The notes below the pieces were generated by a model. It made no database searches, was not told where the DNA came from, and worked only from the letters and a program-made list of their open reading frames with translations. From Lachnospiraceae bacterium (GTDB lineage: Bacteria; Bacillota; Clostridia; Lachnospirales; Lachnospiraceae): 64,000 nt of DNA. The position numbers were made by a program, and so were the translations under genes. Below, piece after piece: positions 1 through 64,000 of this stretch; positions within the stretch are counted from its first letter, which is position 1, and the number at the start of each line of letters is the position of its first letter. The DNA is taken from contig SVFI01000002.1 of the NCBI GenBank assembly GCA_015056905.1, forward strand, positions 68,758 to 132,757, written 5' to 3'.

Positions 1-298
1 TAAGAAGAAGCATGACTGTCATAAGGAGCATGTACCCTCCTGCCACCTTCAAAAATATCCGGTCCGCATGCTTAGCCGCCCAAAAGACAAGTTGCCATAT
101 AAAAACAAGAAGCAACAGAAACGCAATCTTTACCACTGCGGTTTCTATTGTCCTGAGCATCAGTTTCGTCGTGGAAACATCAAACAGCACATAATCGAAA
201 ATCAGCCGGTCTGTAAGAAAACTCAAAAAAAAGTGTACGACTGCCACGATCAGTGCTGTCTTATTCAGTTTTTGTATTGTCTGTTTTACAGAAATCAT
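1..298 (-). CDS. 5' part of a membrane-protein gene that runs off the left edge of the window (function unknown)
   Basis: Absent from the ORF track because it has no stop in the window. There is a reverse-strand ATG at 298-296 with AGAGGA about 9 nt upstream. Hand translation gives MISVKQTIQKLNKTALIVAVVHFFLSFLTDRLIFDYVLFD...KIAFLLLLVFIWQLVFWAAK..., open to position 1, with hydrophobic helices. It starts 20 nt after the upstream gene stop (319). Confidence 0.45.
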   Translation of the reverse strand, partial: MISVKQTIQKLNKTALIVAVVHFFLSFLTDRLIFDYVLFDVSTTKLMLRTIETAVVKIAFLLLLVFIWQLVFWAAKHADRIFLKVAGGYMLLMTVMLLL

Positions 299-318
299 CC
301 GGTCATCCTCTGCCGCTG

Positions 319-1050
319 TTATGCCTTATAATTTTCAAGAAAGAAATTGAGCTCCTCCGGTGTCCCGAGCACATGCACCCTATCATAATCCACAATGGAG
401 ATGCGGACATCCCCTCCCTTGGAAATCAGATAGTTGTAGAGCGGTGCCACATACTTCTCGCCCTTCTCAAGTTTTTCTTCACTTGTATAATATTCATTGT
501 AAAGCTCTTCATAAAGACGACACGTCTTAAAATAGTATGCACCGAGCGTGCAATTATCGGAGATGCGTACTTTTTCACGCACTTCCACGACTTTTCCTCT
601 CTCATCAAGCTTTGCAAAGCTCCAGTGGTCGCCGTCTGCATGGAAACAAGGAATGAAACCGTCGCCTGCAATCTGCTCCGCCTTCATCTCATGCGCTTCC
701 ACATACGTGTCAATATTGTAAATCATAAGTGCAGAATCCGGATCCCAGACATCTTTGGCGAGCATCGCCGTCGTTGCCTGTCCGTCCGTCAGATAATCAA
801 TTCCGATGACTGTCACATTCGTAATCCCGATTTTTTCACAAGTACTGCGGATAAATCCTTCTGCCCCATCCTCCTTGCGAACAACAAAAATATAATCATT
901 TTCCGGGTTCTCAAACCCTTTCAGACTTTCCATGGACCACTCAAAAAGAGTTTTTCCGTGTGCCTCAATCTGATATTTCGGAACGGTATAACCCGCTTTT
1001 CTGAAACGGGAACCAAGTCCTGCCATTGTAATCAAAACCGTAAGTTTCAT
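319..1050 (-). CDS. Sugar-/alcohol-phosphate nucleotidyltransferase (LicC-like NTP-transferase fold)
   Basis: 243 aa. It has the N-terminal glycine-rich NTP loop ITMAGLGSRFRKAG, no TM segment, and the size and layout of small GT-A-fold nucleotidyltransferases found in capsule or teichoic-acid loci. Confidence 0.7.
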   Translation of the reverse strand: MKLTVLITMAGLGSRFRKAGYTVPKYQIEAHGKTLFEWSMESLKGFENPENDYIFVVRKEDGAEGFIRSTCEKIGITNVTVIGIDYLTDGQATTAMLAKDVWDPDSALMIYNIDTYVEAHEMKAEQIAGDGFIPCFHADGDHWSFAKLDERGKVVEVREKVRISDNCTLGAYYFKTCRLYEELYNEYYTSEEKLEKGEKYVAPLYNYLISKGGDVRISIVDYDRVHVLGTPEELNFFLENYKA

Positions 1051-1088
1051 CTCTCTGCCTCCGCTTATTTATTAAATCCACTTTTAAT

Positions 1089-1766
1089 TTAAATCGTTAT
1101 TTCTCCGTCATGCGCCATAAGGGATGCTCCGAACACTCCTTCCAGCTCCATCAGTTCTTTCAAGAGTTCCTGTTCTTTGTTTGTCTTGATATCCCAAATC
1201 ATATCCAAACTGTCCTTGCTGACATTGCGTGATTTTACCTTATTTCTCTTGGCATATTTGGAAACAACCGCCTTAATTTCCGGCTCATCGGAAATTCCTT
1301 TCGCGTTCACAATCAGAAGAACGCTCGCTTTTCCTGCCGGTGTAAGCTCCAGAACAAAGAGCCCGATGGTAATGATAAGCGACGAAATAATGGCAATCTT
1401 ATACATTTCCGCCCCGCAGATGATACCTGTGCTGATGGACCAGAACAAAAAGATAAGGTCCATCGGATCCTTGATTGCCGTACGGAAACGGACGATGGAA
1501 AGCGCACCGACCATACCGAGGGAAATCACAAGGTTCGACTGCATCGCCAAAATGATGCTCGCCGTGATGACTGCGATAAGCGCAAGCGAAATATTAAACG
1601 TCTTAGAATAATAATTTTTCTTGGCTGCCACATAGTACACAATGAAAATGTAGAGCGCAATCAGGCACGTCACGGTAAGTGTAACAAGAATACGCGCGGT
1701 CGTGATGTCACTTCCGCTAAATCCATCCAAAAATGATTTTTTAAAAATGTCCGAGAATGTGTTCAT
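1089..1766 (-). CDS. DUF4956-family polytopic membrane protein
   Basis: It has 4-5 hydrophobic helices, the signature LSIVRFRTAIKDPMDL and a soluble C-terminal domain of about 80 aa. The ORF-track start at 1787 is GTG. The first ATG (1766) has a GAGGAAAAAA RBS and forms an ATGA overlap with the upstream stop, so 1766 is preferred. Confidence 0.8.
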   Translation of the reverse strand: MNTFSDIFKKSFLDGFSGSDITTARILVTLTVTCLIALYIFIVYYVAAKKNYYSKTFNISLALIAVITASIILAMQSNLVISLGMVGALSIVRFRTAIKDPMDLIFLFWSISTGIICGAEMYKIAIISSLIITIGLFVLELTPAGKASVLLIVNAKGISDEPEIKAVVSKYAKRNKVKSRNVSKDSLDMIWDIKTNKEQELLKELMELEGVFGASLMAHDGEITI

Positions 1767-2461
1767 GCTTTTTTCCTCTTTCTGCACAAATAGTATTTTG
1801 AAAATGTAATCTGTCTCAAATGTCCGATATCGAGCCTTGCCTTGATGTGCACCGGCAAAAACTCGTCATATTTTACTTCCATCAGATGCACACCGACCGG
1901 AAGAATCGGTTCCTTGATCACATCTTTCTCAAAAAAATGTTTGAAATCAACCGAAGCTGCTATGTTCCTGTCAAAAGTTACCCTGACATTCCCTCGCGAA
2001 TCCACATAAGGAATGCGGTCATACACCACCATTACTTTCGGCTGCATATGGCGCGTTCGCATCAGCACAAGAAACTGTTGCAAAAGTTCCGGGTAAGCGG
2101 CAAAACTCTCCTCATCCATCGCAAGCGACTTTCCGTCAATTAGCGTCTCCGCCTGTTCTCTCGTAAGAGGGGCCGCGTACTTGCGCGTCCTGCCGTTTTG
2201 CTTGACCTTTTTCTCGAGCCGGATACTTGCGTCGGACGCATTATAAATGCGGATCCGGTACTTTGCTCTTGGGTCCGTTCCCGCCTCATTCTGATAATAG
2301 CATGTATCTGCGATATCATCAAAATATATGCTGCGGATATGGTACCCTCCCTGCTCCGTCACATGGGCATCCTTTTTCATGACGCCTTCGATACGGGCAC
2401 GCAGCAACGCAATATCCTTCTCGTCTGTCTGAAATTTATACTCATGTCTGCTTTTTTTCAT
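1763..2461 (-). CDS. VTC-domain protein (polyphosphate-polymerase-like triphosphate tunnel metalloenzyme fold)
   Basis: 232 aa with no signal peptide. It shows a tunnel-type charged-strand pattern: HEYKF (E7-x-K9), YRIRIY (R69-x-R71), RLEKKVK (81-87), RVTFD (160-164) and MEVKYDE (E195-x-K197). Its start overlaps the CotH stop by 4 nt. Confidence 0.8.
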   Translation of the reverse strand: MKKSRHEYKFQTDEKDIALLRARIEGVMKKDAHVTEQGGYHIRSIYFDDIADTCYYQNEAGTDPRAKYRIRIYNASDASIRLEKKVKQNGRTRKYAAPLTREQAETLIDGKSLAMDEESFAAYPELLQQFLVLMRTRHMQPKVMVVYDRIPYVDSRGNVRVTFDRNIAASVDFKHFFEKDVIKEPILPVGVHLMEVKYDEFLPVHIKARLDIGHLRQITFSKYYLCRKRKKA

Positions 2462-4071
2462 AAACCTTCCACGTAGGCATCCAGAAAGTCCAATCTTTTT
2501 GCCGTAAAATCTTTCATAAACGTAATGTCCGTATCAGCATTCCCCGCCGGCCAGCGCTCCATCTCACGCTCCATAGCCCCGGACATCACAAGCCTGTTCA
2601 TCAGCTGATCCATACGCCTGCAAACGCGCTCCGTGTCAAACGCCTCTTTCCTCCAGTCGCTCCACGTCTCCTTTACAAGGGCGCGCGATGCATCCACGTC
2701 AAGCTCCACAAGGCGTGTTCCCGGCTGAAATTGCACGATGGACTCCAGCTCTTTCATCGTTTCCATACAATAATATTCATTTTCCGCATACAGCGCTCCG
2801 AAGGAGATGTTCATATCCCACGGAATAAAATATCCGTAAGCCTCTGTATCTCTCTGACGCGATACGTAATACACATTCTTATTTTCGTTGTCAAATCCTG
2901 CAATCGCCTGAAAAAACAACCAATTATCGAGAATATTCGAAACATCCGCCAGCGTTCCGATTTCGGCAGCAAATGTCTCATCGCCTGCTTCCATACACGC
3001 AGCCATCTGCCTGAGAGGCTCCCATTCCTCTTCATTTCCGAGGACTGCATCTCCTTTCAGATAAAAGCCACCCCGATAATCCTGCTGGTTTGCATCCGGC
3101 AGAGGTCCTGTAAAATACTCTTCCAGCCACGCGGCAGAATATTTCTTTTTGTAAATGCGCTCAATCACATCCTCCCCCGCAGTTATCTGTGCGGAAACGC
3201 TGTCCGTTCCGACCTGTTTGCGGTCAATCGGGTGTGTGAGCAGGTAAAGTCCGGCGTACCCGCCGTTGATAATCACTTCCACATACTCTCCGGTCACGCC
3301 GAAATTTTTGCCGTATGGGTTCTTATTTGCGCCTGTTTCCTGCCAAAGTTCCATAGCAAGCTTATCGCGAATTCTCGAATTATCCGCATACAGGCTGTTT
3401 AAAATCCAGTCGTCATCGTCCCTGATGCCGAGCAGATTTTTATTTGATTTTTTATAACTGCCATCGTCCTTCTGCTCTTTCAGTTTCAGACGAAGACTCT
3501 TTTTTTCATAATTTAAGCTCGTGTTCCCGCGAAGCGTGCTCGTCGTAAGAGCCGTCGTAACCCAGTCATCGGAATGCTCCGTCTCATACAGGGACATCTC
3601 AAACAAAATCTCCCCGTTTTCCGTCACCTGCTCTGTGCCCCAAAAGGCGAGCACCGGAAGGCCGGTCAGTTTCAAATAGCATTTCTCATAGCCGCTTTCT
3701 GACACTGCATAAAACGCAATGGCACGATTCTGCGAAAGCAAAGAAACTTTATCCTCCCGCGTAAAATCCTCCGCGAACAGAATTTCGACTCCGTTTGTCG
3801 CCTCAAAGCTGCCCTGTTCCCACGTTTCCGTCTCCATGGAAACCGGAAGAAAAAAAGTTTTGCCGGCAGAATCATAAGCAAGTGCTTCTCCGGCAAATTT
3901 CAGGTCAAACTCCATTGGTTCTGACTGCCGAACCAGCTTCTCTTCAATTTTTTGAGCTCTGTCCTGACTGATAACCCGTATATCCGGCCCCTGCTTCTCC
4001 AAAAAAAGAATACAGACCAGACTTACCGCAAGCAGAACCGCTCCACTCAGTGCAAGCAGCCATTTTCTCAT
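2458..4071 (-). CDS. CotH-family atypical protein kinase, N-terminally membrane-anchored or secreted
   Basis: 537 aa. The N-terminal signal/anchor is MRKWLLALSGAVLLAVSLVCILF. CotH-like blocks include DDWILNSLYADNSRIRDKLAMELW, GLYLLTHPIDRKQ and YFIPWDMNISFG. Confidence 0.85.
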   Translation of the reverse strand: MRKWLLALSGAVLLAVSLVCILFLEKQGPDIRVISQDRAQKIEEKLVRQSEPMEFDLKFAGEALAYDSAGKTFFLPVSMETETWEQGSFEATNGVEILFAEDFTREDKVSLLSQNRAIAFYAVSESGYEKCYLKLTGLPVLAFWGTEQVTENGEILFEMSLYETEHSDDWVTTALTTSTLRGNTSLNYEKKSLRLKLKEQKDDGSYKKSNKNLLGIRDDDDWILNSLYADNSRIRDKLAMELWQETGANKNPYGKNFGVTGEYVEVIINGGYAGLYLLTHPIDRKQVGTDSVSAQITAGEDVIERIYKKKYSAAWLEEYFTGPLPDANQQDYRGGFYLKGDAVLGNEEEWEPLRQMAACMEAGDETFAAEIGTLADVSNILDNWLFFQAIAGFDNENKNVYYVSRQRDTEAYGYFIPWDMNISFGALYAENEYYCMETMKELESIVQFQPGTRLVELDVDASRALVKETWSDWRKEAFDTERVCRRMDQLMNRLVMSGAMEREMERWPAGNADTDITFMKDFTAKRLDFLDAYVEGL

Positions 4072-4074
4072 TCT

Positions 4075-4473
4075 TTACTCCTCTGTGCAGCGACTTCCTT
4101 TGCAAAGTGCATCCATCTCATCCACCGTGCATTTGAGGAACTCATCCGGGCGGATGGTTCGGTCGTCCACATAAAATCCTTTATGTCCCGGCCATGGTTT
4201 TCCATACACAATTTCATCGTACGGAATCTCCCATTTATCAAGCCACGCAAGCAATACCTTTGCCGTATTGGCATTAATCATACCGATATTGCCGCCGTAG
4301 CTGTTCATGTTACGGGATGTAAAAAGCACAATTTTCGCGCCGCCGTCTTTATATTCACGAATTTTTGCAACCATTTCAGGAAATGGTACCAAATCGATAT
4401 ACTCCTGGTCTTTTCTCTTGATTGGACAGATTGTTCCGTCGATATCGAAACAAAATGTTAATTCTTTGTACAT
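4075..4473 (-). CDS. Small HAD-superfamily phosphatase-like protein
   Basis: 132 aa. HAD motif I is FCFDIDGTIC (DxDGT). A motif II-like FTSR and a C-terminal YVDD are also present. It overlaps the upstream kinase-like gene by 16 nt. Confidence 0.7.
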   Translation of the reverse strand: MYKELTFCFDIDGTICPIKRKDQEYIDLVPFPEMVAKIREYKDGGAKIVLFTSRNMNSYGGNIGMINANTAKVLLAWLDKWEIPYDEIVYGKPWPGHKGFYVDDRTIRPDEFLKCTVDEMDALCKGSRCTEE

Positions 4474-5912
4474 GCTTCAACCTCCTCCAAAATGCGAATT
4501 GCGTTCAAGATGAAACCGAATACTTTTCCCGGCTGATCCATATGATACGGAAGCATGGAGAGGAAGAGACTCGCTTCATATAAACGTACTTTTGTATAGC
4601 TGTAACCGCTTTCTTCAAGATATTTCTTAAAAATATCCACATACGGCTGTGAGTCCGCATCAATGGAAAGCTTGATTTTCATATCGCGGTCCATCGTAAT
4701 CTGGTACAAGCCGCTGTTAAAGAAATCGTAACATCCGCAGATGGAGTGAGAAAGTTTTGCCAGATCATAATACGGGTCCGTGTAAAGGTCATCCTCCGCC
4801 AGTGCCCCTTTCGGGTCAATGAGCTTTAACAGATTCGCCTCACGGCTGTATAAAATATTAGAAAAACAAAGGTCTCCGTGTCCAACCACAAGTTTCTTAT
4901 CTTTTTCCGGATACGCCTTCGTTACCTTTTCATATAAACCGATGTAATGCTCCACAATCTTTTCGATGCTGTCATACTTCGTTCCCATGGCAATTAAAGC
5001 ATCAAACTGTGCATACTCAGGAAGTTTTTTTAAATCTTCCATGCGCTGCGCGAGTTTCTTCAGATACAATTCGTCTGCCACTTCCTTCGCAACAATTGTA
5101 TCCACAGGTTTGCTCTTACGCAGCTGTAAAAAATAAAACAGCTTATCAAGAATCTCTGAAAGTTCTTCGCAGCTGACGGCCCCATGCACAAAACGAATGG
5201 CAATATCCGTCATATGGAAACGCTCCATCGTATAGGAAGCACTTTCCTTATCTTCCTTGTAATCATATGGCATCACAAACCACATCTTCATATTTTCCGG
5301 CAATAGATAGTAGAAATTATATTCTGATTTAATTTTCTCTATTTTTGTCGAGCGTTTTGTCACGGTGTATTCATCACCTGCAAGCGCGTTGAAAAACCGC
5401 GCATCAAATCCGCTTGTGATGAACGTCAGAAAATTGCCGAGCACCGAAAGATTCATAAACGCCTCTGTCTCAATACGGTCACCGGTCATCTTTCTCTCAC
5501 GAAGCGCATCCAATTGTGCAATGCATGTTTTTACATCCGGCAGAAGAACCGCTGCGGTCTCTTCGCCGTTTCCGGCTACAAATACATCGTTAATATAGCA
5601 GGCTTTCGTCAAAAGTCCCTGAAACTCTCCGGTATCAGCCAAACCATAGTTGGAATAGAAATATACAACTGCTGTATTCTCATAAGAATCGGCACCGGAA
5701 ATTAAATCTGCCTTTAATTTGTCTGTCTCTTTTTCTTCTTCAAAATCAAGCATCGTCAAAACAGCTTTGTTTTTGGAAACTTCTTCTTTTATACGATTCT
5801 TCAAAGTAACGCGCTTAAAAATAGTCTCCCCGTAAGACTTGTCACCTGTAATCGTCCGTATCTCTTTATTTGGTTTTAGGCTGTCATCATATACAACTAT
5901 TACTTTTTTCAT
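4458..5912 (-). CDS. Two-domain protein with a C-terminal APH/choline-kinase-fold phosphotransferase
   Basis: 484 aa. The catalytic loop is VVGHGDLCFSNILY (HGDxxxxN), followed by LKLIDPKG as the metal-binding Asp. The N-terminal region of about 180 aa has no motif I recognise. Confidence 0.7.
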   Translation of the reverse strand: MKKVIVVYDDSLKPNKEIRTITGDKSYGETIFKRVTLKNRIKEEVSKNKAVLTMLDFEEEKETDKLKADLISGADSYENTAVVYFYSNYGLADTGEFQGLLTKACYINDVFVAGNGEETAAVLLPDVKTCIAQLDALRERKMTGDRIETEAFMNLSVLGNFLTFITSGFDARFFNALAGDEYTVTKRSTKIEKIKSEYNFYYLLPENMKMWFVMPYDYKEDKESASYTMERFHMTDIAIRFVHGAVSCEELSEILDKLFYFLQLRKSKPVDTIVAKEVADELYLKKLAQRMEDLKKLPEYAQFDALIAMGTKYDSIEKIVEHYIGLYEKVTKAYPEKDKKLVVGHGDLCFSNILYSREANLLKLIDPKGALAEDDLYTDPYYDLAKLSHSICGCYDFFNSGLYQITMDRDMKIKLSIDADSQPYVDIFKKYLEESGYSYTKVRLYEASLFLSMLPYHMDQPGKVFGFILNAIRILEEVEACTKN

Positions 5913-6676
5913 GATTTACCCTTCCTCATTCTCGCACACAGCGCAATCACATAACCAATGACGGTCAGGCACAAAAATGCAAGCGCTGTTGTTCCCGTGT
6001 ACATTGTCAGAATCTGACTTTTCCCGTTCATAAAAATCGCTTCTATGTACGAAGCAAAATCCCCTAACCCGAATGATAATCCCTTGTATGACGCAAGCGC
6101 CTTGAGCGTCACAACTTCACTTGCCCATCCGAGCAGAGATGCAAAAACAATCAACGTCGACCTTCCGGTAATGAGATTCCTGGTGAAATCATACCATTTC
6201 TTTACGATATCAAGACCGCCGAGTGCGGCCAAAGAACGCGAAGATGTTTTTTTCATAATCAGATAGCGGTTTAAGTATGAATAACTTGACGGTACCGCCA
6301 TATATAGGAGTGCCACAACTACAATCATCACGAAAAAGACAACCGTAATCGGTGACAACTCTCTGCGAAAAAACAAATCAAACGGCAAAAGCACCATAAA
6401 AAGTGCCAGCATATCAAAATACCGGTCGACCAAAACACTGAGAAGTCCGACCTGCCAGACCTTCGTCTCACGTGCGATTTCCTCCACACGATACACTTCT
6501 CCGAGCTTAAAAGGAATTATTAAGTTGATAAAGGTTGTCCGAAAATACAGCAGAACAAACCGGCCAAAAGAAATCTTATGCTCCATAAGCACCAGATACA
6601 GCCGCGCCATTTTAAACAAATGTACTGCCACAAATCCAAGGACAATTAATAGCGTCCACCAAATCATTAAAAACAC
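5909..6676 (-). CDS. Polytopic membrane protein, UPF0104 / LPG-synthase-TM ('flippase-like') family candidate
   Basis: 255 aa with about 8 hydrophobic helices. It sits immediately downstream of a DPM1-like GT2, which is the usual partner of this family. The family call comes from gestalt and context only. Confidence 0.5.
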   Translation of the reverse strand: MFLMIWWTLLIVLGFVAVHLFKMARLYLVLMEHKISFGRFVLLYFRTTFINLIIPFKLGEVYRVEEIARETKVWQVGLLSVLVDRYFDMLALFMVLLPFDLFFRRELSPITVVFFVMIVVVALLYMAVPSSYSYLNRYLIMKKTSSRSLAALGGLDIVKKWYDFTRNLITGRSTLIVFASLLGWASEVVTLKALASYKGLSFGLGDFASYIEAIFMNGKSQILTMYTGTTALAFLCLTVIGYVIALCARMRKGKS

Positions 6677-6679
6677 CTG

Positions 6680-7474
6680 TTATTCTTCTATTTTCGTTAT
6701 CTGCTGACAAGTGTAACCCTCGCGGGCAACTTCTCTGTATTCCTGCTTGATTACTTCGTTGTTAAACATATAGGAAAATGCCATTTTGAGAACATTAATT
6801 GCCTGATTCATCATCTTCACATTGGAAACCTGATCCTCTTCTCTCCATGAAACCGGATAAAAGATGATGTCATGCTTATAATAATGCGAAGCAAGTATCA
6901 TAACATAATTGAACATTAAATTGTCCGGGAATTTTTCGAAGAAGCCATCCTCCAGCATCTTTGTACTATACATATTCAGTCCGCTTCCCAAATCGAAAAT
7001 TCTCTGTTTTGTAATAAAAGCAAAGATAAAATCGTACACGATATTTCCGAAAGTACGGAACGCGGAATACCCCTGCAGTCTGGAACCTTTCATAAAACGG
7101 GCACCGAGGACACAGTCATGCTTTCTGTAAATTTTCTTTTCCAGCATCGGTATAAAATCATGGATATCTCCCTGGTCATCGCCGTGCAGCATACACACAT
7201 AATCATAACCATGGTCTACCGCATAATGGAATGCCATTTTCTGTGAACCGCCGAGACCGTAATTTTCATCGTTGCGCATCAGTTTTACAGGAAGAGACGG
7301 ATTCTCTTTCAAATATTCAAGCACCGCTTTCTCCGTATCATCCGTACTTCTGTTGTTGACAACCAAAATTTCCTCAAAATACGGAAGTACCTCCTCATCG
7401 AGCTGCGCAAGCACACGCACAATCTGCTTTTCACAGTTGTATGCCGGGATAAATAACATCATCTTTTTGTCCAT
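6680..7474 (-). CDS. Glycosyltransferase family 2 (DPM1/polyprenyl-phosphate sugar synthase-like)
   Basis: Motifs are LFIPAYNCEKQI, VVNNRSTDDT, NYGLGGSQK and the DxD-like HGDD. The protein is 264 aa with no TM segment. Confidence 0.8.
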   Translation of the reverse strand: MDKKMMLFIPAYNCEKQIVRVLAQLDEEVLPYFEEILVVNNRSTDDTEKAVLEYLKENPSLPVKLMRNDENYGLGGSQKMAFHYAVDHGYDYVCMLHGDDQGDIHDFIPMLEKKIYRKHDCVLGARFMKGSRLQGYSAFRTFGNIVYDFIFAFITKQRIFDLGSGLNMYSTKMLEDGFFEKFPDNLMFNYVMILASHYYKHDIIFYPVSWREEDQVSNVKMMNQAINVLKMAFSYMFNNEVIKQEYREVAREGYTCQQITKIEE

Positions 7475-7477
7475 ACC

Positions 7478-7933
7478 TTAACCCTCTTTCTGTTCCAAAA
7501 ACTTTTTACGGGTAATAAAATTATAAACCATCACGATACCGGTTGCAAAGAACTTCGCTCCCGCCGTCGCAAGCGTCGGTGAGAGGAAGCTGTTAAGCCA
7601 CAGCCAGTTTTCGTAAATGACATCTATGCAAAGCATAATGATCACTTCGTGAATTCCAAGTCCGATGAGACTGAGAATCGTGAAAATGATAAATTCTTTC
7701 CGCCGATCCATCTCCTCTTTTCGTACAAACACAAACTTCATAGAGAGAAGATAGTTGATAATGACAGATATTGTAAAACCGAAAAAGGCACCAATCAGCG
7801 CTGCCGTCCCTGTCTCCATGCCCGCCTGCGAGCGCAGCAGACCGGAAACCACCATGGTAATGACAAAGTCAATCAAAAAGCAGACAACGCCGACCACACC
7901 GAATTTCATAATTTGTTCCATCAGTTTATTCAT
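7478..7933 (-). CDS. GtrA/GtcA-family small membrane protein
   Basis: It has four helices and the motifs FGVVGVVCFLIDF and KFVF.R...........KF. The ATG at 7933 has an AAGGAG RBS 11 nt upstream. The longer ORF-track start would overlap the upstream gene. Confidence 0.8.
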   Translation of the reverse strand: MNKLMEQIMKFGVVGVVCFLIDFVITMVVSGLLRSQAGMETGTAALIGAFFGFTISVIINYLLSMKFVFVRKEEMDRRKEFIIFTILSLIGLGIHEVIIMLCIDVIYENWLWLNSFLSPTLATAGAKFFATGIVMVYNFITRKKFLEQKEG

Positions 7934-7952
7934 GCCTGATTGTTCTCCTTGT

Positions 7953-9683
7953 TTATACTTCAGGAATTGCTGCAATGAGAGCATCCTTCAAAGCCGCAAG
8001 TTTTTCATCCGCATCTGCAAGGGACTCTCCCTTAATACCCATGTAGAATTTAATCTTCGGCTCTGTTCCGGAAGGACGTGCGCAGCACCATGAATCATTT
8101 TCAAGGTCGAAATACAGCACGTTCGACTTCGGAAGTCCTGTCTCAGACTTCTCACCTGTCACCATATCCGTCACTACATTTACATCGTAGTCACGCACTT
8201 TAAGCACTTTCAGTCCTGCAAGCTCCTTCATCGGATTTGCACGAAGCGCAGCCATAATATCTTTGATTGCCTGAGCTCCTGTCACACCTTTCATCGTGAT
8301 CGTGTGAAGTCCCTCTTTAAAGTATCCGTACTCTTCGTATACTTTAATCATCTGATCCCAAAGCGTAATACCGTTTTTCTTGCAGTATGCAGCCACTTCG
8401 CAGAGGCACATAACCGCAACGATAGCGTCTTTATCTCTTGCATGTGTTCCCGCAAGACATCCGTAGCTTTCTTCCAGACCGAACACATAGTTGTATGTGT
8501 TGTTTTCTTCGAACCACTTAATCTGTTCTCCGATATATTTGAATCCTGTCAGAACTTCCATCTGTGTCACGCCATATGCCTTTGTAATCACATCAGACAT
8601 ATTCGTTGTAACGATTGTTTTTACAAGGGCAGGATTTTCAGGCATTGTTCCTGTCGCTTTCTTCTCGCGGAGAAGATATTCAGCGATAAGCATACCTGAC
8701 ATGTTTCCTGTGAACGGAACATATTCGCCGCTCTTTGTATCAAGCGCATACACACCGAGACGGTCCGCATCCGGGTCTGTTGCAAGAATGATGTCTGCGT
8801 CGACCTCTTTTGCAAGCTTAATCGCAAGCTCAAATGCAGCCGGATCTTCCGGGTTCGGATATGCGAGTGTTGTAAAGTTCGGGTCCGGCATTTCCTGTTC
8901 CGCAACAACATATACGTTCTTAAATCCAAGCTCGGAAAGAATACGTTTTACCGGCACAAGACCTGTTCCGTTGAACGGTGAGTACACAATCTTAAGCTCG
9001 TCAGATACCTCATCAATGATATCCTGGTGTACAATCTGTTTTTTAAGTTCCACCATGTACGCGTCGTCAATTTCTTTTCCGATGATAGTGAGAAGTCCGT
9101 CTGCTTTGGCTTTTTCCTCATCCATCGTTTTAACTGCATGGAAATCTGTTACTGCCTTTACTTCCTCAATAATCTCAACATCCTTCGGCGATGTTACCTG
9201 TGCACCGTCTGCCCAGTATACTTTGTAGCCGTTGTACTCAGGCGGATTGTGGCTGGCAGTCACAACGATACCTGCGGTACATCCAAGCTTACGGACTGCA
9301 AATGAAAGTTCCGGTGTCGGACGAAGCGCGTCGAACAAATATGCTTTAATTCCGTTTGCACACAGGCAGAGAGCAGCTTCTTTTGCAAATTCAGGTGAGA
9401 AACGTCTTGAATCATATGCAATCGCAACACCCATATCAGCGCTTCCCTGTTTTAAAATATAGTTGGCAAGTCCCTGTGTTGCTTTACGTACCGTATAAAA
9501 ATTCATACGGTTTGTACCTGCACCGATGACACCTCTAAGTCCACCGGTACCAAACTCAAGGTCTTTATAAAATCTGTCTTCTACCTCGGCCTCATCATTA
9601 CGAATCGCGAGAAGTTCCTTTTTGGTTTCCTGATCGAAATAATCATCTTCCAACCAGAATTCAAACATTTCTTTGTAGCTCAT
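7953..9683 (-). CDS. pgcA: Alpha-phosphoglucomutase / phosphomannomutase
   Basis: The active-site block is TASHNPPEYNGYKVY and the metal loop is ATDPDADRLG. The length is about 576 aa. The ATG at 9683 has an AGGAGG RBS 10 nt upstream. Confidence 0.9.
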   Translation of the reverse strand: MSYKEMFEFWLEDDYFDQETKKELLAIRNDEAEVEDRFYKDLEFGTGGLRGVIGAGTNRMNFYTVRKATQGLANYILKQGSADMGVAIAYDSRRFSPEFAKEAALCLCANGIKAYLFDALRPTPELSFAVRKLGCTAGIVVTASHNPPEYNGYKVYWADGAQVTSPKDVEIIEEVKAVTDFHAVKTMDEEKAKADGLLTIIGKEIDDAYMVELKKQIVHQDIIDEVSDELKIVYSPFNGTGLVPVKRILSELGFKNVYVVAEQEMPDPNFTTLAYPNPEDPAAFELAIKLAKEVDADIILATDPDADRLGVYALDTKSGEYVPFTGNMSGMLIAEYLLREKKATGTMPENPALVKTIVTTNMSDVITKAYGVTQMEVLTGFKYIGEQIKWFEENNTYNYVFGLEESYGCLAGTHARDKDAIVAVMCLCEVAAYCKKNGITLWDQMIKVYEEYGYFKEGLHTITMKGVTGAQAIKDIMAALRANPMKELAGLKVLKVRDYDVNVVTDMVTGEKSETGLPKSNVLYFDLENDSWCCARPSGTEPKIKFYMGIKGESLADADEKLAALKDALIAAIPEV

Positions 9684-9731
9684 CTTTTCATATCCTCCTA
9701 TTTCTAAACATAATTGCATTGTTTACAGTTT

Positions 9732-11732
9732 TTATTGTTTCGCCCGTTTCCAATTCACGGTGAAATCGGAATGGTCGAGCGAGAAATTCGGATTGTAATA
9801 CGGGTCACCCTTGGCAAGAACCGTCTCCCATTTTGCTTTAAATCTGTCAGATTCCTGCTGATAGCGGATTGCCCTTGCATCGTCTTTGTCCGATCCTCTT
9901 GATTTCGATTCAAAGTGATACAGCTCCGCAAACGGAGTGAAAATATTCAAAAGTCCTTTTTCTCTTACCTTTAAACAGAAATCCACGTCATTGAGAGCAA
10001 CCGCAAACTCTTCATCAAGTCCGCCGAGCTCCTCGTATAGCGATTTCTTTACGAGCATACATGCGCCCGTCACCGCCGTCACATTCTGTGCGTAGCAGAG
10101 CTTACCCATATATCCGACATTCGCCTCGGGAATGCGGTAGTGCGTATGTCCTGCCGTCCGGTGTGCGCCGAGACCGATGACAATACCCGCATGCTGAATC
10201 GTACGGTCATCGTAATAAAGCTTTGCACCGACTACACCGACATCTTCACGCAAACCGTACATCAGAAGTTCTTCTATCCAGTTCGGTGTAATCACCTGCG
10301 TGTCATTGTTGAGCAGAAGCACATACTCTCCTGTCGCATTTTCCACACCGAGATTGTTAATCTTGGAGTAATTGAATGCCCCTTTATATTCTACCACACG
10401 AACGCGCGGATGCTTACATATTTCTTCGTAATATGTGCGGATTTCGGATGTCTCGCTGTTGTTTTCCACAATGATAATCTCATAGTTGTCGTACGTTGAC
10501 TCGTTGATGATGGATTCCACACAGCGCGAAAGGTCATCGACATGGTCTTTGTTTGCGATGACAATCGACACCTTCGGTCTCCTCGCAATCGAATAACGGA
10601 TGCGGAAAATCGTCGCAAACGCACGTGTGCTCTCAATCTCAAAGCCACTGTAGCCAAATCCCTTCAGATGCTCCGCGATAGCTCCTTTGGCTGCATCGAT
10701 GGCATATGTCTTGGCATCAATACCGGAAGCGACACTTCCCTTGTGAGAACGCCAGTAATATAAAATCTTCGGGACATGCACGATTTTCTTCGCCTTCTGC
10801 GTCAGGCGGAGAATCATGTCATGGTCCTGGCTTCCGTCAAACTGACTGCGGAACAGTTCGCCATCCGCCAGCAATTCCTTTTTAAAGACACTGAAGTGAC
10901 AGATATAATTGTTTGCCCGCAGATTGTCCGGTGCAAAATCCGGTTTGAAATGGAGCGTAATCATATTGTTGATGCTGTTTCCTTTGAAAGTTGCCTCATC
11001 ACAATAAATATAATCCGCATTCTGCTCGCAAATAACTTTCACATATTCATACAAAACACTCGGATGAAGGAGGTCATCGTGGTCAAATAATCCGATGTAA
11101 TCTCCCGTTGCCATCTCATAGCACCGGTTCGTATTTCCGGAAATCCCTTCGTTCTTCTCCAGCTTTTTGTAAACAATTCTCGCATCCTTTTCTCTGTACG
11201 CGTTACAGATCTCGCCGACAAACGCATGCTCATCGTCCGAGCCGTCCGCAAGACAAAGTTCCCAATTTCCGTATGTCTGCACCTGCACAGACTCTATCAT
11301 CTCGCGCAGGAATTTCTCCGGTGTATTGTAAAGCGGAACCAAAATACTGATTTTGATTTCCTTCTCAAATGTCGTCTCCGCTTCGAGCTTTCGCTGCGCT
11401 GCACTCGGAAAGCTTCCTGTTCCGTGAATCTTAATTGCTTTCTTTTCACGGTACTTGCTCAAAAGTTTCCGGGCGATTCCTTTCGGATTTCCGTGGCATA
11501 AGATACGATTCTTTGTCGCTATAAAGAAATTAATCACGACACGAAACGGTTTTGCCAGTTTCCAGAAAATCGAGCCTTTAATCTTGTTCAGCTTACGCTC
11601 TAAATCCTCAACCTGTCTCTGACTGTCCGCCAGGCGGTAGGTCAGCTTTTCATTTTTTTCTTTTTCTCTCTCATACAGATCTTTATAATAGGCGACCATG
11701 TCTGTTCCGGTCGTCATCTTTTCCTCTGCCAT
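9732..11732 (-). CDS. Tandem-GT2 glycosyltransferase with an N-terminal coiled coil (candidate polymerising enzyme of the ABC-dependent polymer)
   Basis: 666 aa. It carries two GT-A/GT2 modules: ISILVPLYN...DGSDD...FDHDD and VSIVIANKD...VENNS...LNNDT. The N-terminal heptad-rich segment ends in GSIFWKLAKPFR. Confidence 0.8.
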   Translation of the reverse strand: MAEEKMTTGTDMVAYYKDLYEREKEKNEKLTYRLADSQRQVEDLERKLNKIKGSIFWKLAKPFRVVINFFIATKNRILCHGNPKGIARKLLSKYREKKAIKIHGTGSFPSAAQRKLEAETTFEKEIKISILVPLYNTPEKFLREMIESVQVQTYGNWELCLADGSDDEHAFVGEICNAYREKDARIVYKKLEKNEGISGNTNRCYEMATGDYIGLFDHDDLLHPSVLYEYVKVICEQNADYIYCDEATFKGNSINNMITLHFKPDFAPDNLRANNYICHFSVFKKELLADGELFRSQFDGSQDHDMILRLTQKAKKIVHVPKILYYWRSHKGSVASGIDAKTYAIDAAKGAIAEHLKGFGYSGFEIESTRAFATIFRIRYSIARRPKVSIVIANKDHVDDLSRCVESIINESTYDNYEIIIVENNSETSEIRTYYEEICKHPRVRVVEYKGAFNYSKINNLGVENATGEYVLLLNNDTQVITPNWIEELLMYGLREDVGVVGAKLYYDDRTIQHAGIVIGLGAHRTAGHTHYRIPEANVGYMGKLCYAQNVTAVTGACMLVKKSLYEELGGLDEEFAVALNDVDFCLKVREKGLLNIFTPFAELYHFESKSRGSDKDDARAIRYQQESDRFKAKWETVLAKGDPYYNPNFSLDHSDFTVNWKRAKQ

Positions 11733-11734
11733 AG

Positions 11735-13609
11735 TTACTCCTCTTTGTTTCCTTTGAGCATGCGAAGAGGTTTGGTTACCTTCCAGCTCGCGCTGTTTTT
11801 CAAATCGCGAATCTGCTGCTCTCTGTTGTCTATAATAAATCGCATGTCTGCTATCGTTGTCTTTATCTCTCGAATCGCCGCCTCCGACATGGAGATCTCT
11901 TCCACACTGATTTCGGCGCCGTCATCTTCTTGTGCAAAACCGCTTACGGTTAGCTGCGGCAAACAATTCTCATACAAATACAAAAGGCCACCCAGATGCA
12001 TTCCGTCTGTCTCCACCGACAAGCCAACGTGATTTCCTCCGCGGTCTGCCATCGCACCGAGCCTGAGCACCTTCGCCTCGCCTTCTTCGGATGCATCAAA
12101 ACCTGTCAACTCCACTTTGATACCGTTTTCTGACTTCGGCAATTTGTACACATAGGTATTTTCCTTCGCGCGACCTGCGTCTACTCGGCTGCGCTGTCCG
12201 CCTTCTCCCACAAGCGTGACATATCTGTCGTCAAGCCCTCTGAGACGGTCCGCAAGCTCCCCGGCGGTAAGCACCGGCTTACCTTCCTCATCGAAACTGT
12301 TACAAAGCACCTTTGCTCCGTGCTGCACCCAGTGCTGGAAGTTTGTCTCCATCGCAAGGAAAATTTCTTTCATTTCCTCTGTAATACCGGCTTTTTGATA
12401 CACTTCCGAAAACTGCCCCTGCATCGCAGGATTTCTGTTTTTGGCTTCCAAATAAAAATACAGAAAACGGAACACCAGAAATTCCACCGGTATCGGAAAC
12501 TCAAATGTCCACTCATAATCTATTACAACTGCTTTTTCGGAAAGCAGTATGTTCTGGCTGACCAAATCAATATCACTGACCGGAAGAGACCTCCAACCGT
12601 ACTGCTGCCACTTCGGAACATCACCGAACATTTCCGCAAATGCTTCCGTCATTTCAAACGAAGCAAGCTCTTTGCCGGAACTTAATCTCTCACAGAACGA
12701 AAGCAGCACCTGCTCTGCCTCCTGACACTTCCCATCCGCAAGCATCTCATCGAGCACCTGCTCCAGGCTCTTACCTTCTGCATATGCAAACCGCACGATC
12801 CCCGACGCCTCGTCGACTTCCGTCATCTCGTTGAGTACACACTCTCTGCCGAGCAGGGAAATATCTTTCAAAGTACCCGCCAAAGTTTCTTTCACATCTC
12901 TCATCCGAAGCACATGTGTTTTTGCCTCAGGAGTCACGGCACTTTTTTGCACAGAGTCATCATATAAATCCGTGCGTATCTGCGCCTGCATCCGTCTCTC
13001 ATTGGAAAATCTCGTATAATTCGGATATCCTTCGAGTGTTTCCGGAGAAATCACAAGCATATACGCATGCGCCAGATACGGATACATACCGTCTGACGCA
13101 ATGCGTCCGGTTACCTCGCGCTCATCGAACACTTCCAGACAGGCGCGTTCAAAATTGTAATAATTATCCTCGCACTCTCCCGGTCCCGGAAGGCGGTTGT
13201 CAGAATAAAATGCCACCGGAAAAGACACGGACGGGTACGGATAATACCATCTGTAGTGCACTTCCCGTTTTCCCCTCAGCTCTTCAAGCTGTCTTTTCAG
13301 AAAATCATATCCGATTCCGTTTCCTATCGCATCCACATTTCCGGTTGCAAATGCGTGTACACTAACCGGATTATCAAAATACAGAATCAGTTTACCGCCA
13401 GCAGCGAGCCGGTCGAATAAAACTTCTGCTGAAACACCGGATATTCTGTCGACAAGCGGATTCCAGAAAATAAAATCAAACTTTATATCATCGGAACTCT
13501 CAAAAGTCTGCTGCGTAGTCAGCTCAAGAACACGGGCATCATCCGCTATGTGAAAAAATCGTTTTAAATTTCCGGCGCGGTTCGTACGCATAGTCTCCTC
13601 CTGTTCCAT
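11735..13609 (-). CDS. WbdD-like chain-terminator/regulator candidate: degenerate methyltransferase-like N-domain, kinase-like core and C-terminal coiled coil
   Basis: 624 aa. The catalytic-loop-like segment is SDIDLVSQNILLSEKAVVIDYEW (DxxxxN...D, nt 12512-12574). The N-terminal Rossmann-like segment ARVLELTTQQ lacks a GxGxG motif. The C-terminus is ...REQQIRDLKNSASWKVTKPLRML. The gene lies between the ABC ATPase and the polymerase. Confidence 0.5.
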   Translation of the reverse strand: MEQEETMRTNRAGNLKRFFHIADDARVLELTTQQTFESSDDIKFDFIFWNPLVDRISGVSAEVLFDRLAAGGKLILYFDNPVSVHAFATGNVDAIGNGIGYDFLKRQLEELRGKREVHYRWYYPYPSVSFPVAFYSDNRLPGPGECEDNYYNFERACLEVFDEREVTGRIASDGMYPYLAHAYMLVISPETLEGYPNYTRFSNERRMQAQIRTDLYDDSVQKSAVTPEAKTHVLRMRDVKETLAGTLKDISLLGRECVLNEMTEVDEASGIVRFAYAEGKSLEQVLDEMLADGKCQEAEQVLLSFCERLSSGKELASFEMTEAFAEMFGDVPKWQQYGWRSLPVSDIDLVSQNILLSEKAVVIDYEWTFEFPIPVEFLVFRFLYFYLEAKNRNPAMQGQFSEVYQKAGITEEMKEIFLAMETNFQHWVQHGAKVLCNSFDEEGKPVLTAGELADRLRGLDDRYVTLVGEGGQRSRVDAGRAKENTYVYKLPKSENGIKVELTGFDASEEGEAKVLRLGAMADRGGNHVGLSVETDGMHLGGLLYLYENCLPQLTVSGFAQEDDGAEISVEEISMSEAAIREIKTTIADMRFIIDNREQQIRDLKNSASWKVTKPLRMLKGNKEE

Positions 13610-13618
13610 CCTTTCTCC

Positions 13619-14926
13619 TTACGGCTCCGAAACTTCTTCTACCGTAATCTGCGTGTTCATATCAAAAAATCCGACAGTATTTTTGTCCGATATTACCGAT
13701 ACACTGACAAGGTCGTACAATCTGTGGTACACCTTGAATTCATCTCCCACATAGCCTGTACAGCCAAGGGATATCAGATAATCCCCACCCTGCAAGTCCA
13801 TCTGCTGACGGTAGGTAACAATTCTCTCCTGCCCCTTTTCACATACCCCTGTCTCCACGCGCTCATACATCGTATTCGTGCCTGTGATATCGGTTCCCTG
13901 CGGATTTTTAATCGTAAATGTAAAAATCGGATCCTTGACCGTCTCATTGAAACGGAGCTTGGCTTTAACTTCAAACACAGAGCCTTTCTGTATCATATTA
14001 CTGAAGGCCCCGTACTGGTCAACCACCGCAAAATCCACTATCTCTGCCTGGCGTTCCCCGTAATCAAGCACGTTATCATTGATGGTGAAATGATGTTTCC
14101 ACGCACCCGGCTCTCCTTGTTCGAGTGTCAGCTTGCTCTTTCCCGAAATATCCTCCAGCGTATCCACATCAAGCTGGTTGACAAGAAGCTTCTTATACAT
14201 GTTAATCATATCTTTCGGGTTACCCTCCGCAAGCTTCACACCTTGATTTAAAAGGATAACTCTGTCACAGTACTTGGCAATGCTGCTTAAGTCATGACTT
14301 ACGAAAAGAATGGTTTTACCCATCGCTTTAAATTCTTCAAATTTGTGGAAACACTTCATCTGGAAAAATACATCTCCAACCGAAAGAGCCTCATCGACAA
14401 TGAGAATCTCCGGCTCAATATTTATCGCTACCGCGAAAGCAAGTCGCACAAACATACCTGAGCTGTACGTCTTGACCGGCTGGTAAACAAAATCGCCGAT
14501 ATCCGCAAAATCAAGAATATCCTGCAGGCGGGCATCAATCTCCTCCTGGGAAAAACCAATCATCGTTCCGTTTAAATAAATATTCTCGATTCCCGTGTAT
14601 TCCATGTTAAATCCCGCGCCAAGCTCAAGCAGGGCGGAAATACGGCCATTCACTTCCAGATTCCCGCTCGTCTTGTTCAGTACGCCCGTAATAATCTTGA
14701 GCATCGTCGATTTACCGGAACCGTTCGTTCCGATGATTCCGACACTCTCTCCCTGTCTCACTTCGAAATTCACATTTTTGAGCGCATAGTGCTCTTTGTA
14801 TTTCTTTCCGCGGGACAGACCGAGCGACTCTTTCAGTCGGTCGGACGGTTTATTATAGAGTTTGTATATCTTATTCAAATCCGAAACCCGAATAACAACC
14901 GGGGCATTCGTTAGAGTCTTTTCCAT
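13619..14926 (-). CDS. Polysaccharide/teichoic-acid ABC exporter ATPase with a Wzt-type C-terminal carbohydrate-binding domain
   Basis: Motifs are Walker A GTNGSGKST, signature YSSGM and Walker B ILIVDEALS. An extra beta-rich C-terminal domain of about 180 aa covers residues ~255-435 (nt ~13622-14164). Confidence 0.9.
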   Translation of the reverse strand: MEKTLTNAPVVIRVSDLNKIYKLYNKPSDRLKESLGLSRGKKYKEHYALKNVNFEVRQGESVGIIGTNGSGKSTMLKIITGVLNKTSGNLEVNGRISALLELGAGFNMEYTGIENIYLNGTMIGFSQEEIDARLQDILDFADIGDFVYQPVKTYSSGMFVRLAFAVAINIEPEILIVDEALSVGDVFFQMKCFHKFEEFKAMGKTILFVSHDLSSIAKYCDRVILLNQGVKLAEGNPKDMINMYKKLLVNQLDVDTLEDISGKSKLTLEQGEPGAWKHHFTINDNVLDYGERQAEIVDFAVVDQYGAFSNMIQKGSVFEVKAKLRFNETVKDPIFTFTIKNPQGTDITGTNTMYERVETGVCEKGQERIVTYRQQMDLQGGDYLISLGCTGYVGDEFKVYHRLYDLVSVSVISDKNTVGFFDMNTQITVEEVSEP

Positions 14927-15025
14927 AAGTCATTCCTTTTCTATTTTAGGTTATAAGCTTGGCTGTATATATTCTGCTAAGCGGCACGCTCAAACTATAA
15001 TATTAAACTAATATCTATACAAAAT

Positions 15026-15856
15026 TTACAGCACATCCGCAAAATGCGGTTTGAGACGTTTGAAAACGACTGTTCCGAAGATAAAAAGAACGATGGTTAC
15101 GCTCCAGAAATAGAGTGTCATCTTCCAATCTTGGAAAAACCATGTCTGTCCAAACAGCGACTGACGATAGCCGTTGACGATATAGTAAAGCGGATTGAGT
15201 TTAAACAGCGGCTCAAAAACGGTACCTTCCATTCTCGTTACAGACCACATAATCGGTGTTGCCCACATTCCGATTTGAAGTGCAATCGCAACAATCTGTG
15301 ACAGGTCGCGGAAAAACACGACCACAGAACAAAAGGTATAGCTGAGCGCGAGCACCAGCACGAACATACAAAAGCTGTAGTATATGAGCTGAATCAGATG
15401 CGGTGTGAACGAGTATCCGTAAATAAAATAAATCACAAGCAATACACCCACAAAGAACACGTGGATAAAACATGCTGCAATAATCTTAATCAGCGGAAGA
15501 ATGCTGATTTTAAAAACCACCTTTTTCACCAGATAATTGTACTCTATCAGAGCATTCGTTGAATGTGTTACCGCCTCCGAGAAGAAAAACCACGGTACAA
15601 GTCCGCTCGTCAGATAGACAACAAAAGGAACCTCCACGCCGGATTTGAACATTTCAGCTTTTGCGCTGAATCCTTTTTCAAACACGAGCCAGTAAACAAG
15701 AATGGTAATGACCGGCTGAACAAACGCCCAAATGATACCCAGGTAAGAACCTGCGTATCTTGTCTTGAAATCATTCTTGGACAGCTTCCAAATCAATCTT
15801 CTGCTATTCCATAGTTCTTTCGGAAGCGAAAAGAACTTATTAAAAAAAGTCATCAT
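15026..15856 (-). CDS. ABC-2 type polysaccharide exporter permease (Wzm/TagG family)
   Basis: It has six hydrophobic helices and the N-terminal block DFKTRYAGSYLGIIWAFVQP typical of ABC-2 permeases. The start is ATG 15856 (MMTFF...), with GGGAGAA 6-7 nt upstream. Confidence 0.9.
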   Translation of the reverse strand: MMTFFNKFFSLPKELWNSRRLIWKLSKNDFKTRYAGSYLGIIWAFVQPVITILVYWLVFEKGFSAKAEMFKSGVEVPFVVYLTSGLVPWFFFSEAVTHSTNALIEYNYLVKKVVFKISILPLIKIIAACFIHVFFVGVLLVIYFIYGYSFTPHLIQLIYYSFCMFVLVLALSYTFCSVVVFFRDLSQIVAIALQIGMWATPIMWSVTRMEGTVFEPLFKLNPLYYIVNGYRQSLFGQTWFFQDWKMTLYFWSVTIVLFIFGTVVFKRLKPHFADVL

Positions 15857-15903
15857 TGTAAATTCTCCCGTCGTCTGCTTTTTTGGCGCAAACATACTTA
15901 TTT

Positions 15904-15932
15904 ATCATACCATATATCACTTGAAATATCAA
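15904..15932 (-). promoter_or_regulatory. Candidate sigma-A promoter upstream of the ABC permease
   Basis: On the minus strand the sequence reads TTGATA (15932-15927) - 17 nt - TGgTATGAT (extended -10, hexamer 15909-15904). It lies in the 90-nt gap between the MBL gene stop and the permease start. Confidence 0.4.
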
Positions 15933-15946
15933 ACTTCTGCGGATAT

Positions 15947-17626
15947 TTATCGGAATTTTACATAGTTTTTCTCTGAGCTGTACGAAATTACTTTCGCTCC
16001 GAGACGCTGCATCAATTCCACGTAATGCGGCGTTGAGTAATAGCTCGTAAGTCCCGTCTCTTTGTTTCTGTTTTCCATGAGCCAATCCGGTGCATCAAAG
16101 AATGCTTTGCTCGGCGCAATCGCCTCATAGAAATAATCCGGATAAGAACCGTTTCCGTGATGCGACATCTGCACGATGTCCGACTTCACATCTTCCGGAA
16201 ACTCACTCATGATCTCTTCCGCAAGAAGACGTCCCATTTCACTCCCCTGTGAAGGTTCAGTAATTTCCGCCGCCAGCAGTTCGTTGTTATCCGCCGTATC
16301 GGCAAGAAACAGCACACTCTTATTTTTCCCATACAGTTTAAACACCATGGAACCGTCATTCATAATATTACCGCTATGGGAAATCACGGTATCGTTGCAG
16401 GTGTGAAGAACTTTCATGCGCAGTCCGATGACATCAAGCTCATCGCCTGCACTAAGCCATTGTACGTTGTCGTGTCCCTCGAGTCCCATCAGCAGATATC
16501 CGTAGGTATCAGAGCGCTCCGCTCCCTCTGCCGACACAGCTTCGTAATCCATCTCACCGATGTAAATCTGCTTAATTTCAATCTCCGTCTTATCCCATTC
16601 CGCCGCAAGAACGGATGCAAGAACACCGCAGTGGTCATCATGCGGGTGCGTAATAATCCATGCATCGACTACACCGCCTCGCTTTTTAATCTCCTCAACA
16701 AGAGCCTCGCTCTGCCATGCACGTCCGCCATCCACAACAGCAAGTCCTCCCTGCCCGTCGGTGATGGTGTAACTTGTGCACTGATATCCGTTTACGTCTG
16801 CAAACTGCTGCATGGTATATACGCGTTCTCTCGTATATTTGTAAACCCGGTAATTTGGGGTCTGACCAATCATACGGATATCATAACGACTCGTATCTCC
16901 GGTCAGTTCCTGCCAGCTTCCGAGCACGAAATAGTCAAACTCCTTCTTATTCATCCCCTCAACGAGAGTATCCACAGGAACCTCTGCGTTCTCCATCGTC
17001 ATAAGCACGGAAACATCCTGGAAATTTGTATAATTAAAGTTTCCGAAGTTTTTGCGGACATACCAAAGCCCGATATTGGCATTGTACATGCGGATATCTT
17101 CATTGATTGGCTCCGTGATGACCGCGCGCGGAGACTCGATGCCCATACGATTCGGCTCGACCTTCGCATCCGGCGCAAGCCCTTCGAAATCCCTCATGAT
17201 AATTTCGCTGACCTCGATTGCTTCCTGACTGATTTTCTCGATATTTTCCGCCGTCTTATACTCTGTGTCGGTAAACACACTCTGCCCGCACAAAAACACC
17301 AAAAGCAAAAGCGGCAGAAGCAGCTTTTGTTTTTTATGGACAAACACGGCGAACGTATAGGCTGTCAAAAACGTCGTCATAAGAAGCCAGAAAAACCGCT
17401 CAAACACTTCCATATTTCCGGTTTTTTCAATAACAAAGAGCGATATCGGATTCAGCATCCCCACAAGTGCAATCACTACGTAGTACACGTAAAAACGCAT
17501 CTGACGGCTCTTCTCCTTTTTGATGAGCCAAAGCAAAAGTGCACATACAAAAAGAATGCCTATGGAGCCGGTACCGAAATACATATTGATTTTGTCTTTT
17601 AATTCAAACCAAATGTCCACAGACAT
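15947..17626 (-). CDS. Membrane-anchored protein with an extracytoplasmic metallo-beta-lactamase-fold domain
   Basis: 559 aa with about 4 N-terminal TM helices. The C-terminal MBL motif is WIITHPHDDHCG (HxHxDH), with later H/D ligands such as MSHHGNG. Confidence 0.75.
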   Translation of the reverse strand: MSVDIWFELKDKINMYFGTGSIGILFVCALLLWLIKKEKSRQMRFYVYYVVIALVGMLNPISLFVIEKTGNMEVFERFFWLLMTTFLTAYTFAVFVHKKQKLLLPLLLLVFLCGQSVFTDTEYKTAENIEKISQEAIEVSEIIMRDFEGLAPDAKVEPNRMGIESPRAVITEPINEDIRMYNANIGLWYVRKNFGNFNYTNFQDVSVLMTMENAEVPVDTLVEGMNKKEFDYFVLGSWQELTGDTSRYDIRMIGQTPNYRVYKYTRERVYTMQQFADVNGYQCTSYTITDGQGGLAVVDGGRAWQSEALVEEIKKRGGVVDAWIITHPHDDHCGVLASVLAAEWDKTEIEIKQIYIGEMDYEAVSAEGAERSDTYGYLLMGLEGHDNVQWLSAGDELDVIGLRMKVLHTCNDTVISHSGNIMNDGSMVFKLYGKNKSVLFLADTADNNELLAAEITEPSQGSEMGRLLAEEIMSEFPEDVKSDIVQMSHHGNGSYPDYFYEAIAPSKAFFDAPDWLMENRNKETGLTSYYSTPHYVELMQRLGAKVISYSSEKNYVKFR

Positions 17627-17632
17627 CCTCCT

Positions 17633-18700
17633 TTACATCAAATATATGCCAAACAGCATCATTTCCGGCACACAGCACAGTATCGCCGGAATCATTTTTT
17701 TCCAGTTTTTATTCACAAGACAGGCTGCCAGCGTCTGGCAACCGAGCATAAACGGTCCTAAAAACAGCCCCGTCTCACCCATAAACGTACAGGCCAGGAG
17801 AACACACGCCACCAAAACCCAGGATTTCAGCCGCTCCCATTTCCCGTCTTTTCGTTTCTCCGAAAAAAGCGCTTCCTGACCGCTCATCCACAGCATCGGA
17901 ATCCCGATCGCCACAAACAGTGCTTTTCCCTGCCAGATACGCGTCACCAGGAAATTTTCCGGACTGAACACGAAATAATTGCCGACCATATGGAGAAGCG
18001 CAAAAGCGAACAAAAATTTTCCCTGCGCACCTATCATTCCTTCTTTTTCAAGAAATCTTTTCCCGAGCCCATAAAAAAGTCCGTATGCCAAAGGCATATA
18101 AAACAGAGGAAACAGATTGTGTGAAATCACAAGATGATGCATCCCCGAAAAGAGGGAGAGCATCGCCTGATAGACCGGCAGTGCCGATACCATGTAGCGC
18201 CTGCTGATTCCGCTTGCCATAAGTCCGCCGTACGCATCACGCTCCAAAAGCCAGTCGTAAGAAAGACTCATGGAGGATAATCCGGAATAGAACGCATCAT
18301 CCTTATCCGGCGTCGCCATATACAAAATCGCGCCTATCTGAACGGCAATGAGCAAAAACGCTGCCATCATATAGCCGTCCGGCCTGCCCGGAAGATAGTG
18401 TCTAAAACCTTTTTTCGGACTCTTTTTCCATGCAAAAAGCAGACGGATAAGTCCTGCAGCTGCAAGAGGAAGCACAAGCGCCAGATACGCGTTACTGACT
18501 GCGCGAAATCCCTTTCCCATCTGTCCGAGCCAAAAAACAAGCAACTCAAAAAGCGCATAAGATACCATCAGACCGGAAGCAGTCACATAAAACACTCCCG
18601 TCCGATTTATCTGCTCCTTCTTTCCGAAAAACAGACATCCTATCAGATACGGAATCACACACATATGAACAAAAACCAAAATACTCTGCAGTATTACCAT
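17633..18700 (-). CDS. Polytopic membrane protein, GT-C-like candidate (function unknown)
   Basis: 355 aa with 9 or more hydrophobic helices. An acidic first-loop segment reads ATPDKDDAFYSG. Its architecture resembles the 19563-20552 product. Confidence 0.55.
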   Translation of the reverse strand: MVILQSILVFVHMCVIPYLIGCLFFGKKEQINRTGVFYVTASGLMVSYALFELLVFWLGQMGKGFRAVSNAYLALVLPLAAAGLIRLLFAWKKSPKKGFRHYLPGRPDGYMMAAFLLIAVQIGAILYMATPDKDDAFYSGLSSMSLSYDWLLERDAYGGLMASGISRRYMVSALPVYQAMLSLFSGMHHLVISHNLFPLFYMPLAYGLFYGLGKRFLEKEGMIGAQGKFLFAFALLHMVGNYFVFSPENFLVTRIWQGKALFVAIGIPMLWMSGQEALFSEKRKDGKWERLKSWVLVACVLLACTFMGETGLFLGPFMLGCQTLAACLVNKNWKKMIPAILCCVPEMMLFGIYLM

Positions 18701-18705
18701 GCTGT

Positions 18706-19572
18706 TTATCCTTCCTGTTTATAAAACAAAAGCATTGTCTCCGTTCTTCCCACCGGTTCATAACCGAGCGCGGAAAATCGCGAGACAGCATCAAACCCGT
18801 CCTCGCCGAAATATGTCTCAAAATCTTCAAACTGCTTTGCCGGATCATACAAAATCACATATTCGCATCCGGTTTCCGGAAACAAATACGGAAGCCCCGC
18901 CAGCGCATCCAGCTGGTCTCCGATATTGATTGATGTCCCGTTGTCCACATCGTATCTTGCATATCCCTGATGCATTGTCTGCAGAGCCTGGCTGTAACGC
19001 TCCGGATTTTCTTTCATATCTTTACCGTAAATCGGAGTAAAATCATCATCATAAAGACGGCATTTCGCCATCATCTCATCCATACCCCAAATGCGAACAT
19101 CCTCGTCGCCGCGTCCCTTTGCATGATCCAAAATCAAATCAAACGCTTCTGCCTCCCGGCGACTGCTCTCCGCCGCCCATTCCGGCGTAACCGTCGGAAC
19201 ATACGCAAAATCTCCGGCTGCGACAAGCAGTACAAAAAACGCAACCAACAAGACAATACCTCGCCGTTTTCCTTCTTTTTCTGCCATTTGAACAGCCACG
19301 GTCCCCGCCAGAACCAAAATCGGTACAACGAGCTGTGCATAACTGATTTCGTAGTACGTCGCAAGTGCCGGAAATCGTTCTGCCGTCAAAGCATATGTCA
19401 GCGGGCAGAGGAACACAAGGTAGGAAACGATTCCGTAGACTGCCGTAAACAAAAGTTTCTTTCCGCTTTGCTCATTTTTCATCCGGCAGCATACAAAAAG
19501 AAAAAAGACAGCGACCAGAAATATGCCCCAGTATTTATCTTCCATCTTCATAAAAAGCAGAGTTATGTCCAT
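18706..19572 (-). CDS. Membrane protein with a C-terminal soluble (probably extracytoplasmic) domain, function unknown
   Basis: The preferred start is ATG 19572 (MDITLLF...), with GAGGAGG 8 nt upstream. The longer ORF-track N-terminus overlaps the upstream gene by about 175 nt. The protein has 4-5 helices followed by a soluble domain of about 150 aa. Confidence 0.55.
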   Translation of the reverse strand: MDITLLFMKMEDKYWGIFLVAVFFLFVCCRMKNEQSGKKLLFTAVYGIVSYLVFLCPLTYALTAERFPALATYYEISYAQLVVPILVLAGTVAVQMAEKEGKRRGIVLLVAFFVLLVAAGDFAYVPTVTPEWAAESSRREAEAFDLILDHAKGRGDEDVRIWGMDEMMAKCRLYDDDFTPIYGKDMKENPERYSQALQTMHQGYARYDVDNGTSINIGDQLDALAGLPYLFPETGCEYVILYDPAKQFEDFETYFGEDGFDAVSRFSALGYEPVGRTETMLLFYKQEG

Positions 19573-20552
19573 GTCGACTTCCTCCTCTCTGCCACAGTAA
19601 AAATCAGCTTCGTCAGCACAAGGCAAACGACTGCCACCGCAAAAATCACGCCGCATTTTACCAGACCGCCAAGACACAGCGCATTTACGACCACAAGTGC
19701 AGTCACAAACCAATTCGCGCGTGAAACAACACTCCATGCTGCCAGCGGAATCAGAACACTCGAGAACACCGTCATCGCTTCATACGGATACTGTAACAAC
19801 CCGTAAGAGGTGTTCATATAAGCGGCATTTCCGCAAATCGTAACAAGAGCAAACAGCAAAAGTGCCGTCCCTCTCATTTTTTTCTCGTTTCCGAAAAACG
19901 CATCCGCCCAGAGGGCAATCACACAAAATGCCTGCAAAAGCACAAGAAACGGAATGACGTCAAACAGTACTGCTGCCGGTGTCAGTCCCGTCCATTTGCA
20001 CAGACAGGCATAAAAAAGAGGAAGATAGTCCGTGCTCAGCGTCTGCTCGACGTCCGTCACCGCACTTTCCCCCGTCCATATATTCACATCAGACAAACGC
20101 CCGCTGTCAAGCATCGTCACAACGCGCTCCGGCGTATCAAATCCAAGCTCCATCGGGAACGGCCGCATCACGTAAATGCACGCCACCAAAAGGAAGGCAC
20201 ACATGACACAAAGCTCCGCTTTGCCCGGTTTCTTCAGGCACTTGGCAAACTGCACCTTTACATAAGCACGATACCCGCGCCACAGGGCAAATGCCACGGC
20301 ACAAGCCAGAAGAAGCGCAACGCTCATCATCAACATGAGTTTCGCAGACTTCTCAAACAAAACCCCCGCATAGTTGCACACAAACGAAAGCATTCCAATC
20401 AATGCCCCGTACAAAAGGCATCCGTAGAGATATGTCTCTCTCAGCGTCCTTTTGTCTTTCCCTGCTCTCAAGCCCGCACCCGGCAGACTTCCGACAAGCA
20501 CCGGAAAAACAATCGATATGCAAATCAAAAGCACAATTTTTATACTCTCCAT
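19563..20552 (-). CDS. Polytopic membrane protein, GT-C-like candidate (function unknown)
   Basis: 329 aa with about 9 helices. The loop segment is RPFPMELGFDTPERV. It appears to be a paralogue of the 17633-18700 product. Confidence 0.55.
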   Translation of the reverse strand: MESIKIVLLICISIVFPVLVGSLPGAGLRAGKDKRTLRETYLYGCLLYGALIGMLSFVCNYAGVLFEKSAKLMLMMSVALLLACAVAFALWRGYRAYVKVQFAKCLKKPGKAELCVMCAFLLVACIYVMRPFPMELGFDTPERVVTMLDSGRLSDVNIWTGESAVTDVEQTLSTDYLPLFYACLCKWTGLTPAAVLFDVIPFLVLLQAFCVIALWADAFFGNEKKMRGTALLLFALVTICGNAAYMNTSYGLLQYPYEAMTVFSSVLIPLAAWSVVSRANWFVTALVVVNALCLGGLVKCGVIFAVAVVCLVLTKLIFTVAERRKSTWT

Positions 20553-20556
20553 GCAG

Positions 20557-22305
20557 TTACCTTTCTCTTGTATACACTGTCACTGCCGGCTCCATCACAG
20601 CCGCATCGACATCAAAGTATGTTTCCATAAATGATTTCATCGGCTCTGTCGTAAGAACCTGCGAAAAATCCGCGCCGTACTCCCTGTCCACAAAGACAAC
20701 CGTAGGAATCCGCTCCGGATTCTTCTCATAGTAATACACCAGTTGTTCTCCGAACGCCGGCGTCGAAATCGTATTACCCGTAGCTATGCCGGATTGTTCC
20801 AACTGACTGTACAAATACATGTCTGCGCCGACATAAAGGAGCATATCCCCATCTTTTACGTACTTGTCAACAAGCCCCGTTTTGGCTTCATACTGAATAT
20901 AGTCAAAATCACCAAGTCGAATCCCTTTCAGGACATCGTGTGTCACTTCATAATACGGTTCGAAAATGTTCTTTTTGCGGGTGGATGTAAAACGCACCAG
21001 GAAGATTCTTGCCACGAGAAGCTGGGACATGATGCACACGAGCAGCAAAATTGCCATCCACGCATAGGAACGTCTTTTCCCGGCGCCGCTTTCCTTCTTT
21101 TGTGTCTCCTTCGGCTCTTCCATGTCACGCGCATACACACGATAAATCTGCCACGTCCCAAGTATTACCCCCGGCATAAAATAGCTCATGGAATACGAGG
21201 TCAGCACATTGGAAGAAACCATAATCGCAAACACACTGACTACCGTCAGCGGAAAGCACACTTCAAAAAATAACGTATCCGTCTTATCCTTCGGAAAGGA
21301 TGCATACGCATACCACTCGACAACAAAAAGTTGCAGTATTACCGGATAAAAAATCATAAAATTCACATCGGAAATTGTGTGAAACTGATAAATCGCATAT
21401 ACTGCCGTCACAAGCAACAACACGCCCAAAAACAACGCATCTGTCTTTTTCTTTTTACAAAATACCGGACGACCCACATGGCAGAGCACAATGAGCGCCA
21501 GCACAAGATACAACATCTCCCAAATACCTTTCAGATGCACAAGAAGATGAGCTGCCATATCCTGGTCATGCGATGCATCCATCAAAATCGCCGATATATT
21601 TTCAAAAATTCCGATTCCACCGCCCGAAATAAGTAGATAACCAACAAACAAAACACCGCAGGCAGCACATATTCCCGCAAAGATTGCTGCGGCCTTTTTG
21701 CCGAAATCATCTTTTCTGAATAACATCCACAGCACCGCGTAGACAAACAACATCACTGCGCTCGGATAGCAGAGTACAATGACACTCATACTGATTCCCG
21801 CCCCAATCATCCATCCTGTTTTCCGCTTTTTTGCAAAGCGAAGCAGGCAAAGCATAAGGCTCATAAAAGCCCAGTAAAACAAAATCGAAAATTCCGGTGA
21901 CTGTATGTGTTTCGGTGTGAAATTAAAGTAGGCAAACGAGAGCGTCATCGCAAGCCACGCAGGCATATGCGACCGAATCGTACGATACAAAAACAGACTG
22001 ACTCTCGTCTGCACAACCAGTCCGCAGATGCGCATAAAAACAAGAGCACCCTCCATCGAACCGGTGATGCCCTTATAACATGCGACCAGCGGCGCATATA
22101 AAACGGCAGACATCTGATGCGGCTCCCACATCTCAAGCAGCATACGGTCGCCCGAAGCGATTCTCACTGCCATCGTAAGTGCGTAAGACTCATCGATATC
22201 TGCGCTAAAATATATGGTTTTCCAAATCCCAATAACAGACAGAACACTAAGCACAACAAACAACATACCTGTCAAAAGGGATTTTCTGCTTTTTTCCTTC
22301 TGCAT
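20557..22305 (-). CDS. Large polytopic GT-C-type (ArnT/PMT-like) glycosyltransferase candidate with a C-terminal soluble domain
   Basis: 582 aa. The first-loop acidic motif is SADIDESYAL, followed by about 11 helices. The soluble C-terminal domain of about 150 aa begins RKKNIFEPYYEV... Confidence 0.6.
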   Translation of the reverse strand: MQKEKSRKSLLTGMLFVVLSVLSVIGIWKTIYFSADIDESYALTMAVRIASGDRMLLEMWEPHQMSAVLYAPLVACYKGITGSMEGALVFMRICGLVVQTRVSLFLYRTIRSHMPAWLAMTLSFAYFNFTPKHIQSPEFSILFYWAFMSLMLCLLRFAKKRKTGWMIGAGISMSVIVLCYPSAVMLFVYAVLWMLFRKDDFGKKAAAIFAGICAACGVLFVGYLLISGGGIGIFENISAILMDASHDQDMAAHLLVHLKGIWEMLYLVLALIVLCHVGRPVFCKKKKTDALFLGVLLLVTAVYAIYQFHTISDVNFMIFYPVILQLFVVEWYAYASFPKDKTDTLFFEVCFPLTVVSVFAIMVSSNVLTSYSMSYFMPGVILGTWQIYRVYARDMEEPKETQKKESGAGKRRSYAWMAILLLVCIMSQLLVARIFLVRFTSTRKKNIFEPYYEVTHDVLKGIRLGDFDYIQYEAKTGLVDKYVKDGDMLLYVGADMYLYSQLEQSGIATGNTISTPAFGEQLVYYYEKNPERIPTVVFVDREYGADFSQVLTTEPMKSFMETYFDVDAAVMEPAVTVYTRER

Positions 22306-22331
22306 ACTGATACTACTCCTGCAACGAAATC

Positions 22332-23615
22332 TTAATAATCCATGTAGCTGACATTGTAGTCCACAAGCGTGCTGATTCCGTCAATCTTGCCTGCCGAGGT
22401 GTATTGCCACATATCATATTCTCCTTCGTACGTCGGCTGACTTGAATACTGTGCCAGCCAAGTAGAATACGAAGACAACTGCTCCGTATCCAGATTATTT
22501 TCAAGCCAGCTTTTACTTGCATAAACGCCGGCGGTATAACCCGCATTTTCAATCGTCTCACAAAACGCTTTACAAACTGCGGTTCTCGTCTCTTTATCAA
22601 GAGCATCCGCACGACCGTTTCCGCCTGCACCTTCCGTATCGATAAAAATCGGAAAAGAAAGCTGATGCTGATTACCGAGCATGAGTACCATACTCGCCTC
22701 CTCCACCGCTTCAATCGGCGTAACCGCCTGCGTAAAGAAGTACAATCCAACGCGCACTCCCGCTTCCGCTGCCCCCTTGATATTTTTTTCAAAATAAGGG
22801 TCTTCGACAAGCGCCCCCGTCTTTGAACCTCGATAACCGCAGCGGATAATCGCAAATTCCACACCTGCTGCCTTTACTTTTTTCCAATCAATATCTTTAT
22901 TCCACTTTGATACATCAATACCGAACACGGTAGCTCCGTCCGCAAGACGCAGATTCGTCTCCGTTCCGTCCGCATCCAGTTCCGCCTCATTGACCGCTGT
23001 ATCCTCGACCGTCGGATCAATCTCATCCTCCGATACAATCAGGAACGAAATATCATCGAGCACTGTGTAGGAAATCTCATCCGAAACAGATACCGTAATA
23101 CCCTCTTCCGGTACTTCATATCCTGCGAGCGGTTTTAGGGAAACTTCATAGTCCCCACTCTCCATATCTGTAAGATATAACATTCCGTCTTTATCTTCAT
23201 CCTTGTACGTCCGGCGTATCTCTTGTCCGTCCTTGGTCATCCGGAACTTAAATTCCTGCCCTTTGACCGCATTGCCGTTTCCGTCCACGACATGCACCCT
23301 GATATCCTTCTGCGTGGTAGACACAAGAAGCGAGAGGACAGATGAATCCTCCGGTTCTTCCTCTTTTTCTTTGTCAAAAAAATCATCGTCACCCAAAAAC
23401 GCATAAGGGTCCGTATATGGGTCAAGCTCATATTTTTCATCGAAAGCCGATATCGGTTGCTCTATGTTGTTTTCCGGTTGCGTCTGCATCGTCTCCGCCG
23501 GCTGCTTTTGCTTATTTCCGCCATCTTTTTGATTAACGAGAAGCACAAGCCCCAGCACCATACAAACAATCACTGAGACGCAAGCAATTACCTGAAGCCT
23601 TAGTTTAGAGTCCAT
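22332..23615 (-). CDS. Membrane-anchored GH25 muramidase (lysozyme) with a central beta-sandwich domain
   Basis: It has an N-terminal TM segment ([19 protein letters not shown]). GH25 blocks are [47 protein letters not shown] and WQYTS. The start overlaps the rfbA stop by 11 nt. Confidence 0.85.
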
Positions 23616-24483
23616 TTGCTACCTCTACGAGATATTTTCCGTAATCTGTTTTCATAAGCGGCTCTGCCAGCTTAAGAAGCTGTTCCTTTGTGATAAAGCC
23701 TCTTTTATACGCAATTTCTTCGATGCAGGAAATATACAATCCCTGTCTCTTCTGGAACGCTGCCACGAAATCCGCCGCATCGAGAAGCGAGTCGTGATTT
23801 CCGGTATCAAGCCATGCAAAACCGCGTCCGAGCGTCTCCACATTTAATGTCCCACGGCGCAGATATTCGTTGTTGATACTTGTAATTTCAATTTCTCCGC
23901 GCGCTGACGGTTTGACATTGGCGGCAATTTCCACCACATCATTATCATAAAAATAAAGTCCCGGCACCGCATAATTACTCTTCGGATGCTCCGGTTTCTC
24001 TTCGATAGACAACGCCTTTCCGTTCTCGTCAAATTCGACCACACCATACTCTTTCGGGTCTCTTACATAGTACCCAAAAATCGTCGCGCCGTTTTCTTTC
24101 TCGATGCGCTCAGCCGTCTGGCGAAGTACTTTAGAAAAGCTCTGTCCGTAGAAAATATTGTCGCCGAGCACAAGCGCTACGCTGTCATCTCCGATAAAGT
24201 CCGCACCGATAATAAACGCGTCCGCAAGACCTCTCGGCTGTTCCTGCACCGCATAACTGAATTTCATTCCCAGCTGTTCTCCCGTCCCGAACAGTTCTTC
24301 AAATGTCGGAAGATCACGCGGAGTTGAGATGATAAGAACCTCTCGAATACCTGCAAGCATCAGTGTAGAAAGCGGATAATAAATCATCGGCTTATCATAC
24401 ACCGGCATAATCTGTTTTGAAATTGCTTTGGTAAGCGGATACAGTCTTGTACCGGAACCGCCTGCTAAAATAATACCTTTCAT
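23605..24483 (-). CDS. rfbA: Glucose-1-phosphate thymidylyltransferase
   Basis: The sequence [18 protein letters not shown]... is RmlA-like throughout. The start is ATG 24483 with GGAGG 5 nt upstream. Confidence 0.95.
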
Positions 24484-24555
24484 ATTTACCTCCATGACGC
24501 ACATAGGAAGAAGACCCTGACATTACCTGCCAAGCCTTCTTCCCGCCTTGTTTTC

Positions 24556-25638
24556 TTAGTTTTGATACATTTCGTTATAATACTTCTGATAGTCACCGCT
24601 TGTGACATTCTTCATCCAGTCTTCATGCTCAAAAAACCACTGGATGGTCTTACGGATACCTTCTTTGAACATTGTCTCCGGTTCCCAGCCGATTTCCGCC
24701 TTGATTTTGTCAGGAGCAATCGCATAACGTCTGTCATGACCTTTACGGTCTTCCACATACGTGATAAGCTCCTCCGTCACATGCGCCTTGCGCGGGTCGG
24801 AATCCGGAAGCATCTCCTGTAATGTGTCGAGAATGATATGGATAATTTCGATATTCTGCTTTTCATTATGTCCGCCGACGTTGTATGTCTCAAACAGACG
24901 TCCCTGTTCCTGTACCATATCAATTGCCTTTGCGTGGTCTTCCACAAAGAGCCAGTCACGCACATTCTTGCCGTCTCCGTATACCGGAAGCTTCTTGCCC
25001 TGCAGCGCATTGTTGATGATGAGCGGAATCAGTTTCTCCGGGAACTGATACGGTCCGTAGTTGTTGGAACAGTTCGTGATGTTCGCCGGGAATTTGTATG
25101 TGTCCATATATGCTTTTACAAGCATGTCCGAACTTGCCTTACTCGCCGAGTACGGGCTATGCGGATCATATGGTGTTGTCTCATAGAAAAATGCATTCTC
25201 ATCCTCCGGAAGAGAACCATACACCTCATCTGTGGAAACATGTAAGAACTTCTTGCCCTCTTTGAATGTTCCGTCCGGAAGTTCCCACGCTGCCTTTGCA
25301 CAGTTGAGCATAACCGCTGTTCCGAGAACGTTCGTCTGCACGAACACTTCCGGGTTGCGGATACTTCTGTCCACATGACTCTCCGCCGCAAAATGAACCA
25401 CGCGGTCAATATCGTTCTCTGCAAAAATCTTGGCAATCGCTTCTTTATCGCAGATGTCTGCTTTGACAAATGTGTAATTGTCTCTGCCTTCCACCTCTTT
25501 CAGGTTCTCGAGATTACCCGCATATGTGAGCGCATCCACATTGATAATGCGGATTTCGTTGTCATACTTCTTAAACATGTAATGAATGTAGTTCGAACCG
25601 ATAAAGCCGGCTCCGCCTGTTACAAGATATGTTCTCAT
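24556..25638 (-). CDS. rfbB: dTDP-glucose 4,6-dehydratase
   Basis: Motifs are MRTYLVTGGAGFIGSNY and YSASKASSD (YxxxK). The start is ATG 25638 with an AGGAGG RBS. The 58-codon N-terminal extension in the ORF track runs through the promoter region and is rejected. Confidence 0.95.
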   Translation of the reverse strand: MRTYLVTGGAGFIGSNYIHYMFKKYDNEIRIINVDALTYAGNLENLKEVEGRDNYTFVKADICDKEAIAKIFAENDIDRVVHFAAESHVDRSIRNPEVFVQTNVLGTAVMLNCAKAAWELPDGTFKEGKKFLHVSTDEVYGSLPEDENAFFYETTPYDPHSPYSASKASSDMLVKAYMDTYKFPANITNCSNNYGPYQFPEKLIPLIINNALQGKKLPVYGDGKNVRDWLFVEDHAKAIDMVQEQGRLFETYNVGGHNEKQNIEIIHIILDTLQEMLPDSDPRKAHVTEELITYVEDRKGHDRRYAIAPDKIKAEIGWEPETMFKEGIRKTIQWFFEHEDWMKNVTSGDYQKYYNEMYQN

Positions 25639-25663
25639 ATCCTTGTCCTCCTGATTAATACAC

Positions 25664-25692
25664 ATAATATATTTCATTTTAATACATTTCAA
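25664..25692 (-). promoter_or_regulatory. Candidate sigma-A promoter of the rfbB-led ~25-kb co-directional gene array
   Basis: On the minus strand the sequence reads TTGAAA (25692-25687) - 17 nt - TATTAT (25669-25664), about 25 nt upstream of the rfbB ATG. The region is AT-rich. Confidence 0.4.
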
Positions 25693-25832
25693 CAAATTTT
25701 GCATTATATTTTTTTGATATGTGTTTATAGTCTTCTTTGGACGGTTATATTTATCGGAACCGCGGACACGCTCTCGCTCTGTGAAAAACGCAGAACAAAA
25801 ATCATGATGCAAAATTTGTCGATTCGTATTTC

Positions 25833-25862
25833 TTGACCGCGCACAGACAAAAATGCAAAAAT
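25833..25862 (+). promoter_or_regulatory. Weak candidate promoter for the small zinc-ribbon gene
   Basis: The sequence reads TTGACC (25833-25838) - 18 nt - TGcAAAAAT (hexamer 25857-25862). It is followed by GGAG (25881-25884) and then ATG 25894. Confidence 0.3.
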
Positions 25863-25893
25863 AGTTTCAACATCCCCAAAGGAGAAAAATGTC

Positions 25894-26079
25894 ATGATGT
25901 ACATTCATTATTGCTGCAAATGCGACACCATACGAATGATGAGCGGGCACAAACCTCTCTGCCCGGCGTGCGGGCATCCGCTACGCGAGCTGAAAACTTC
26001 ATTTGCACAATACACTTCTCTTTCACAGAAAGACCGCAACCTTCTGCTCACAAAAATCCGTGAAACCCCGTTGCAATAA
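25894..26079 (+). CDS. Small (61 aa) zinc-ribbon protein, function unknown
   Basis: The sequence is MMYIHYCCKCDTIRMMSGHKPLCPACGH..., giving CxxC-x13-CxxC. A good RBS (AAAGGAG) lies 9 nt upstream. It is the lone plus-strand gene between two minus-strand arrays. A weak hairpin (26066-26088) spans its stop. Confidence 0.55.
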   Translation: MMYIHYCCKCDTIRMMSGHKPLCPACGHPLRELKTSFAQYTSLSQKDRNLLLTKIRETPLQ

Positions 26080-26110
26080 CTTACGGGGCATCCGCTGAAT
26101 TTTATGGCTA

Positions 26111-27724
26111 TTATTCCGTCTTTTTCCGAATTTGATACTCTCCGAGTGCCATAAACAGGAAAACAAACGGAGTACAAAGCACCTGCTGATAGCAGAACAG
26201 GTTGTGCGCCATATAGGCTGCGATACACGCAGCAAATCCAATCAGCACCGGTTTCTTATCACATTTCTTCACAAAACGCACCAGTGCCGAAACAAAAATT
26301 CCGAGATATGCAATACCTCCGAAAAATCCCATGTTAACAAACATATTAAACCACTCGTTGTGAGCGTTATTCAGGATAGCTCCGTTCCATCGTGTTTGAA
26401 TCAATTCATTATAGAGGCCATGACCATACAGCGCATAGCAATCCGGTCCCACGCCGAGAAGTTTATTCTTCCAATTCATCTCATCAAGCATTTTTACCGT
26501 AAACGACCATGTAAATCCACGTCCGTTACCCCATGTATCATTCCACTGCAGATAAGAACTATTTTGTGCAAATGCCGCAATTTTCTCCGTCAACCATCCA
26601 TTTGAACTTCCTATCAGAATCAAAATCCATCCCGCAAGGCCTGCTGCCACGAAACCATAAACCACATTGCGAATATTCTTCATGATGCACACAGAATACA
26701 TTTGTTTTTTTTCTAAAACAATAAAAATTACAATAAGCAGTACGCAAGCAACCGCCAAATACCACATCCATGGGTCAACTATAATGGAAGTACTGATTTT
26801 ATCCCATTGCATAAATGTATTGGGATGCATTTTAAAAAGTGCATAAAAAACCTTCGGCGCAAGCGAAAACAACAATAATGTTTCAAAAAAACGCCTCATC
26901 ATTCTCGCATCTTTTACAGAAACATGCAAAAGTAAAAGAAATGATACAAACGCTCCTCCAAAAGCACTGTCTGTATTTTGTGTCACCAGAGTCATAAAGC
27001 CCACAAGCGAGAATAAACCGGCCATAACTCTCAGCACTTTATTATTAAAATACCAAAAAGCAAACATCCCCATAGGAAGCACTACTGCCACAAAACTCGA
27101 ATACCAGGACGCCTGCCCGAGTGTAGATAAAAATTCCGACTTATAACGAATAGAGAGTCCGCTGTACACTCCTATCGGGTCTATCTCCAATCTGTGCAGA
27201 ACTCCAATCGTAAACACATACATCGCCGTCGCGCAAAGCACGGTTACCACAAGCGGATAATCCTTTAAGAAACGCGAGAATACAAAATAAATCAGCACGA
27301 ACGTAAGCTGGGAAAACAGCCCCATATACCATCCGTCATATCCCCAGAACGCCTCTTTCATATAGCCGCTTGCAAAAAACGAAATCAAAACAAACACCAT
27401 GTAAGCAATCACGAACATATCCGTGGCAGACATACTTTTCCCCACAGACTTTATTCCCTGCAGCGTTATTCCCTTTTCCTTAACGGAAAACAATGCATAT
27501 AAAAGCAATAACAAAAGAAGCACAGGGAAACCAAACACAACAACATGGGCATATGCATCGTATTTGGCTACACCGATTTGGTAATAGCCGTCTTTCATGT
27601 AAAGAGGAACCGCCACCACGAACACAAGCGCCCACAGGGCACATAGATATTCCAGAAAACTGGTTACCACCAACTTACCTGTATTCTCTTTTTCTTTTTT
27701 TGCCTTTGCTAATTTTGCTGCCAT
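26111..27724 (-). CDS. O-antigen ligase / Wzy_C-family polytopic membrane protein
   Basis: 537 aa with 12 or more helices. The Wzy_C-like block is NNAHNEWFNMFVNMGFFGGIAYLGIF. Confidence 0.75.
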   Translation of the reverse strand: MAAKLAKAKKEKENTGKLVVTSFLEYLCALWALVFVVAVPLYMKDGYYQIGVAKYDAYAHVVVFGFPVLLLLLLLYALFSVKEKGITLQGIKSVGKSMSATDMFVIAYMVFVLISFFASGYMKEAFWGYDGWYMGLFSQLTFVLIYFVFSRFLKDYPLVVTVLCATAMYVFTIGVLHRLEIDPIGVYSGLSIRYKSEFLSTLGQASWYSSFVAVVLPMGMFAFWYFNNKVLRVMAGLFSLVGFMTLVTQNTDSAFGGAFVSFLLLLHVSVKDARMMRRFFETLLLFSLAPKVFYALFKMHPNTFMQWDKISTSIIVDPWMWYLAVACVLLIVIFIVLEKKQMYSVCIMKNIRNVVYGFVAAGLAGWILILIGSSNGWLTEKIAAFAQNSSYLQWNDTWGNGRGFTWSFTVKMLDEMNWKNKLLGVGPDCYALYGHGLYNELIQTRWNGAILNNAHNEWFNMFVNMGFFGGIAYLGIFVSALVRFVKKCDKKPVLIGFAACIAAYMAHNLFCYQQVLCTPFVFLFMALGEYQIRKKTE

Positions 27725-27748
27725 AGGTATCTCTTTTCTGATTCAATC

Positions 27749-30331
27749 TTATTTTTTTGCTTTCGCATAAACAACATCCGAGTAAGGTCCGTATACCTTT
27801 TTGCCTTTTATCGTACGATACGCCCTTACCTTGTAGTAGTACTTCTTACCTTTTTTGAGCGATTTATTTGTATAGCTGACCGTCTTTTTGGACGTGATCG
27901 TCTTTACTTTTTTATACGTACCGTTCTTCGATGTTGCTCGATAAACAACATATCCCGAAGCATTTGAAGTCTTTTTCCATGTAATCTTAATTTTCTTACC
28001 GCTGTACGCTTTCGCTTTCGCACCGGAAACCTTCTTCGGCCCGCATGTTTTTACCGTAGAAAATGCGCCGTATACTTTCTTTCCGGAAATCGTTTTGTAA
28101 GCCCGCACTTTGTAGTAGTACGGCTTTGAACCGGTATTGGCTACCAATGTAACTGTTGTGGTCGCCCCACTCTTAATTGTCTTTGCTTTTTTATAAGTTC
28201 CTTTTTCAGATGTCGCCCGGTATACCTGATACCCCTCAGCACCCGTCACCTTTTTCCACTTCAACTTCGCTTTTCCGCTGCTCGTAAGAGAAACAGAAGA
28301 AAGCGTTGTTTTACCCGGCTTTTCGATCACAACCTCATCCCGGTTCCCGCTTACTGCATCAGCTGCCTTTACAGTTACAACGCAAGACGCCGCAACATTG
28401 CCATTGCTGACAGTTATCGTTGTCTGACCGGCCTTTCTTCCCTGCACCAGACCTTCCCCCGATACCGTTGCAACGCTCGCATCCGCCGTCGTCCAATATT
28501 GTCCGAAATTATCTATCACACCGGTACTGGACGGTGTTGCAGTCTGCGTCGCCGCAAGCTGCGCACTCTCTCCTACTTTTATTTCTATGTTCCCTTTGTT
28601 GAGCGTAAATCCTTGAAGTACAGACGGCTGATATTCAGCTGCATCGTCACTGTATGCTTTAATGCGCAACACATAATTATAATCCGCCAAATCATACCAG
28701 TACCCGCTCGAAGAGCTATACATACTCACATCCTGATTTTCATAGGTAGAAAATGTCACAGGCGACCATCCGTTCACCGAATCATAGCTTATATACAAGT
28801 CTGTCTCTTCTTCAAAACGGAACACGACCGAAAACTGACTTCCGTCTGCCAAATAAACATCCTTTGTGAGCGGAATCGTATGATATCCCGGATACTCCAA
28901 ATAAAATTTTTGGCTGTGTACGGGATCTCCCTGCGTCGGGTCGCCCGAAGTATTGATCAGATTTCTGTAAATTTCTACCGTACCGGTTGCATGACTCTGC
29001 GCCACTCCGATACCGACACCGCGAAGCACATCCCATTTGCCGTCGCCGTCTCCGGCTACAAAGCGGTTGGAAACCTCACGTAAACCAATATATCCGCCAC
29101 TGCTGTCACCGTCATACTGATAAATGTGATCATAATTATCGGCCGGCTCGGCATCAAACACATAGGCATATCTCATAGTATTGCCGCTGCCGCTTGCATA
29201 CGGATTAATGGAAGCATCATAATAGGACAGCCAGAAATAACCATATTGCGCACTGTATGCAGACTCATTTCCCCAGCTGTTTTTAATAAGCCAAGCACCG
29301 TCTCCCGGTGCCTCCTCTTTAAAATTTCCTTTCGGGAACTCATCATCCCATCCGACCACCTGTACCGCATGGTTTGTTCCCGTTATATCCGGATTGTAAT
29401 AACAGCCATACCCGCCGTCTTGATTTTTTTCATAAATATCGTCCGAATAATAGCTCATTCCAAGCGCACCGCATTTCATAATCATCTCTTTGACTGCCGG
29501 TTCCGCTTTGCCGTCCTCCATGTCACCAAGTGCAATTTTATATACATTCTGCACATGGCAGGCATCTTTTCCATACGCCATTTCTGTAGAGTGAGTCAGA
29601 CTGAGACCTCCTGTTAAATCCGTCGTTTCCGACTCCAGTTCGTCATAAGGGGCAAGACTCTCTGCCACCGGTCCGCACCAACTTGCAAGAAGCCACATCG
29701 ACCACGCATTGTTTCCACCATACATCAGATATGGCTCTACATCCGCATAACTTTCATCCAGATATGTATAATCCCCGTAAGTTCCGCCCTTTTGGTCGCC
29801 TGTCTCACCTTTGTTATACATATAATAAGCCAAATGGCGTTCCGATAAATCAATACTGCCCGTAGCCATTCCTTTGCGGATTAAAGATGCCTCAACAGCC
29901 CCGATTGCCGAATGAGCCCAGCAGGTACCATAAGGATTTTGATTTCTGAATCCATCCGGAAGATAACTTACAATTTCATCCCCCACTGCAACCGCATTGG
30001 AAGTATAGGACGAAGGCAAATCAATCGCCGTTTCCGCCGTTTCGGTCCTCCCTCCAACCGAAAACATCGAGATAGGATTCGGATATCTATCCTCTTCCAA
30101 CGTTTCATCCAAATCAATATAACTGTTATAATATATCTCATTGCCGGATACAGCTACTGTGACATTCTCCGAGGAATTGCCCTGTATATCGCATACCTGC
30201 ACCTGTGGTATATCCACTTCCGGCGACGCTGTTTCCGTCGCATTTGTGCGCAAACTGTCCATCGGAGAAAGTATCCCCGCCACCAGCACCGCACACAATA
30301 CAATAGTTAAAATCCTTCTTTTCATCTGCAA
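27749..30331 (-). CDS. Secreted papain-family (C1) cysteine peptidase with a Big_2 domain and two basic Fn3-like C-terminal repeats
   Basis: It has a signal peptide (MQMKRRILTIVLCAVLVAGILS). The catalytic triad blocks are QNPYGTCWAHSA (Cys137), TNHAVQVVGWDD (His) and WLIKNSWG (Asn). The Big_2-like segment is ATVSGEGLVQGRKAGQTTITVS. Two repeats of about 85 aa end in YYYKVRAY. Confidence 0.85.
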   Translation of the reverse strand: MQMKRRILTIVLCAVLVAGILSPMDSLRTNATETASPEVDIPQVQVCDIQGNSSENVTVAVSGNEIYYNSYIDLDETLEEDRYPNPISMFSVGGRTETAETAIDLPSSYTSNAVAVGDEIVSYLPDGFRNQNPYGTCWAHSAIGAVEASLIRKGMATGSIDLSERHLAYYMYNKGETGDQKGGTYGDYTYLDESYADVEPYLMYGGNNAWSMWLLASWCGPVAESLAPYDELESETTDLTGGLSLTHSTEMAYGKDACHVQNVYKIALGDMEDGKAEPAVKEMIMKCGALGMSYYSDDIYEKNQDGGYGCYYNPDITGTNHAVQVVGWDDEFPKGNFKEEAPGDGAWLIKNSWGNESAYSAQYGYFWLSYYDASINPYASGSGNTMRYAYVFDAEPADNYDHIYQYDGDSSGGYIGLREVSNRFVAGDGDGKWDVLRGVGIGVAQSHATGTVEIYRNLINTSGDPTQGDPVHSQKFYLEYPGYHTIPLTKDVYLADGSQFSVVFRFEEETDLYISYDSVNGWSPVTFSTYENQDVSMYSSSSGYWYDLADYNYVLRIKAYSDDAAEYQPSVLQGFTLNKGNIEIKVGESAQLAATQTATPSSTGVIDNFGQYWTTADASVATVSGEGLVQGRKAGQTTITVSNGNVAASCVVTVKAADAVSGNRDEVVIEKPGKTTLSSVSLTSSGKAKLKWKKVTGAEGYQVYRATSEKGTYKKAKTIKSGATTTVTLVANTGSKPYYYKVRAYKTISGKKVYGAFSTVKTCGPKKVSGAKAKAYSGKKIKITWKKTSNASGYVVYRATSKNGTYKKVKTITSKKTVSYTNKSLKKGKKYYYKVRAYRTIKGKKVYGPYSDVVYAKAKK

Positions 30332-30340
30332 TCCTCTCCT

Positions 30341-32818
30341 CTAATCCTGTTTCAGTATCATCTCAAGCACTCTCTTGGCGCATGTATATATCTCCTCTTT
30401 TGTGACAGCACCTTTTTCATATGCCTCCAAAACACGGTCCGTATATCCGTTCATCATCTTGATGTCATTTCCCGCCTTGATTTCCAGATACTGCTCACTG
30501 TGATTCCACCAGTCGGACGTTACCAGCCCTTCAAATCCCCACTCATCGCGAAGAATGCCCGTCAGAAGCTCTTTGTTCTCAGACGCCTTCACACCATTCA
30601 CCACATTGTAGGACGACATAATTGTCCAAGGTTGAGACTCTTTGACAATGATTTCAAATGCTTTCAGATAAATCTCGCGGAGCGCGCGTTCCGAAACAAT
30701 CGAATCACTCTCTTTCCGGTTGGTCTCTTTATTATTACAAGCAAAGTGCTTCACACTGGCACCGATGTGCTGCGACTGCATACCACGCACCATCGCCGCT
30801 CCCATTTTTCCGCTCAGGTACGGGTCTTCTGAATAATATTCAAAATTTCTTCCGCACAACGGACTTCTATGGATATTGACCGCCGGTGTCAGCCATAGAC
30901 CGATATTATTTTCTTTTACTTCTTTTGCACCTGCAATTCCGACCTGCTCAATCAGTTCCAAATTCCATGTCGATGCCAAAAGCGTTGCACACGGAAACGC
31001 CGTTGTCGGAATACAGCACTCCTCATGAATACGCAGCCCCGCCGGTCCGTCCGCCGTATTGATGGTCGGAACGCCATACTTATCCAGCGCCCCCATGGAA
31101 CCCGTATTTGTCACTCCGGTTCCTCTATGACCGTTCGTAAGATAAATCAATTCTTCAAGCGAAAGTTGCGCCATAAATTCATCGAGCGACATTTTTCCCT
31201 GTGCCACCTCTATCAGTTTACGCTCCGGGTATTCCTCCCACCACAATCTCTGCGCAAGCGGCTGAGCTACAACATCCGGAATCACAGCTTCAAATTCACT
31301 GACATCCTGACGTTTCAAAACGCATGTATCCTCCGGATAGTCTTCTGCATCGTATATTTCATAACTGCCGTCTGCCAGCATTCTTTTTTGCAACTTATAC
31401 GGTCTGCACTTCTCGGAAAGTTGCTCTGCAACAACTGCGCCTCCCGAAATATCGTAAGTCAGCACTCCCACTGCATCTCTGACATTGTCACCGAGATAAA
31501 TATGGTACGAGCCTTCCTCCAACACGTAAGCGGATTTGCATACCTTTCCTTCATCATCGTAAGACGCCATCTGCGCCACCAAAAGTTCCATTGTGACCCG
31601 CTGCGTCTCTCCCGGCATAAGTTCTCTTGTTTTCACAAAACTACCGAGCTGCTTTGCAGGCTTTCCCAGTTTCCCCTGCGGTGCTCCGTAATAGAGCTGA
31701 AGCACTTCTTTTCCGGCGCAATTTCCGGTATTGGTCACATCCGCAGACACGTAAATGACGTCTGCAGCAACTTCTGCTTCCGTCAATTCCTTATCATCTT
31801 CCCCATCAAGGGCCCTTGTAATCTCCACATGTGAAATATCAAATGTTGTATAAGAAAGCCCGTAGCCAAACGGGTAATTTACTTTCTCCCGCGCACCCTC
31901 CATCGTCTCAAAATAACGATAACCGACATAAATATCCTCCGTATACTCAGCGTAGTTCACGGACGTATGGAAGTCCGCCGTGGACGGATAATCCGTTATC
32001 GCTTTTGCATAAGTATCTGTCAGTCGTCCGCTCGGGCAAACCGTTCCGCAAAGAATATCTGCCATTGCAAGTCCGCCTTCCATTCCCGCCTGCATCGCAA
32101 GCAGCACGGACGCGATGTCATCATCCTGTGCAAACCACGCTGTATCTACCATTCCGCCGACGTTTAACACAACAATAACCTTTGCAAAATTCTGTTTCAC
32201 AAGTCGGACCATATCCTCTTCCTGTGTTGTCAGATAAAAATCGCCTTTGTCAAAAATCGCATCACTTTTCTCTATAAATTCTTTCGATGAAAGCAGGCAA
32301 TCTCCCGCATCAATCTTCTCGAGCTTTCTGTCCCAGTCCTCTCCGGAATATCGGCAGATGCTGATAATTGCGGTATCTGTAAACGCTTTTGCACCGGAAA
32401 GAAGCTGTTGCGGAACTTCCGGCTCCACGGTCATCCCCGGCACTGCCCCCTGCTCGTACTGACGTTTCATCTCTTTTTCATAAAACAGGGCAAGTTCATC
32501 AAACACCTGTATCTTACCGGCCTTTTCATACTCCTTCAATCCTTCATACAGATTGCGCGTATAAGCAACCGTCACATCACCGCTGCCGCCGCCGCCTTTG
32601 ACATAATCAATACATCCCTTTCCAAACAGCGCAACCTTTTCTCCTAACGCAAGCGGAAGCACATCATCTTCATTTTTAAGCAGAATCATACCTTCTGTCG
32701 CCGCATATCTTGAAAGCGCGATATGTTTCTTACATCCTGTCACTCTCTGTCCGTTTTCGCCCAAACCGATGGCCGGCTGGTACATTGCTCTAACCCATTT
32801 CTGCATACCTTTCTCCAT
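30341..32818 (-). CDS. Glycoside hydrolase family 3 (beta-glucosidase-like), domain-permuted, no signal peptide
   Basis: GH3 catalytic-barrel blocks lie at the C-terminus: HRSPLCGRNFEYYSEDPYL, KHFACNN and GLVTSDWW (Asp769). The alpha/beta-sandwich domain (GGGSGDV) and the Fn3-like domain (VLQLYYGAP...) lie at the N-terminus. Confidence 0.9.
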   Translation of the reverse strand: MEKGMQKWVRAMYQPAIGLGENGQRVTGCKKHIALSRYAATEGMILLKNEDDVLPLALGEKVALFGKGCIDYVKGGGGSGDVTVAYTRNLYEGLKEYEKAGKIQVFDELALFYEKEMKRQYEQGAVPGMTVEPEVPQQLLSGAKAFTDTAIISICRYSGEDWDRKLEKIDAGDCLLSSKEFIEKSDAIFDKGDFYLTTQEEDMVRLVKQNFAKVIVVLNVGGMVDTAWFAQDDDIASVLLAMQAGMEGGLAMADILCGTVCPSGRLTDTYAKAITDYPSTADFHTSVNYAEYTEDIYVGYRYFETMEGAREKVNYPFGYGLSYTTFDISHVEITRALDGEDDKELTEAEVAADVIYVSADVTNTGNCAGKEVLQLYYGAPQGKLGKPAKQLGSFVKTRELMPGETQRVTMELLVAQMASYDDEGKVCKSAYVLEEGSYHIYLGDNVRDAVGVLTYDISGGAVVAEQLSEKCRPYKLQKRMLADGSYEIYDAEDYPEDTCVLKRQDVSEFEAVIPDVVAQPLAQRLWWEEYPERKLIEVAQGKMSLDEFMAQLSLEELIYLTNGHRGTGVTNTGSMGALDKYGVPTINTADGPAGLRIHEECCIPTTAFPCATLLASTWNLELIEQVGIAGAKEVKENNIGLWLTPAVNIHRSPLCGRNFEYYSEDPYLSGKMGAAMVRGMQSQHIGASVKHFACNNKETNRKESDSIVSERALREIYLKAFEIIVKESQPWTIMSSYNVVNGVKASENKELLTGILRDEWGFEGLVTSDWWNHSEQYLEIKAGNDIKMMNGYTDRVLEAYEKGAVTKEEIYTCAKRVLEMILKQD

Positions 32819-32846
32819 TCCTCGCTATTTAAGCGACCTGATTGTT

Positions 32847-33662
32847 TTATTTCATGTTTCGCATAGCATCTACGAAATGCTTGTAACCCTCATGCTTTGG
32901 CGCTCTCTCTTCCTCAGGCGGCAGACAGTTGTAATCGCCATAGAGTTTCGTCAGATACTCCTCTTCTTTCCCCGGAATCGGCAAACTATGCCCTTCAAAC
33001 AACACTCTCTGATATGGCACAAGCAGCTCGCGTTTCATCACTTCGTTGCGGTATCCCGCCAGACCAAACAAACTGCATACCTCTTCCGTTCTGTCTGCAT
33101 TATGTGCAGTGATAATCTTACAACTTATCTTGGCATAAACATCGAACATCTTATCCGATGTTGTCTTCACCAGCAGTTTCGATATGACATGCGCCGCCCT
33201 GCCCTTATTTTTGGTCGGATGTCGATACACTGCCATATAATGCACAATACTGAAAAATCTCTGGATTTTCCGCTTCCACGCAGCTTTCGGCAATCCGTCA
33301 ATCGGATGAATATCCAGCTTCGGCGCATCCGCCGCATCATAGTCCCCCTGCGGCAGATAAAGAAGATGTCCGATCGGCGCATCCGCAACCACCTGCCCGA
33401 TAACCGGTGAGTATATGTAGGGGCCAATCTTATTTCCATTCTGTGCCAGCAGCTTTTCCATGCGCTCAAAGTCCGGACGAAGCATCGCCAAATCGATGTC
33501 GTCATCCCACGGAATAAATCCCCCATGTCGAACCGCACCGAGCGCCGAACCGCCGGCCAGAAAATAGCCAAGGCCATTCTCCACACAGAACGCATTAAAT
33601 GCAAGCATCATATTTAACAAATAAGACTGGTATTCCTTTAATCTCTCATCCATTTTCAACAC
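32847..33662 (-). CDS. LicD-family phosphotransferase
   Basis: Motifs are FLAGGSALGAVRHGGFIPWDDDIDLAM and C-terminal YLTKLYGDYNCLPPEE. The start overlaps the YfhO stop by 17 nt. Confidence 0.85.
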   Translation of the reverse strand: MLKMDERLKEYQSYLLNMMLAFNAFCVENGLGYFLAGGSALGAVRHGGFIPWDDDIDLAMLRPDFERMEKLLAQNGNKIGPYIYSPVIGQVVADAPIGHLLYLPQGDYDAADAPKLDIHPIDGLPKAAWKRKIQRFFSIVHYMAVYRHPTKNKGRAAHVISKLLVKTTSDKMFDVYAKISCKIITAHNADRTEEVCSLFGLAGYRNEVMKRELLVPYQRVLFEGHSLPIPGKEEEYLTKLYGDYNCLPPEEERAPKHEGYKHFVDAMRNMK

Positions 33663-36204
33663 GACTCTTTCTTTTTCTCATTCTCAAAACGATGATAAAC
33701 ATTACCCAGCCCAACAGCGAAAGGAGAACACCTATTTTCAGCATCGGTGTCTCATAAGTCAGACAGATTTCGTTTTCCCCCTCTTCCAGCAAAACGCCGC
33801 AATACATGAGGTTGACTTTGCAGAGCATCTGCTCCTTTCCGTTGACTTTCACTTTCCATCCATCACTGTATATCACCGGGAGACACAGCAATCTCTGCTT
33901 CTGTGCCTTCACATCACCGACAATCCTGTTATCCGTCCACGAAGTGACATGCAGAGCTTCTTTCGTGCGTTCTTCAAGCTTTGCCTCGTACCCGGTCAGC
34001 GGCAAATAATATACCTTTATTTCATCCACCTTATATTCCGCTTTTTTTGTGAACGAAACGTGTATCTTACGGACATCCTTCTCCGAGTAACCGACATTCG
34101 CCGCATATGTGTCATTTCCCGAAGAATACGTCGCATGTTTCTTTTGGAAACTCACATTGGACATCACGACATCATTTTCACGCATCTCTATCGTGGCAGC
34201 CGTCACATCCCCCGAGAGAATTTCCAGCCCTTTCCATTCAATGTAAATTTCTCCCGCACCCGGAATGTCGCGGATTTCCATATCAAATCCTGCATTTTCT
34301 TTACTTGTACGATACAGAGTGCCATCTTCACTCACAGAAATCCCGTCCTGCAACGTCAACTCAAAGGAAAGCTCTTCCGACCCGGTATCGATATCCTTCG
34401 CCGTCGTCTCGCCCAATCCTTGCGCCGAGAGCTCACTCGCTGTCGCCTCATCGACTATCGCCGCCTGTAAAACCGCCTCCTGCTTCTGCACCGGCGTCAT
34501 TTTTTCCGCCTCAGACTCCGTGATAAACGTATCATATCCGTAACTGAACGGAACCGCATTTTTATTCTGATATATCTTTCCCTTAACGTGCTCATATCCA
34601 TAAGGAATTCTTGCCTCCTGCCCCTCCGGCACCGTGTAATATTTCACCCCGGCAAGCGTTGTGAGAATCGTTGCATTATCCATTCCCGCGAGGCGGAAGC
34701 TTGTAAACACACCTGTATTTTCAAAAAAGCGATAATACTCCGCCATTTCCCGACTGTATCCGGATGCGTTCGTAACCAGACCGTGATATCCTCCTTCTAC
34801 CCACGCACTTGAAGCCGTCTTCGGTGTTTTGGTATTATCCACCCTGTACAAGGAAGTATCATCTATCCCTGACATCTCCATGTTTGAGCTGTTTGTCATA
34901 ACCCGGTAGCCGCTTCCTTTTTTGTGAAATTCCGTGACAAACCCTTCTCCGTTTTCGGAAAACAGCTGATATCCGCCCATCGCAATCGTAGACAAAAGAC
35001 ATAGATTCCAAAGAACCATACCGACTTTTTTCATTGTCTTTTCAGCGCCGCACCCGAATAATCCACCCAGCCAATCCGTGATATTCTGATATGTACTGCT
35101 CACGGTGATGGCACCGACCAGTACGAGTGCATACAACCAACGGTTATTGGCAACTTTTCCTCCGTTCATAAGACATCCGAACAGAGGAGCGCAAACTCCC
35201 GCAAGACATACCAGCCATCCCCATTTCAGCCTTGTTGCAATCATGTCTTTGCGACGCAACAGCATCAGTACCGACAGAAATACAAACGGGGAAAAGCCGA
35301 TAACTGCCCAATAATCATGCGTTATCGACGGGTGAAACATATTTAAACCAAGTGCCTTGTAATACTCTAAATCATAGTGCAAAAACGACATTACATTGCG
35401 TGCTCCGCCGCTTCTTGACGAACCAAGGAACCCCGCAACGGACGACAAAAAGGTTACACATCCGATGCATAATCCGACCAGATAATACCCAATCAGCCCT
35501 GCAATATACCGCACTGCAACATGCAATTTTTCCTTCCTTGCAAACACATCCGTCAGAACATAAATCGCAAGCAAAATGGAATTCATAAACAAAAAGTAAA
35601 AGCTAAACACTGCCGAATACGCTATCAGAAGCATAAAACGAACCGGACTTTTACCGCATCTGACGCGTTCTGCCGACTCAAAAATAAGCGGCAACAAAAT
35701 CATGGCAACCAAAAACGGGGCCGCCTTTGTCCCTGTAAACAACGTATATCCGCTGAAAACATAAACAAGCGCTCCCGTCACACGCGCCATATAATTTTTT
35801 TCAAATAATGACGTCAGAATCAGAAAACTGATTCCGCACAAATAAAGCCTTACAAACAAAAGCACAGCATAAACCGTCTCCGCTGCCTTTGCGTCAAAAA
35901 ACGCGTAGAAAAGATTCAGCGGCTCCATATACCACTGATAAATATACTGTACAATATCCGTTCCCATTCCGATGGAAAAATCATACCATCCCCACGTCGG
36001 GTCCGTAACGAGACGCTTTACCGCCTCCGCAAACGTCTCCGCCATCGGAATATGGTAAACTACCGCATCCGGATTCCATAAAAGCGAACGTCCTTCCAGC
36101 CAAAAAGGCAGAAAAATTATGAAAGCAAGAACGAAAAAGAAAAGCGAATACCATGCATACGCTTTCCAAGACATATTCTTTTCTCCTTTCATTTCTGTTG
36201 CCAT
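33646..36204 (-). CDS. YfhO-family membrane glycosyltransferase candidate
   Basis: 852 aa with about 13 N-terminal helices, a large extracytoplasmic region and a final C-terminal TM segment (IGVLLSLLGWVMFIIVL). This is YfhO-like topology. The call rests on architecture and context. Confidence 0.7.
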   Translation of the reverse strand: MATEMKGEKNMSWKAYAWYSLFFFVLAFIIFLPFWLEGRSLLWNPDAVVYHIPMAETFAEAVKRLVTDPTWGWYDFSIGMGTDIVQYIYQWYMEPLNLFYAFFDAKAAETVYAVLLFVRLYLCGISFLILTSLFEKNYMARVTGALVYVFSGYTLFTGTKAAPFLVAMILLPLIFESAERVRCGKSPVRFMLLIAYSAVFSFYFLFMNSILLAIYVLTDVFARKEKLHVAVRYIAGLIGYYLVGLCIGCVTFLSSVAGFLGSSRSGGARNVMSFLHYDLEYYKALGLNMFHPSITHDYWAVIGFSPFVFLSVLMLLRRKDMIATRLKWGWLVCLAGVCAPLFGCLMNGGKVANNRWLYALVLVGAITVSSTYQNITDWLGGLFGCGAEKTMKKVGMVLWNLCLLSTIAMGGYQLFSENGEGFVTEFHKKGSGYRVMTNSSNMEMSGIDDTSLYRVDNTKTPKTASSAWVEGGYHGLVTNASGYSREMAEYYRFFENTGVFTSFRLAGMDNATILTTLAGVKYYTVPEGQEARIPYGYEHVKGKIYQNKNAVPFSYGYDTFITESEAEKMTPVQKQEAVLQAAIVDEATASELSAQGLGETTAKDIDTGSEELSFELTLQDGISVSEDGTLYRTSKENAGFDMEIRDIPGAGEIYIEWKGLEILSGDVTAATIEMRENDVVMSNVSFQKKHATYSSGNDTYAANVGYSEKDVRKIHVSFTKKAEYKVDEIKVYYLPLTGYEAKLEERTKEALHVTSWTDNRIVGDVKAQKQRLLCLPVIYSDGWKVKVNGKEQMLCKVNLMYCGVLLEEGENEICLTYETPMLKIGVLLSLLGWVMFIIVLRMRKRKSRVENG

Positions 36205-36216
36205 AAATATCCCTTT

Positions 36217-37359
36217 CTATGCAGACTCCGTTATTTTCTTCTCCGGCACATTGATTGTTCCGAGCAATAAGAAAAACGGATTATATGCAAGCTCTATCAT
36301 CTGCGGATTGATTAGTCCGTGAATCAGAACAACCAAAATTACCGACGCCATGACATACTGTCCCTTACGCATCGTCCGATATAACACAATGCCCCAGCCC
36401 AGGCAAAGCAGAACTGCAAAAACCGTACCGTAACTGAAAAACGCCTGTACATACGCGTTGTCGACGTAATTGTATGCAAGGTCGGGATTATCTTTTAGCA
36501 CAGAAGCGCCAATCCATTTTATCCTCTGTCCAAACCAAGTCGCCCCATACTCATTCCATGCCCAGAACATAAGTGCAATTCTCATATTTAATATCTCATT
36601 CAACCTAACCCACACCGGTGATTCAAATGAAAAGTTTGATGCCGCATACACTCCCGCCGCTCCGAAAGCAAGCGGAATTATTCCTGCTCCAAGCGCTACC
36701 ACACGGCTTGATTTCAGATACTTTTCTGCCAACTGTGCAACACATGCCAACAAAATCATACCTGCTGCGAGCATTAAATTCGTTCTGCCATCCGTGTACA
36801 CATATATCAATCCGTTTGCCAAAACAATCAATAGCGCCAGCCAAACTTTCAGTTTCTTGAAATACGCCAGCAAAATCAATGACATAAAAAGTACAAAATG
36901 GCTGCCGAGCAGACAATGAGTATATCCGAGACCGTGTCTCTCCCTCAATTCTTCACGCCATATATAATCCTCGATAATGCCCAACTGCGAGCTCGTTACC
37001 GTCACAATCAAAAATGCCGCCTGTATCACAAAAGTAAGTTGAAGCACCTTTTCAAACGATACATTCTTTATCGAATAAACAAGCGCAAGACTGACAGCAA
37101 ACGACAACCTTCCGCAGCTGTACCCCACAAACATCATCAGCAGCACTACAAAAAGCTCCGCGACCGCGCGAACGGAAAACTTAAATTCCATTGACATCTT
37201 TACAAGCAAAAGTACCAAAACCGTATACTGCACAATTTCGGAGAGTGTTCCGATAGATACCCACTCACGAAAATACGTCAGATTGAGAATCATCAAAACA
37301 AGCCAGATTCCCAAAGCCGCCAGATATATAATTTCTCCGGGATGTTTACATCTTTTCAT
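36217..37359 (-). CDS. Polytopic membrane protein, Wzy-type polysaccharide polymerase candidate
   Basis: 380 aa with about 10 helices. A loop segment reads REELRERHGLGYTHC. There are no soluble domains, and the location is in a glycan locus. Confidence 0.45.
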   Translation of the reverse strand: MKRCKHPGEIIYLAALGIWLVLMILNLTYFREWVSIGTLSEIVQYTVLVLLLVKMSMEFKFSVRAVAELFVVLLMMFVGYSCGRLSFAVSLALVYSIKNVSFEKVLQLTFVIQAAFLIVTVTSSQLGIIEDYIWREELRERHGLGYTHCLLGSHFVLFMSLILLAYFKKLKVWLALLIVLANGLIYVYTDGRTNLMLAAGMILLACVAQLAEKYLKSSRVVALGAGIIPLAFGAAGVYAASNFSFESPVWVRLNEILNMRIALMFWAWNEYGATWFGQRIKWIGASVLKDNPDLAYNYVDNAYVQAFFSYGTVFAVLLCLGWGIVLYRTMRKGQYVMASVILVVLIHGLINPQMIELAYNPFFLLLGTINVPEKKITESA

Positions 37360-37374
37360 TTACCATTCCCCGCG

Positions 37375-38181
37375 CTATTCATCCAAATATTGTAACAACT
37401 TCTCTTCCTTCTTTGCCTTTTTGGCTTTTTTCTTAGATGTCTCCGAAGTACTCATAAACTCTTTGTAAGCCGGAAGCACTTCATCCGTCGGTCCGTCCAT
37501 TTTTAAGTTACCTTCGTGTAACCAGATGACACGCGTGCACAACTTACGGATCGTCTCCGTACTGTGTGACACAATCATTACCGTACGGTTGCTGTCTGAG
37601 ATGAGCTCTTTCATTTTCTTTAAGCTCTTTTTCTTAAATTTCATATCACCGACACTGAGAACCTCATCAATTAAAATAATGTCCGTCTCAAGGATTGCCG
37701 TGATGGAAAATGCAAGTTTGGAATACATTCCGCTCGAATAGGTCCTGACCGGCGAGTGAATAAACTTGCCCAGCTCGGAAAATTTCACAATCTCCTTATA
37801 CTTAGCACGAATCTGCTCCTCCGTAAATCCAAGCAGAAGCCCTGCCAGATATATATTATCTTTTCCGGATAACTCCTTGTTAAAACCGACACCGATTGCC
37901 ATCAAAGAAATCGTATGGTCTCCGATATCAATACTTCCCTCATCCGGCGAAAAGATACCTGCGATGGAGCGAAGCGTCGTCGATTTTCCGCTTCCGTTCT
38001 TTCCGATAAGACCGACAATCTCTCCTTTTTCCACGTTAAAACTGATTCCTTTTACTGCCTCAAACTCATCAATTTGTGACTTTTTCAAAGAAAACAAACT
38101 CTTTTTAATGGACTTCGCACGCACCGTCTTGTAACGGATGTGCAAATCCTTCACTTCAATTACCACGTTATTATCTGCCAT
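37375..38181 (-). CDS. Teichoic-acid/polysaccharide ABC exporter ATPase (TagH-like, no C-terminal CBM)
   Basis: Motifs are Walker A GKNGSGKST, YSSGM and Walker B IILIDEVLS. It has a short Lys-rich tail. Confidence 0.9.
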   Translation of the reverse strand: MADNNVVIEVKDLHIRYKTVRAKSIKKSLFSLKKSQIDEFEAVKGISFNVEKGEIVGLIGKNGSGKSTTLRSIAGIFSPDEGSIDIGDHTISLMAIGVGFNKELSGKDNIYLAGLLLGFTEEQIRAKYKEIVKFSELGKFIHSPVRTYSSGMYSKLAFSITAILETDIILIDEVLSVGDMKFKKKSLKKMKELISDSNRTVMIVSHSTETIRKLCTRVIWLHEGNLKMDGPTDEVLPAYKEFMSTSETSKKKAKKAKKEEKLLQYLDE

Positions 38182-38184
38182 GAT

Positions 38185-38967
38185 TTATATCACCTTTACG
38201 TAAGAATTTTCATATTTCATAATGGAGCGCACACCTACAATGCAGAGGACGACGCTGATGACAAACCAAATACCAAGCATGTCATAGTACGGACTTGTTC
38301 CGTATAAGATGCAGTTTCTCGCCCCCTGAAGAAGCCCTGCAATCGGATTTCCGTACAGCAAAATCATGTTGTACGGTTCCGGAACTCTCGTCTGGATATT
38401 GTAAAACACACCGGACATATAAAATACGAGTTTAAGCAAAACAACAACCACATTCGCAAGGTCCGATACAAACACTCCCAAATTCAATATGATACAACTG
38501 CATCCAAAGGTAAGGAGCAACAGTACCAGAAATACCGGAATCGCTTCTAAAACATGCCATGTCAATGGCACTCTGTACACCGGAATCATCACCACAACAA
38601 GCATGAAAGCTACACACATTTTGAATGCATTCACAATCATCTCATTGATGATAAGAACATATTTCGGTATATACACCTTGGAAATCATGCTCTTGTTGCG
38701 CTTTACCATGCGCACACTCTTGCGCACCGTGCGATTAAAGAAATCATACATATTAAGTCCGATAAACACGTAAAGCGGGAAGTATGGTTCTCCTTTGCCG
38801 AACACAACGAGCGCCATAAAGGTGTAGACCAGCATGAATAAAAACGGATCTAAAATCCACCAAAGCCAGTTCAGTCTGGAACCTGCCACCTCTCCCTTGA
38901 GCGTTGCCTTCGCACTGTATATCATATAGCTTTTGTATCTTTTCAAGTTTGCAATAAATTTTTTCAT
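38185..38967 (-). CDS. ABC-2 exporter permease (TagG-like)
   Basis: 260 aa with six helices. The ABC-2 N-terminal block is KATLKGEVAGSRLNWLWWILDP. It is adjacent to the ATPase gene. Confidence 0.9.
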   Translation of the reverse strand: MKKFIANLKRYKSYMIYSAKATLKGEVAGSRLNWLWWILDPFLFMLVYTFMALVVFGKGEPYFPLYVFIGLNMYDFFNRTVRKSVRMVKRNKSMISKVYIPKYVLIINEMIVNAFKMCVAFMLVVVMIPVYRVPLTWHVLEAIPVFLVLLLLTFGCSCIILNLGVFVSDLANVVVVLLKLVFYMSGVFYNIQTRVPEPYNMILLYGNPIAGLLQGARNCILYGTSPYYDMLGIWFVISVVLCIVGVRSIMKYENSYVKVI

Positions 38968-38970
38968 GTC

Positions 38971-40041
38971 TTAGTTTTCTTCTTTCATTTCCTCAAAATA
39001 TTGAACCGTGCGCTGCATTCCGCTGCGCAAATCCACCTTCGGACTCCAGCCCTCTGCGATTGCCTTGTCCGACTGCAGGAAGCCTAATTTATAACTTAAA
39101 TATCCCGCCGGCTTTTCCTTCGGAATATTCATAATCAGTTCCACGCCGTAATCATGAAACAAATCGCACAATGTCTGTGCAAGCTGCTTGACCGTAACCG
39201 TCTCCTCAGAGTTGGATACATTGTACACATATCCTTCAAAATGTAGCAGCGAATAGAAAATCCCCGCCACGACATCGCCGATATACGTCAGCGCAAGTGT
39301 CCCTGAGCCATCGCTATTCATCACAATATTCTGATGATTGACGATATTTCCGAGAAAATCACCGACTACCCGGCCGTCACTAAGAAGCATCCCCGGTCCA
39401 TACGTATGTGCAATACGCACGATACGGCAGTCAATATCATACTGCTGCCGATAGCTCACACAAAGATTTTCCGCCATACGCTTACTCTCCGGGTAGCAGG
39501 AGCGCACACTCGTCGGATCCACAACTCCGTACTGTTCTTCCGTCACAAAGTCAAGATTTCCTTTTCCGTAAATCTCTCGTGTCGACAAAATCAAAAACTG
39601 CTCCGTCCCGTGACTACGTCCGTATTCCAAAAGGTGATAGGTTCCGAGTACATTTCCCATCGCCGTTCCGACCGGGTCCGACGTAAACTGATCAGGACCT
39701 GTCTGACTCGCTGCATGAATCATAATGTCAATTTGGCCGCCAAAATCAAGTGGTGCTGTCACATCCTGATAAATCATATGAAAATCCGGTCTGTTGAGAA
39801 CATCTCCCCACTTCTTCTCCGTCTTCACCTTGTTACGGGCAATTCCGTAAAGCTGAATCCCCATCCCTCTCTCATCGTTCAAATAAAAAACGGTACGTGC
39901 AATATAAGACGCAATCAATCCGTTGATACCGGAAATCAGCACGCGTTTCCCCCGAAGCTTGTCCCACGCAATCGGCTCCGCCGTAATCCGCATCAAATCT
40001 TCCGTTACAATATGGCTCTGTCTCATCTCATCCTCCAGCAT
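38971..40041 (-). CDS. Extended SDR (NAD-dependent epimerase/dehydratase/reductase family)
   Basis: Motifs are the Rossmann loop VLISGINGLIASY, IHAAS and YPESKRMAE (YxxxK). It lies immediately downstream of the TarI-like gene. Confidence 0.8.
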   Translation of the reverse strand: MLEDEMRQSHIVTEDLMRITAEPIAWDKLRGKRVLISGINGLIASYIARTVFYLNDERGMGIQLYGIARNKVKTEKKWGDVLNRPDFHMIYQDVTAPLDFGGQIDIMIHAASQTGPDQFTSDPVGTAMGNVLGTYHLLEYGRSHGTEQFLILSTREIYGKGNLDFVTEEQYGVVDPTSVRSCYPESKRMAENLCVSYRQQYDIDCRIVRIAHTYGPGMLLSDGRVVGDFLGNIVNHQNIVMNSDGSGTLALTYIGDVVAGIFYSLLHFEGYVYNVSNSEETVTVKQLAQTLCDLFHDYGVELIMNIPKEKPAGYLSYKLGFLQSDKAIAEGWSPKVDLRSGMQRTVQYFEEMKEEN

Positions 40042-40051
40042 GATTCTACTT

Positions 40052-40771
40052 TTATAATCCGAAAATATCCTGGCTCTCTCTTAAGTCAATGAGGGCTTTC
40101 AAGATAAAATAATCTTCCGGCGTCGTAATCTTGATGTTAGTCGTCTTACACGGAACCATGTGAAGTTCCTTTCCAAGCTCCGTCATCAGAGAACACGTAT
40201 CAATCGTAATCGTATATGGCATCGTCTCGCCCTTCGTATGCGCCTCAAACACATCTTTAAAATAAAAACTCTGCGGCGCTTTCGCGACAAACATCGTGTT
40301 ACGGATGATGGTCTTCTCCACCTGTTCTCCGTCCTGACTTGTAATCGCTGTCTCTGTAAACGGTACGGCAGTAATCGCATTTCCGTATTTCTTCACGCCT
40401 TCAATATTGTCTGTGATAAGTTCCTCCGTGATAAGAGGTCTTACCGCATCATGAAGCAGCACAATATCGTCCTCTTTACAGAACGTCTCCAAATAGCGAA
40501 GTGCAATCATTTTGGACTCCTGCGTATCCTTTCCGCCGGTCAGAATTTTCTTTACCTTCTTAATGCCGAACTTGTCCAAAAGTTCCTGCAGATAATCTTC
40601 CCAACCCGCAATACAAGGAACAACAATACTGTCAATATCCTTGTGCTTTTCAAATATCTCAAGCGTGTATATAATAATCGGCTTTCCGTAAATCTCCAAA
40701 AACTGTTTCGGTTTCGCACTGGTACGCATTCTCTGTCCCGAACCACCTGCAAACACTAATGCTACATTCAT
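40052..40771 (-). CDS. IspD/TarI-family cytidylyltransferase (CDP-alditol synthesis candidate)
   Basis: Motifs are MNVALVFAGGSGQRM, KQFL and LHDAVRP. The start is ATG 40771 with an AAAGGAGG RBS. The ORF-track extension covers the promoter. Confidence 0.85.
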   Translation of the reverse strand: MNVALVFAGGSGQRMRTSAKPKQFLEIYGKPIIIYTLEIFEKHKDIDSIVVPCIAGWEDYLQELLDKFGIKKVKKILTGGKDTQESKMIALRYLETFCKEDDIVLLHDAVRPLITEELITDNIEGVKKYGNAITAVPFTETAITSQDGEQVEKTIIRNTMFVAKAPQSFYFKDVFEAHTKGETMPYTITIDTCSLMTELGKELHMVPCKTTNIKITTPEDYFILKALIDLRESQDIFGL

Positions 40772-40822
40772 GTTAAGTCCTCCTTTGTCCACCACACTCG
40801 AATTTAAGTACAGTTTGCATAT

Positions 40823-40851
40823 ATTATAACACATTTCTCTGCGCATATCAT
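40823..40851 (-). promoter_or_regulatory. Candidate promoter of the tarI-like-led array
   Basis: On the minus strand the sequence reads ATGATA (40851-40846) - 17 nt - TGtTATAAT (hexamer 40828-40823). Confidence 0.35.
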
Positions 40852-40864
40852 CCCCCTTTTTTCC

Positions 40865-40893
40865 TTGATTTATATACGGTTCTGGGCTAAAAT
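40865..40893 (+). promoter_or_regulatory. Candidate promoter of the pyruvyl-transferase / beta-helix operon (divergent from the previous promoter)
   Basis: The sequence reads TTGATT (40865-40870) - 17 nt - TAAAAT (40888-40893), 35 nt upstream of ATG 40928. Confidence 0.45.
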
Positions 40894-40927
40894 ATTTATG
40901 ATAAGAGATGAAAGGAAATACGACAAA

Positions 40928-42367
40928 ATGAACGTAAAAACAGCGATTAAAAAAGTACGCGAAAAAGGGCTCGGCTATGCGTTTAAATATGCAACGATGA
41001 AATTGTACTCCAAAACGCAGAGCGAGGACGCCCCTGCCAAAGACAAAAAGGCATACAACATCCTTCTTCTGACGAACCGTGATTCAGACAATCTCGGCGA
41101 CCAGGTCATCGAGGCCTGTGATATCGGTCTGATACAGACCGTGATGAAAAATCTCGGTGTCAAAGAAACACACTATATGATTAACAGCCGCGCAGCTGCG
41201 ATTGTTCCGCAGAAATATTTAAACACCCGCGATGAAAAACACCTTAAGAACGCCCGCAAGACCATTAAAGGCTCCGACATTGTTATTTTCGGAGGTGCGC
41301 CGCTCTTTAACTATCTTTATCAGACATTTTATGAAAAGACGGCGGTCACACTTGAAATCGCAGAGGAATTCCACAAACCGGTCATTTTTTCCGCCATCGG
41401 TGTGGAGCGTTACGAGGAGGACAACGCGAAGTGTCAGCGCCTGAAAAAAACTTTGAACTTTGACTGCGTGAAGCAGATTACGACACGAGATGATTTTGAC
41501 GCGTTGCAAAAATACCGCGAGAGCGAACATGTTACCATCGGAAAGGTTTCCGATCCGGCCGTATTCTCAGATAAGATTTTTGAAAACTACACTTGCAAGG
41601 ATAAATCAAAAGAAAAGAAAAAAATCGGACTTTTCATCCTTCGCGCCAACGGCTTTGTCGATAACCAGATTGATTTCGACCGTGAAAAAGCCGCCAAGCT
41701 TTGGCTTGACCTGATGGATGACCTCAAAGAAAAAGGATATGATTACGAACTTCTTACGAGCGGCCATTTCGGCGATGAGGCTTTTATCGATTATCTCATC
41801 CGCAACCACAACGTTCCGCTTAGCAAATGCGTATTCAACATGAACACACCGGAGAAGATGATCGAGAAGATTTCTTCCTATGATGCCATCGTATCATGCA
41901 GACTTCACCCGAGCATTATTGCCTTCGCCTTAGACGTTCCTTCCATCGGACTTGTGTGGAATGTCAAAGTCAAAGGTTTTTACAACAGCATCGGTTGTCA
42001 GGATCGTGTGATCGAAACACCGGGCATTACTTCCAAACTCCTTCTCGAAAAAATCGAGCAGGCCATGGAAGAAGGCGTAACAAAGGACAAGGATTATCTG
42101 TGCACCGTATACAACGCGTTATTCAACAGCATCCAACGTATCATCTACGGCGAAGAAAGTGATATTAAACCGTACACATACGATGAAATTTTAAAAAATA
42201 TGCCTGTTTATTCCGGTACCACCCCGACGGAACGAGAAGAGAAATTAGAGCGGAAATTCCGCAGAACCTACAATATGTACAACACCCGTTTCGAACGGAA
42301 CATGGAATATCAGGAAACCATCAAGAAACTCAAAAAGGAAATAGAAGAGCTCAAAAACAACAACTAA
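40928..42367 (+). CDS. Polysaccharide pyruvyl transferase family protein (CsaB/WcaK-like)
   Basis: Motifs are ILLLTNRDSDNLGDQVI, IVIFGGAPL and VSCRLHPSIIAFALDVPSIGL. It has a C-terminal coiled-coil tail. The start is ATG 40928; the ORF-track start at 40865 is TTG inside the promoter. Confidence 0.8.
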   Translation: MNVKTAIKKVREKGLGYAFKYATMKLYSKTQSEDAPAKDKKAYNILLLTNRDSDNLGDQVIEACDIGLIQTVMKNLGVKETHYMINSRAAAIVPQKYLNTRDEKHLKNARKTIKGSDIVIFGGAPLFNYLYQTFYEKTAVTLEIAEEFHKPVIFSAIGVERYEEDNAKCQRLKKTLNFDCVKQITTRDDFDALQKYRESEHVTIGKVSDPAVFSDKIFENYTCKDKSKEKKKIGLFILRANGFVDNQIDFDREKAAKLWLDLMDDLKEKGYDYELLTSGHFGDEAFIDYLIRNHNVPLSKCVFNMNTPEKMIEKISSYDAIVSCRLHPSIIAFALDVPSIGLVWNVKVKGFYNSIGCQDRVIETPGITSKLLLEKIEQAMEEGVTKDKDYLCTVYNALFNSIQRIIYGEESDIKPYTYDEILKNMPVYSGTTPTEREEKLERKFRRTYNMYNTRFERNMEYQETIKKLKKEIEELKNNN

Positions 42368-42383
42368 AAGAGAGGTGTTCCCA

Positions 42384-45300
42384 ATGAAAAAACAAAAATG
42401 GCTGGCCACCGCATTGGCTACTCTGCTTGTTGCCTCCATGACGACGACATCTGTGCCGGCAACGGTACTCAGCGCAGACAACACAAGCGTATCACAGAAT
42501 GATATTACTGCGCCTGTAATTGAAGTTTCCGAAACAGAGACTCCGGCCGAAACCGCAACAAACGAAACGACCATCAATGTATCCGCCGCTTCCGGCACCG
42601 ATATTACTACCGCGCTCCAGGCAGCTTTGGATCAGGCGCGTGACAACAATAATATATCCGCCGTATCGGATGCGATTACTGTCGTCAAAGTCCCTGCCGG
42701 AAGTTATACATTATCTAACACCTTATCCATTTACAGCAATACGACATTAGATTTGACCGCCGGTGTTACACTTACCTCAGTAGCAGAGAGCATACACATG
42801 TTAATGATCGGTCCTTCCGAAAACGAACATGCGTATAACAAATCCGAAGCCGTTGCAGGTTATGGCGGATATAAGAACATTACAATCAACGGCGGAAGCT
42901 TCGTTGCTCCTGCAAGCAATACTTTTACACAAATGCGTCTGGCCCATGCGACAAACGTAACTTTAAACGGCGTGACCATCGCAGGCGGAACGAACGATCA
43001 TATGGTGGAAGCTGCTGCCATTGACGGTTTCTATGTGAGCGGATGTACCTTCCGTGACATGGCCGCATCCACAAAAGTCGCAACACGCGAAGCACTCCAG
43101 CTTGACCTCGCCGTTGCGGACAGTATTTACCCGAACATCTATCAGGATGGAACGATGATGAAGAATGTTACCATCCAGAATTGTACCTTTAAAAATGTTT
43201 CACGCGGTATCGGTTCCCATTCCATGTTGCTCGGCGCCGACAATACGAATATCAAAATTCTCAACAACACGTTCCAAAACGTGGAACAGGATTGTATTGT
43301 CACATTAAACTACGTCAATTGCGAAATTTCAGGCAATGTGATGACAGGCTGCGGTTCCGGAATATTGGTGCAGTCCTGCAAAGCGAGCCCGACTACAATT
43401 TACACAACCGTCCAGAACGGTGCGCAGAAATATTCCGGTAACTTTACTTCGAATGTAAACACCATTATTAAAAACAATACAATCACCACCCGGTACAACA
43501 GCTGGAACGATACTATCTTCGGTATTAAATTGTACGGCCGGAACATTACGAGTGCTGAATATAACTCAAACGACGGCGGAACCGTTCCTGCAGGCGACTA
43601 CTATCTGAGTGGTGTGCAGGTTTTAAATAACACCATCACAACTGCCGGTTACGGTATCCATATGGCAGATGCTAAGAACTGTATTTTATCCGGAAACAAG
43701 ATTACAGGTTCCGGCTATGACACAACAAACGATGCTCTTGCCAAGAGCGCAAGCTACAGTGGTATACATATCGCAGCCGGAAGTACAGGAAACAAAGTCA
43801 CAGGCAATACTGTCTCCTCCGTGCAGTGCAACGGTATTTACCTTGCAAACAGCTCTGCAACCGAAGTCACAAGTAATATCATTAACAATCCTGCCAAAGA
43901 CGGCATTAACATCGCAGAAGGCATCGGTGCCACCGGAAACATTGCAGACAACTCCGTTACAAATGCAGGGGAACACGGCATTGTTATCCACGGCAAGACA
44001 ACCGTCGGAAGCGTAAAATCCAACACAGTAAATACCGCAAAAGGAAACGGAATCCATATTTCCGACCGCTCCACAGCAACGGACGTTACATCCAACACAG
44101 TACAGAAAACTACCGGTCACGGAATTTCACTTTTAGATTCCTCAACCGGAACAATCACAGGCAATAAAGTAACAAGCGCAGGAGCTTCCGGAATCCAGCT
44201 CAAAGGTTCTAAGGCCGGTGGCAGCATAACCTCAAACTCCGTTACTTCCAGCACTGACAACGGTATCTGCTTATATGATTCTGCTTCTGTGACCGGAAAT
44301 ATTTCCGGCAATAAAATTTCCAAAAGCAAATCCAACGGTATTGCACTCGGAAGCTCTTCCAAAGTAATCGGAAACATTACAGGAAACTCGATTAGTTCCA
44401 GTGACAACAATGGTATCGGTGTGACGAACGGAGCCTCTATGCAGGGAAATATCGAAACCAACACCATTACTTCATCTGATAAGACAGGTATCCAGGTTTC
44501 CGACAAAGCTTCCATGAACGGAAATATTTACAAAAATACAATTACGACCAGCGGTGTGAACGGTATCAACATCAGTACCTCCACCAAAATCACAGGAAAC
44601 ATTAAAGAAAACTCAATTACAGATTCCAAAAAGACAGGTATCAATCTTTTTGACAGTTCGGTCTTAACCGGAAATATTGACACGAATAAGATTAAAAATT
44701 CCGACAACAACGGAATCTGCGTAAGTGACAGTTCTACGTTAAACGGAGATATTATCGGCAACACAATCACCTCATCCGACAAGACAGGTATTCAGGTTGC
44801 TTCCAAGTCAACCGTTTCAGGCAGCATTAAGAGCAATACCGCAAAGACCAACGGCCTGAACGGCATCAGCGTAATCTCTTCCTCAAGCGTTGGCAAAGAC
44901 ATTGCTTCCAACACGATTACAAGCAATAAAAAGAACGGTCTCAACCTTGACAAAGCCACCATCGGCGGCAGCATAAAAGGAAACAAAATTTCCACATCCA
45001 CCTACAACGGTATCGGTATTACGAACAAATCCAAAGTAAAAGGAAACATCGAAAAAAATAAGGTAGATGCTTCCAAGAAAACCGGTATTCAGGTGGACAA
45101 GAAATCTGTTGTTTCCAAACAGATTAAATCCAATACCGTAACAAACAGCACCGCAAACGGAATCTGCGTACTCGGCGCTTCCACCGTAAAGAAGGGCATT
45201 GTTTCCAACACGGTGAAAAAAGCCAAAAAATTCGGAATCTACTTTGTAGACAAAGCAGTCATCGGCGGAAATGTAGAAGGGAACAAGATTACCTCCTGCA

Positions 45301-45689
45301 ACACCGCGATTGTAACATCGAAAGATTCCTCTGTGGCTATCCGCATTAATACATTATCAAAGAATAAAAACAACTACAGCCGTATCGTTTCCACTTCACT
45401 CCTCGTGAAATCGGTAAGCAAACCGACATTGAAATCTGTTTCCAAAAAAGGAAACACGATAAACGTGAAATGGAACAAAGCGAAGAAAGCCAACGGTTAC
45501 CTTGTTGAAATCTCTACAACCAAAGATTTCAGCAAAATTTACAAATCGTACTCGACTTCTTCCACAAGCGCTGCAATCAAGAAGGTAGCGAAAGGCAAAA
45601 CTTATTACGTGCGCGTATCTGCTTACAGAGGCGCCGGAAAAGCACGCATCTACAGTGGTTACAGCAAAGTAAAGAAGATTAAGCTTTAA
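42384..45689 (+). CDS. Secreted giant right-handed parallel beta-helix protein (pectate-lyase-fold head, long PbH1 repeat array, C-terminal basic Fn3-like module)
   Basis: It has a signal peptide (MKKQKWLATALATLLVASMTTTSVPATVLSA). The head segment is TDITTALQAALDQA...VVKVPAGSYTL. About 20 tandem units of about 25 aa follow. The last 89 aa resemble the protease C-terminal repeats (TYYVRVSAY). Confidence 0.85.
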   Translation: MKKQKWLATALATLLVASMTTTSVPATVLSADNTSVSQNDITAPVIEVSETETPAETATNETTINVSAASGTDITTALQAALDQARDNNNISAVSDAITVVKVPAGSYTLSNTLSIYSNTTLDLTAGVTLTSVAESIHMLMIGPSENEHAYNKSEAVAGYGGYKNITINGGSFVAPASNTFTQMRLAHATNVTLNGVTIAGGTNDHMVEAAAIDGFYVSGCTFRDMAASTKVATREALQLDLAVADSIYPNIYQDGTMMKNVTIQNCTFKNVSRGIGSHSMLLGADNTNIKILNNTFQNVEQDCIVTLNYVNCEISGNVMTGCGSGILVQSCKASPTTIYTTVQNGAQKYSGNFTSNVNTIIKNNTITTRYNSWNDTIFGIKLYGRNITSAEYNSNDGGTVPAGDYYLSGVQVLNNTITTAGYGIHMADAKNCILSGNKITGSGYDTTNDALAKSASYSGIHIAAGSTGNKVTGNTVSSVQCNGIYLANSSATEVTSNIINNPAKDGINIAEGIGATGNIADNSVTNAGEHGIVIHGKTTVGSVKSNTVNTAKGNGIHISDRSTATDVTSNTVQKTTGHGISLLDSSTGTITGNKVTSAGASGIQLKGSKAGGSITSNSVTSSTDNGICLYDSASVTGNISGNKISKSKSNGIALGSSSKVIGNITGNSISSSDNNGIGVTNGASMQGNIETNTITSSDKTGIQVSDKASMNGNIYKNTITTSGVNGINISTSTKITGNIKENSITDSKKTGINLFDSSVLTGNIDTNKIKNSDNNGICVSDSSTLNGDIIGNTITSSDKTGIQVASKSTVSGSIKSNTAKTNGLNGISVISSSSVGKDIASNTITSNKKNGLNLDKATIGGSIKGNKISTSTYNGIGITNKSKVKGNIEKNKVDASKKTGIQVDKKSVVSKQIKSNTVTNSTANGICVLGASTVKKGIVSNTVKKAKKFGIYFVDKAVIGGNVEGNKITSCNTAIVTSKDSSVAIRINTLSKNKNNYSRIVSTSLLVKSVSKPTLKSVSKKGNTINVKWNKAKKANGYLVEISTTKDFSKIYKSYSTSSTSAAIKKVAKGKTYYVRVSAYRGAGKARIYSGYSKVKKIKL
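43803..45320 (+). repeat. Coding tandem repeat array: about 20 degenerate units of about 75 nt (24-25 aa) forming beta-helix coils
   Basis: The consensus is N-[TSK]-[IV]-x-x-[ST]-x-x-x-G-I-x-[VL]-x-x-x-S-x-[VL]-x-G-[NS]-I-x-x. Examples are NSISSSDNNGIGVTNGASMQGNIET and NTITSSDKTGIQVSDKASMNGNIYK. The units have diverged at synonymous sites. Confidence 0.7.
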
Positions 45690-45703
45690 AGCACCATACA
45701 CGC

Positions 45704-45741
45704 AAAAAGAAGCATTGCCTCGCAAAGCAATGCTTCTTTTT
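45704..45741. terminator. Bidirectional intrinsic terminator between the convergent beta-helix and TagF-like genes
   Basis: There is a perfect 15-bp stem, aaaaagaagcattgc (45704-45718) with gcaatgcttcttttt (45727-45741), and an 8-nt loop. An A-tract lies 5' and a T-tract 3', so it reads as a terminator on both strands. Confidence 0.7.
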
Positions 45742-45751
45742 CATTTTATTT

Positions 45752-47548
45752 TTATATCGCATCTTCCTCTTCGCCCTCTTCCTCGAGAAGCCTTAAGCCT
45801 CCCAATGTAAAGTCAAGCGATTTACGGTAATCATTTTCCGCCTTTACGCGGGCAAGATCTTCCACCACATCCTGCGGAAGATTTCCGAGTACAAGCCAAT
45901 CAATGACACGATCCGACGCACCGGAATCAATGTAATCAAAGTGGTGATCCACATACTCCTGTACCTTTTCTTCTTCGAAATCCTTCTCGCGAATTGCCCG
46001 AAGCAGCTCATCAAACGTATAAACAACCTTTCCCGGCGCAGATTCCTCATACGGTCTGTGAAATCCTCTTGAGAACGAATACTGAATCTTATCAAACGCA
46101 AAGAATAACATCGGATTCTTCATCAGGGAATACTCAAAAATATTGGAAGAATAATCTGTGATAAGCAAATCCGTAATGTAGAACAAATCGTTAATATTCG
46201 GGAAATCGGCGACATCCTTGAACTTATCTTTGTATTTCTTAGCAATCGGCACTTTTTTGTGTACCCACGGATGCATCTTAAACAATACCACATACTCATC
46301 GCCGCACACTTCATAAAGTTGCTCAAAATCAATCAAATCATACGGATAAAAGGCATCTTTTTTGTTTCTGCCGCGGTACGTCGGTGCAAACAGAATGACC
46401 TTTTTACCTTTGCAGAGCGGGTATTTCTCGTAAATTTCCGCCGTCTTTTTCTCCCTGTACCCTGCCTCCAGATATTCATCCATACGAGGCATTCCTGTCG
46501 CAAGCACCTGTTCATCATTCATCCCCCATACTTCAGAGAAGAAATGGGCAATGTTTTTAGACCCCGCAATACCAAAGCTGTACTGTCTGTGGCACGAGAC
46601 CGGATTCGGACATCCGACGTGTCCCCAGCGGCTGTAACCGGACGATTTAAAACCTGCACCCGCATGCCAAAGCTGAATCACTTTCGTATCGTCCGTAAGC
46701 TTTAACCAGTCCAGACATGGCGCATGGTCATCTAAAAATACTATTCCGCTCTTTGAGAGCTTATTCATCAATATAATCCAGCTCTTGACACCCTGCCCAC
46801 GCTCACTTGCCGCACGCGCGGAAAACAGGATATTGTAATCTTTATCCATTCCTCTTTCGAGCATTCTGTCAGAAACCGCCTTCAAATTGGATGCAATTCT
46901 CTCAGACTGCTCCGTCATAAACAGAATCGTGTTCTTTTTCTTTGACTTATTGACAATACAAAAGAATTGATAAATTACACGGACAATATTTTTTCTTCCA
47001 AGCCACGTATCTCTCAAATCCTTAATCGGATGGATACGATTTCTCATACGGGAACGTTGCGGGAAGTTCATACTCACACGCCCCGCCGCCTGCAGAATCA
47101 TCTCAAACGGCAGATTTTCTGCACCCTCTTCCACGGCAAACGTCGCAGAATACACTCTGCGGCGCCCCGAATAGAGAAAGTTTCTCGAGCACTCATCCAC
47201 CTTGGCAACCACTTCGTGCGACATCTCACAATCTGCCAGAATCTCTGTCCCCTGACAAACCTCAATCATGTAGCACCCGGAAGGAATACACGCATTTTCA
47301 CCGCTGTTGGTCACATTGAGCCGCAGATGATATACGCCATCCTGTACGTCGATTTGTTTACACGCCGCAGGACATTCATACGTCAATTTATCTACCAGAT
47401 AAAACGCCAGCGGTTGCTTCGTGATATCCACCGTCTCATCGTTTACATCCACCTTAATATAAAGGTGCATGAAAATTCGCTCCCACTGAATGTCCATGAC
47501 TGTCGCCGTAATTAATTTTTCTCCCAAACGATCCATCATTTTTTCCAT
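45752..47548 (-). CDS. CDP-glycerol/CDP-ribitol poly(alditol-phosphate) phosphotransferase, TagF/TarL family (polymerase candidate)
   Basis: 598 aa. Motifs are QLWHAGAGFKSSGY, ILFAPTYRG and LITDYSSNIFEYSL. It has an N-terminal extra domain and an acidic tail. Confidence 0.85.
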   Translation of the reverse strand: MEKMMDRLGEKLITATVMDIQWERIFMHLYIKVDVNDETVDITKQPLAFYLVDKLTYECPAACKQIDVQDGVYHLRLNVTNSGENACIPSGCYMIEVCQGTEILADCEMSHEVVAKVDECSRNFLYSGRRRVYSATFAVEEGAENLPFEMILQAAGRVSMNFPQRSRMRNRIHPIKDLRDTWLGRKNIVRVIYQFFCIVNKSKKKNTILFMTEQSERIASNLKAVSDRMLERGMDKDYNILFSARAASERGQGVKSWIILMNKLSKSGIVFLDDHAPCLDWLKLTDDTKVIQLWHAGAGFKSSGYSRWGHVGCPNPVSCHRQYSFGIAGSKNIAHFFSEVWGMNDEQVLATGMPRMDEYLEAGYREKKTAEIYEKYPLCKGKKVILFAPTYRGRNKKDAFYPYDLIDFEQLYEVCGDEYVVLFKMHPWVHKKVPIAKKYKDKFKDVADFPNINDLFYITDLLITDYSSNIFEYSLMKNPMLFFAFDKIQYSFSRGFHRPYEESAPGKVVYTFDELLRAIREKDFEEEKVQEYVDHHFDYIDSGASDRVIDWLVLGNLPQDVVEDLARVKAENDYRKSLDFTLGGLRLLEEEGEEEDAI

Positions 47549-47549
47549 A

Positions 47550-48806
47550 TTAACCGTCTACTTCCTTGTCCACTATTTTCTTTATGAGGGCAACCACTCT
47601 CTCCGCTGCCCTTCCATCTTCCACGGAACCTTTCTCCTGTAGGAATCTCACACGCTTCTCTTCGTATGCCGCCTCATCAAAACCCTCGATGCAATCCAAA
47701 AGCTGTTTGCAGATACGCGCTAAAGGAAACGGTGTCTCCTCCAGCGGATAATACAGCCCCCGCAAATCCTCGTAATCCTCGTAATCCTCCGCATACAGAA
47801 AACCCGGTCTACCCGTCAGCATAAAATCAAAAATCGCACTCGAATAATCCGTAATCACAACATCTGCTGCCGCGAGAAGCTCCTGAATATCCGGATAATC
47901 CGTCACGTCTATCACATTCTCTTCCGACATCTGCAAGCTCTGCGCGGCAATGCGTGGATGATTGCGAAGCGCAAATACCCAGTCACCGCCAAAACGCTTA
48001 TGCAGACTTTCAAGTACCGCCTCTTTATCCGGCACAGATACCGATGACTTATCCTGATCCCGGAAGGTCGGAACAAACAACACCATCCGCTTCCCTTCAA
48101 GACTGTATGTCTTACGCACTTTATCATAAGTCGCCTGCATACCATCCACCAGTATATCATTTCGCGGATGTCCGTATTCCAAAATCTTTCCCGCGCCCCA
48201 GAACGCATCCTTATACACCTGTGTCTCAAATGCGCTGTTGGATATCCAGTAGTCCGTGTAATCCGCATTTTTCTTTGCAAGCGAAACCCACGCCCGGTCG
48301 CGATTTAAGTACCCGCAGTTTCCTTCTATCTTCTTAATACCAAACGAACCGTGCCACATCTGTATATAGTACTGTCCGTCCCGCTTCAAAAGCCCTTTGT
48401 TCAAATAGTGTACCATCTGGAAGTTTTTGACCCAGACCTGCGCTGTCGCATACTCATACATTGCCTGCTCCGAACCATACTCCACAAGCCGCACCTGCTC
48501 CGGAAACTCCCCGCGTCGATTGTGGACATCTTTTACAACCCACACCAAGTCAAGTTCTCCTGCCAACTCAGGTTCGTTTGCAAGCAAAAATTCGAGTACA
48601 TACTTACCGTTACATCCGTAACCACTACCCATGTAGTTGTCAAACACAACCTTTCCTTTGACAACCGATTCATTATCATACTTTTTATGAAACGAAGCAG
48701 TAAACCTCTTCCGATACACAAACGGAGTAGCCTTCAGGCGGTACACTTTGTACTCGTCTTCTATCGTATAATCAATTATTTTTTTTGCCATGGAACGAAG
48801 TGACAT
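47550..48806 (-). CDS. TagB/TagF-family glycerol-/ribitol-phosphotransferase (primase candidate)
   Basis: Motifs are QMWHGSFGIKK, VLFVPTFRD and VITDYSSAIFDFML. The start is ATG 48806 (MSLRSMAKK) with a GGAGAA RBS. The longer ORF-track start overlaps the upstream GT2. Confidence 0.85.
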   Translation of the reverse strand: MSLRSMAKKIIDYTIEDEYKVYRLKATPFVYRKRFTASFHKKYDNESVVKGKVVFDNYMGSGYGCNGKYVLEFLLANEPELAGELDLVWVVKDVHNRRGEFPEQVRLVEYGSEQAMYEYATAQVWVKNFQMVHYLNKGLLKRDGQYYIQMWHGSFGIKKIEGNCGYLNRDRAWVSLAKKNADYTDYWISNSAFETQVYKDAFWGAGKILEYGHPRNDILVDGMQATYDKVRKTYSLEGKRMVLFVPTFRDQDKSSVSVPDKEAVLESLHKRFGGDWVFALRNHPRIAAQSLQMSEENVIDVTDYPDIQELLAAADVVITDYSSAIFDFMLTGRPGFLYAEDYEDYEDLRGLYYPLEETPFPLARICKQLLDCIEGFDEAAYEEKRVRFLQEKGSVEDGRAAERVVALIKKIVDKEVDG

Positions 48807-48817
48807 TTCCGGTTCTC

Positions 48818-49639
48818 CTATCTCTTCCGCAACACGCGGTGATAAAACAGCTGTCGCAGCCGGTTCGGCAAAATACTGACCGCCACATGTCCGGTCACCG
48901 TATATATAAAATCTCCAAAGGAACAAAATCCGCTTTTTAATAAATATAATCTAAATTTAATAATCGATGACGCATATCGAAAACCGCCGCGTCTCCCGTG
49001 CATTCCGGTTGCACGCATCTTCAATATCGTATCCTGCAAATTATAGCCACGCATACCTGCCATAAGCATCCGCACCCAAAGGTAATAATCTTCAAAGCCT
49101 TCGAAATGCTCATATCCGCCCGATTTAATTACAGATGTTTTTTTATAACAGACACAAGGATGGTTAAACGGATTTCTTCTGCGCGCAAATTTCCGTATCT
49201 GTTCATGCGTCTCCGGGAGACTGCGCTTATGCGTCCCATCCGGCGCCGCCTCGTCAAACTCTGTCAATGTTCCGCTCACAATATCCACCTGCTGCCCGTT
49301 TAAGACCGCCAGCTGCTTTTCCATACGATTCGGAAGACTGATATCATCGCTGTCCATTCTTGCAATATACTCACATCTGCAATGCTTCATCCCCTCGTTC
49401 AGCGCTCTGCCGAGACCGACATTCTCAGGAATGCGAATCACCTGAAACAATTCCGGAAAACGTTCTTCATACTCCGAAACAACCGTATCCAGTTCTTCCG
49501 TCAGGGGACCGTCACAGACTATCACGAAATCTTTCGGCATAATAGTCTGGGAAAGCATACTCTCTATGCTTTCCCTTAAAAATAACGCCTGTTCTTTTAA
49601 ATACACCGACATGAGAACGGAATAATCTGTCTGCTGCAT
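48818..49639 (-). CDS. Glycosyltransferase family 2
   Basis: Motifs are YSVLMSVYLKE, FVIVCDGP and ARMDSDDISLPNR (DxD). 273 aa. Confidence 0.85.
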   Translation of the reverse strand: MQQTDYSVLMSVYLKEQALFLRESIESMLSQTIMPKDFVIVCDGPLTEELDTVVSEYEERFPELFQVIRIPENVGLGRALNEGMKHCRCEYIARMDSDDISLPNRMEKQLAVLNGQQVDIVSGTLTEFDEAAPDGTHKRSLPETHEQIRKFARRRNPFNHPCVCYKKTSVIKSGGYEHFEGFEDYYLWVRMLMAGMRGYNLQDTILKMRATGMHGRRGGFRYASSIIKFRLYLLKSGFCSFGDFIYTVTGHVAVSILPNRLRQLFYHRVLRKR

Positions 49640-49640
49640 T

Positions 49641-51023
49641 TTATTTTTCCTTATCTGTCTTCAGAGCCGTTGTCTGGTTCTGATCGACACCTTCTGTATT
49701 TTCCTTCTGGAATAAAATCTTAAATGTCAGAAGCATCAACTTGATATCCAGCCAAATGGAATAGTGCTCGATATATGCCACATCGAGCTTCACCTTATCG
49801 CGCGGTGTTGTATTGTACTTTCCGTATACCTGCGCATAACCTGTAAGTCCTGCCTTCACCTTTAATCGGAATGCAAATTCCGGAAGTTCCTGCTCATACT
49901 GCTTGAAAATCTCCGGACGTTCCGGTCTCGGTCCTACAAATGACATGTCTCCCTTTAAAATGTTAAAAAGCTGTGGGAGCTCATCCAAATGAAGATTGCG
50001 GATCACCTTACCGACCGGTGTCACACGACTGTCATTTTTCATGGCAAGACGTGCCCCGCCCTTCTCCGCATCCACCCCCATGCTGCGGAACTTGTATATA
50101 TAAAACTCTTTTCCGTCTTTGGTCAGACGAATCTGCTTGTAAATCACAGGACCTCTGTCATACGCCTTGATTGCAATCGCAATCACAAGCATAAACGGTG
50201 ATGCAATGACACAGGCAATCAGCGAAAGCACCACATCCATAATACGTTTTACTGCCTGTTGTTCTCCTGACAGCCCCTGGTTGCGTGACAAAAGAAGCGG
50301 TGTGTCAAACAAATGCATCTCATCAGATCCAATCAGCATCAGGTCTGTTACCTTCGGCACCACATACGTGCGCACAGAATGTATAAAACAATACTTAAGC
50401 ACTTCATTTCTCGGATGGGAAGCCGTCTCACAAATCATGACACCTTCGCATTCCGCAATCGCTTCTTTTATTTTCTCCATGCCTTCACTGACATGAATCT
50501 TTTTGTGAATAAAATATTTATCCTTTCGCGCATTAATCTTGTTAATAAAGTCAACCGGTGTCTTCTCTCCATATACAAGAAGAAGATTGCGCGGCGGATA
50601 CAACTTCATATACAGGAATCTGCACACAAACACCCAAACGAGTATCACAACCACCTGCGCCGCCGTCATTACAAGAAGCGGAACCGGCGTTACATAATCT
50701 CTTGTCAAAAGACAAACCTGAAAATACAACACGACATTCGCACAAAACAGCGACAAAAGCTGCGAATATATGACATCAAACAATCGCAGGTAGCCGACCT
50801 TAAAGCCACCGTACAGCTTGATAAACAGCCAAAGCACAAGCACATACATTGCAATTACGGCCCAGTGACCTCTGCGGTAAAACTGCAATCTTTTCGGCAT
50901 CATCCCGCTGTAATACCCATACCATAAAATCGCATAAAAATATGTGTGAATCAGCATGAGAATCAGCATCTCCAAGCCGTTAATCAGTTTTTTATATCTT
51001 TCTCTCTTTTTCATTTTTATCAT
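49641..51023 (-). CDS. Polyprenyl-phosphate hexose-1-phosphate transferase (WbaP/CpsE-type 'bacterial sugar transferase')
   Basis: 460 aa with 4-5 N-terminal TM helices. The C-terminal catalytic blocks are DELPQLFNILKGDMSFVGPRPERPE and GLTGYAQV. Confidence 0.9.
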   Translation of the reverse strand: MIKMKKRERYKKLINGLEMLILMLIHTYFYAILWYGYYSGMMPKRLQFYRRGHWAVIAMYVLVLWLFIKLYGGFKVGYLRLFDVIYSQLLSLFCANVVLYFQVCLLTRDYVTPVPLLVMTAAQVVVILVWVFVCRFLYMKLYPPRNLLLVYGEKTPVDFINKINARKDKYFIHKKIHVSEGMEKIKEAIAECEGVMICETASHPRNEVLKYCFIHSVRTYVVPKVTDLMLIGSDEMHLFDTPLLLSRNQGLSGEQQAVKRIMDVVLSLIACVIASPFMLVIAIAIKAYDRGPVIYKQIRLTKDGKEFYIYKFRSMGVDAEKGGARLAMKNDSRVTPVGKVIRNLHLDELPQLFNILKGDMSFVGPRPERPEIFKQYEQELPEFAFRLKVKAGLTGYAQVYGKYNTTPRDKVKLDVAYIEHYSIWLDIKLMLLTFKILFQKENTEGVDQNQTTALKTDKEK

Positions 51024-51070
51024 CTCACTTTAATGACCAAGATTCCCCCGAATACCCGGTATTACAGCGC

Positions 51071-51643
51071 TTACATGTTTCGTTCTTTGCGATAATCGGA
51101 AATCCCGCCCCATTTCGTATCCTTTTCGGATAAGATAAGGTCTTCTCTCGTCATGCCTTCCGGAAGCGGCCATTCCACTCCGATTTCCGGGTCTGACCAG
51201 AGCAGTCCTCCCTCATCGTTTGCATGGTAAAAATCCGTACATTTGTATGCAAATTCCGCATAGTCGGAAAGCACTACAAATCCGTGTGCAAAATTCTTCG
51301 GAATAAAGAACTGTTTCTTATTCTCTGCGGAAAGATGTACACCGTACCACTGTCCGAATGTCGGCGAATCTTTACGGAGGTCAACCGCAACATCATAAAC
51401 CTCACCGCTGACAACACGAACAAGCTTGTCCTGCGGGAAGTTAATCTGAAAATGAAGTCCGCGGAGAACACCTTTCTTGGAAGCTGACTGATTATCCTGC
51501 ACAAATACCTGGTCAATACCTGCCTCCTTAAAATCATTGTAATTGTATGTCTCCATGAAATATCCTCTGGCATCTCCGAACACCGTCGGTGTGATAACCT
51601 TGAGACCTTCAATGTGACATGTCTCCACTGTTATTTTTCCCAT
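51071..51643 (-). CDS. rfbC: dTDP-4-dehydrorhamnose 3,5-epimerase
   Basis: Motifs are DARGYFMETY, GVLRGLHFQ and FAHGFVVLSD. 190 aa. Confidence 0.95.
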   Translation of the reverse strand: MGKITVETCHIEGLKVITPTVFGDARGYFMETYNYNDFKEAGIDQVFVQDNQSASKKGVLRGLHFQINFPQDKLVRVVSGEVYDVAVDLRKDSPTFGQWYGVHLSAENKKQFFIPKNFAHGFVVLSDYAEFAYKCTDFYHANDEGGLLWSDPEIGVEWPLPEGMTREDLILSEKDTKWGGISDYRKERNM

Positions 51644-51680
51644 AGTTTCTCCTCATTTCTGTTTTCCTATAAAACATGTC

Positions 51681-51708
51681 AAAAGCATACAAAATATTGT
51701 ATGCTTTT
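51681..51708. terminator. AT-rich palindromic hairpin (weak bidirectional terminator or leader structure)
   Basis: The sequence aaaagcatacaa-aata-ttgtatgctttt is a 12-bp perfect stem, but only 3 of the pairs are G:C. T-runs follow on both strands. It lies between the amidase gene stop and the rfbC start. Confidence 0.4.
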
Positions 51709-51727
51709 ATTTTTTTCCACTATTTTT

Positions 51728-51756
51728 AGTATATGAAATCAGTGGCTGTTCGTCAA
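51728..51756 (-). promoter_or_regulatory. Candidate sigma-A promoter upstream of rfbC
   Basis: On the minus strand the sequence reads TTGACG (51756-51751) - 17 nt - TATACT (51733-51728). Confidence 0.4.
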
Positions 51757-51785
51757 TATGTTTTATTGTGTAAAAAACGTGTCCT

Positions 51786-54700
51786 CTAGCAGCCTCTCAT
51801 CGCATTTATCATCTTGCGGAGTGAACTGCCATAGAGCGGATTCGTCGCCCAACCCTTTCCGTACGGATTGTTCGGAATGCTGAGCCACTCCACATACGGA
51901 GCACATCCTCTCTGCACATATTGGAATCTCGGATCCACACAAGTCTGGCTGAGCGATTCACTGTTCGCGTAAGCTTTTAAATGCTGTACCTGCGCACGGA
52001 TTCCAAGACGTACCGTCGCAAAGGAATTCCCTTGTACGCCGCCTCCGGTCGCACCGATTCCCGCAAAATTGTATTGGCTGATATTTACATCGCCGCCGTA
52101 GCGCAGGAAATTCGTCTCATGCATTGCCTGAGCAAAAGCAACCTCCGCACGGATACCTTCCTTTTCGCATTCTGCATAGTACAACTGACAGAATTTCTTT
52201 AATGTCGGAGCATCGGATGTAGCATAAAAGGATGGATACGTCGCATTCTTGTTATAATACGCCATCATCTGTGTCACCGTCACATTGGATGCTCCGCTGA
52301 TAGCATACAGTTCACCCGTATCCGCCGTCGATTCCCCGAGTGTCATTTTGCCTTTCAAAAGCACTTTCTCGACGCCGTTCTTAGCCGTGACAGTCACCTG
52401 GTATTTGTAGTCGCCTCCGATGCCTTTGTGATTTTTGGAATTTACCGTCACACGATAAGCCCCGTTGGAGCGGAGCGACGCTTTATATACATATTTTGCC
52501 TTCGTATTCGTCACCGGCCAAACTTTGACCTTGACATCTTTGACAGCTCCCTTATAGGAGATATCCGACACATAGAAATAACTTGCACTGTCTGATTTTT
52601 TCTTTACTTTAACTTTTCCGCCGTTGATATCCGGGACCGTAACCTTAACGGATTTGCTCTGTTTTACATATTTACCGTCCGCACCTTTGACATAAACAAG
52701 TACCTTATATGTTCCGGCCGTTCCGAAATCGGACACTTTCATCGTCGCCGTCCACGTTCCGCCAGAACCTTTCTTGGCTGTATAATACTTCTTCTTAGAT
52801 GATTTTGAAGTATTGTAGACGCGGAATTTTACCGCCTTCACATTTGCCGAAATGCCAAGGTTTGATACAGACAGCGAAAGCTTGGTATGCTTTGATTTCA
52901 GTTTCGCACTGATTGCCGGTTCCGGCTTTTCAAACGCCTTCTTAAATGTATTTACCGTCTCCGTAAAACCGTTTTTGTCGCTGACAATAACCTCAACCTT
53001 GTATTGACCGTAAGCATAGCTGTGATTTTTCATATTGACATCGACATAATAAAAACCTTTTTTATGTTTCTTTAACGTGTATGTCTTTGTCTTCTTTTTG
53101 CCCTCAAGATTTTTGACTTTTATCTGGACTTTTTTCACTCCGACTGCAGACGCCACGTCATACACTCTGACCTGGAAGGTTCCTTTATTTAAATCCTGCT
53201 TGTACACCTTTGCCTTGCTCACCGTCGGACCCACAATCTGAAAACTGCTTGTAAGCACCTTGTTTTTCGTACCGAAATAACTCTTAGAGTACGCAACAAC
53301 TTTATATTCCCCGGCGTTTTTATGCTTGGAGACCGTCACCTTCGCTTTCCAATCACCGTTATCAAGCTGCGTGGCATGATATGTCTTGACATCGTCGGTT
53401 CCGTTTTTGCTGCTGTAAACGCGGAAATATACTCCTTCCGCGTCCGGATTTCCTTTTAATTTCAGCGTTACCGTTTTTTCCGTCGCAGAAACCTTGGATG
53501 TGACCGACATGCCCGCCGTATTCACTTTCCCTTTCGCTATCGTAAATGTCGTGGAGCGAAGCTGTGTCTTTTTGCCGGCCGCATCATATGCATAAGCGAT
53601 TACCTTATATTTTCCTTCTTTCTTTCCATGTTCCCCGACGTTTCCCGTCACAGAATAGGTTCCTGTCTTTTTATCTATAAGTTCTGCTGTATATGTGTAT
53701 ACTTTGTCCTTTGCTTCCGTCGGATATACCTTAAATTTGATATCAGCAATTCGTTTGACCGGCACTGCACCGGAAAGAGTAATCTTAAAAGTTCCGGTTC
53801 CGCCGTCAATGTCCGTCACCTGCAAATCTTCCGCATCGTACTCCACCTCTTCCGTGGAAAGTCCGTATGCCTTTGCAATTCCGAGCGCATCAGCAACGCC
53901 CATCTTCTCAAGATTTTCTTCCTCTTTCAGGAAAGCTGCATCCGCTGCATTGTTCAGGAATGCGTGCTCAACGATAACCGCCGGAATCCCTTTCTCTTTC
54001 GCAAGACGAATCACCCCGTAATAATCTGCCAGGGAACCGTCCGGGTATAACGTGTTATTCTCCGAATTCCGAATTTTAATACCGTTATTATTCAAACCGA
54101 TTTTTTCAAGCTGCTCTATGATTTTAGACGCCAGCGTTGCTCCGGCAGATCCGACCTGGTTTTTGTAATTGCTGTTCGGATAAAATACCATTGCACCGTT
54201 CGCTGTCGTAGCTCCCCCGGCAGTCGAGTTAAAGTGCAGGCTGACAAAGACGTCCGCTTTCTTATTGTATGCATCTGCCACTCTTGCAGCATTACAATCT
54301 CCGGAAGTTGTGCCCGGATACGGACACGCCTCACCCGGACGTGACATATAGACAACCACATCCGAATAGGTATCTTCCAGATACTCCTTACAGTACTTCG
54401 CTACCTTGAGCGTCAACTTCTCCTCTTCAAGACCGTTTGCGCGTGCACCCGCATGTGTCGCATCATGTCCCGGATCCAGCATAACCACAAGACTTCCTGC
54501 AATCTTCCCCTCCGGAGTAACTGTCTCATCCGAAATCGGAATATCTCCCATTCCTGTTTCTGCCACAGCCACCTCACCGGTTATTACCTGTCCCTGCACC
54601 TGTTCTACCGCCTGCGCAATCTTTTCGGTTGCAGCCAGATTTTCTTCTGCCCCTTCTAATGAAACAATGTTTACATCCAGCATATCTTCCGCTTCTGCAG

Positions 54701-55283
54701 TCACCTGATTACCATCCGCATCATACGAAGTAAACTCCGCCTCCGAAAAAGGGCTGTCCACTCCGAGACCGAAACAAACCTGCTCCATATCATCAATTTC
54801 ATCAAATCGGAGAGTCCCCTTCTTCGTCTTGCCATCTTCCATATAAGAGTAACTCAATGCATCCACACGATACACGCCCGCCTCATAGCCGGACGCATCA
54901 AACGTAAAACGGAGCAAATTATCCATATAATCCGTCACCGGAACTTCATGTACCTCACCCGTCTCCTGCTGCTCAAGCATTAGCGTTGCCATCTCCCATG
55001 CAACCGTTCCCTCGCCGGCGGAAATCAATATATTCTGCTGCTGTGAAGCTTCCAAACGCGCCTTTTCTATGTAGGCAAAATTCAACATAAGTTCGCCCTG
55101 TTCTGCCTCCTGCACTTCTGCCGAATTCGAAGAAATGACCGAATTGCCGGAAACCGTAGGTTCGGAATCCGCAGCAGCCGCATAGACCGTCATATGACCA
55201 AGCGGTGCCTGAAGCAGCATCACGGCCGCTCCAAGCGCTGCCACACTTCGTTTAAAATAGTATCTGATGTGATATAAATTCAT
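51786..55283 (-). CDS. Secreted bifunctional peptidoglycan hydrolase: N-acetylmuramoyl-L-alanine amidase (Amidase_3), five Ig-like repeats and a C-terminal GH73 glucosaminidase
   Basis: It has a signal peptide. Amidase_3 blocks are VVMLDPGHDATHAGA, VSLHFNS and IVEHAF. Five repeats of about 97 aa span residues ~489-975. The GH73 block is AFAQAMHETNFLRYGG...YNFAGIGA. Confidence 0.85.
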   Translation of the reverse strand: MNLYHIRYYFKRSVAALGAAVMLLQAPLGHMTVYAAAADSEPTVSGNSVISSNSAEVQEAEQGELMLNFAYIEKARLEASQQQNILISAGEGTVAWEMATLMLEQQETGEVHEVPVTDYMDNLLRFTFDASGYEAGVYRVDALSYSYMEDGKTKKGTLRFDEIDDMEQVCFGLGVDSPFSEAEFTSYDADGNQVTAEAEDMLDVNIVSLEGAEENLAATEKIAQAVEQVQGQVITGEVAVAETGMGDIPISDETVTPEGKIAGSLVVMLDPGHDATHAGARANGLEEEKLTLKVAKYCKEYLEDTYSDVVVYMSRPGEACPYPGTTSGDCNAARVADAYNKKADVFVSLHFNSTAGGATTANGAMVFYPNSNYKNQVGSAGATLASKIIEQLEKIGLNNNGIKIRNSENNTLYPDGSLADYYGVIRLAKEKGIPAVIVEHAFLNNAADAAFLKEEENLEKMGVADALGIAKAYGLSTEEVEYDAEDLQVTDIDGGTGTFKITLSGAVPVKRIADIKFKVYPTEAKDKVYTYTAELIDKKTGTYSVTGNVGEHGKKEGKYKVIAYAYDAAGKKTQLRSTTFTIAKGKVNTAGMSVTSKVSATEKTVTLKLKGNPDAEGVYFRVYSSKNGTDDVKTYHATQLDNGDWKAKVTVSKHKNAGEYKVVAYSKSYFGTKNKVLTSSFQIVGPTVSKAKVYKQDLNKGTFQVRVYDVASAVGVKKVQIKVKNLEGKKKTKTYTLKKHKKGFYYVDVNMKNHSYAYGQYKVEVIVSDKNGFTETVNTFKKAFEKPEPAISAKLKSKHTKLSLSVSNLGISANVKAVKFRVYNTSKSSKKKYYTAKKGSGGTWTATMKVSDFGTAGTYKVLVYVKGADGKYVKQSKSVKVTVPDINGGKVKVKKKSDSASYFYVSDISYKGAVKDVKVKVWPVTNTKAKYVYKASLRSNGAYRVTVNSKNHKGIGGDYKYQVTVTAKNGVEKVLLKGKMTLGESTADTGELYAISGASNVTVTQMMAYYNKNATYPSFYATSDAPTLKKFCQLYYAECEKEGIRAEVAFAQAMHETNFLRYGGDVNISQYNFAGIGATGGGVQGNSFATVRLGIRAQVQHLKAYANSESLSQTCVDPRFQYVQRGCAPYVEWLSIPNNPYGKGWATNPLYGSSLRKMINAMRGC
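52360..53819 (-). repeat. Five tandem Lys-rich Ig-like (GBS Bsp-like type) coding repeats of about 290 nt inside the hydrolase gene
   Basis: The recurring pattern is ...V(K/Y)F(K/R)VY...(K/T)(Y/T)Y.A......G.(Y/W)...V......G.YKV..Y..., for example KFKVYPTEAKDKVYTYTA...GKYKVIAYAY and YFRVYSSKNG...GEYKVVAYSK. The boundaries are approximate. Confidence 0.6.
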
Positions 55284-55360
55284 TTATCTTTTCACTCCTG
55301 TCGATGCTTGCACATTTTATGTGACCTTAATAAGTGTACATGACTTTATATAAAAATGCA

Positions 55361-55389
55361 ATGCACATTATATGGCAATATGGTATACT
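55361..55389 (+). promoter_or_regulatory. Candidate extended -10 promoter for the paralogue pair
   Basis: The sequence reads ATGCAC (55361-55366) - 17 nt (TG at 55381-55382) - TATACT (55384-55389). An AAGGAGG RBS precedes ATG 55452. Confidence 0.35.
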
Positions 55390-55451
55390 ATATACGAAAC
55401 ACCCCCTTTGTTTTTTTGGGGTAAACATCACAAGAAAAAGGAGGTTATAAC

Positions 55452-56303
55452 ATGAAAAGAAACATCAAAAAACTCACTTCCCTGCTTTTTGCCCTTGTAG
55501 CCACAACGTGCATCGTTCTCTTATCGGATGTCGATGCTCAGGCAGCAAAAACGCACACTTACAAAAGAGATAAAGCCAACGGCGTCTTATACAATAACGC
55601 GGTACGTGTTGATGTCGGCTCCCGTTGGAACGATATCGTTGAAGTTTTGCTTGCTGACAAAGGAGACTACATCTCCTCCGTCAAATCAAACAGTCCGGAT
55701 CTTGTCGCAAAACTCACAAGCCGTTCAAAGGTCAAAACCAATGATAATGTTTTTATATGCTCTGTATATGACAACGGAAAATCCACTTATAAATCCAGCA
55801 ACTTCATTGAATTTTATGCAACAAAAAAAGGAAAATACACGGTAACCGTCACCGTCAAAAACTCTAAAAAGAAAGTAAAAACCAAGAAAAAAATCGCAGT
55901 TTATGCCGGTTATCCTTCTGATCCCGTTGCATCCGTAACCTATGCCGGCAAAAAATACAACGGGCAATCCAACATCAACATCTGCACAAAGAAAGCATCC
56001 GGAAAACTCAAAATTAAAGCCTCGGATACTTACACGATTAAAAAGGTCGAAATCGCAACCACCTTCAACGAGTCAGGGGAGCCGATATTCAAAAAAGTAA
56101 CAAACGGAAAGAAAATCAGCCTTTCCAAAAAAACCAACTATACGGTCACCTGGAATTCATACGACAATTACAACGGCTATACGGAGCTCCGTTATACCAC
56201 CTATGACTATCTCAAGCCGGTGACCCACGTCAGAGTAACCTGCTATGACAAAAAACTTAAAATCAACACATATGCTTATATCTGGCTCATATACACAAAA
56301 TAA
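55452..56303 (+). CDS. Secreted Lys-rich two-domain protein, function unknown (paralogue A)
   Basis: It has a signal peptide (KKLTSLLFALVATTCIVLLSDVDAQA) and a strong RBS. It shares blocks with the next gene: K.NGV.Y.N, S.S..L.AK.TS, KKG.YTV, KKI.VY....PS.P....TYAGK and NGKKISL.K. Confidence 0.7.
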   Translation: MKRNIKKLTSLLFALVATTCIVLLSDVDAQAAKTHTYKRDKANGVLYNNAVRVDVGSRWNDIVEVLLADKGDYISSVKSNSPDLVAKLTSRSKVKTNDNVFICSVYDNGKSTYKSSNFIEFYATKKGKYTVTVTVKNSKKKVKTKKKIAVYAGYPSDPVASVTYAGKKYNGQSNINICTKKASGKLKIKASDTYTIKKVEIATTFNESGEPIFKKVTNGKKISLSKKTNYTVTWNSYDNYNGYTELRYTTYDYLKPVTHVRVTCYDKKLKINTYAYIWLIYTK

Positions 56304-56318
56304 GGGAGGAATGCTATT

Positions 56319-57149
56319 ATGAGAAAAACAAGCCATATCAAATATGTAGCAGCATTGTATCTTTCCGTTTTCTTCCTTCTCTGCTCTGCCTCCATTGTCA
56401 AAGCAGACTATGTCGAAGATAAGACCAACGGTGTCTCCTACACAAATAAAGTATTTATTTCAAAAGGCTATGCCAGTTACCATGCTTATGGCGGCGACAG
56501 CTACATCCAGATTACCTTAAATGATACGACGGACCGTGTTACCAACGTGCGCTCAAGCAGCAAAAATCTTCTTGCCAAGAAGACATCAGAGACCGTTTAT
56601 ACTACAACCGACAACTACTTTGACGAAACACTGGGCCAGAACGTTCAGATAACCAATACATCTTATGAATCGATTTATATCAGCTTTTTTGGTAAGAAAA
56701 AAGGAACCTACACCGTAAAATTTGACGTCGTTGACAAAAACGGTATCAGGAAATGCACCAAGAAAATCAAAGTATATGTTGACAAATGGCCAAGCACTCC
56801 TTCTGCCATCAACTCCATAACTTACGCCGGAAAAGCCTTATTTGAACATGAGCCTTTTACCAAAGTGACAAGCGGAAAGATTAAAGTAAAGCTCAACAAG
56901 GGATACTCTCTTGTCTCCATCAAAGTAAAAAAGATTAACAGCAAGGGAAAATGGAAGACAACGACTGTCAAAAACGGTAAGAAAATATCACTCGCAAAAA
57001 CAGCAAAAGAAACGCAGAGCGACGACTATACTTCATGGACAAACAATCCCCTCTTCCCTGAGACACAGCTTTTGATTACTGTTAAAAACAAGAAAACAAA
57101 AGAAAAATGGACCGAAGAATTCCGTATATATACGATGAACAAGAAATAA
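56319..57149 (+). CDS. Secreted Lys-rich two-domain protein, function unknown (paralogue B)
   Basis: It has a signal peptide (YVAALYLSVFFLLCSASIVKA) and a GGGAGGA RBS. It is collinear with paralogue A and starts 15 nt downstream of it. Confidence 0.7.
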   Translation: MRKTSHIKYVAALYLSVFFLLCSASIVKADYVEDKTNGVSYTNKVFISKGYASYHAYGGDSYIQITLNDTTDRVTNVRSSSKNLLAKKTSETVYTTTDNYFDETLGQNVQITNTSYESIYISFFGKKKGTYTVKFDVVDKNGIRKCTKKIKVYVDKWPSTPSAINSITYAGKALFEHEPFTKVTSGKIKVKLNKGYSLVSIKVKKINSKGKWKTTTVKNGKKISLAKTAKETQSDDYTSWTNNPLFPETQLLITVKNKKTKEKWTEEFRIYTMNKK

Positions 57150-57200
57150 TTTCATCTGAAAATCTGAATCAAAGGCGCTCATTTAGGTCGCCTTATCGAA

Positions 57201-57244
57201 GCGGGGTATACAGCAATATATTTCATGCTGTATACCCCGCTTTT
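57201..57244 (+). terminator. Intrinsic terminator of the paralogue pair
   Basis: The 14-bp stem pairs gcggggtatacagc (57201-57214) with gctgtataccccgc (57227-57240), with a 12-nt loop. It is followed by TTTTcTcgTTTTT. Confidence 0.75.
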
Positions 57245-57328
57245 CTCGTTTTTCGCCTGTTTTGAAGCATATTGTGTGACCAGCGGGGTATATTGATTCT
57301 ACTCTCATTGCATCTGCCCCGCTATCGC

Positions 57329-57372
57329 AAAAAACGGGGTACAGGCAAGTCTCTCGACTTTCCTGTACCCCG
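57329..57372 (-). terminator. Intrinsic terminator of the minus-strand kinase-fusion/GT2 cassette
   Basis: On the minus strand, cggggtacagg (57372-57362) pairs with cctgtaccccg (57345-57335), followed by TTTTTT (complement of 57334-57329). It lies 62 nt downstream of the GT2 stop. Confidence 0.7.
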
Positions 57373-57433
57373 ACCAGTCACAAATCCGAATCACCGCAAA
57401 TTATAATCGTAGCAAATTAAAATCACCAAAAAA

Positions 57434-58126
57434 TCAATGATACCGCAAAATACAGTAAATCGCACGGATTCCGTCGCGAACACCGATTTTCTTTCCCTCC
57501 GCGTTCGTACGCGGATTGTAGGAAATCGGCACTTCATGAATACGGATGCGCATATCGGAAATCTTCGCAGTAATCTCCGGCTCAAAACCAAATCGTTTCT
57601 CCTGAATATCTACCGACTGAATCACTTCTCTTGCAAAGCATTTATAACACGTCTCCATATCTGTCAGTTTCTGACGGGTAAAGATATTGGAAAGCCATGT
57701 CAAAAATTTATTCGCCAGACGATTGGCAAGATATCCCTTTGCCTTCTGCTCTTTAAAACGGGAACCGTACACTACTTTGCATTTGCCCGAAAGCACCGGT
57801 CCTGCCACAAGCGGATATTCCATCGGGTCGTACTCCATATCCGCATCCTGAATAATCACCGCATCTCCGGTCGCTGCTGCAAATCCGGTTTTTAAAGCCG
57901 CACCTTTTCCTCCGTTTACCTCATGATAAATAATTTTATCCACGAGCGGACGGATTTCTGCCTCGAGGACCTCTCTCGTCCCATCGGTTGAACAGTCGTC
58001 AACAACGATAATCTCTTTGTGTTCCACCGGCGATTCCTTCACTTTTTTTACGATTTCAAGAATATTGTTCTTTTCATTGTAACAAGGAATCACAATGGAA
58101 AGCACTTTCTTTTCCGAATTGCTCAT
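57434..58126 (-). CDS. DPM1/ArnC/CsbB-type GT2 (polyprenyl-phosphate glycosyltransferase candidate), soluble form
   Basis: Motifs are LSIVIPCYNE, IVVDDCSTDGT, NGGKGAALKTG, IIQDADMEYDP, VYGSR and FGFEPEITAK. The start is ATG 58126, 1 nt after the upstream TGA. Confidence 0.8.
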   Translation of the reverse strand: MSNSEKKVLSIVIPCYNEKNNILEIVKKVKESPVEHKEIIVVDDCSTDGTREVLEAEIRPLVDKIIYHEVNGGKGAALKTGFAAATGDAVIIQDADMEYDPMEYPLVAGPVLSGKCKVVYGSRFKEQKAKGYLANRLANKFLTWLSNIFTRQKLTDMETCYKCFAREVIQSVDIQEKRFGFEPEITAKISDMRIRIHEVPISYNPRTNAEGKKIGVRDGIRAIYCILRYH

Positions 58127-58127
58127 A

Positions 58128-60071
58128 TCAGCTCTCTCTTTCTTTTCCTTTTCCAAACTCACAAAGAGTCTGCCTGTATTTTTCCGGAAGTCCTATGTCA
58201 TACGACTTTCCGTCCATCAAAAGCCCCATCATACCGATACGCTCACGCACCTTGTCAAGGGCTGTGGTCAGCTGGATTTCTCCGCCGCTTGTATGATTCT
58301 CCCTAATATCTGTCTCAAGCACTTCAAATACTTCTTTGGTCAAAATATACTGTCCGAAGACGGCATAAAATTGGTCTCGCGTATTTTTACGGACATTGCC
58401 CAAAAACTCATCCGCATATTCGCAGGAAGGCTTTTCGCAAAAAGCATCCAGTTTTAAAATTGTCTCTTCTTTATTTTCCCACTGCCCATGCATAATTCCG
58501 TAGTGCACCACATCAGAAAGCGGCACGGAATGCATCGACACCACCGGAAGCCCGGTCTTTTCATAGGCATCGATAAGCTGTGACATACAGCTCTTCGGCC
58601 CATAAGACTCATATATCATATCTCCAAGCAGAAGAAGCACCGGCTGTCCTTTGGTAAACTCCCTGCACTGGTAAACTGCGTGACCGAAGCCACGTCTCTC
58701 TTTCTGATATACATAGGTAATCTTTTTACTGATTTTAATGATTTTATCTTCGTAAAAACGTTTCTCCGCCGGAAGTTTACTTCGATGCTCCTCAGAAAGC
58801 GGTGCGAAAAGTGCATCGTACATCGGCTTCTCTTCCTCACCGATGACAAGACAGATTTCTTCAATACCGGATGCATCCAGTTGCTCTAAAAGCACCATAA
58901 TCGCCGGCTTAAACAGTCCGTCCTCATCCAGAATCGGGAAGAAATCCTTCTTGATTCCTTTCGTTGCCGGATAAAGTCTCGTTCCGAAGCCCGCCACCGG
59001 AATAATGGCTTTGGTTACCGCCTGCTGCGGTCTGAGCGTCAGCGGAAATGCTTCCATCCCACGCTCATTATTTAAATAGTCTATCAGTTTGCTCTGCGAC
59101 TGTTCATCCTTTGCAAGGAACTGTACGGTTCCGTCTCCCTGGGAACCAACACCCTTACAGCCGTATACCAATCCTCTTACATTTGCATCATCCAAAACAG
59201 AATGAAGCACCGGAGCTTCCAGTTCCTTGAAACTTGCCGGAGCAACTTTCTTATCAAAATTAACCTGAAACTCATTCATCAACCTGCCAAGCGCTTCATT
59301 GTCGCCCTGCGCGAGGTATTCACACGCCTTGTCGATAAATATCTTATTGTCATGGCCAAGCGCTTCATGCACGGCCCTTTCTTTTTCATTTTGCGCAAAC
59401 GGATAACACTTATTCAAATCGGAAAGAATCTGAACGGTGTCCTTGTGTGATTTCAGGTCCGCAATCACCCAGTAAAGCGTCTTTTTAAACGGCAAAGGCT
59501 TCACACTTACCTCGTTGCCGTCAAACGTCATACGGACCGGTCTGACACCGTAGGCACAAGCCTGATCCAAACGTCCGCAACGGGATGGCGTACGCTGTTC
59601 GCCGATGAATGCAATATTCATCTCGCCCATCGTATTCAACCGAAGACGATACATCTGATTAAACGCGCGTGCCACCAAAACGCAAATCGCCGCGCTGCTG
59701 GAAAGGCCGCTTTTCATCGGAAGATCCATGCGTGTAATCGTAATCTTAAGTCCTCCGACATTGTAGCATTCATTTACGTAGGAGGCAACACCTGCCACAT
59801 AGGAAAAAAAGCCGCCCGCGCTTGCTTCCTCCCTGAGCTTTTCCGAATCCATTTCACAGGAAAAAGAAGCATCATGGTAGCTGGGCAAATCACTCTGCAC
59901 GATAAATTTTTCATTTTTTTCTACTTCAGCATAGATTCCCTGTTCAATTCCGGTTACAATTGCCTGCCCCGGCTCAATTCCGGAATTAATTACTCTGTGC
60001 AACCCTGCCCAGTCACTATGTTCACCGAGAAGACATAATCTCCCCGGTACAAAAAGCTCTATTTTTTCCAT
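58128..60071 (-). CDS. Fusion protein: N-terminal GHMP (galactokinase-like) sugar kinase plus C-terminal GalU-like UDP-sugar pyrophosphorylase
   Basis: GHMP motifs are VPGRLCLLGEHSDW, MKSGLSSSAA and CKGVGSQGDG, within residues ~1-350. The nucleotidyltransferase motifs are IIPVAGFGTRLYPATKGIKKDFFPI, RGFGHAV and LLLLGDM, within residues ~355-647. The RBS is AAGGTGG. Confidence 0.8.
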   Translation of the reverse strand: MEKIELFVPGRLCLLGEHSDWAGLHRVINSGIEPGQAIVTGIEQGIYAEVEKNEKFIVQSDLPSYHDASFSCEMDSEKLREEASAGGFFSYVAGVASYVNECYNVGGLKITITRMDLPMKSGLSSSAAICVLVARAFNQMYRLRLNTMGEMNIAFIGEQRTPSRCGRLDQACAYGVRPVRMTFDGNEVSVKPLPFKKTLYWVIADLKSHKDTVQILSDLNKCYPFAQNEKERAVHEALGHDNKIFIDKACEYLAQGDNEALGRLMNEFQVNFDKKVAPASFKELEAPVLHSVLDDANVRGLVYGCKGVGSQGDGTVQFLAKDEQSQSKLIDYLNNERGMEAFPLTLRPQQAVTKAIIPVAGFGTRLYPATKGIKKDFFPILDEDGLFKPAIMVLLEQLDASGIEEICLVIGEEEKPMYDALFAPLSEEHRSKLPAEKRFYEDKIIKISKKITYVYQKERRGFGHAVYQCREFTKGQPVLLLLGDMIYESYGPKSCMSQLIDAYEKTGLPVVSMHSVPLSDVVHYGIMHGQWENKEETILKLDAFCEKPSCEYADEFLGNVRKNTRDQFYAVFGQYILTKEVFEVLETDIRENHTSGGEIQLTTALDKVRERIGMMGLLMDGKSYDIGLPEKYRQTLCEFGKGKERES

Positions 60072-60134
60072 GTGTTACCACCTTATAGAAATAAGATTCT
60101 CCTTCTCTTTTTTTGCAATCACTACGTGATTTCA

Positions 60135-60163
60135 ATTATAGCATTCGCAAACATAAAACTCAA
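60135..60163 (-). promoter_or_regulatory. Candidate sigma-A promoter with extended -10 driving the kinase-fusion/GT2 cassette
   Basis: On the minus strand the sequence reads TTGAGT (60163-60158) - 17 nt - TGcTATAAT (hexamer 60140-60135). It sits in the 133-nt gap and is about 60 nt upstream of ATG 60071. Confidence 0.5.
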
Positions 60164-60204
60164 CCCGACCACACAAATCATCATTCTGACTTTTATATAT
60201 AATA

Positions 60205-61278
60205 TCACTTTATATACAAAATATATTTTCCAACTTTCGGTATCTTCGCAAGTAACATCGCAATCAAGAGACTAATCAGCGTAAAAGCATCCCAAGCAAA
60301 ACACATTTGAATCGGGCGCCAAATATCCAGTCCTGTAATCCATGGAAGTATCACAGCTCGCACGACAATGTGAATAAGAAAGATAGCAAATGCATAACGG
60401 GACAGCGCTTCTGTAAACGGGTTGTACGCAATTCTCTCCCGGTCCCTTGCCGTCAGTTCAAAAAGACAAACCGCGCAGACCGGCACAAGCGGGCAATCAT
60501 ACCAAACTGCCATTGCCACACCTTTTCCGTAGGCATAAAACTGCAATGCAACCATTCCCGTAAAGGATATCACCAAAAGTATCCAAAGTACCCACCTCTT
60601 CAGTTTTGCGAAAAATCCTTTTTTGAGGAGATAACCGGCAATCAAATAAATCCCGTACATTCCCCCGCTGAATCCGAGCGAAAACTGATTTACAGGCGGA
60701 ACCTTCGCCAAAAGATTCGCAATCAATGTATACCCCGGAACTCCAAACGCGTATGCAAACAGTACGAGCATAGGAAATTTTAATATCTTAACATCCACCT
60801 TCCGCAATGCCATTGCCACAAAAGGAAGCAGCAGATAAAGTCCCAGAAGCATTGGCATATACCACATGTGATACATACTCGACGGTTCTAAAAAGAGCAT
60901 AGCCCGCACCAAATACCCAAACGGAATCGGCTGATTCTGATACGCGAGAAGAAACAGCTCATAGAACACAATCCAAATTTCAGTACATATCAAAAGACGG
61001 AGCCAATTATGTTTCCAAAAAGATACACACCCTTTGGAATCATACTCCCTATCCAAAAGCAAATATCCGGAAAGCATCAGAAAAAGAGGAACACCTCCCA
61101 CTCTTCCCAGCGTGTACATGGATATAACAAATATGCGGTGTACACCTCCAAGCGTCTGAACGGAAGCAGCATCAAACGAATAGACTCCCTCGACACAGTG
61201 ACACAGAACAACACAGAGAATCGCAAATGCCCTTAGTATATCCAGCCACGGCTGTCTTTTTTGCTTCGCATCTGACAT
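60205..61278 (-). CDS. Acyltransferase family 3 membrane O-acyl(acetyl)transferase
   Basis: The N-terminal block is RQPWLDILRAFAILCVVLCHC. 357 aa with about 10 helices. Confidence 0.85.
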   Translation of the reverse strand: MSDAKQKRQPWLDILRAFAILCVVLCHCVEGVYSFDAASVQTLGGVHRIFVISMYTLGRVGGVPLFLMLSGYLLLDREYDSKGCVSFWKHNWLRLLICTEIWIVFYELFLLAYQNQPIPFGYLVRAMLFLEPSSMYHMWYMPMLLGLYLLLPFVAMALRKVDVKILKFPMLVLFAYAFGVPGYTLIANLLAKVPPVNQFSLGFSGGMYGIYLIAGYLLKKGFFAKLKRWVLWILLVISFTGMVALQFYAYGKGVAMAVWYDCPLVPVCAVCLFELTARDRERIAYNPFTEALSRYAFAIFLIHIVVRAVILPWITGLDIWRPIQMCFAWDAFTLISLLIAMLLAKIPKVGKYILYIK

Positions 61279-61294
61279 AGCGACACTTCTCCCT

Positions 61295-62362
61295 TCATCG
61301 ACTGCTTAAGAAATCCTCAATCTGCGCCTTCATACATGTCGACACATTCTCCCCACGCAAATAACACAATGACCATTCTACAATCTTATCCATAGCAATC
61401 TCAACATTCCATCTCGGTTTCCAACCGAACGTCTCCTTCAGTTTTGAGCAGTCAAGTTTCAAAAAATTCGCCTCATGCGGTCCCCCGTCATACTTATCTT
61501 CCCACCGAATTTCATCCGACGCAGATGTATTCCACTTTTCACAAAACATCGTTACTACTTCTTCCGTCGTTCTGCAATCCGACTCATCCGGTCCGACATT
61601 GTAACTTCCCGAAAAGCTTTTATCTTCATACTGCTTTTGCGCAATCATGAGATATGCGACAACCGGTTCAAGTACATGTTGGTACGGACGAACAGAGCGG
61701 GGATTCCGCACAATAATATTCTGCCTTTTTTCGGCCGCGCGCAAACAATCCGGAACAATCCTATCCGTTGCAAAATCTCCGCCGCCGATAACATTACCTG
61801 CCCTCACCGTCGATATTGCGACATCCGACTCCCCAAAGAACGAATTTTTGTAGCTGCTTGTCACAAGCTCCGAGCAGGACTTGGAATTAGAATACGGATC
61901 ATATCCGTTCAGCTCTTCCTCTTCCCGATATCCCTGCTCCCGCTCTTTATTTAAATACACCTTATCTGTTGTCACATTTAAAAAAGATTTCACCGACTTA
62001 CTAAAGCGCACGCACTCCATAACATTTACGGTTCCCATGACATTTACATCATAAGTATATACGGGATTTTGATACGACTCACGCACAAGCGGCTGTGCTG
62101 CCATATGTATGACAATCTCCGGCTGCGTCTCCTCAAACACCCTTTTCAAATGCTCCAAATCACGCACATCACCTTCTATAGAACGCATACGCTCAGACAT
62201 ATGACACAATTCAAACAAACTCGGTTTTGTGGGTGGTTTTAACGCATACCCTGTCACTTCTGCCCCTGCATCCACAAGAAGTTCACACATCCACGTTCCC
62301 TTAAATCCCGTATGACCTGTAATTAAAACTTTCTTCCCGCTAAAAAAATCTCTGTCAAACAC
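61295..62362 (-). CDS. rfbG: CDP-glucose 4,6-dehydratase-like extended SDR
   Basis: Motifs are FFSGKKVLITGHTGFKGTWMCELL, YSNSKSCSE (YxxxK) and a C-terminal GWKPRW block. 355 aa. Confidence 0.75.
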   Translation of the reverse strand: MFDRDFFSGKKVLITGHTGFKGTWMCELLVDAGAEVTGYALKPPTKPSLFELCHMSERMRSIEGDVRDLEHLKRVFEETQPEIVIHMAAQPLVRESYQNPVYTYDVNVMGTVNVMECVRFSKSVKSFLNVTTDKVYLNKEREQGYREEEELNGYDPYSNSKSCSELVTSSYKNSFFGESDVAISTVRAGNVIGGGDFATDRIVPDCLRAAEKRQNIIVRNPRSVRPYQHVLEPVVAYLMIAQKQYEDKSFSGSYNVGPDESDCRTTEEVVTMFCEKWNTSASDEIRWEDKYDGGPHEANFLKLDCSKLKETFGWKPRWNVEIAMDKIVEWSLCYLRGENVSTCMKAQIEDFLSSR

Positions 62363-63557
62363 TTTTCTTCTCCTGTTTTTTTAATATCCGGCTTCCCCAC
62401 AGCGCGACAAGTATCACCTTTAACAGATTGACAGCCAGCAATGCGATTGCCATTCCCCAAAGTGTATATCTCATAACCAGCGGTATAGCAATGCACACAA
62501 ACAATCCCAAATAAATGACATTAATATATAGCTGATATTTTTCATCCGCATACCGGAGCAAAATTACTGTCAGTGTATTCGACAGGAAAAACAGCACCTG
62601 ACTTGCATTTCCCAACCAGAAATATGCTTTTGCCGCAGCAAACACATCCGGATACATTATGCCGACAAAAAGATACGATACCGGCACACACATTACACTC
62701 AGCACACATCCCGCCGTAATACTCCAAAAACATATCACACCATATCTCTTACCGGTCATCATCTTATTATTTTTTGCAAGATGACCAATCAACACACCAT
62801 TCAAAGGTGTCGTAACCAGAGAAAACATCTTTCCGATTAAAGTCGCAGCATAAAACACCGTAACCGCAGCTCCACCCGCATACACTTGCAGCAATAATCT
62901 GTCCGCATTCAAAACAAGCGCTACAACAAGCTCCGTTGCCGACATAATAACTATAGACCGCATGTTACTTGAAAAAAACGGTGTCTTTTCAAACAACGGG
63001 AATTTAAATATCGTTCCTTTCCAAATGACATACCCCACTGCCAGCAATTCTCCGATTAAAATCGTCAATTTCCATGACTTCGTATACGGAAACAAAAGCA
63101 TTCCCAAAAGATAACCAAGAGAAATCAAAATGTAAAAAATCAGATATCCCTTGTAGTTTACCTTCAATCGAAACTCTACGTCTGCGTAATAGCGTAGCAA
63201 TGTAAAAATCATAAGCAAATAAAACAGCAGAAATTCAATCCACGAAAATGTTTCAAACCAAAGCATCCCAACCGCAGAAACAGCAACAGAAACGAGACAT
63301 ATCATAAGGAGAAAAATATTATAATCCCCGTTTCCTCCTCCGTTTCTCGCCTTCGTAACAACCCTCGAATAATTCGCTGCCACACCGAATGTCGAACCAA
63401 CAATACTAACGAGAGATATCATAGCGAGCGCCGTACCGAAATCCTCCGCTCCCATCCGGGCAGTCAGATACGGATACAGCAAAAACTGAATCACTCCATT
63501 CATTGCCGCTATACCGGCTATACTATATATCAAATCTCCAACGTGTTTTTTGTTCAC
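62355..63557 (-). CDS. Polytopic membrane protein, Wzx-type (MOP superfamily) oligosaccharide flippase candidate
   Basis: 400 aa with about 12 helices and no soluble domain. It overlaps the rfbG-like start by 8 nt. The family call rests on topology and context. Confidence 0.55.
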   Translation of the reverse strand: MNKKHVGDLIYSIAGIAAMNGVIQFLLYPYLTARMGAEDFGTALAMISLVSIVGSTFGVAANYSRVVTKARNGGGNGDYNIFLLMICLVSVAVSAVGMLWFETFSWIEFLLFYLLMIFTLLRYYADVEFRLKVNYKGYLIFYILISLGYLLGMLLFPYTKSWKLTILIGELLAVGYVIWKGTIFKFPLFEKTPFFSSNMRSIVIMSATELVVALVLNADRLLLQVYAGGAAVTVFYAATLIGKMFSLVTTPLNGVLIGHLAKNNKMMTGKRYGVICFWSITAGCVLSVMCVPVSYLFVGIMYPDVFAAAKAYFWLGNASQVLFFLSNTLTVILLRYADEKYQLYINVIYLGLFVCIAIPLVMRYTLWGMAIALLAVNLLKVILVALWGSRILKKQEKKSV

Positions 63558-63566
63558 TGTTTACTC

Positions 63567-64000
63567 CTAATACTTGAGCTCTGTTATATTATGCTCCGGA
63601 ACCTGCTGCTCCTTTGGAGGCAACTTCATATAATCCCCATAGGTCGCCGTCAATATCTCATCATAACCTGCCGGACAGCCAAAAGATGCTCCATGCATCT
63701 TAAGTTCTACCGTCCCTGCAAACCATTCTTCCCGATAGCAAATGTCAACAAATGCCAAGGGATAATTAGACACCATACGACACTTCGACTTCGTCTTATC
63801 GTATTTTAGTGCTCTTTTTTCCTGCATACGCATAATCGTTTCAAGCTTCATGCGCTTTCCAACCGAAGAGAGAACACCAATCATCACACGATTCGCCGCC
63901 GAATAGCTGCTGTAGTCAATGGAATACCTATGTCCCATGGCCAAACCATAAATAGCTTTTGTCCAAAGCACTTGGCATATTTGTCCAAATTTCCCCTCCG
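63567..64000 (-). CDS. LicD-family phosphotransferase, 3' part (gene continues beyond the right edge)
   Basis: The C-terminal LicD block is GCPAGYDEILTATYGDYMKLPPKEQQ. The reading frame stays open from 63971 to 64000 (...EGKFGQICQVLWTKAIYG...), and the ORF-track 'M' at 63971 is a GTG. Confidence 0.7.
   Translation of the reverse strand, partial: EGKFGQICQVLWTKAIYGLAMGHRYSIDYSSYSAANRVMIGVLSSVGKRMKLETIMRMQEKRALKYDKTKSKCRMVSNYPLAFVDICYREEWFAGTVELKMHGASFGCPAGYDEILTATYGDYMKLPPKEQQVPEHNITELKY

Follow-up and report, generated by a model that had tools for sequence, protein, structure and literature searches.

A conserved CotH, VTC-like and DUF4956 gene trio in a Lachnospiraceae wall-polysaccharide operon, a possible polyphosphate-linked envelope module

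The window analysed here, a stretch of 64,000 nt from a Lachnospiraceae bacterium (GCA_015056905.1, contig SVFI01000002.1, positions 68,758-132,757 of the forward strand), was found to carry three contiguous genes on the minus strand. These are a CotH-family kinase gene (2458-4071, 537 aa), a gene for a stand-alone Vtc4-like triphosphate-tunnel (VTC) domain protein (1763-2461, 232 aa) and a gene for a DUF4956 membrane protein (1089-1766). The open reading frame of the last is listed as 1089..1787, and a start at the ATG at 1766 gives a 225 aa product. On direct reading of the minus strand, the CotH gene ends and the VTC gene begins within a shared ATGA at 2458..2461, which is repeated on independent contigs, and the VTC gene ends and the DUF4956 gene begins within a second ATGA at 1763..1766, with a Shine-Dalgarno-like purine run upstream of the start at both junctions. 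Metagenome contigs in which genes had been called independently encode the identical three products with identical overlaps. The sequence-only reading had described the three genes as fused by these overlaps. Both overlaps are present, but they are not peculiar to the trio, as genes throughout the tightly packed operon (319-9719) are separated by 3 nt or overlap by 4 or 16 nt; they thus show that the genes share an operon and may be translationally coupled, not that these three form a unique fusion. Among related loci, the VTC/DUF4956 junction shows the same 4-nt overlap in 20 of 76, and is overlapping or separated by no more than 30 nt in 59 of 76.

Upstream of the trio, the same minus-strand operon includes genes for a HAD phosphatase (4075-4473), a kinase-like protein of 484 aa (4458-5912), an LPG_synthase_TM protein (5909-6676), a GT2 glycosyltransferase (6680-7474), a GtrA protein (7478-7984) and a phosphogluco/mannomutase (7953-9719), and this gene order is repeated in loci L001-5, L007, L010, L011, L015 and L083-88. 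Downstream lies a gene for a 243 aa NDP-sugar pyrophosphorylase (319..1050, minus strand; PDB 4evw, E=5e-43). No intergenic terminator was found within the operon, and on longer contigs it runs on into two GT2 genes, Bac_transf and LytR-CpsA-Psr. GT2, Bac_transf, LytR-CpsA-Psr, ABC transporter and GtrA are also the commonest neighbour families of the trio, and in seven loci an exported purple-acid-phosphatase-like lipoprotein is encoded beside CotH. The trio therefore tracks surface-polysaccharide loci, which here takes the form of an ABC-transporter-type wall-polysaccharide operon of a gut Lachnospiraceae. Pel and DUF4832 families were absent from the Pfam matches listed for the window ORFs (for 23.6-63.6 kb, the best 25 of 34 families), from the extended contig and from the ten most frequent unlabelled neighbour clusters of the 80 loci. 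An assignment of the operon as a pel operon was rejected, given the absence of Pel and DUF4832 matches from the families listed.

The neighbourhood of the trio was surveyed in a sample of 80 related genomes, and 61 of the loci have full flanks. DUF4956 directly follows VTC in 79 of the 80 loci, and CotH adjoins this pair in 65 of 80, or in 53 of the 61 (87%) with full flanks, being absent from the remaining eight. The loci span Lachnospiraceae, Oscillospiraceae, Treponema, Bacteroidales, Coriobacteriia, Erysipelotrichales and Planococcus plasmids, and gene order and strand vary between them. The co-occurrence of the three families, which the sequence-only reading had suggested, is thus strong and exceeds chance, and the trio is almost certainly a real functional module. 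VTC and DUF4956 make up its invariant core, an obligatory and often translationally coupled pair, while CotH is a frequent but not obligatory member. Five Lachnospiraceae loci (L006, L008, L009, L012 and L017) retain VTC-DUF4956 and lack CotH; four of them are among the eight complete loci without CotH, the flank of L006 being short. These five also lack the GT2, flippase-like, kinase, HAD and pyrophosphorylase genes, and since CotH is lost together with the sugar genes it may belong functionally to a sugar-decoration block.

The VTC protein matches PF09359 with E=1.4e-39 (136.5 bits against a cut-off of 23 bits) over model positions 2-229 of 235, so that the protein consists of the VTC domain only, with no SPX domain detected by Pfam. 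Its AF2 model (pLDDT 92.5) was compared with the PDB using Foldseek, and the top 13 matches were the tunnel domains of yeast Vtc4, Vtc3 and Vtc2 (E 7e-14 to 5e-10, TM no higher than 0.77; Vtc4 at E=7e-14 with TM 0.76). The next match was YgiF/CYTH at E=1.5e-7, generic CYTH hydrolases ranking six orders of magnitude below Vtc4. The protein is predicted to be cytoplasmic: as had been read from the sequence, it has no export signal or hydrophobic segment (Kyte-Doolittle maximum 0.78), and such a segment occurs in only 1 of 81 family members.

The charged-strand residues E7-x-K9, R69-x-R71, E83-K-K and E195-x-K197 lie where they had been placed, and their comparison with Vtc4 was extended by a HMMER profile alignment (3g3q/8i6v), which pairs K9 with K200, R69 with R264, R71 with R266, K85 with K281, K94 with K294, Y147 with Y359, R149 with R361 and R160 with R373. 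At the C-terminus, HLMEVKY...TFSKYY resembles ILEVKLQ (E426, K428)...KFSKF (S457, K458) of fungal Vtc4, with an E-to-S spacing of 26 residues against 31, and a weak hhalign alignment pairs LMEVKY with ILEVKL; the equivalences to E426, S457 and K458 are accordingly based on motif, order and fold rather than on residue-level structural alignment. Across the 80 genomes, in which overall identity is 44-84%, 17 of 17 tunnel residues are 100% conserved, including K9, R69, R71, K85, Y147 and R149 (80 of 80 loci) as well as E195, K197, S221 and K222. Mutation of these Vtc4 residues abolishes polyphosphate (polyP) synthesis in yeast, and K458 distinguishes active Vtc4 from inactive Vtc2/3 (10.1101/2023.01.27.525886). 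All Vtc4 equivalents are hence kept and invariant, those at the C-terminus at motif level, and by this alignment the protein appears to carry a complete Vtc4 active site, the K458 equivalent included. The bacterial proteins have in addition an invariant E7, which belongs to the ExExK motif typical of hydrolytic triphosphate tunnel metalloenzymes (TTMs) and is Thr in Vtc4. It is probable that the VTC protein is a polyP polymerase.

The CotH protein matches PF08757 (E=1.1e-34) at residues 180-530, and the family profile matches B. cereus CotH (5jd9) with E=7e-22. Its only hydrophobic segment is a helix at residues 5-23 (LLALSGAVLLAVSLVCILF; 4003..4059, minus strand), which follows MRK and reaches a Kyte-Doolittle 19-mer value of 2.76, typifying a type II signal anchor with the catalytic domain predicted outside. 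The anchor had already been proposed, and it is present in 62 of the 63 full-length CotH neighbours in related loci, many of which also bear surface-type domains such as Fn3_assoc, CHB_HEX_C, LTD and InlB B-repeat. Across 28 diverse CotH members no Asp other than D394 and D419 is invariant, and in B. cereus CotH these two align with the aspartates of FDG and WDYD, indicating that the catalytic Asp pair is retained; its catalytic role has been described for D228/D251 of B. subtilis CotH (PMC7821199). The N-terminal signal anchor and the wall-polysaccharide operon place this protein in the envelope rather than in a spore-coat or sporulation setting.

The DUF4956 protein matches PF16316 (E=9e-14), and its 225 aa product is identical to P0121. 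Five hydrophobic or helical segments were located at residues 23-50, 55-74, 78-95, 101-118 and 122-141 from AF2 secondary structure, and the transmembrane region (residues 23-141; 1344..1700, minus strand) was delimited from these helices, hydropathy and a positive-inside charge count, in keeping with the 4-5 helices and the basic conserved loop S90-D103 (SIVRFRTAIKDPMD) read earlier. Hydropathy and charge count predict the part of this loop spanning R93-F-R95-T-A-I-K99-D-P-M-D103 to be cytoplasmic, and all 79 of the 79 loci compared keep R93, R95, T96, K99, P101, D103 and W109 unchanged. The membrane part is poorly modelled (AF2 pLDDT 50-60), and therefore no pore can be claimed. Residues 149-218 (1113..1322, minus strand; pLDDT 75-82) are modelled as a beta-alpha-beta-beta-alpha-beta domain, whose best Foldseek matches are the ACT domains 2ko1 and 3ibw (E about 2e-3). 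The protein scores 15.8 bits (E=0.018) against MgtC PF02308, below the 31.4-bit Pfam cut-off, and a sub-threshold match of this kind is shared by 29 of 30 DUF4956 members (best E=8.8e-5, model positions 28-116 of 121). Some family members are named YhiD by JGI. With the E limit relaxed to 10, none of the 30 DUF4956 proteins gave a DUF202 match. The expectation of a partner along the lines of the yeast VTC channel was not borne out, and homology to DUF202/Vtc1 was rejected; profile and model instead describe DUF4956 as a distant MgtC/SapB/YhiD-like five-helix protein with a predicted cytoplasmic ACT-like domain.

A kinase outside and a polymerase inside is thus the predicted topology family-wide. 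The sequence-only reading had named want of co-occurrence, loss of the Vtc4 residues and a cytoplasmic CotH as grounds for giving it up; in silico, the families co-occur, the residues are retained and CotH is anchored. We propose a conserved three-part envelope module, in which the VTC-like enzyme, docked on DUF4956, would use ATP to make polyP on the cytoplasmic side of the membrane, DUF4956 would hand the chain to the outer face or else gate or regulate the polymerase, and the product would feed phosphate chemistry outside the cytoplasm, with CotH acting on the polysaccharide or the proteins of the wall. The parts of this proposal differ in strength. A physical VTC-DUF4956 complex is somewhat favoured by the genetic linkage (adjacency in 79/80 loci and close or overlapping junctions in 59/76). 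Export of polyP to a kinase outside is compatible with the conserved topology, though it seems doubtful that polyP reaches the outside, and its use as the phosphate donor of CotH is improbable. As a whole, the explanation including the polyP route to CotH is tentative, standing slightly short of an even chance.

The trio has been studied by deletion in S. intermedius, where it corresponds to SIR_1594-1592. Loss of the VTC homologue gave no phenotype, aggregation included, whereas loss of CotH and of DUF4956 shifted Pel levels in opposite directions and changed aggregation (PMC12345266). The altered Pel amount and aggregation are an experimental hint in favour of the module; the phenotypes are mild and inconsistent, and the silent VTC deletion with the opposite CotH and DUF4956 effects is a poor fit to a simple linear pathway, which counts against the proposed module. 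So do the 8 of 61 complete loci without CotH, the invariant E7 and the likeness of DUF4956 to MgtC, whose known role is regulatory, and not to the yeast VTC channel subunits. The literature yielded neither biochemical evidence nor a published assay of polyP synthesis by any bacterial VTC-like protein, and this weighs in the same direction.

In a regulatory reading, the TTM product would stay in the cytoplasm and DUF4956 would be a sensor or regulator of the MgtC kind, with its ACT domain as the ligand-binding part, and would tune the polymerase, the polysaccharide machinery or the local economy of ATP or phosphate, while CotH would be a loosely linked ATP-dependent kinase of secreted or wall proteins. 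The MgtC-like and ACT-like domains speak for it: characterised members of the MgtC family are regulators, not channels, and MgtC works through binding to other proteins of the membrane, among them the F1Fo ATPase and PhoR (as cited in PMC12345266). The S. intermedius deletions, the loci without CotH, the co-variation of CotH with sugar-decoration genes in Lachnospiraceae and the retention by CotH of the Lys and the catalytic Asp pair found in the Bacillus enzyme, which is ATP-dependent, agree with it as well. It nevertheless leaves unexplained why, in 53 of 61 loci from several phyla, the neighbour of a cytoplasmic polyP enzyme is an exported kinase and why the module tracks surface-polysaccharide loci, and it is silent on the source of ATP for an extracellular kinase of a Gram-positive cell; it is regarded as rather unlikely.

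The chemistry of the VTC-like protein could also differ, with a TTM hydrolase or cyclase (tripolyphosphatase, polyphosphatase, NTPase or adenylate cyclase) that clears, or signals with, phosphoanhydrides at the membrane. The majority of characterised TTM/CYTH enzymes are hydrolases (PMC4641920, PMC8233210), E7 partly restores the ExExK metal-binding motif missing in Vtc4, and neither an SPX domain nor a Vtc1-type channel accompanies the enzyme. This is distinctly unlikely when set against a Pfam match to VTC and not to CYTH, a structural likeness to Vtc4 far above that to YgiF, CyaB-like and ThTPase proteins, and an invariant Vtc4 residue set that includes the K458 equivalent missing from inactive Vtc2/3.

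Alternatively, polyP might be exported as a wall-associated anionic polymer, serving cation binding or a teichoic-acid-like charge, with CotH an accessory that has an unrelated substrate. The five wall-polysaccharide loci that keep VTC-DUF4956 without CotH and the LytR-CpsA-Psr ligase and priming transferase genes adjoining the module are in line with this reading, which is very improbable: it needs the same putative export step as the proposed module and leaves the 87% CotH adjacency unexplained. That three unrelated genes adjoin by chance or for purely structural reasons, as the operon-wide start/stop overlaps might suggest, is refuted by the neighbourhood statistics (79/80 and 65/80 in diverse taxa, with changing gene order and strand) and has a negligible probability.

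Each component resembles a known system in part. DUF4956 shares with MgtC/SapB/YhiD a membrane domain of five helices and, after it, a cytoplasmic ACT-like domain, its sub-threshold match spanning nearly the whole model, but it scores under the Pfam cut-off, forms its own family and has a VTC-like enzyme as its obligate partner, a pairing that MgtC is not known to have. The CotH protein has the Pfam domain, the Asp pair (D228/D251 equivalents) and the Lys of the Bacillus spore-coat Ser/Thr kinase (5jd9/5jda), and differs from it by the N-terminal membrane anchor, an extra domain of about 150 residues, a vegetative cell-envelope operon in place of a sporulation operon and a questionable ATP supply outside the cell. 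With the yeast VTC complex the module has in common the Pfam domain and tunnel fold, equivalents of K200, R264, R266, K281, Y359, R361, E426, S457 and K458, and a soluble catalytic domain at the membrane beside a dedicated small multi-helix membrane protein. Unlike in yeast, there is no SPX sensor, no transmembrane helices are joined to the catalytic domain, and an MgtC-like, ACT-bearing partner takes the place of a DUF202/Vtc1 three-helix subunit. The enzyme also has the extra invariant Glu (E7), its activity is predicted and translocation is putative. In C. perfringens NELoc-2, compared here from the literature alone, VTC-like and CotH genes occur with a glycosyltransferase and a HEAT-repeat gene, a composition shared by a Planococcus plasmid locus (L082); NELoc-2 itself lies on a pathogenicity locus or plasmid.

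The closest system is cotH-PPP-DUF4956, already reported, with DUF4832 or without it, as accessory genes of Gram-positive pel operons (10.1101/768473, Whitfield et al.; PMC12345266). The trio is therefore not new, having been described in 2019-2025, and the earlier statement that no functional characterisation was known is nearly right, except for that report and the published S. intermedius deletions. Both modules comprise the same three contiguous families in an exopolysaccharide setting, with CotH predicted to be secreted, the VTC-like protein cytoplasmic and DUF4956 endowed with 4-5 transmembrane helices and an ACT domain. Among the families listed, the window locus has neither the pel genes (pelDEADAFG) nor the DUF4832 hydrolase, and its CotH lacks the C-terminal FN3 domain of the pel-associated protein; the trio instead belongs to a wall-polysaccharide operon of the ABC-transporter-dependent type, alongside GtrA, GT2, kinase, HAD and pyrophosphorylase genes. 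The published claim that the synteny of the trio is confined to pel loci is contradicted by the neighbourhoods examined here, and the copy in the window represents the trio in a different context.

The window was found to carry, on the minus strand, a CotH-family gene (2458-4071; 537 aa, Pfam CotH E=1.1e-34), a VTC gene (1763-2461; 232 aa, Pfam VTC E=1.4e-39 with the model covered nearly end to end) and a DUF4956 gene (1089-1766; 225 aa counted from the ATG at 1766, Pfam DUF4956 E=9e-14), here called the trio; none of the three products has an NCBIfam model. The closest genomes to this trio are those of uncultured Lachnospiraceae/Kineothrix. An ATGA stop/start overlap is present at both junctions, and a Shine-Dalgarno-like run precedes each start. 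Both overlaps had been pointed out in a sequence-only reading; they were read again in the sequence and repeated by independent gene calls on metagenome contigs with identical proteins, which agree on lengths and overlaps, and the residues and motifs quoted in that reading were found at the positions given. Gaps of 3 nt or overlaps of 4 or 16 nt occur throughout the gene run 319-9719, in which no convincing intergenic terminator was seen, and the ATGA overlaps thus mark one long operon; as a feature specific to the trio they were ruled out.

The operon order is phosphomutase, GtrA, GT2, LPG_synthase_TM, a 484-aa kinase-like protein, an EcbF/BcbF-type HAD phosphatase, CotH, VTC, DUF4956 and an NDP-sugar pyrophosphorylase, and on longer contigs it extends to a 536-aa protein, GT2, GT2, Bac_transf, LytR-CpsA-Psr and GT2. 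Upstream lie genes for a double-GT2 protein, a Wzt/Wzm ABC transporter, two DUF6077 proteins and a GH25 muramidase. The DUF6077 paralogues (355 and 329 aa) are located between the Wzm/Wzt transporter genes and the muramidase gene, and three large proteins without a Pfam match (624, 343 and 582 aa) are encoded in the same stretch or just 3' of the transporter genes (window 11735-13609, 17633-20552 and 20557-22305); all five are components of the same wall-polysaccharide locus. A second glycopolymer set, counted at family level, occupies 23605-63557 and includes two TagF-like glycerophosphotransferases, LicD, an IspD-like cytidylyltransferase, YfhO, a pyruvyl transferase, dTDP/GDP-sugar enzymes, an amidase and a GBS Bsp-like repeat protein. 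No Pel family was among the matches listed for the rest of the window (top 25 of 34 families). GC skew is below zero in every 2-kb bin of positions 1-64000 and the long ORFs are nearly all on the minus strand, a strong strand bias over 64 kb for which leading-strand gene orientation in Bacillota is the expected source.

The ten-gene order was kept in 9 of 80 genomes with related loci (L001-L005, L007, L010, L011 and L015) and in a gut species of very high abundance. In five other loci (L006, L008, L009, L012 and L017) the phosphomutase, GtrA, VTC and DUF4956 genes are present and CotH is absent, together with the GT2, LPG_synthase_TM, kinase, HAD and pyrophosphorylase genes. The genes co-varying with CotH (319-1050 and 4075-7474, minus strand) are present or absent as a block, and VTC-DUF4956 is kept either way. 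Within the block the kinase is APH/choline-kinase-like (484 aa, with no match in a phmmer search of PDB), the HAD protein is of the EcbF/BcbF type and the pyrophosphorylase is 4evw-like. We take this combination of kinase, phosphatase and nucleotidyltransferase to resemble the logic of the GDP-heptose pathway; the product of the block may be an activated sugar used in decoration outside the cytoplasm.

A 25-sequence alignment of the VTC family served as the pattern for scanning 185,579 species genomes; more than 583 loci were found, and the best 80 were analysed. DUF4956 is directly 3' of VTC in 79/80; among 76 of these loci the junction overlaps in 26 (20 of them by 4 nt) and is overlapping or at most 30 nt long in 59. 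CotH was counted with an iterated CotH HMM and Pfam spot checks, single-sequence phmmer having counted too few, and was found in 65 of the best 80 loci, and in 53 of the 61 with at least 3 kb on each flank. It lies at most 500 nt from the pair in 63 of the 65 CotH-bearing loci, being 5' of the pair on the same strand in 48, 3' on the same strand in nine and on the opposite strand in eight. The co-occurrence of the three families, put forward in the sequence-only reading, was thus borne out by counting, and the part of the module that does not vary is VTC-DUF4956, an obligate pair. One locus has three tandem CotH paralogues 5' of a single pair (L075:2368-7996), and another has two full CotH-VTC-DUF4956 sets, inverted relative to each other (L043:253-7282).

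The trio occurs in Lachnospiraceae, Oscillospiraceae, Ruminococcus, Treponema, Bacteroidales/Muribaculum, Paratractidigestivibacter and Solobacterium among others, and on RefSeq plasmids of Pseudobutyrivibrio and Planococcus, where PGAP labels its products 'CotH kinase family protein', 'polyphosphate polymerase domain-containing protein' and 'DUF4956 domain-containing protein'. Neighbours in the best 80 loci include GT2 (27 loci), a Bac_transf priming transferase (23), LytR-CpsA-Psr (20), an ABC ATPase (16), GtrA (13) and phosphomutase (12). A purple-acid-phosphatase-like metallophosphoesterase is a neighbour in seven (e.g. L013, L034, L042 and L053); in the last (L053:4790-6139, minus strand) it adjoins CotH on the opposite strand and begins with a signal peptide of lipoprotein type (MKKQHLFLLAAILLLTLPSGC). 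This protein may be the exported counterpart of the CotH kinase, a phosphatase or a polyphosphatase.

The trio has been reported as accessory genes (cotH, 'PPP' and DUF4956, plus DUF4832 or DGC/PDE) contiguous with Gram-positive pel operons of streptococci, clostridia and bifidobacteria (10.1101/768473), and the authors of a study of SIR_1594-1592 of S. intermedius did not find its synteny outside pel loci (PMC12345266). VTC-domain and CotH genes are also present in C. perfringens NELoc-2. Among the neighbours examined, pel genes are absent from most of the best 80 loci and from the window, which carry other polysaccharide or unrelated genes instead; this contradicts the S. intermedius study, and a pel-specific module was accordingly rejected. 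The module is real and widespread, and it is tied to surface-polysaccharide loci in general, beyond pel. As the gene set was already described and is routinely annotated, what is new here is its genomic context, and no biochemical study of any bacterial VTC-like enzyme was found in the literature.

The AF2 model of VTC, built from the 25-sequence alignment, was confident (pLDDT 92.5), and its best PDB matches in Foldseek were exclusively the tunnel domains of yeast Vtc4, Vtc3 and Vtc2 (E=7e-14 to 5e-10, TM up to 0.77). The HMMER profile alignment to Vtc4, which begins at residue 196 in the numbering of the 8i6v chain, equated R5, K9, R69, R71 and E83 with R196, K200, R264, R266 and E279, and K85, K94, Y147, R149 and R160 with K281, K294, Y359, R361 and R373. 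In the cryo-EM structure of VTC the triphosphate ligands are K200, R264, R266, K281, R361, K458, S457 and Y359 and the Mn2+ ligand is E426, all of them needed for polyP synthesis, and K458 alone is altered in the inactive Vtc2/3 (10.1101/2023.01.27.525886). The C-terminal third of VTC alone, searched as a profile against PDB, had no match at E up to 10. Since this part was not alignable by HMMER, fungal Vtc4 fragments were recovered for comparison. These read ...YGILEVKLQTQ...VPKFSKF..., with a Glu-to-Ser spacing of 31 residues equal to that from E426 to S457, and the window protein reads ...HLMEVKYDEF...ITFSKYY..., holding E195, K197, S221 and K222. By hhalign (E=0.06) LMEVKY was paired with ILEVKL, the LEVK strand alone being recovered, and MAFFT mis-aligned the C-terminus across a eukaryotic insertion. 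Thus, of the Vtc4 catalytic residues, the equivalents of K200 to R361 were mapped by HMMER, and those of E426, S457 and K458 at the level of motif, order and fold. Across the best 80 genomes each of the 17 tunnel residues is conserved at 100%, with CotH nearby or not, in proteins 44-84% identical to the window VTC, and the active site is of the intact Vtc4 type.

The VTC-like family comprises 1,010 clusters (50% identity) at E<=1e-30 and 4,155 at E<=1e-10, and almost every member stands alone, with a length of about 230 aa. A search of the best 150 representatives for fusions of VTC to DUF4956 or of CotH to VTC returned none, and the only forms of greater length are those with basic disordered N-terminal extensions. 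In three homologues (P0494, P0502 and P0504) this extension of 190-260 residues, without a Pfam match, is extremely rich in Lys, Arg, Pro and Ala and apparently disordered, and may serve the polymerase as a polyanion-binding tail.

DUF4956 is better conserved than VTC (mean column identity 75%). Its AF2 model was poor (pLDDT 62 overall, weak in the membrane part), with five helices within residues 23-141 and a better predicted beta-alpha-beta-beta-alpha-beta domain at 149-218. Foldseek was informative for this last domain only, with ACT domains as best matches, so that a pore is neither claimed nor denied. A permissive Pfam scan gave a sub-threshold match to the MgtC membrane domain in 29 of 30 members (best E=8.8e-5, model 28-116 of 121) and no match to DUF202/Vtc1. 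These matches point to a distant MgtC-superfamily protein unrelated to the yeast VTC channel, and a Vtc1 homologue was rejected; an MgtC-like domain with an ACT domain was likewise described in the S. intermedius paper of 2025 (PMC12345266), and some members bear the JGI name 'YhiD'. By the positive-inside count the N-terminus would be outside, and loop 48-57 (+3), loop 92-104 (VRFRTAIKDPMDL) and the ACT domain cytoplasmic. Residues Q76, S90, R93, R95, T96, K99, P101, D103 and W109 are invariant in all 79 loci compared, and the invariant basic loop is predicted to face the compartment of the VTC enzyme. The proposal that DUF4956 is the membrane partner of VTC was supported as to obligate pairing and a basic loop predicted to be cytoplasmic, but not as to channel homology.

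A phmmer search of PDB with the window CotH alone gave no match and a family profile was required; that of 28 members matched B. cereus CotH (5jd9) with E=7e-22. Only two Asp residues are invariant, D394 and D419; in the alignment they fall on the FDG and WDYD aspartates of 5jd9, and they correspond to D228 and D251 of B. subtilis CotH, whose mutation inactivates the kinase (PMC7821199). At its N-terminus, MRK and then 19 hydrophobic residues form a predicted signal anchor. This feature recurs in 62 of the 63 full-length CotH proteins neighbouring the pair in other genomes, against 1 of 81 VTC proteins. The topology suggested earlier, CotH anchored outside and VTC inside, is thus upheld, and the predicted split of kinase and polymerase is conserved. 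Surface-type domains (Fn3_assoc, CHB_HEX_C, LTD and InlB B-repeat) are found on many of the CotH partners. In S. intermedius, too, CotH was predicted to be secreted and the VTC-like protein to be cytoplasmic with its catalytic residues kept (PMC12345266).

As the best single explanation we tentatively favour that polyP is made in association with the membrane and that its synthesis is linked in function to the extracytoplasmic chemistry of CotH. The model of the sequence-only reading is the simplest account of three products staying together, but its 'channel' is backed by no homology and it meets counter-evidence in S. intermedius: deletion of CotH gave less Pel and that of DUF4956 more, each cut aggregation in sputum medium, and deletion of the VTC gene had no phenotype (PMC12345266). 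An MgtC-like regulatory pair beside an independent, ATP-dependent CotH would suit these deletions and the MgtC matches; with CotH so often close to the pair, we consider it the less probable account. That the VTC protein is a hydrolytic or cyclase TTM is unlikely: generic CYTH/TTM hydrolases do appear in the Foldseek search, only from 1.5e-7. Exported polyP serving as a wall polyanion with no kinase link would agree with the surface-polysaccharide setting, and with CotH in most loci it seems very improbable.

For polyP synthesis tied to CotH, we infer synthesis, a physical complex, polyP export and polyP use by CotH. In its fullest form, a third, VTC-type bacterial polyP route in which a synthase-translocon powers an outside CotH kinase with polyP as donor, the proposal is a long shot. 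The Vtc4-like enzyme would dock on the MgtC-like membrane protein to form the polyP synthase-translocon, which would deliver an energy-rich phosphoryl donor to the cell exterior, where membrane-anchored CotH would draw on it in phosphorylating polysaccharide or proteins of the wall. If true, this would explain what powers an extracytoplasmic kinase where ATP is absent and show how bacteria energise phosphorylation beyond the membrane, and the MgtC superfamily would gain a concrete molecular partner. With the findings on the core pair, the topology and the surface loci, the hypothesis becomes sharper and experimenters gain better model loci, those of abundant human-gut Lachnospiraceae among them.

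If true, the mechanism would also add a bacterial polyP synthase family, common in gut and rumen anaerobes, to PPK1 and PPK2. Unlike yeast Vtc4, the window VTC has neither an SPX domain nor a transmembrane segment (hydropathy maximum 0.78), and its family has an invariant Glu (E7) at the position of a Vtc4 Thr.

What the first reader, a model, noticed from the sequence alone, without database searches (positions are those of the whole stretch)
57329..60163. Self-contained 'scavenge-activate-load' cassette: GHMP sugar kinase fused to a UDP-sugar pyrophosphorylase, coupled to a DPM1-like polyprenyl-phosphate glycosyltransferase
Seen in the sequence:
- A single 647-aa polypeptide joins a galactokinase-like GHMP kinase, with all three GHMP motifs, to a GalU-like nucleotidyltransferase (VAGFGTRLYPATK).
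- A DPM1/ArnC-type GT2 starts 1 nt after its stop.
- The pair has its own near-consensus extended -10 promoter (60135-60163) and its own terminator (57329-57372).

Established knowledge: Bacteroides Fkp fuses a pyrophosphorylase and a kinase in the opposite order and with a different nucleotide (GDP-fucose salvage). DPM1/CsbB/GtrB-type enzymes make C55-P-sugars that YfhO/GT-C enzymes use outside the cell.

Inference: the pathway would run from free hexose to hexose-1-P, then UDP-hexose, then C55-P-hexose. This would let the cell decorate its wall polymers with an environmentally scavenged sugar. I do not know of a characterised kinase-to-GalU fusion in this orientation.
Basis: partly seen in the sequence, partly recalled or inferred. 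Interest (0 to 1): 0.65.

Follow-up and report, generated by a model that had tools for sequence, protein, structure and literature searches.

The report
Kinase-first sugar-to-UDP-sugar fusion with lipid-sugar synthase
A gut Lachnospiraceae cell-wall locus carries one protein that joins a galactokinase-like sugar kinase to a UDP-sugar-forming enzyme, followed by a lipid-phosphate sugar transferase; this probably lets the cell put a free sugar, most likely galactose, onto its wall polymers, and the fusion family is widespread but apparently unstudied.

Summary
Window 58128-60071(-) encodes a 647-aa GHMP sugar-1-kinase fused to a GalU-like uridylyltransferase. A 230-aa DPM1/ArnC/GtrB-type GT2 (57434-58126) starts 1 nt after its stop. 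An extended -10 promoter-like site and a strong terminator bracket the pair.

- Both halves keep their catalytic motifs across relatives of 29-93% identity.
- The kinase half is closest in sequence and fold to archaeal galactokinases, the second half to GalU/YngB, and the GT2 to ArnC, DPMS and GtrB.
- In other Firmicutes the same GT2 and fusion sit beside GtrA flippases and YfhO/PMT-type membrane transferases. That is a three-component wall-glycosylation layout.

Three corrections apply.
- The fusion is not rare: at least 582 species genomes encode a relative, including Prevotella.
- It is adjacent to this GT2 in only 12 of 80 sampled species.
- The pair is not self-sufficient: the flippase and outer transferase lie elsewhere in the window.

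The sugar is most likely D-galactose, judged from GalE, Glf and WbbM-like neighbours, a GalE-kinase fusion and a kinase-GT111 fusion. Xylose or another sugar is not excluded. I found no paper describing a natural kinase-first fusion. I rate it a new variant of a known kind, of moderate interest.

The parts
58128..60071 (-). Fusion gene, 647 aa: galactokinase-like GHMP sugar-1-kinase followed by a GalU-like UTP:sugar-1-phosphate uridylyltransferase
   Evidence: ORF. Pfam and NCBIfam domain hits. AlphaFold2 model with mean pLDDT 89.4. Foldseek matches each half separately, with no full-length hit in the PDB.
59037..60071 (-). Kinase half (residues 1-345) with GHMP motifs I-III and the galactokinase-type residues R11, E17, H18, D20 and D169
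   Evidence: These residues are invariant or nearly invariant in alignment A1. They align one-to-one with P. furiosus galactokinase 1s4e. The best structural matches are Pyrococcus galactokinases 2cz9, 2dei and 1s4e, with target-normalised TM-scores (TMt) of 0.77-0.80.
58152..59024 (-). Uridylyltransferase half (residues 350-640) with AGFGTR, K375, GFGHA, LGD, EKP and D625
   Evidence: TIGR01099 galU scores E 1e-48 but 166 bits, below its 326.8-bit cut-off. The best PDB sequence match is B. subtilis YngB at E 5e-33. Foldseek matches GalU/YngB with TMt 0.77-0.87. The motifs are invariant in A1.
57434..58126 (-). 230-aa GT2 without transmembrane helices; putative polyprenyl-phosphate sugar synthase (DPM1/ArnC/GtrB type)
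   Evidence: Pfam Glycos_transf_2 E 1.5e-31. NCBIfam AglJ E 8e-34, PpgS E 7e-19, ArnC E 1e-15, all below their cut-offs. PDB sequence matches: PfDPMS 5mlz E 1e-15 over residues 9-228, ArnC E 1e-12. AlphaFold2 model pLDDT 87.2. The top 17 Foldseek hits are ArnC, DPMS and GtrB, with query-normalised TM-scores (TMq) of 0.68-0.79. No hydrophobic segment was detected.
60135..60163 (-). Promoter-like site TTGAGT-17-TGcTATAAT (extended -10) in the 133-nt gap upstream of the fusion
   Evidence: one of only three sites of this quality in the window, against a shuffle mean of 1.5.
60078..60084 (-). Ribosome-binding site AAGGTGG, 6 nt before the ATG at 60071
   Evidence: Read directly from the sequence.
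57329..57372 (-). Intrinsic terminator: long G+C-rich hairpin followed by a T-run, 62 nt after the GT2 stop
   Evidence: region MFE -40.8 kcal/mol, z = -4.4, 0 of 200 shuffles fold as well.
7478..7984 (-). GtrA-family protein, a candidate flippase or membrane partner; distant from the pair and next to another GT2 (6680-7474)
   Evidence: Pfam GtrA_DPMS_TM E 4.6e-17. Weak similarity (E 1e-7) to the GtrA proteins that adjoin the orthologous GT2 in other genomes. Assignment to this pathway is inferred.
33646..36204 (-). YfhO-family GT-C membrane protein, a candidate extracytoplasmic transferase
   Evidence: Pfam YfhO E 5.7e-75. It is 25% identical over 917 aa (E 3e-79) to the YfhO that sits between the GT2 and the fusion in L037. 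Assignment to this pathway is inferred.

Best explanation
The two genes form a sugar-activation and lipid-loading module inside a large cell-wall polysaccharide locus of a Lachnospiraceae bacterium.

Proposed steps:
1. The N-terminal GHMP kinase half phosphorylates the anomeric hydroxyl of a free, galacto-configured sugar, most likely D-galactose, using ATP.
2. The C-terminal GalU-like half converts the sugar-1-phosphate and UTP into the UDP-sugar.
3. The translationally coupled 230-aa GT2 transfers the sugar from UDP to undecaprenyl phosphate at the inner face of the membrane. It may work with a separately encoded GtrA-type membrane protein.
4. After flipping, a GT-C enzyme adds the sugar to a wall polymer such as rhamnan, teichoic acid or lipoteichoic acid. 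Candidates in the window are YfhO at 33646-36204 and a PMT_2-like protein at 20557-22305.

Shown: the domain architecture, the conservation of catalytic motifs, fold similarity, and co-location with GtrA and GT-C genes in relatives. Inferred: the identity of the sugar, the use of UTP, the lipid acceptor, the acceptor polymer, and that the free sugar comes from the environment.
For: Architecture and motifs.

Folds:
- The kinase half matches Pyrococcus galactokinases (TMt 0.77-0.80) and the NT half matches GalU/YngB (TMt 0.77-0.87).
- The GT2 matches ArnC, DPMS and GtrB in its top 17 hits and aligns with PfDPMS over its full length.

Three-component context in relatives that carry the orthologous GT2 (65-89% identity):
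- L004/L024: GT2-GtrA-fusion-572-aa protein with 7 predicted TM segments.
- L021: GT-C, GT2, GtrA, PMT_2-like GT-C, Ugd, UXS, fusion.
- L037: GtrA-GT2-YfhO-fusion.
- L043: PMT-like protein, GT2, fusion, GtrA.
- L020/22/23: 455-aa protein with 7-8 predicted TM segments, fusion, GT2.

Module behaviour: DNA homology to relatives covers only 57433-60093. It is higher there (80-84%) than in the flanks (66-74%).

Evidence for galactose:
- The galactokinase residues R11, E17, H18, D20 and D169 are conserved.
- Glucuronokinase has GNPSD in place of GEHSD (PMC2823444).
- P0225 is a GalE equivalog (375 bits against a cut-off of 262) fused to this kinase family. P0136 is this kinase fused to DUF4422, which is the GT111 galactofuranosyltransferase domain.
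- In L039, L048 and L053 the fusion sits directly after Glf (UDP-galactopyranose mutase, 396 bits in L039), with WbbM-like DUF4422+GT8 enzymes upstream. A GalE was confirmed above cut-off in L053, and the L039 copy is GalE-like by sequence.

Feasibility: separate Solitalea GalK and GalU-type enzymes, and engineered fusions of them in both orders, convert a free sugar to its UDP-sugar in vitro (PMC11267548).
Against: - No biochemical data exist for any member that I could find.
- The fusion adjoins this GT2 in only 12 of 80 sampled species. In Prevotella it is a stand-alone gene in a housekeeping neighbourhood.
- Of four GT2 orthologues sampled independently, two have no fusion within 7 kb.
- In the window the flippase and GT-C candidates are 22-50 kb away and could belong to other pathways.
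- UDP-glucose dehydrogenase lies next to the fusion or GT2 in L008, L029, L036 and L040. UDP-glucuronate decarboxylase (UXS) lies near the fusion in L021, L072 and L039. These neighbours point towards glucuronate or xylose chemistry rather than galactose.
- Neither half reaches the NCBIfam equivalog cut-off for GalK or GalU.
- The galactose-binding signature match is below threshold.
Confidence: 0.5

Rival explanations
1. The pathway logic is the same but the physiological sugar is not galactose. It could be D-xylose, L-arabinose or another plant-derived sugar, or the enzyme could be broadly promiscuous like plant UDP-sugar pyrophosphorylase working with its sugar-1-kinases.
For: UXS lies immediately upstream of the fusion in L021 and L072 and close by in L039. 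Ugd lies beside the fusion or GT2 in six loci. Most hosts are rumen or hindgut xylan degraders such as Prevotella and Lachnospiraceae. A bacterial GalK and a GalU-type enzyme are known to accept xylose (PMC11267548).
Against: The glutamate and histidine of GEHSD are conserved. From my recollection of galactokinase structures, which I did not test here, these contact the C6 hydroxyl, and that argues for a hexose. The GalE, Glf and GT111 links, including the two domain fusions, are more specific than adjacency to Ugd or UXS, which are common in any polysaccharide locus.
Confidence: 0.25
2. The fusion is a general UDP-sugar supplier for the cytoplasmic Leloir glycosyltransferases of the polysaccharide locus. 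Its adjacency to the GT2 is operon bookkeeping, and the GT2 draws on a common pool such as UDP-Glc or UDP-GlcNAc.
For: In 68 of 80 species loci the orthologous GT2 is not beside the fusion. The fusion is stand-alone in Prevotella. In L039, L048 and L053 it accompanies cytoplasmic WbbM-like enzymes. GT2 orthologues occur without the fusion.
Against: The 1-nt stop-start junction is kept or overlapped in relatives. The pair moves as a unit between otherwise different loci and in different gene orders. The GT2 is more conserved than its surroundings.
Confidence: 0.15
3. The kinase half is regulatory or inactive, and the protein is simply a UDP-glucose pyrophosphorylase like B. subtilis YngB, dedicated to wall glycosylation.
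For: YngB is the closest solved relative of the NT half, and it serves wall teichoic acid glucosylation next to a GtrA-family gene (PMC7961091 listed).
Against: All kinase catalytic motifs are invariant over relatives of 29-79% identity, including the phosphate-binding loop and the catalytic Arg/Asp pair. That pattern would not be expected for a degenerate domain.
Confidence: 0.05
4. The GT2 is a soluble transferase acting on a small phosphorylated acceptor, like glucosyl-3-phosphoglycerate synthase, or directly on a lipid-linked oligosaccharide, rather than on polyprenyl phosphate.
For: It has no transmembrane helix. GpgS structures follow the polyprenyl-phosphate transferases in the Foldseek list with similar TM-scores.
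Against: The best sequence and structural matches along the whole length are DPMS, ArnC and GtrB. GtrA, which is homologous to the DPMS membrane domain, and GT-C genes adjoin it repeatedly. Human DPM1 and mycobacterial PpgS also lack transmembrane helices; this point is from my own knowledge.
Confidence: 0.05

Closest known systems
Bacteroides fragilis Fkp (L-fucokinase/GDP-fucose pyrophosphorylase) and zebrafish GKUP (glucuronokinase/putative UDP-GlcA pyrophosphorylase)
   Same: A single polypeptide joins a GHMP sugar-1-kinase to an NDP-sugar pyrophosphorylase, giving salvage of a free sugar for surface glycans (PMC11982464, PMC3938481).
   Different: The domain order is reversed: those enzymes have the pyrophosphorylase at the N-terminus and the kinase at the C-terminus. 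The kinase subfamily differs: here GEHSD of the galactokinase type, against GNPSD in glucuronokinase. Neither was detected as a sequence relative: no Fkp chain passed E 0.01 in the PDB search with the kinase half.
Solitalea canadensis GalK plus GalU-type uridyltransferase (ScGalK/ScGPUT) and their engineered chimeras
   Same: A galactokinase followed by a GalU-type enzyme converts a free sugar to its UDP-sugar in two steps. Engineered kinase-first fusions are active (PMC11267548).
   Different: Those are separate natural genes that were fused artificially. The authors state that no natural bifunctional xylose-to-UDP-xylose enzyme had been described.
Three-component wall glycosylation systems: CsbB/GtrB/GtlA-type GT2, GtcA/GtrA flippase and YfhO or another GT-C; mycobacterial PpgS-Rv3632
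   Same: A DPM1-like GT2 makes a C55-P-sugar, and GtrA and GT-C partners complete the transfer. Relatives of this GT2 have exactly that gene neighbourhood.
   Different: This GT2 lacks the C-terminal transmembrane helices of CsbB, GtrB and ArnC. It resembles the split DPMS/PpgS arrangement, with GtrA as a separate protein. Known systems take their UDP-sugar from general metabolism, whereas here a dedicated kinase/uridylyltransferase is attached.
Bacillus subtilis YngB (UGPase in the yngABC operon)
   Same: It is the closest solved relative of the NT half (E 5e-33, about 33% identity). It is a second UGPase dedicated to glycosylation of wall polymers (PMC7961091).
   Different: YngB has no kinase domain and uses Glc-1-P from central metabolism. 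The NT half here has an insertion of about 12 residues after the EKP motif relative to YngB.

Membership tests
GHMP kinase superfamily, galactokinase-type sugar-1-kinases | Motifs I (PGR...GEHxD), II (PxGSGLSSSAA-like phosphate loop) and III (KxxGxGxGG-like) | tested here: met
   All three motifs are present and invariant across 22 relatives. Pfam GHMP_kinases_N scores E 1.5e-12.
GHMP kinase superfamily, galactokinase-type sugar-1-kinases | Catalytic Arg and Asp, and the Glu/His/Asp of the galactose-binding signature | tested here: met
   R11, E17, H18, D20 and D169 align with R11, E17, H18, D20 and D151 of P. furiosus GalK and are conserved. The role of each residue is from my own knowledge.
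Canonical galactokinase GalK (NCBIfam equivalog TIGR00131) | Score above the curated cut-off | tested here: not met
   55.8 bits against a cut-off of 226.65. Mevalonate kinase scores similarly at 62.5 bits. The protein is not an orthologue of GalK. Its fold is nearest to archaeal GalK.
GalU/GtaB UTP-glucose-1-phosphate uridylyltransferase (TIGR01099) | Score above the curated cut-off | tested here: not met
   166.2 bits against a cut-off of 326.8. It is a divergent GalU-like domain.
GalU/GtaB UTP-glucose-1-phosphate uridylyltransferase (TIGR01099) | GxGTR nucleotide loop, catalytic Lys, EKP motif, Mg-binding Asp, and the Rossmann-like fold | tested here: met
   Motifs are invariant. Foldseek gives TMt 0.77-0.87 to GalU/YngB.
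Fkp/GKUP-type bifunctional salvage enzymes | Pyrophosphorylase N-terminal, GHMP kinase C-terminal | tested here: not met
   The order here is kinase (1-345) then NT (350-640). Fkp and GKUP have the opposite order.
Polyprenyl-phosphate glycosyltransferases (GT2: DPM1, ArnC, GtrB, CsbB) | GT-A catalytic domain with the DxD motif, and similarity extending through the juxtamembrane helices | tested here: met
   D94-A-D96 is invariant. The protein aligns with PfDPMS residues 25-248 and ArnC residues 8-211. The top 17 structural hits are ArnC, DPMS and GtrB.
Polyprenyl-phosphate glycosyltransferases (GT2: DPM1, ArnC, GtrB, CsbB) | C-terminal transmembrane helices, as in ArnC, GtrB and CsbB | tested here: not met
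   The protein is 230 aa with no hydrophobic segment. A GtrA/DPMS_TM protein is encoded separately and adjacent in L004, L021, L024, L037, L041, L043 and L092.
Polyprenyl-phosphate glycosyltransferases (GT2: DPM1, ArnC, GtrB, CsbB) | Formation of C55-P-sugar | not testable with these tools
   Requires an enzyme assay.
Three-component extracytoplasmic glycosylation system | GT2, flippase and GT-C encoded together | tested here: inconclusive
   The feature is met in relatives. In the window the GtrA (7478-7984), YfhO (33646-36204) and PMT_2-like (20557-22305) genes exist but are not adjacent.

The most novel reading that the evidence does not exclude
This is a natural, kinase-first, single-polypeptide enzyme that turns a free dietary sugar (galactose, possibly also xylose) directly into its UDP-sugar. 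It is spread through hundreds of rumen and gut species of Lachnospiraceae, Oscillospiraceae and Prevotella. In part of the Firmicutes it is hard-wired to a split DPM1-like synthase, so that diet-derived sugar goes straight onto wall polymers outside the cell. It would be a UDP-sugar counterpart of Bacteroides Fkp, and a ready-made handle for metabolic labelling of gut Firmicutes glycans and for one-pot UDP-sugar synthesis.
Probability: 0.4. Interest if true: 0.6.

Novelty: new variant of a known kind. Interest (0 to 1): 0.5.

Why it matters
If the function holds, gut and rumen bacteria have a UDP-sugar salvage enzyme analogous to Fkp. Fkp underlies surface fucosylation and metabolic glycan labelling in Bacteroides.

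Possible consequences:
- It would explain how abundant commensals tie wall or capsule decoration to the sugars available in the gut.
- It would give a route to label Lachnospiraceae and Prevotella surface glycans with sugar analogues.
- It would provide a natural one-enzyme catalyst for UDP-galactose or UDP-xylose synthesis, which chemists have recently tried to build by artificial fusion (PMC11267548).
- It would add a dedicated donor-supply step to the known three-component wall-glycosylation scheme.

Tried and rejected
- Literature. Nine full-text searches found no description of a natural kinase-first GHMP/GalU fusion. The GalAK paper, which I wanted in order to check the role of the GEH glutamate, is not held, so that argument rests on memory.
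- Source names. Eight NCBI/ENA clusters of the fusion carry no name. JGI calls two members 'UTP-glucose-1-phosphate uridylyltransferase/galactokinase' or '/mevalonate kinase'.
- Glucuronokinase reading. I considered it because Ugd and UXS are neighbours and because zebrafish GKUP exists. I judged it less likely because glucuronokinase has GNPSD where this family has invariant GEHSD.
- Mevalonate or homoserine kinase reading. I rejected it because of the galactokinase-type N-terminal motif, the fusion to a sugar nucleotidyltransferase, and the polysaccharide context.
- A flippase or GT-C partner adjacent to the pair in the window. I looked for one and found none.
- The 303-aa gene upstream of a fusion-less GT2 (L094). 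I tested it as a possible GalE; it is RmlD.
- Pocket-level comparison with galactose-bound GalK. This was not possible because model coordinates and residue-level structural alignments are not returned.
- BLAST links between the different large membrane partners (c21, c61, c161, c314 and others) and the window. None was found except for YfhO.


Full report
**1. What is in the sequence**

On the minus strand, the ORF at 58128-60071 encodes 647 aa.
- Residues 1-345 are a GHMP kinase. Pfam GHMP_kinases_N scores E 1.5e-12. The galactokinase galactose-binding signature and GHMP_kinases_C match only below threshold.
- Residues 350-640 are a nucleotidyltransferase. Pfam NTP_transferase scores E 8.5e-22. 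NCBIfam galU scores E 1e-48, but at 166 bits it is well below the 326.8-bit equivalog cut-off.

A 230-aa family-2 glycosyltransferase (57434-58126) begins with an ATG 1 nt after the fusion's stop codon. Homologue N-termini support that start rather than the upstream GTG.

A 133-nt gap upstream holds TTGAGT-17-TGcTATAAT (60163-60135) and an AAGGTGG ribosome-binding site. Only three sites of this quality exist in the whole window on both strands, against a shuffle mean of 1.5.

Sixty-two nucleotides after the GT2 stop there is a long G+C-rich hairpin with a T-run (57372-57329). The fold has z = -4.4.

One caveat is that nothing terminates transcription coming from the acyltransferase gene upstream (60205-61278).

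**2. Surroundings**

The window is one long cell-envelope region of a Lachnospiraceae-like genome. GC content is 42-49% and nearly all genes are on the minus strand. It contains:
- RmlA, RmlB and RmlC
- two TagF-like glycerophosphotransferases
- an IspD-like cytidylyltransferase
- two ABC exporters, one with a Wzt C-terminal domain
- LicD
- a priming Bac_transf enzyme
- a Wzy_C protein
- CDP-glucose 4,6-dehydratase
- an Acyl_transf_3 protein
- an autolysin with GBS_Bsp repeats
- a YfhO protein (33646-36204)
- a PMT_2-like membrane protein (20557-22305)
- two DUF6077 membrane proteins
- a second small GT2 next to a GtrA protein (6680-7984)

However, no flippase or GT-C gene is adjacent to it.

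**3. Are both halves of the fusion functional?**

I aligned 22 full-length relatives of 29-79% identity. The following are invariant or nearly so.

Kinase half:
- PGR
- GEHSDW
- the phosphate loop LPxKxGLSSSAA
- CGxxDQ, which holds the catalytic Asp
- KGxGSxGxG

Transferase half:
- AGxGTR
- K375
- GFGHA
- LGD
- EKP
- D625

An AlphaFold2 model has mean pLDDT 89.4. Foldseek against the PDB matches the C-terminal half to bacterial GalU/YngB UGPases, with target-normalised TM-scores (TMt) of 0.77-0.87. It matches the N-terminal half first to Pyrococcus galactokinases (2cz9, 2dei, 1s4e; TMt 0.77-0.80) and then to a mevalonate kinase. No solved structure covers both halves.

**4. The GT2**

- Its best sequence matches among solved structures are Pyrococcus dolichyl-phosphate mannose synthase (E 1e-15, over residues 9-228) and ArnC (E 1e-12).
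- Its model (pLDDT 87.2) has ArnC, DPMS and GtrB as its top 17 structural neighbours. Glucosyl-3-phosphoglycerate synthases come next.
- It has no transmembrane segment.
- In Pfam the membrane domain of DPMS and GtrA form one family (GtrA_DPMS_TM).
- In seven other loci a GtrA gene directly adjoins the orthologous GT2.

This looks like a split DPMS, as in mycobacterial PpgS/Rv3632. That comparison is from my own knowledge.

**5. Distribution**

The fusion family is large.
- More than 120 clusters at 90% identity share at least 63% identity with the window protein.
- In a library of 50%-identity representatives, full-length fusions reach down to about 30-40% identity. Stand-alone kinase (about 345 aa) and transferase (about 290 aa) relatives also exist.
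- The 80 best loci come from Lachnospiraceae, Oscillospiraceae, Ruminococcaceae, one spirochaete and about 40 Prevotella/Bacteroidales, mostly rumen and hindgut MAGs.

The closest relatives found are a Lachnospiraceae MAG from roe-deer colon (90%) and GCA_054268795.1 (94%).

**6. Is the coupling to the GT2 conserved?**

Only partly.
- By tblastn, an orthologous GT2 (65-89% identity) adjoins the fusion in 12 of the 80 species loci, all Firmicutes.
- Five more loci have a distant small GT2 (26-31% identity) directly downstream.
- No Prevotella locus has one. There the fusion is a stand-alone gene between fmt, rpe and a sigma factor on one side and rmlA on the other.

Starting from the GT2 instead:
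- The 98% orthologue has the fusion upstream, as in the window.
- A 75% orthologue lies convergent with the fusion, next to DUF7657 and DUF6020 proteins.
- A 78% orthologue is paired with GtrA and has no fusion within 7 kb.
- A 74% orthologue stands alone.

Where fusion and GT2 co-occur, the gene order varies (fusion-GT2, GT2-GtrA-fusion, GT2 convergent with fusion). Large proteins with 7-12 predicted transmembrane segments are almost always adjacent. One of these is a clear YfhO (E 4e-90). Two match PMT or PMT_2 (E 1e-7 and 6e-10). The others have no Pfam match. The window's own YfhO is homologous to the L037 one (25% identity over 917 aa).

DNA similarity between the window and its relatives covers just the two genes (57433-60093, 80-84%). 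It is lower (66-74%) or absent in the flanks. In L001 and L089 the gene upstream is different and overlaps the fusion's start.

The pair is therefore a mobile two-gene module. It is not a self-contained system, and its private promoter is specific to this genome.

**7. Which sugar?**

This cannot be settled by computation, but the evidence leans towards D-galactose.
- (a) The kinase keeps the galactokinase-type residues R11, E17, H18, D20 and D169. They align one-to-one with P. furiosus GalK. Glucuronokinase has GNPSD at that place (peptide VGFLGNPSDVYFGR, PMC2823444).
- (b) The nearest folds are galactokinases.
- (c) Two other domain fusions involve this kinase family. P0225 joins a bona fide GalE (TIGR01179, 375 bits, cut-off 262) to it. 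P0136 joins it to DUF4422. DUF4422 is the GT111 galactofuranosyltransferase domain of WbbM (PMC12269835).
- (d) In L039, L048 and L053 the fusion sits directly after UDP-galactopyranose mutase (TIGR00031, 396 bits in L039), with WbbM-like DUF4422+GT8 enzymes upstream. A GalE was confirmed above cut-off in L053, and the L039 copy is GalE-like by sequence.

Against this, UDP-glucose dehydrogenase adjoins the fusion or GT2 in six loci, and UDP-glucuronate decarboxylase lies near the fusion in three. In addition, a bacterial GalK and GalU-type pair is known to accept xylose (PMC11267548).

I put galactose at roughly 40-45%. Another sugar, or broad specificity, is about 25-30%.

**8. Mechanism proposed**

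Free sugar is converted to sugar-1-phosphate (kinase half, ATP), then to the UDP-sugar (transferase half, UTP). The GT2, probably with a GtrA-type partner, then forms C55-P-sugar. This is flipped and transferred by a GT-C enzyme (YfhO or PMT-like) to a wall polymer.

Shown: architecture, motif conservation, folds and recurrent neighbourhoods. Inferred: every chemical step and the environmental origin of the sugar. The free sugar could equally arise from intracellular hydrolysis of galactosides.

**9. Comparison with what is known**

- Fkp and zebrafish GKUP follow the same logic but have the opposite domain order, different kinase subfamilies and, for Fkp, GDP in place of UDP.
- A 2024 paper that engineered GalK/GalU-type chimeras states that natural salvage fusions carry the pyrophosphorylase at the N-terminus. 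It also states that no natural bifunctional xylose-to-UDP-xylose enzyme had been described.
- B. subtilis YngB is the nearest solved relative of the transferase half and is also tied to wall glycosylation, but it has no kinase (PMC7961091).
- Three-component glycosylation (CsbB/GtlA/GtrB plus GtcA plus YfhO or another GT-C) is well established. Attaching a dedicated donor-supply enzyme to it is the new element.

**10. Verdict**

Its 'self-contained cassette' framing is overstated and its rarity was overestimated.

It is a new variant of a known kind: a kinase-first UDP-sugar salvage fusion, uncharacterised as far as I could find. In some Firmicutes it is coupled to a split DPM1-like synthase. 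Interest is moderate (0.5). It is testable with simple enzymology and could be useful for glycan labelling and UDP-sugar synthesis, but it is mechanistically unsurprising.

Noticed in passing
window 5909-7984 (-): A second putative polyprenyl-phosphate sugar unit: an LPG_synthase_TM protein (255 aa), a GT2 (264 aa) and a GtrA protein (168 aa) in a row. A phosphoglucomutase and a double-GT2 protein follow upstream (7953-11732).
   Followed up: partly
window 1089-4071 (-): DUF4956, a VTC domain protein and a CotH kinase form a trio at the edge of the cell-wall region. An APH-like kinase lies next to them (4458-5912).
   Followed up: no
window 30341-32818 (-): A family-3 glycoside hydrolase whose Pfam C-terminal domain (residues 44-323) precedes the N-terminal domain (605-819), i.e. 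a permuted domain order.
   Followed up: no
window 55452-57149 (+): Two paralogous proteins of about 280 aa with a signal peptide, convergent with the pair. The same two genes lie next to the fusion-GT2 pair in L001, L002, L003 and L089. No informative Pfam match was found.
   Followed up: partly
proteins P0181, P0200, P0240, P0250: Relatives of the kinase half (42-48% identity) are fused to RING finger, Ysc84 or SET domains. This suggests eukaryotic gene models, perhaps from gut protists or fungi, or assembly artefacts.
   Followed up: no
loci L016, L017, L018: Another conserved neighbourhood: the fusion, a distant small GT2 (26-31% identity to the window's), a GT2 with 3 predicted transmembrane segments, and, in L016 and L018 (L017 ends before it), a 487-aa protein that looks like a B12-binding radical-SAM enzyme.
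   Followed up: no
Prevotella loci L042-L088, e.g. L062 10007-11941: In Prevotella the fusion occupies a fixed chromosomal position between fmt, rpe and a sigma-70-family gene on one side and rmlA on the other. It has no glycosyltransferase beside it, so it behaves like a housekeeping gene.
   Followed up: partly
window 40823-40851 and 15904-15932 (-): These are the only other two sites in the window with at least 10/12 promoter matches plus an extended -10 TG. Both are also on the minus strand at gene starts (the IspD-like gene and the ABC-2 permease gene). The first overlaps the annotated ATG at 40846, so that gene may start further downstream.
   Followed up: no
window 57195-57240: A second perfect hairpin (GGGGTATACAGC...GCTGTATACCCC) lies between the convergent genes. 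It is probably the terminator of the plus-strand gene that ends at 57149.
   Followed up: no
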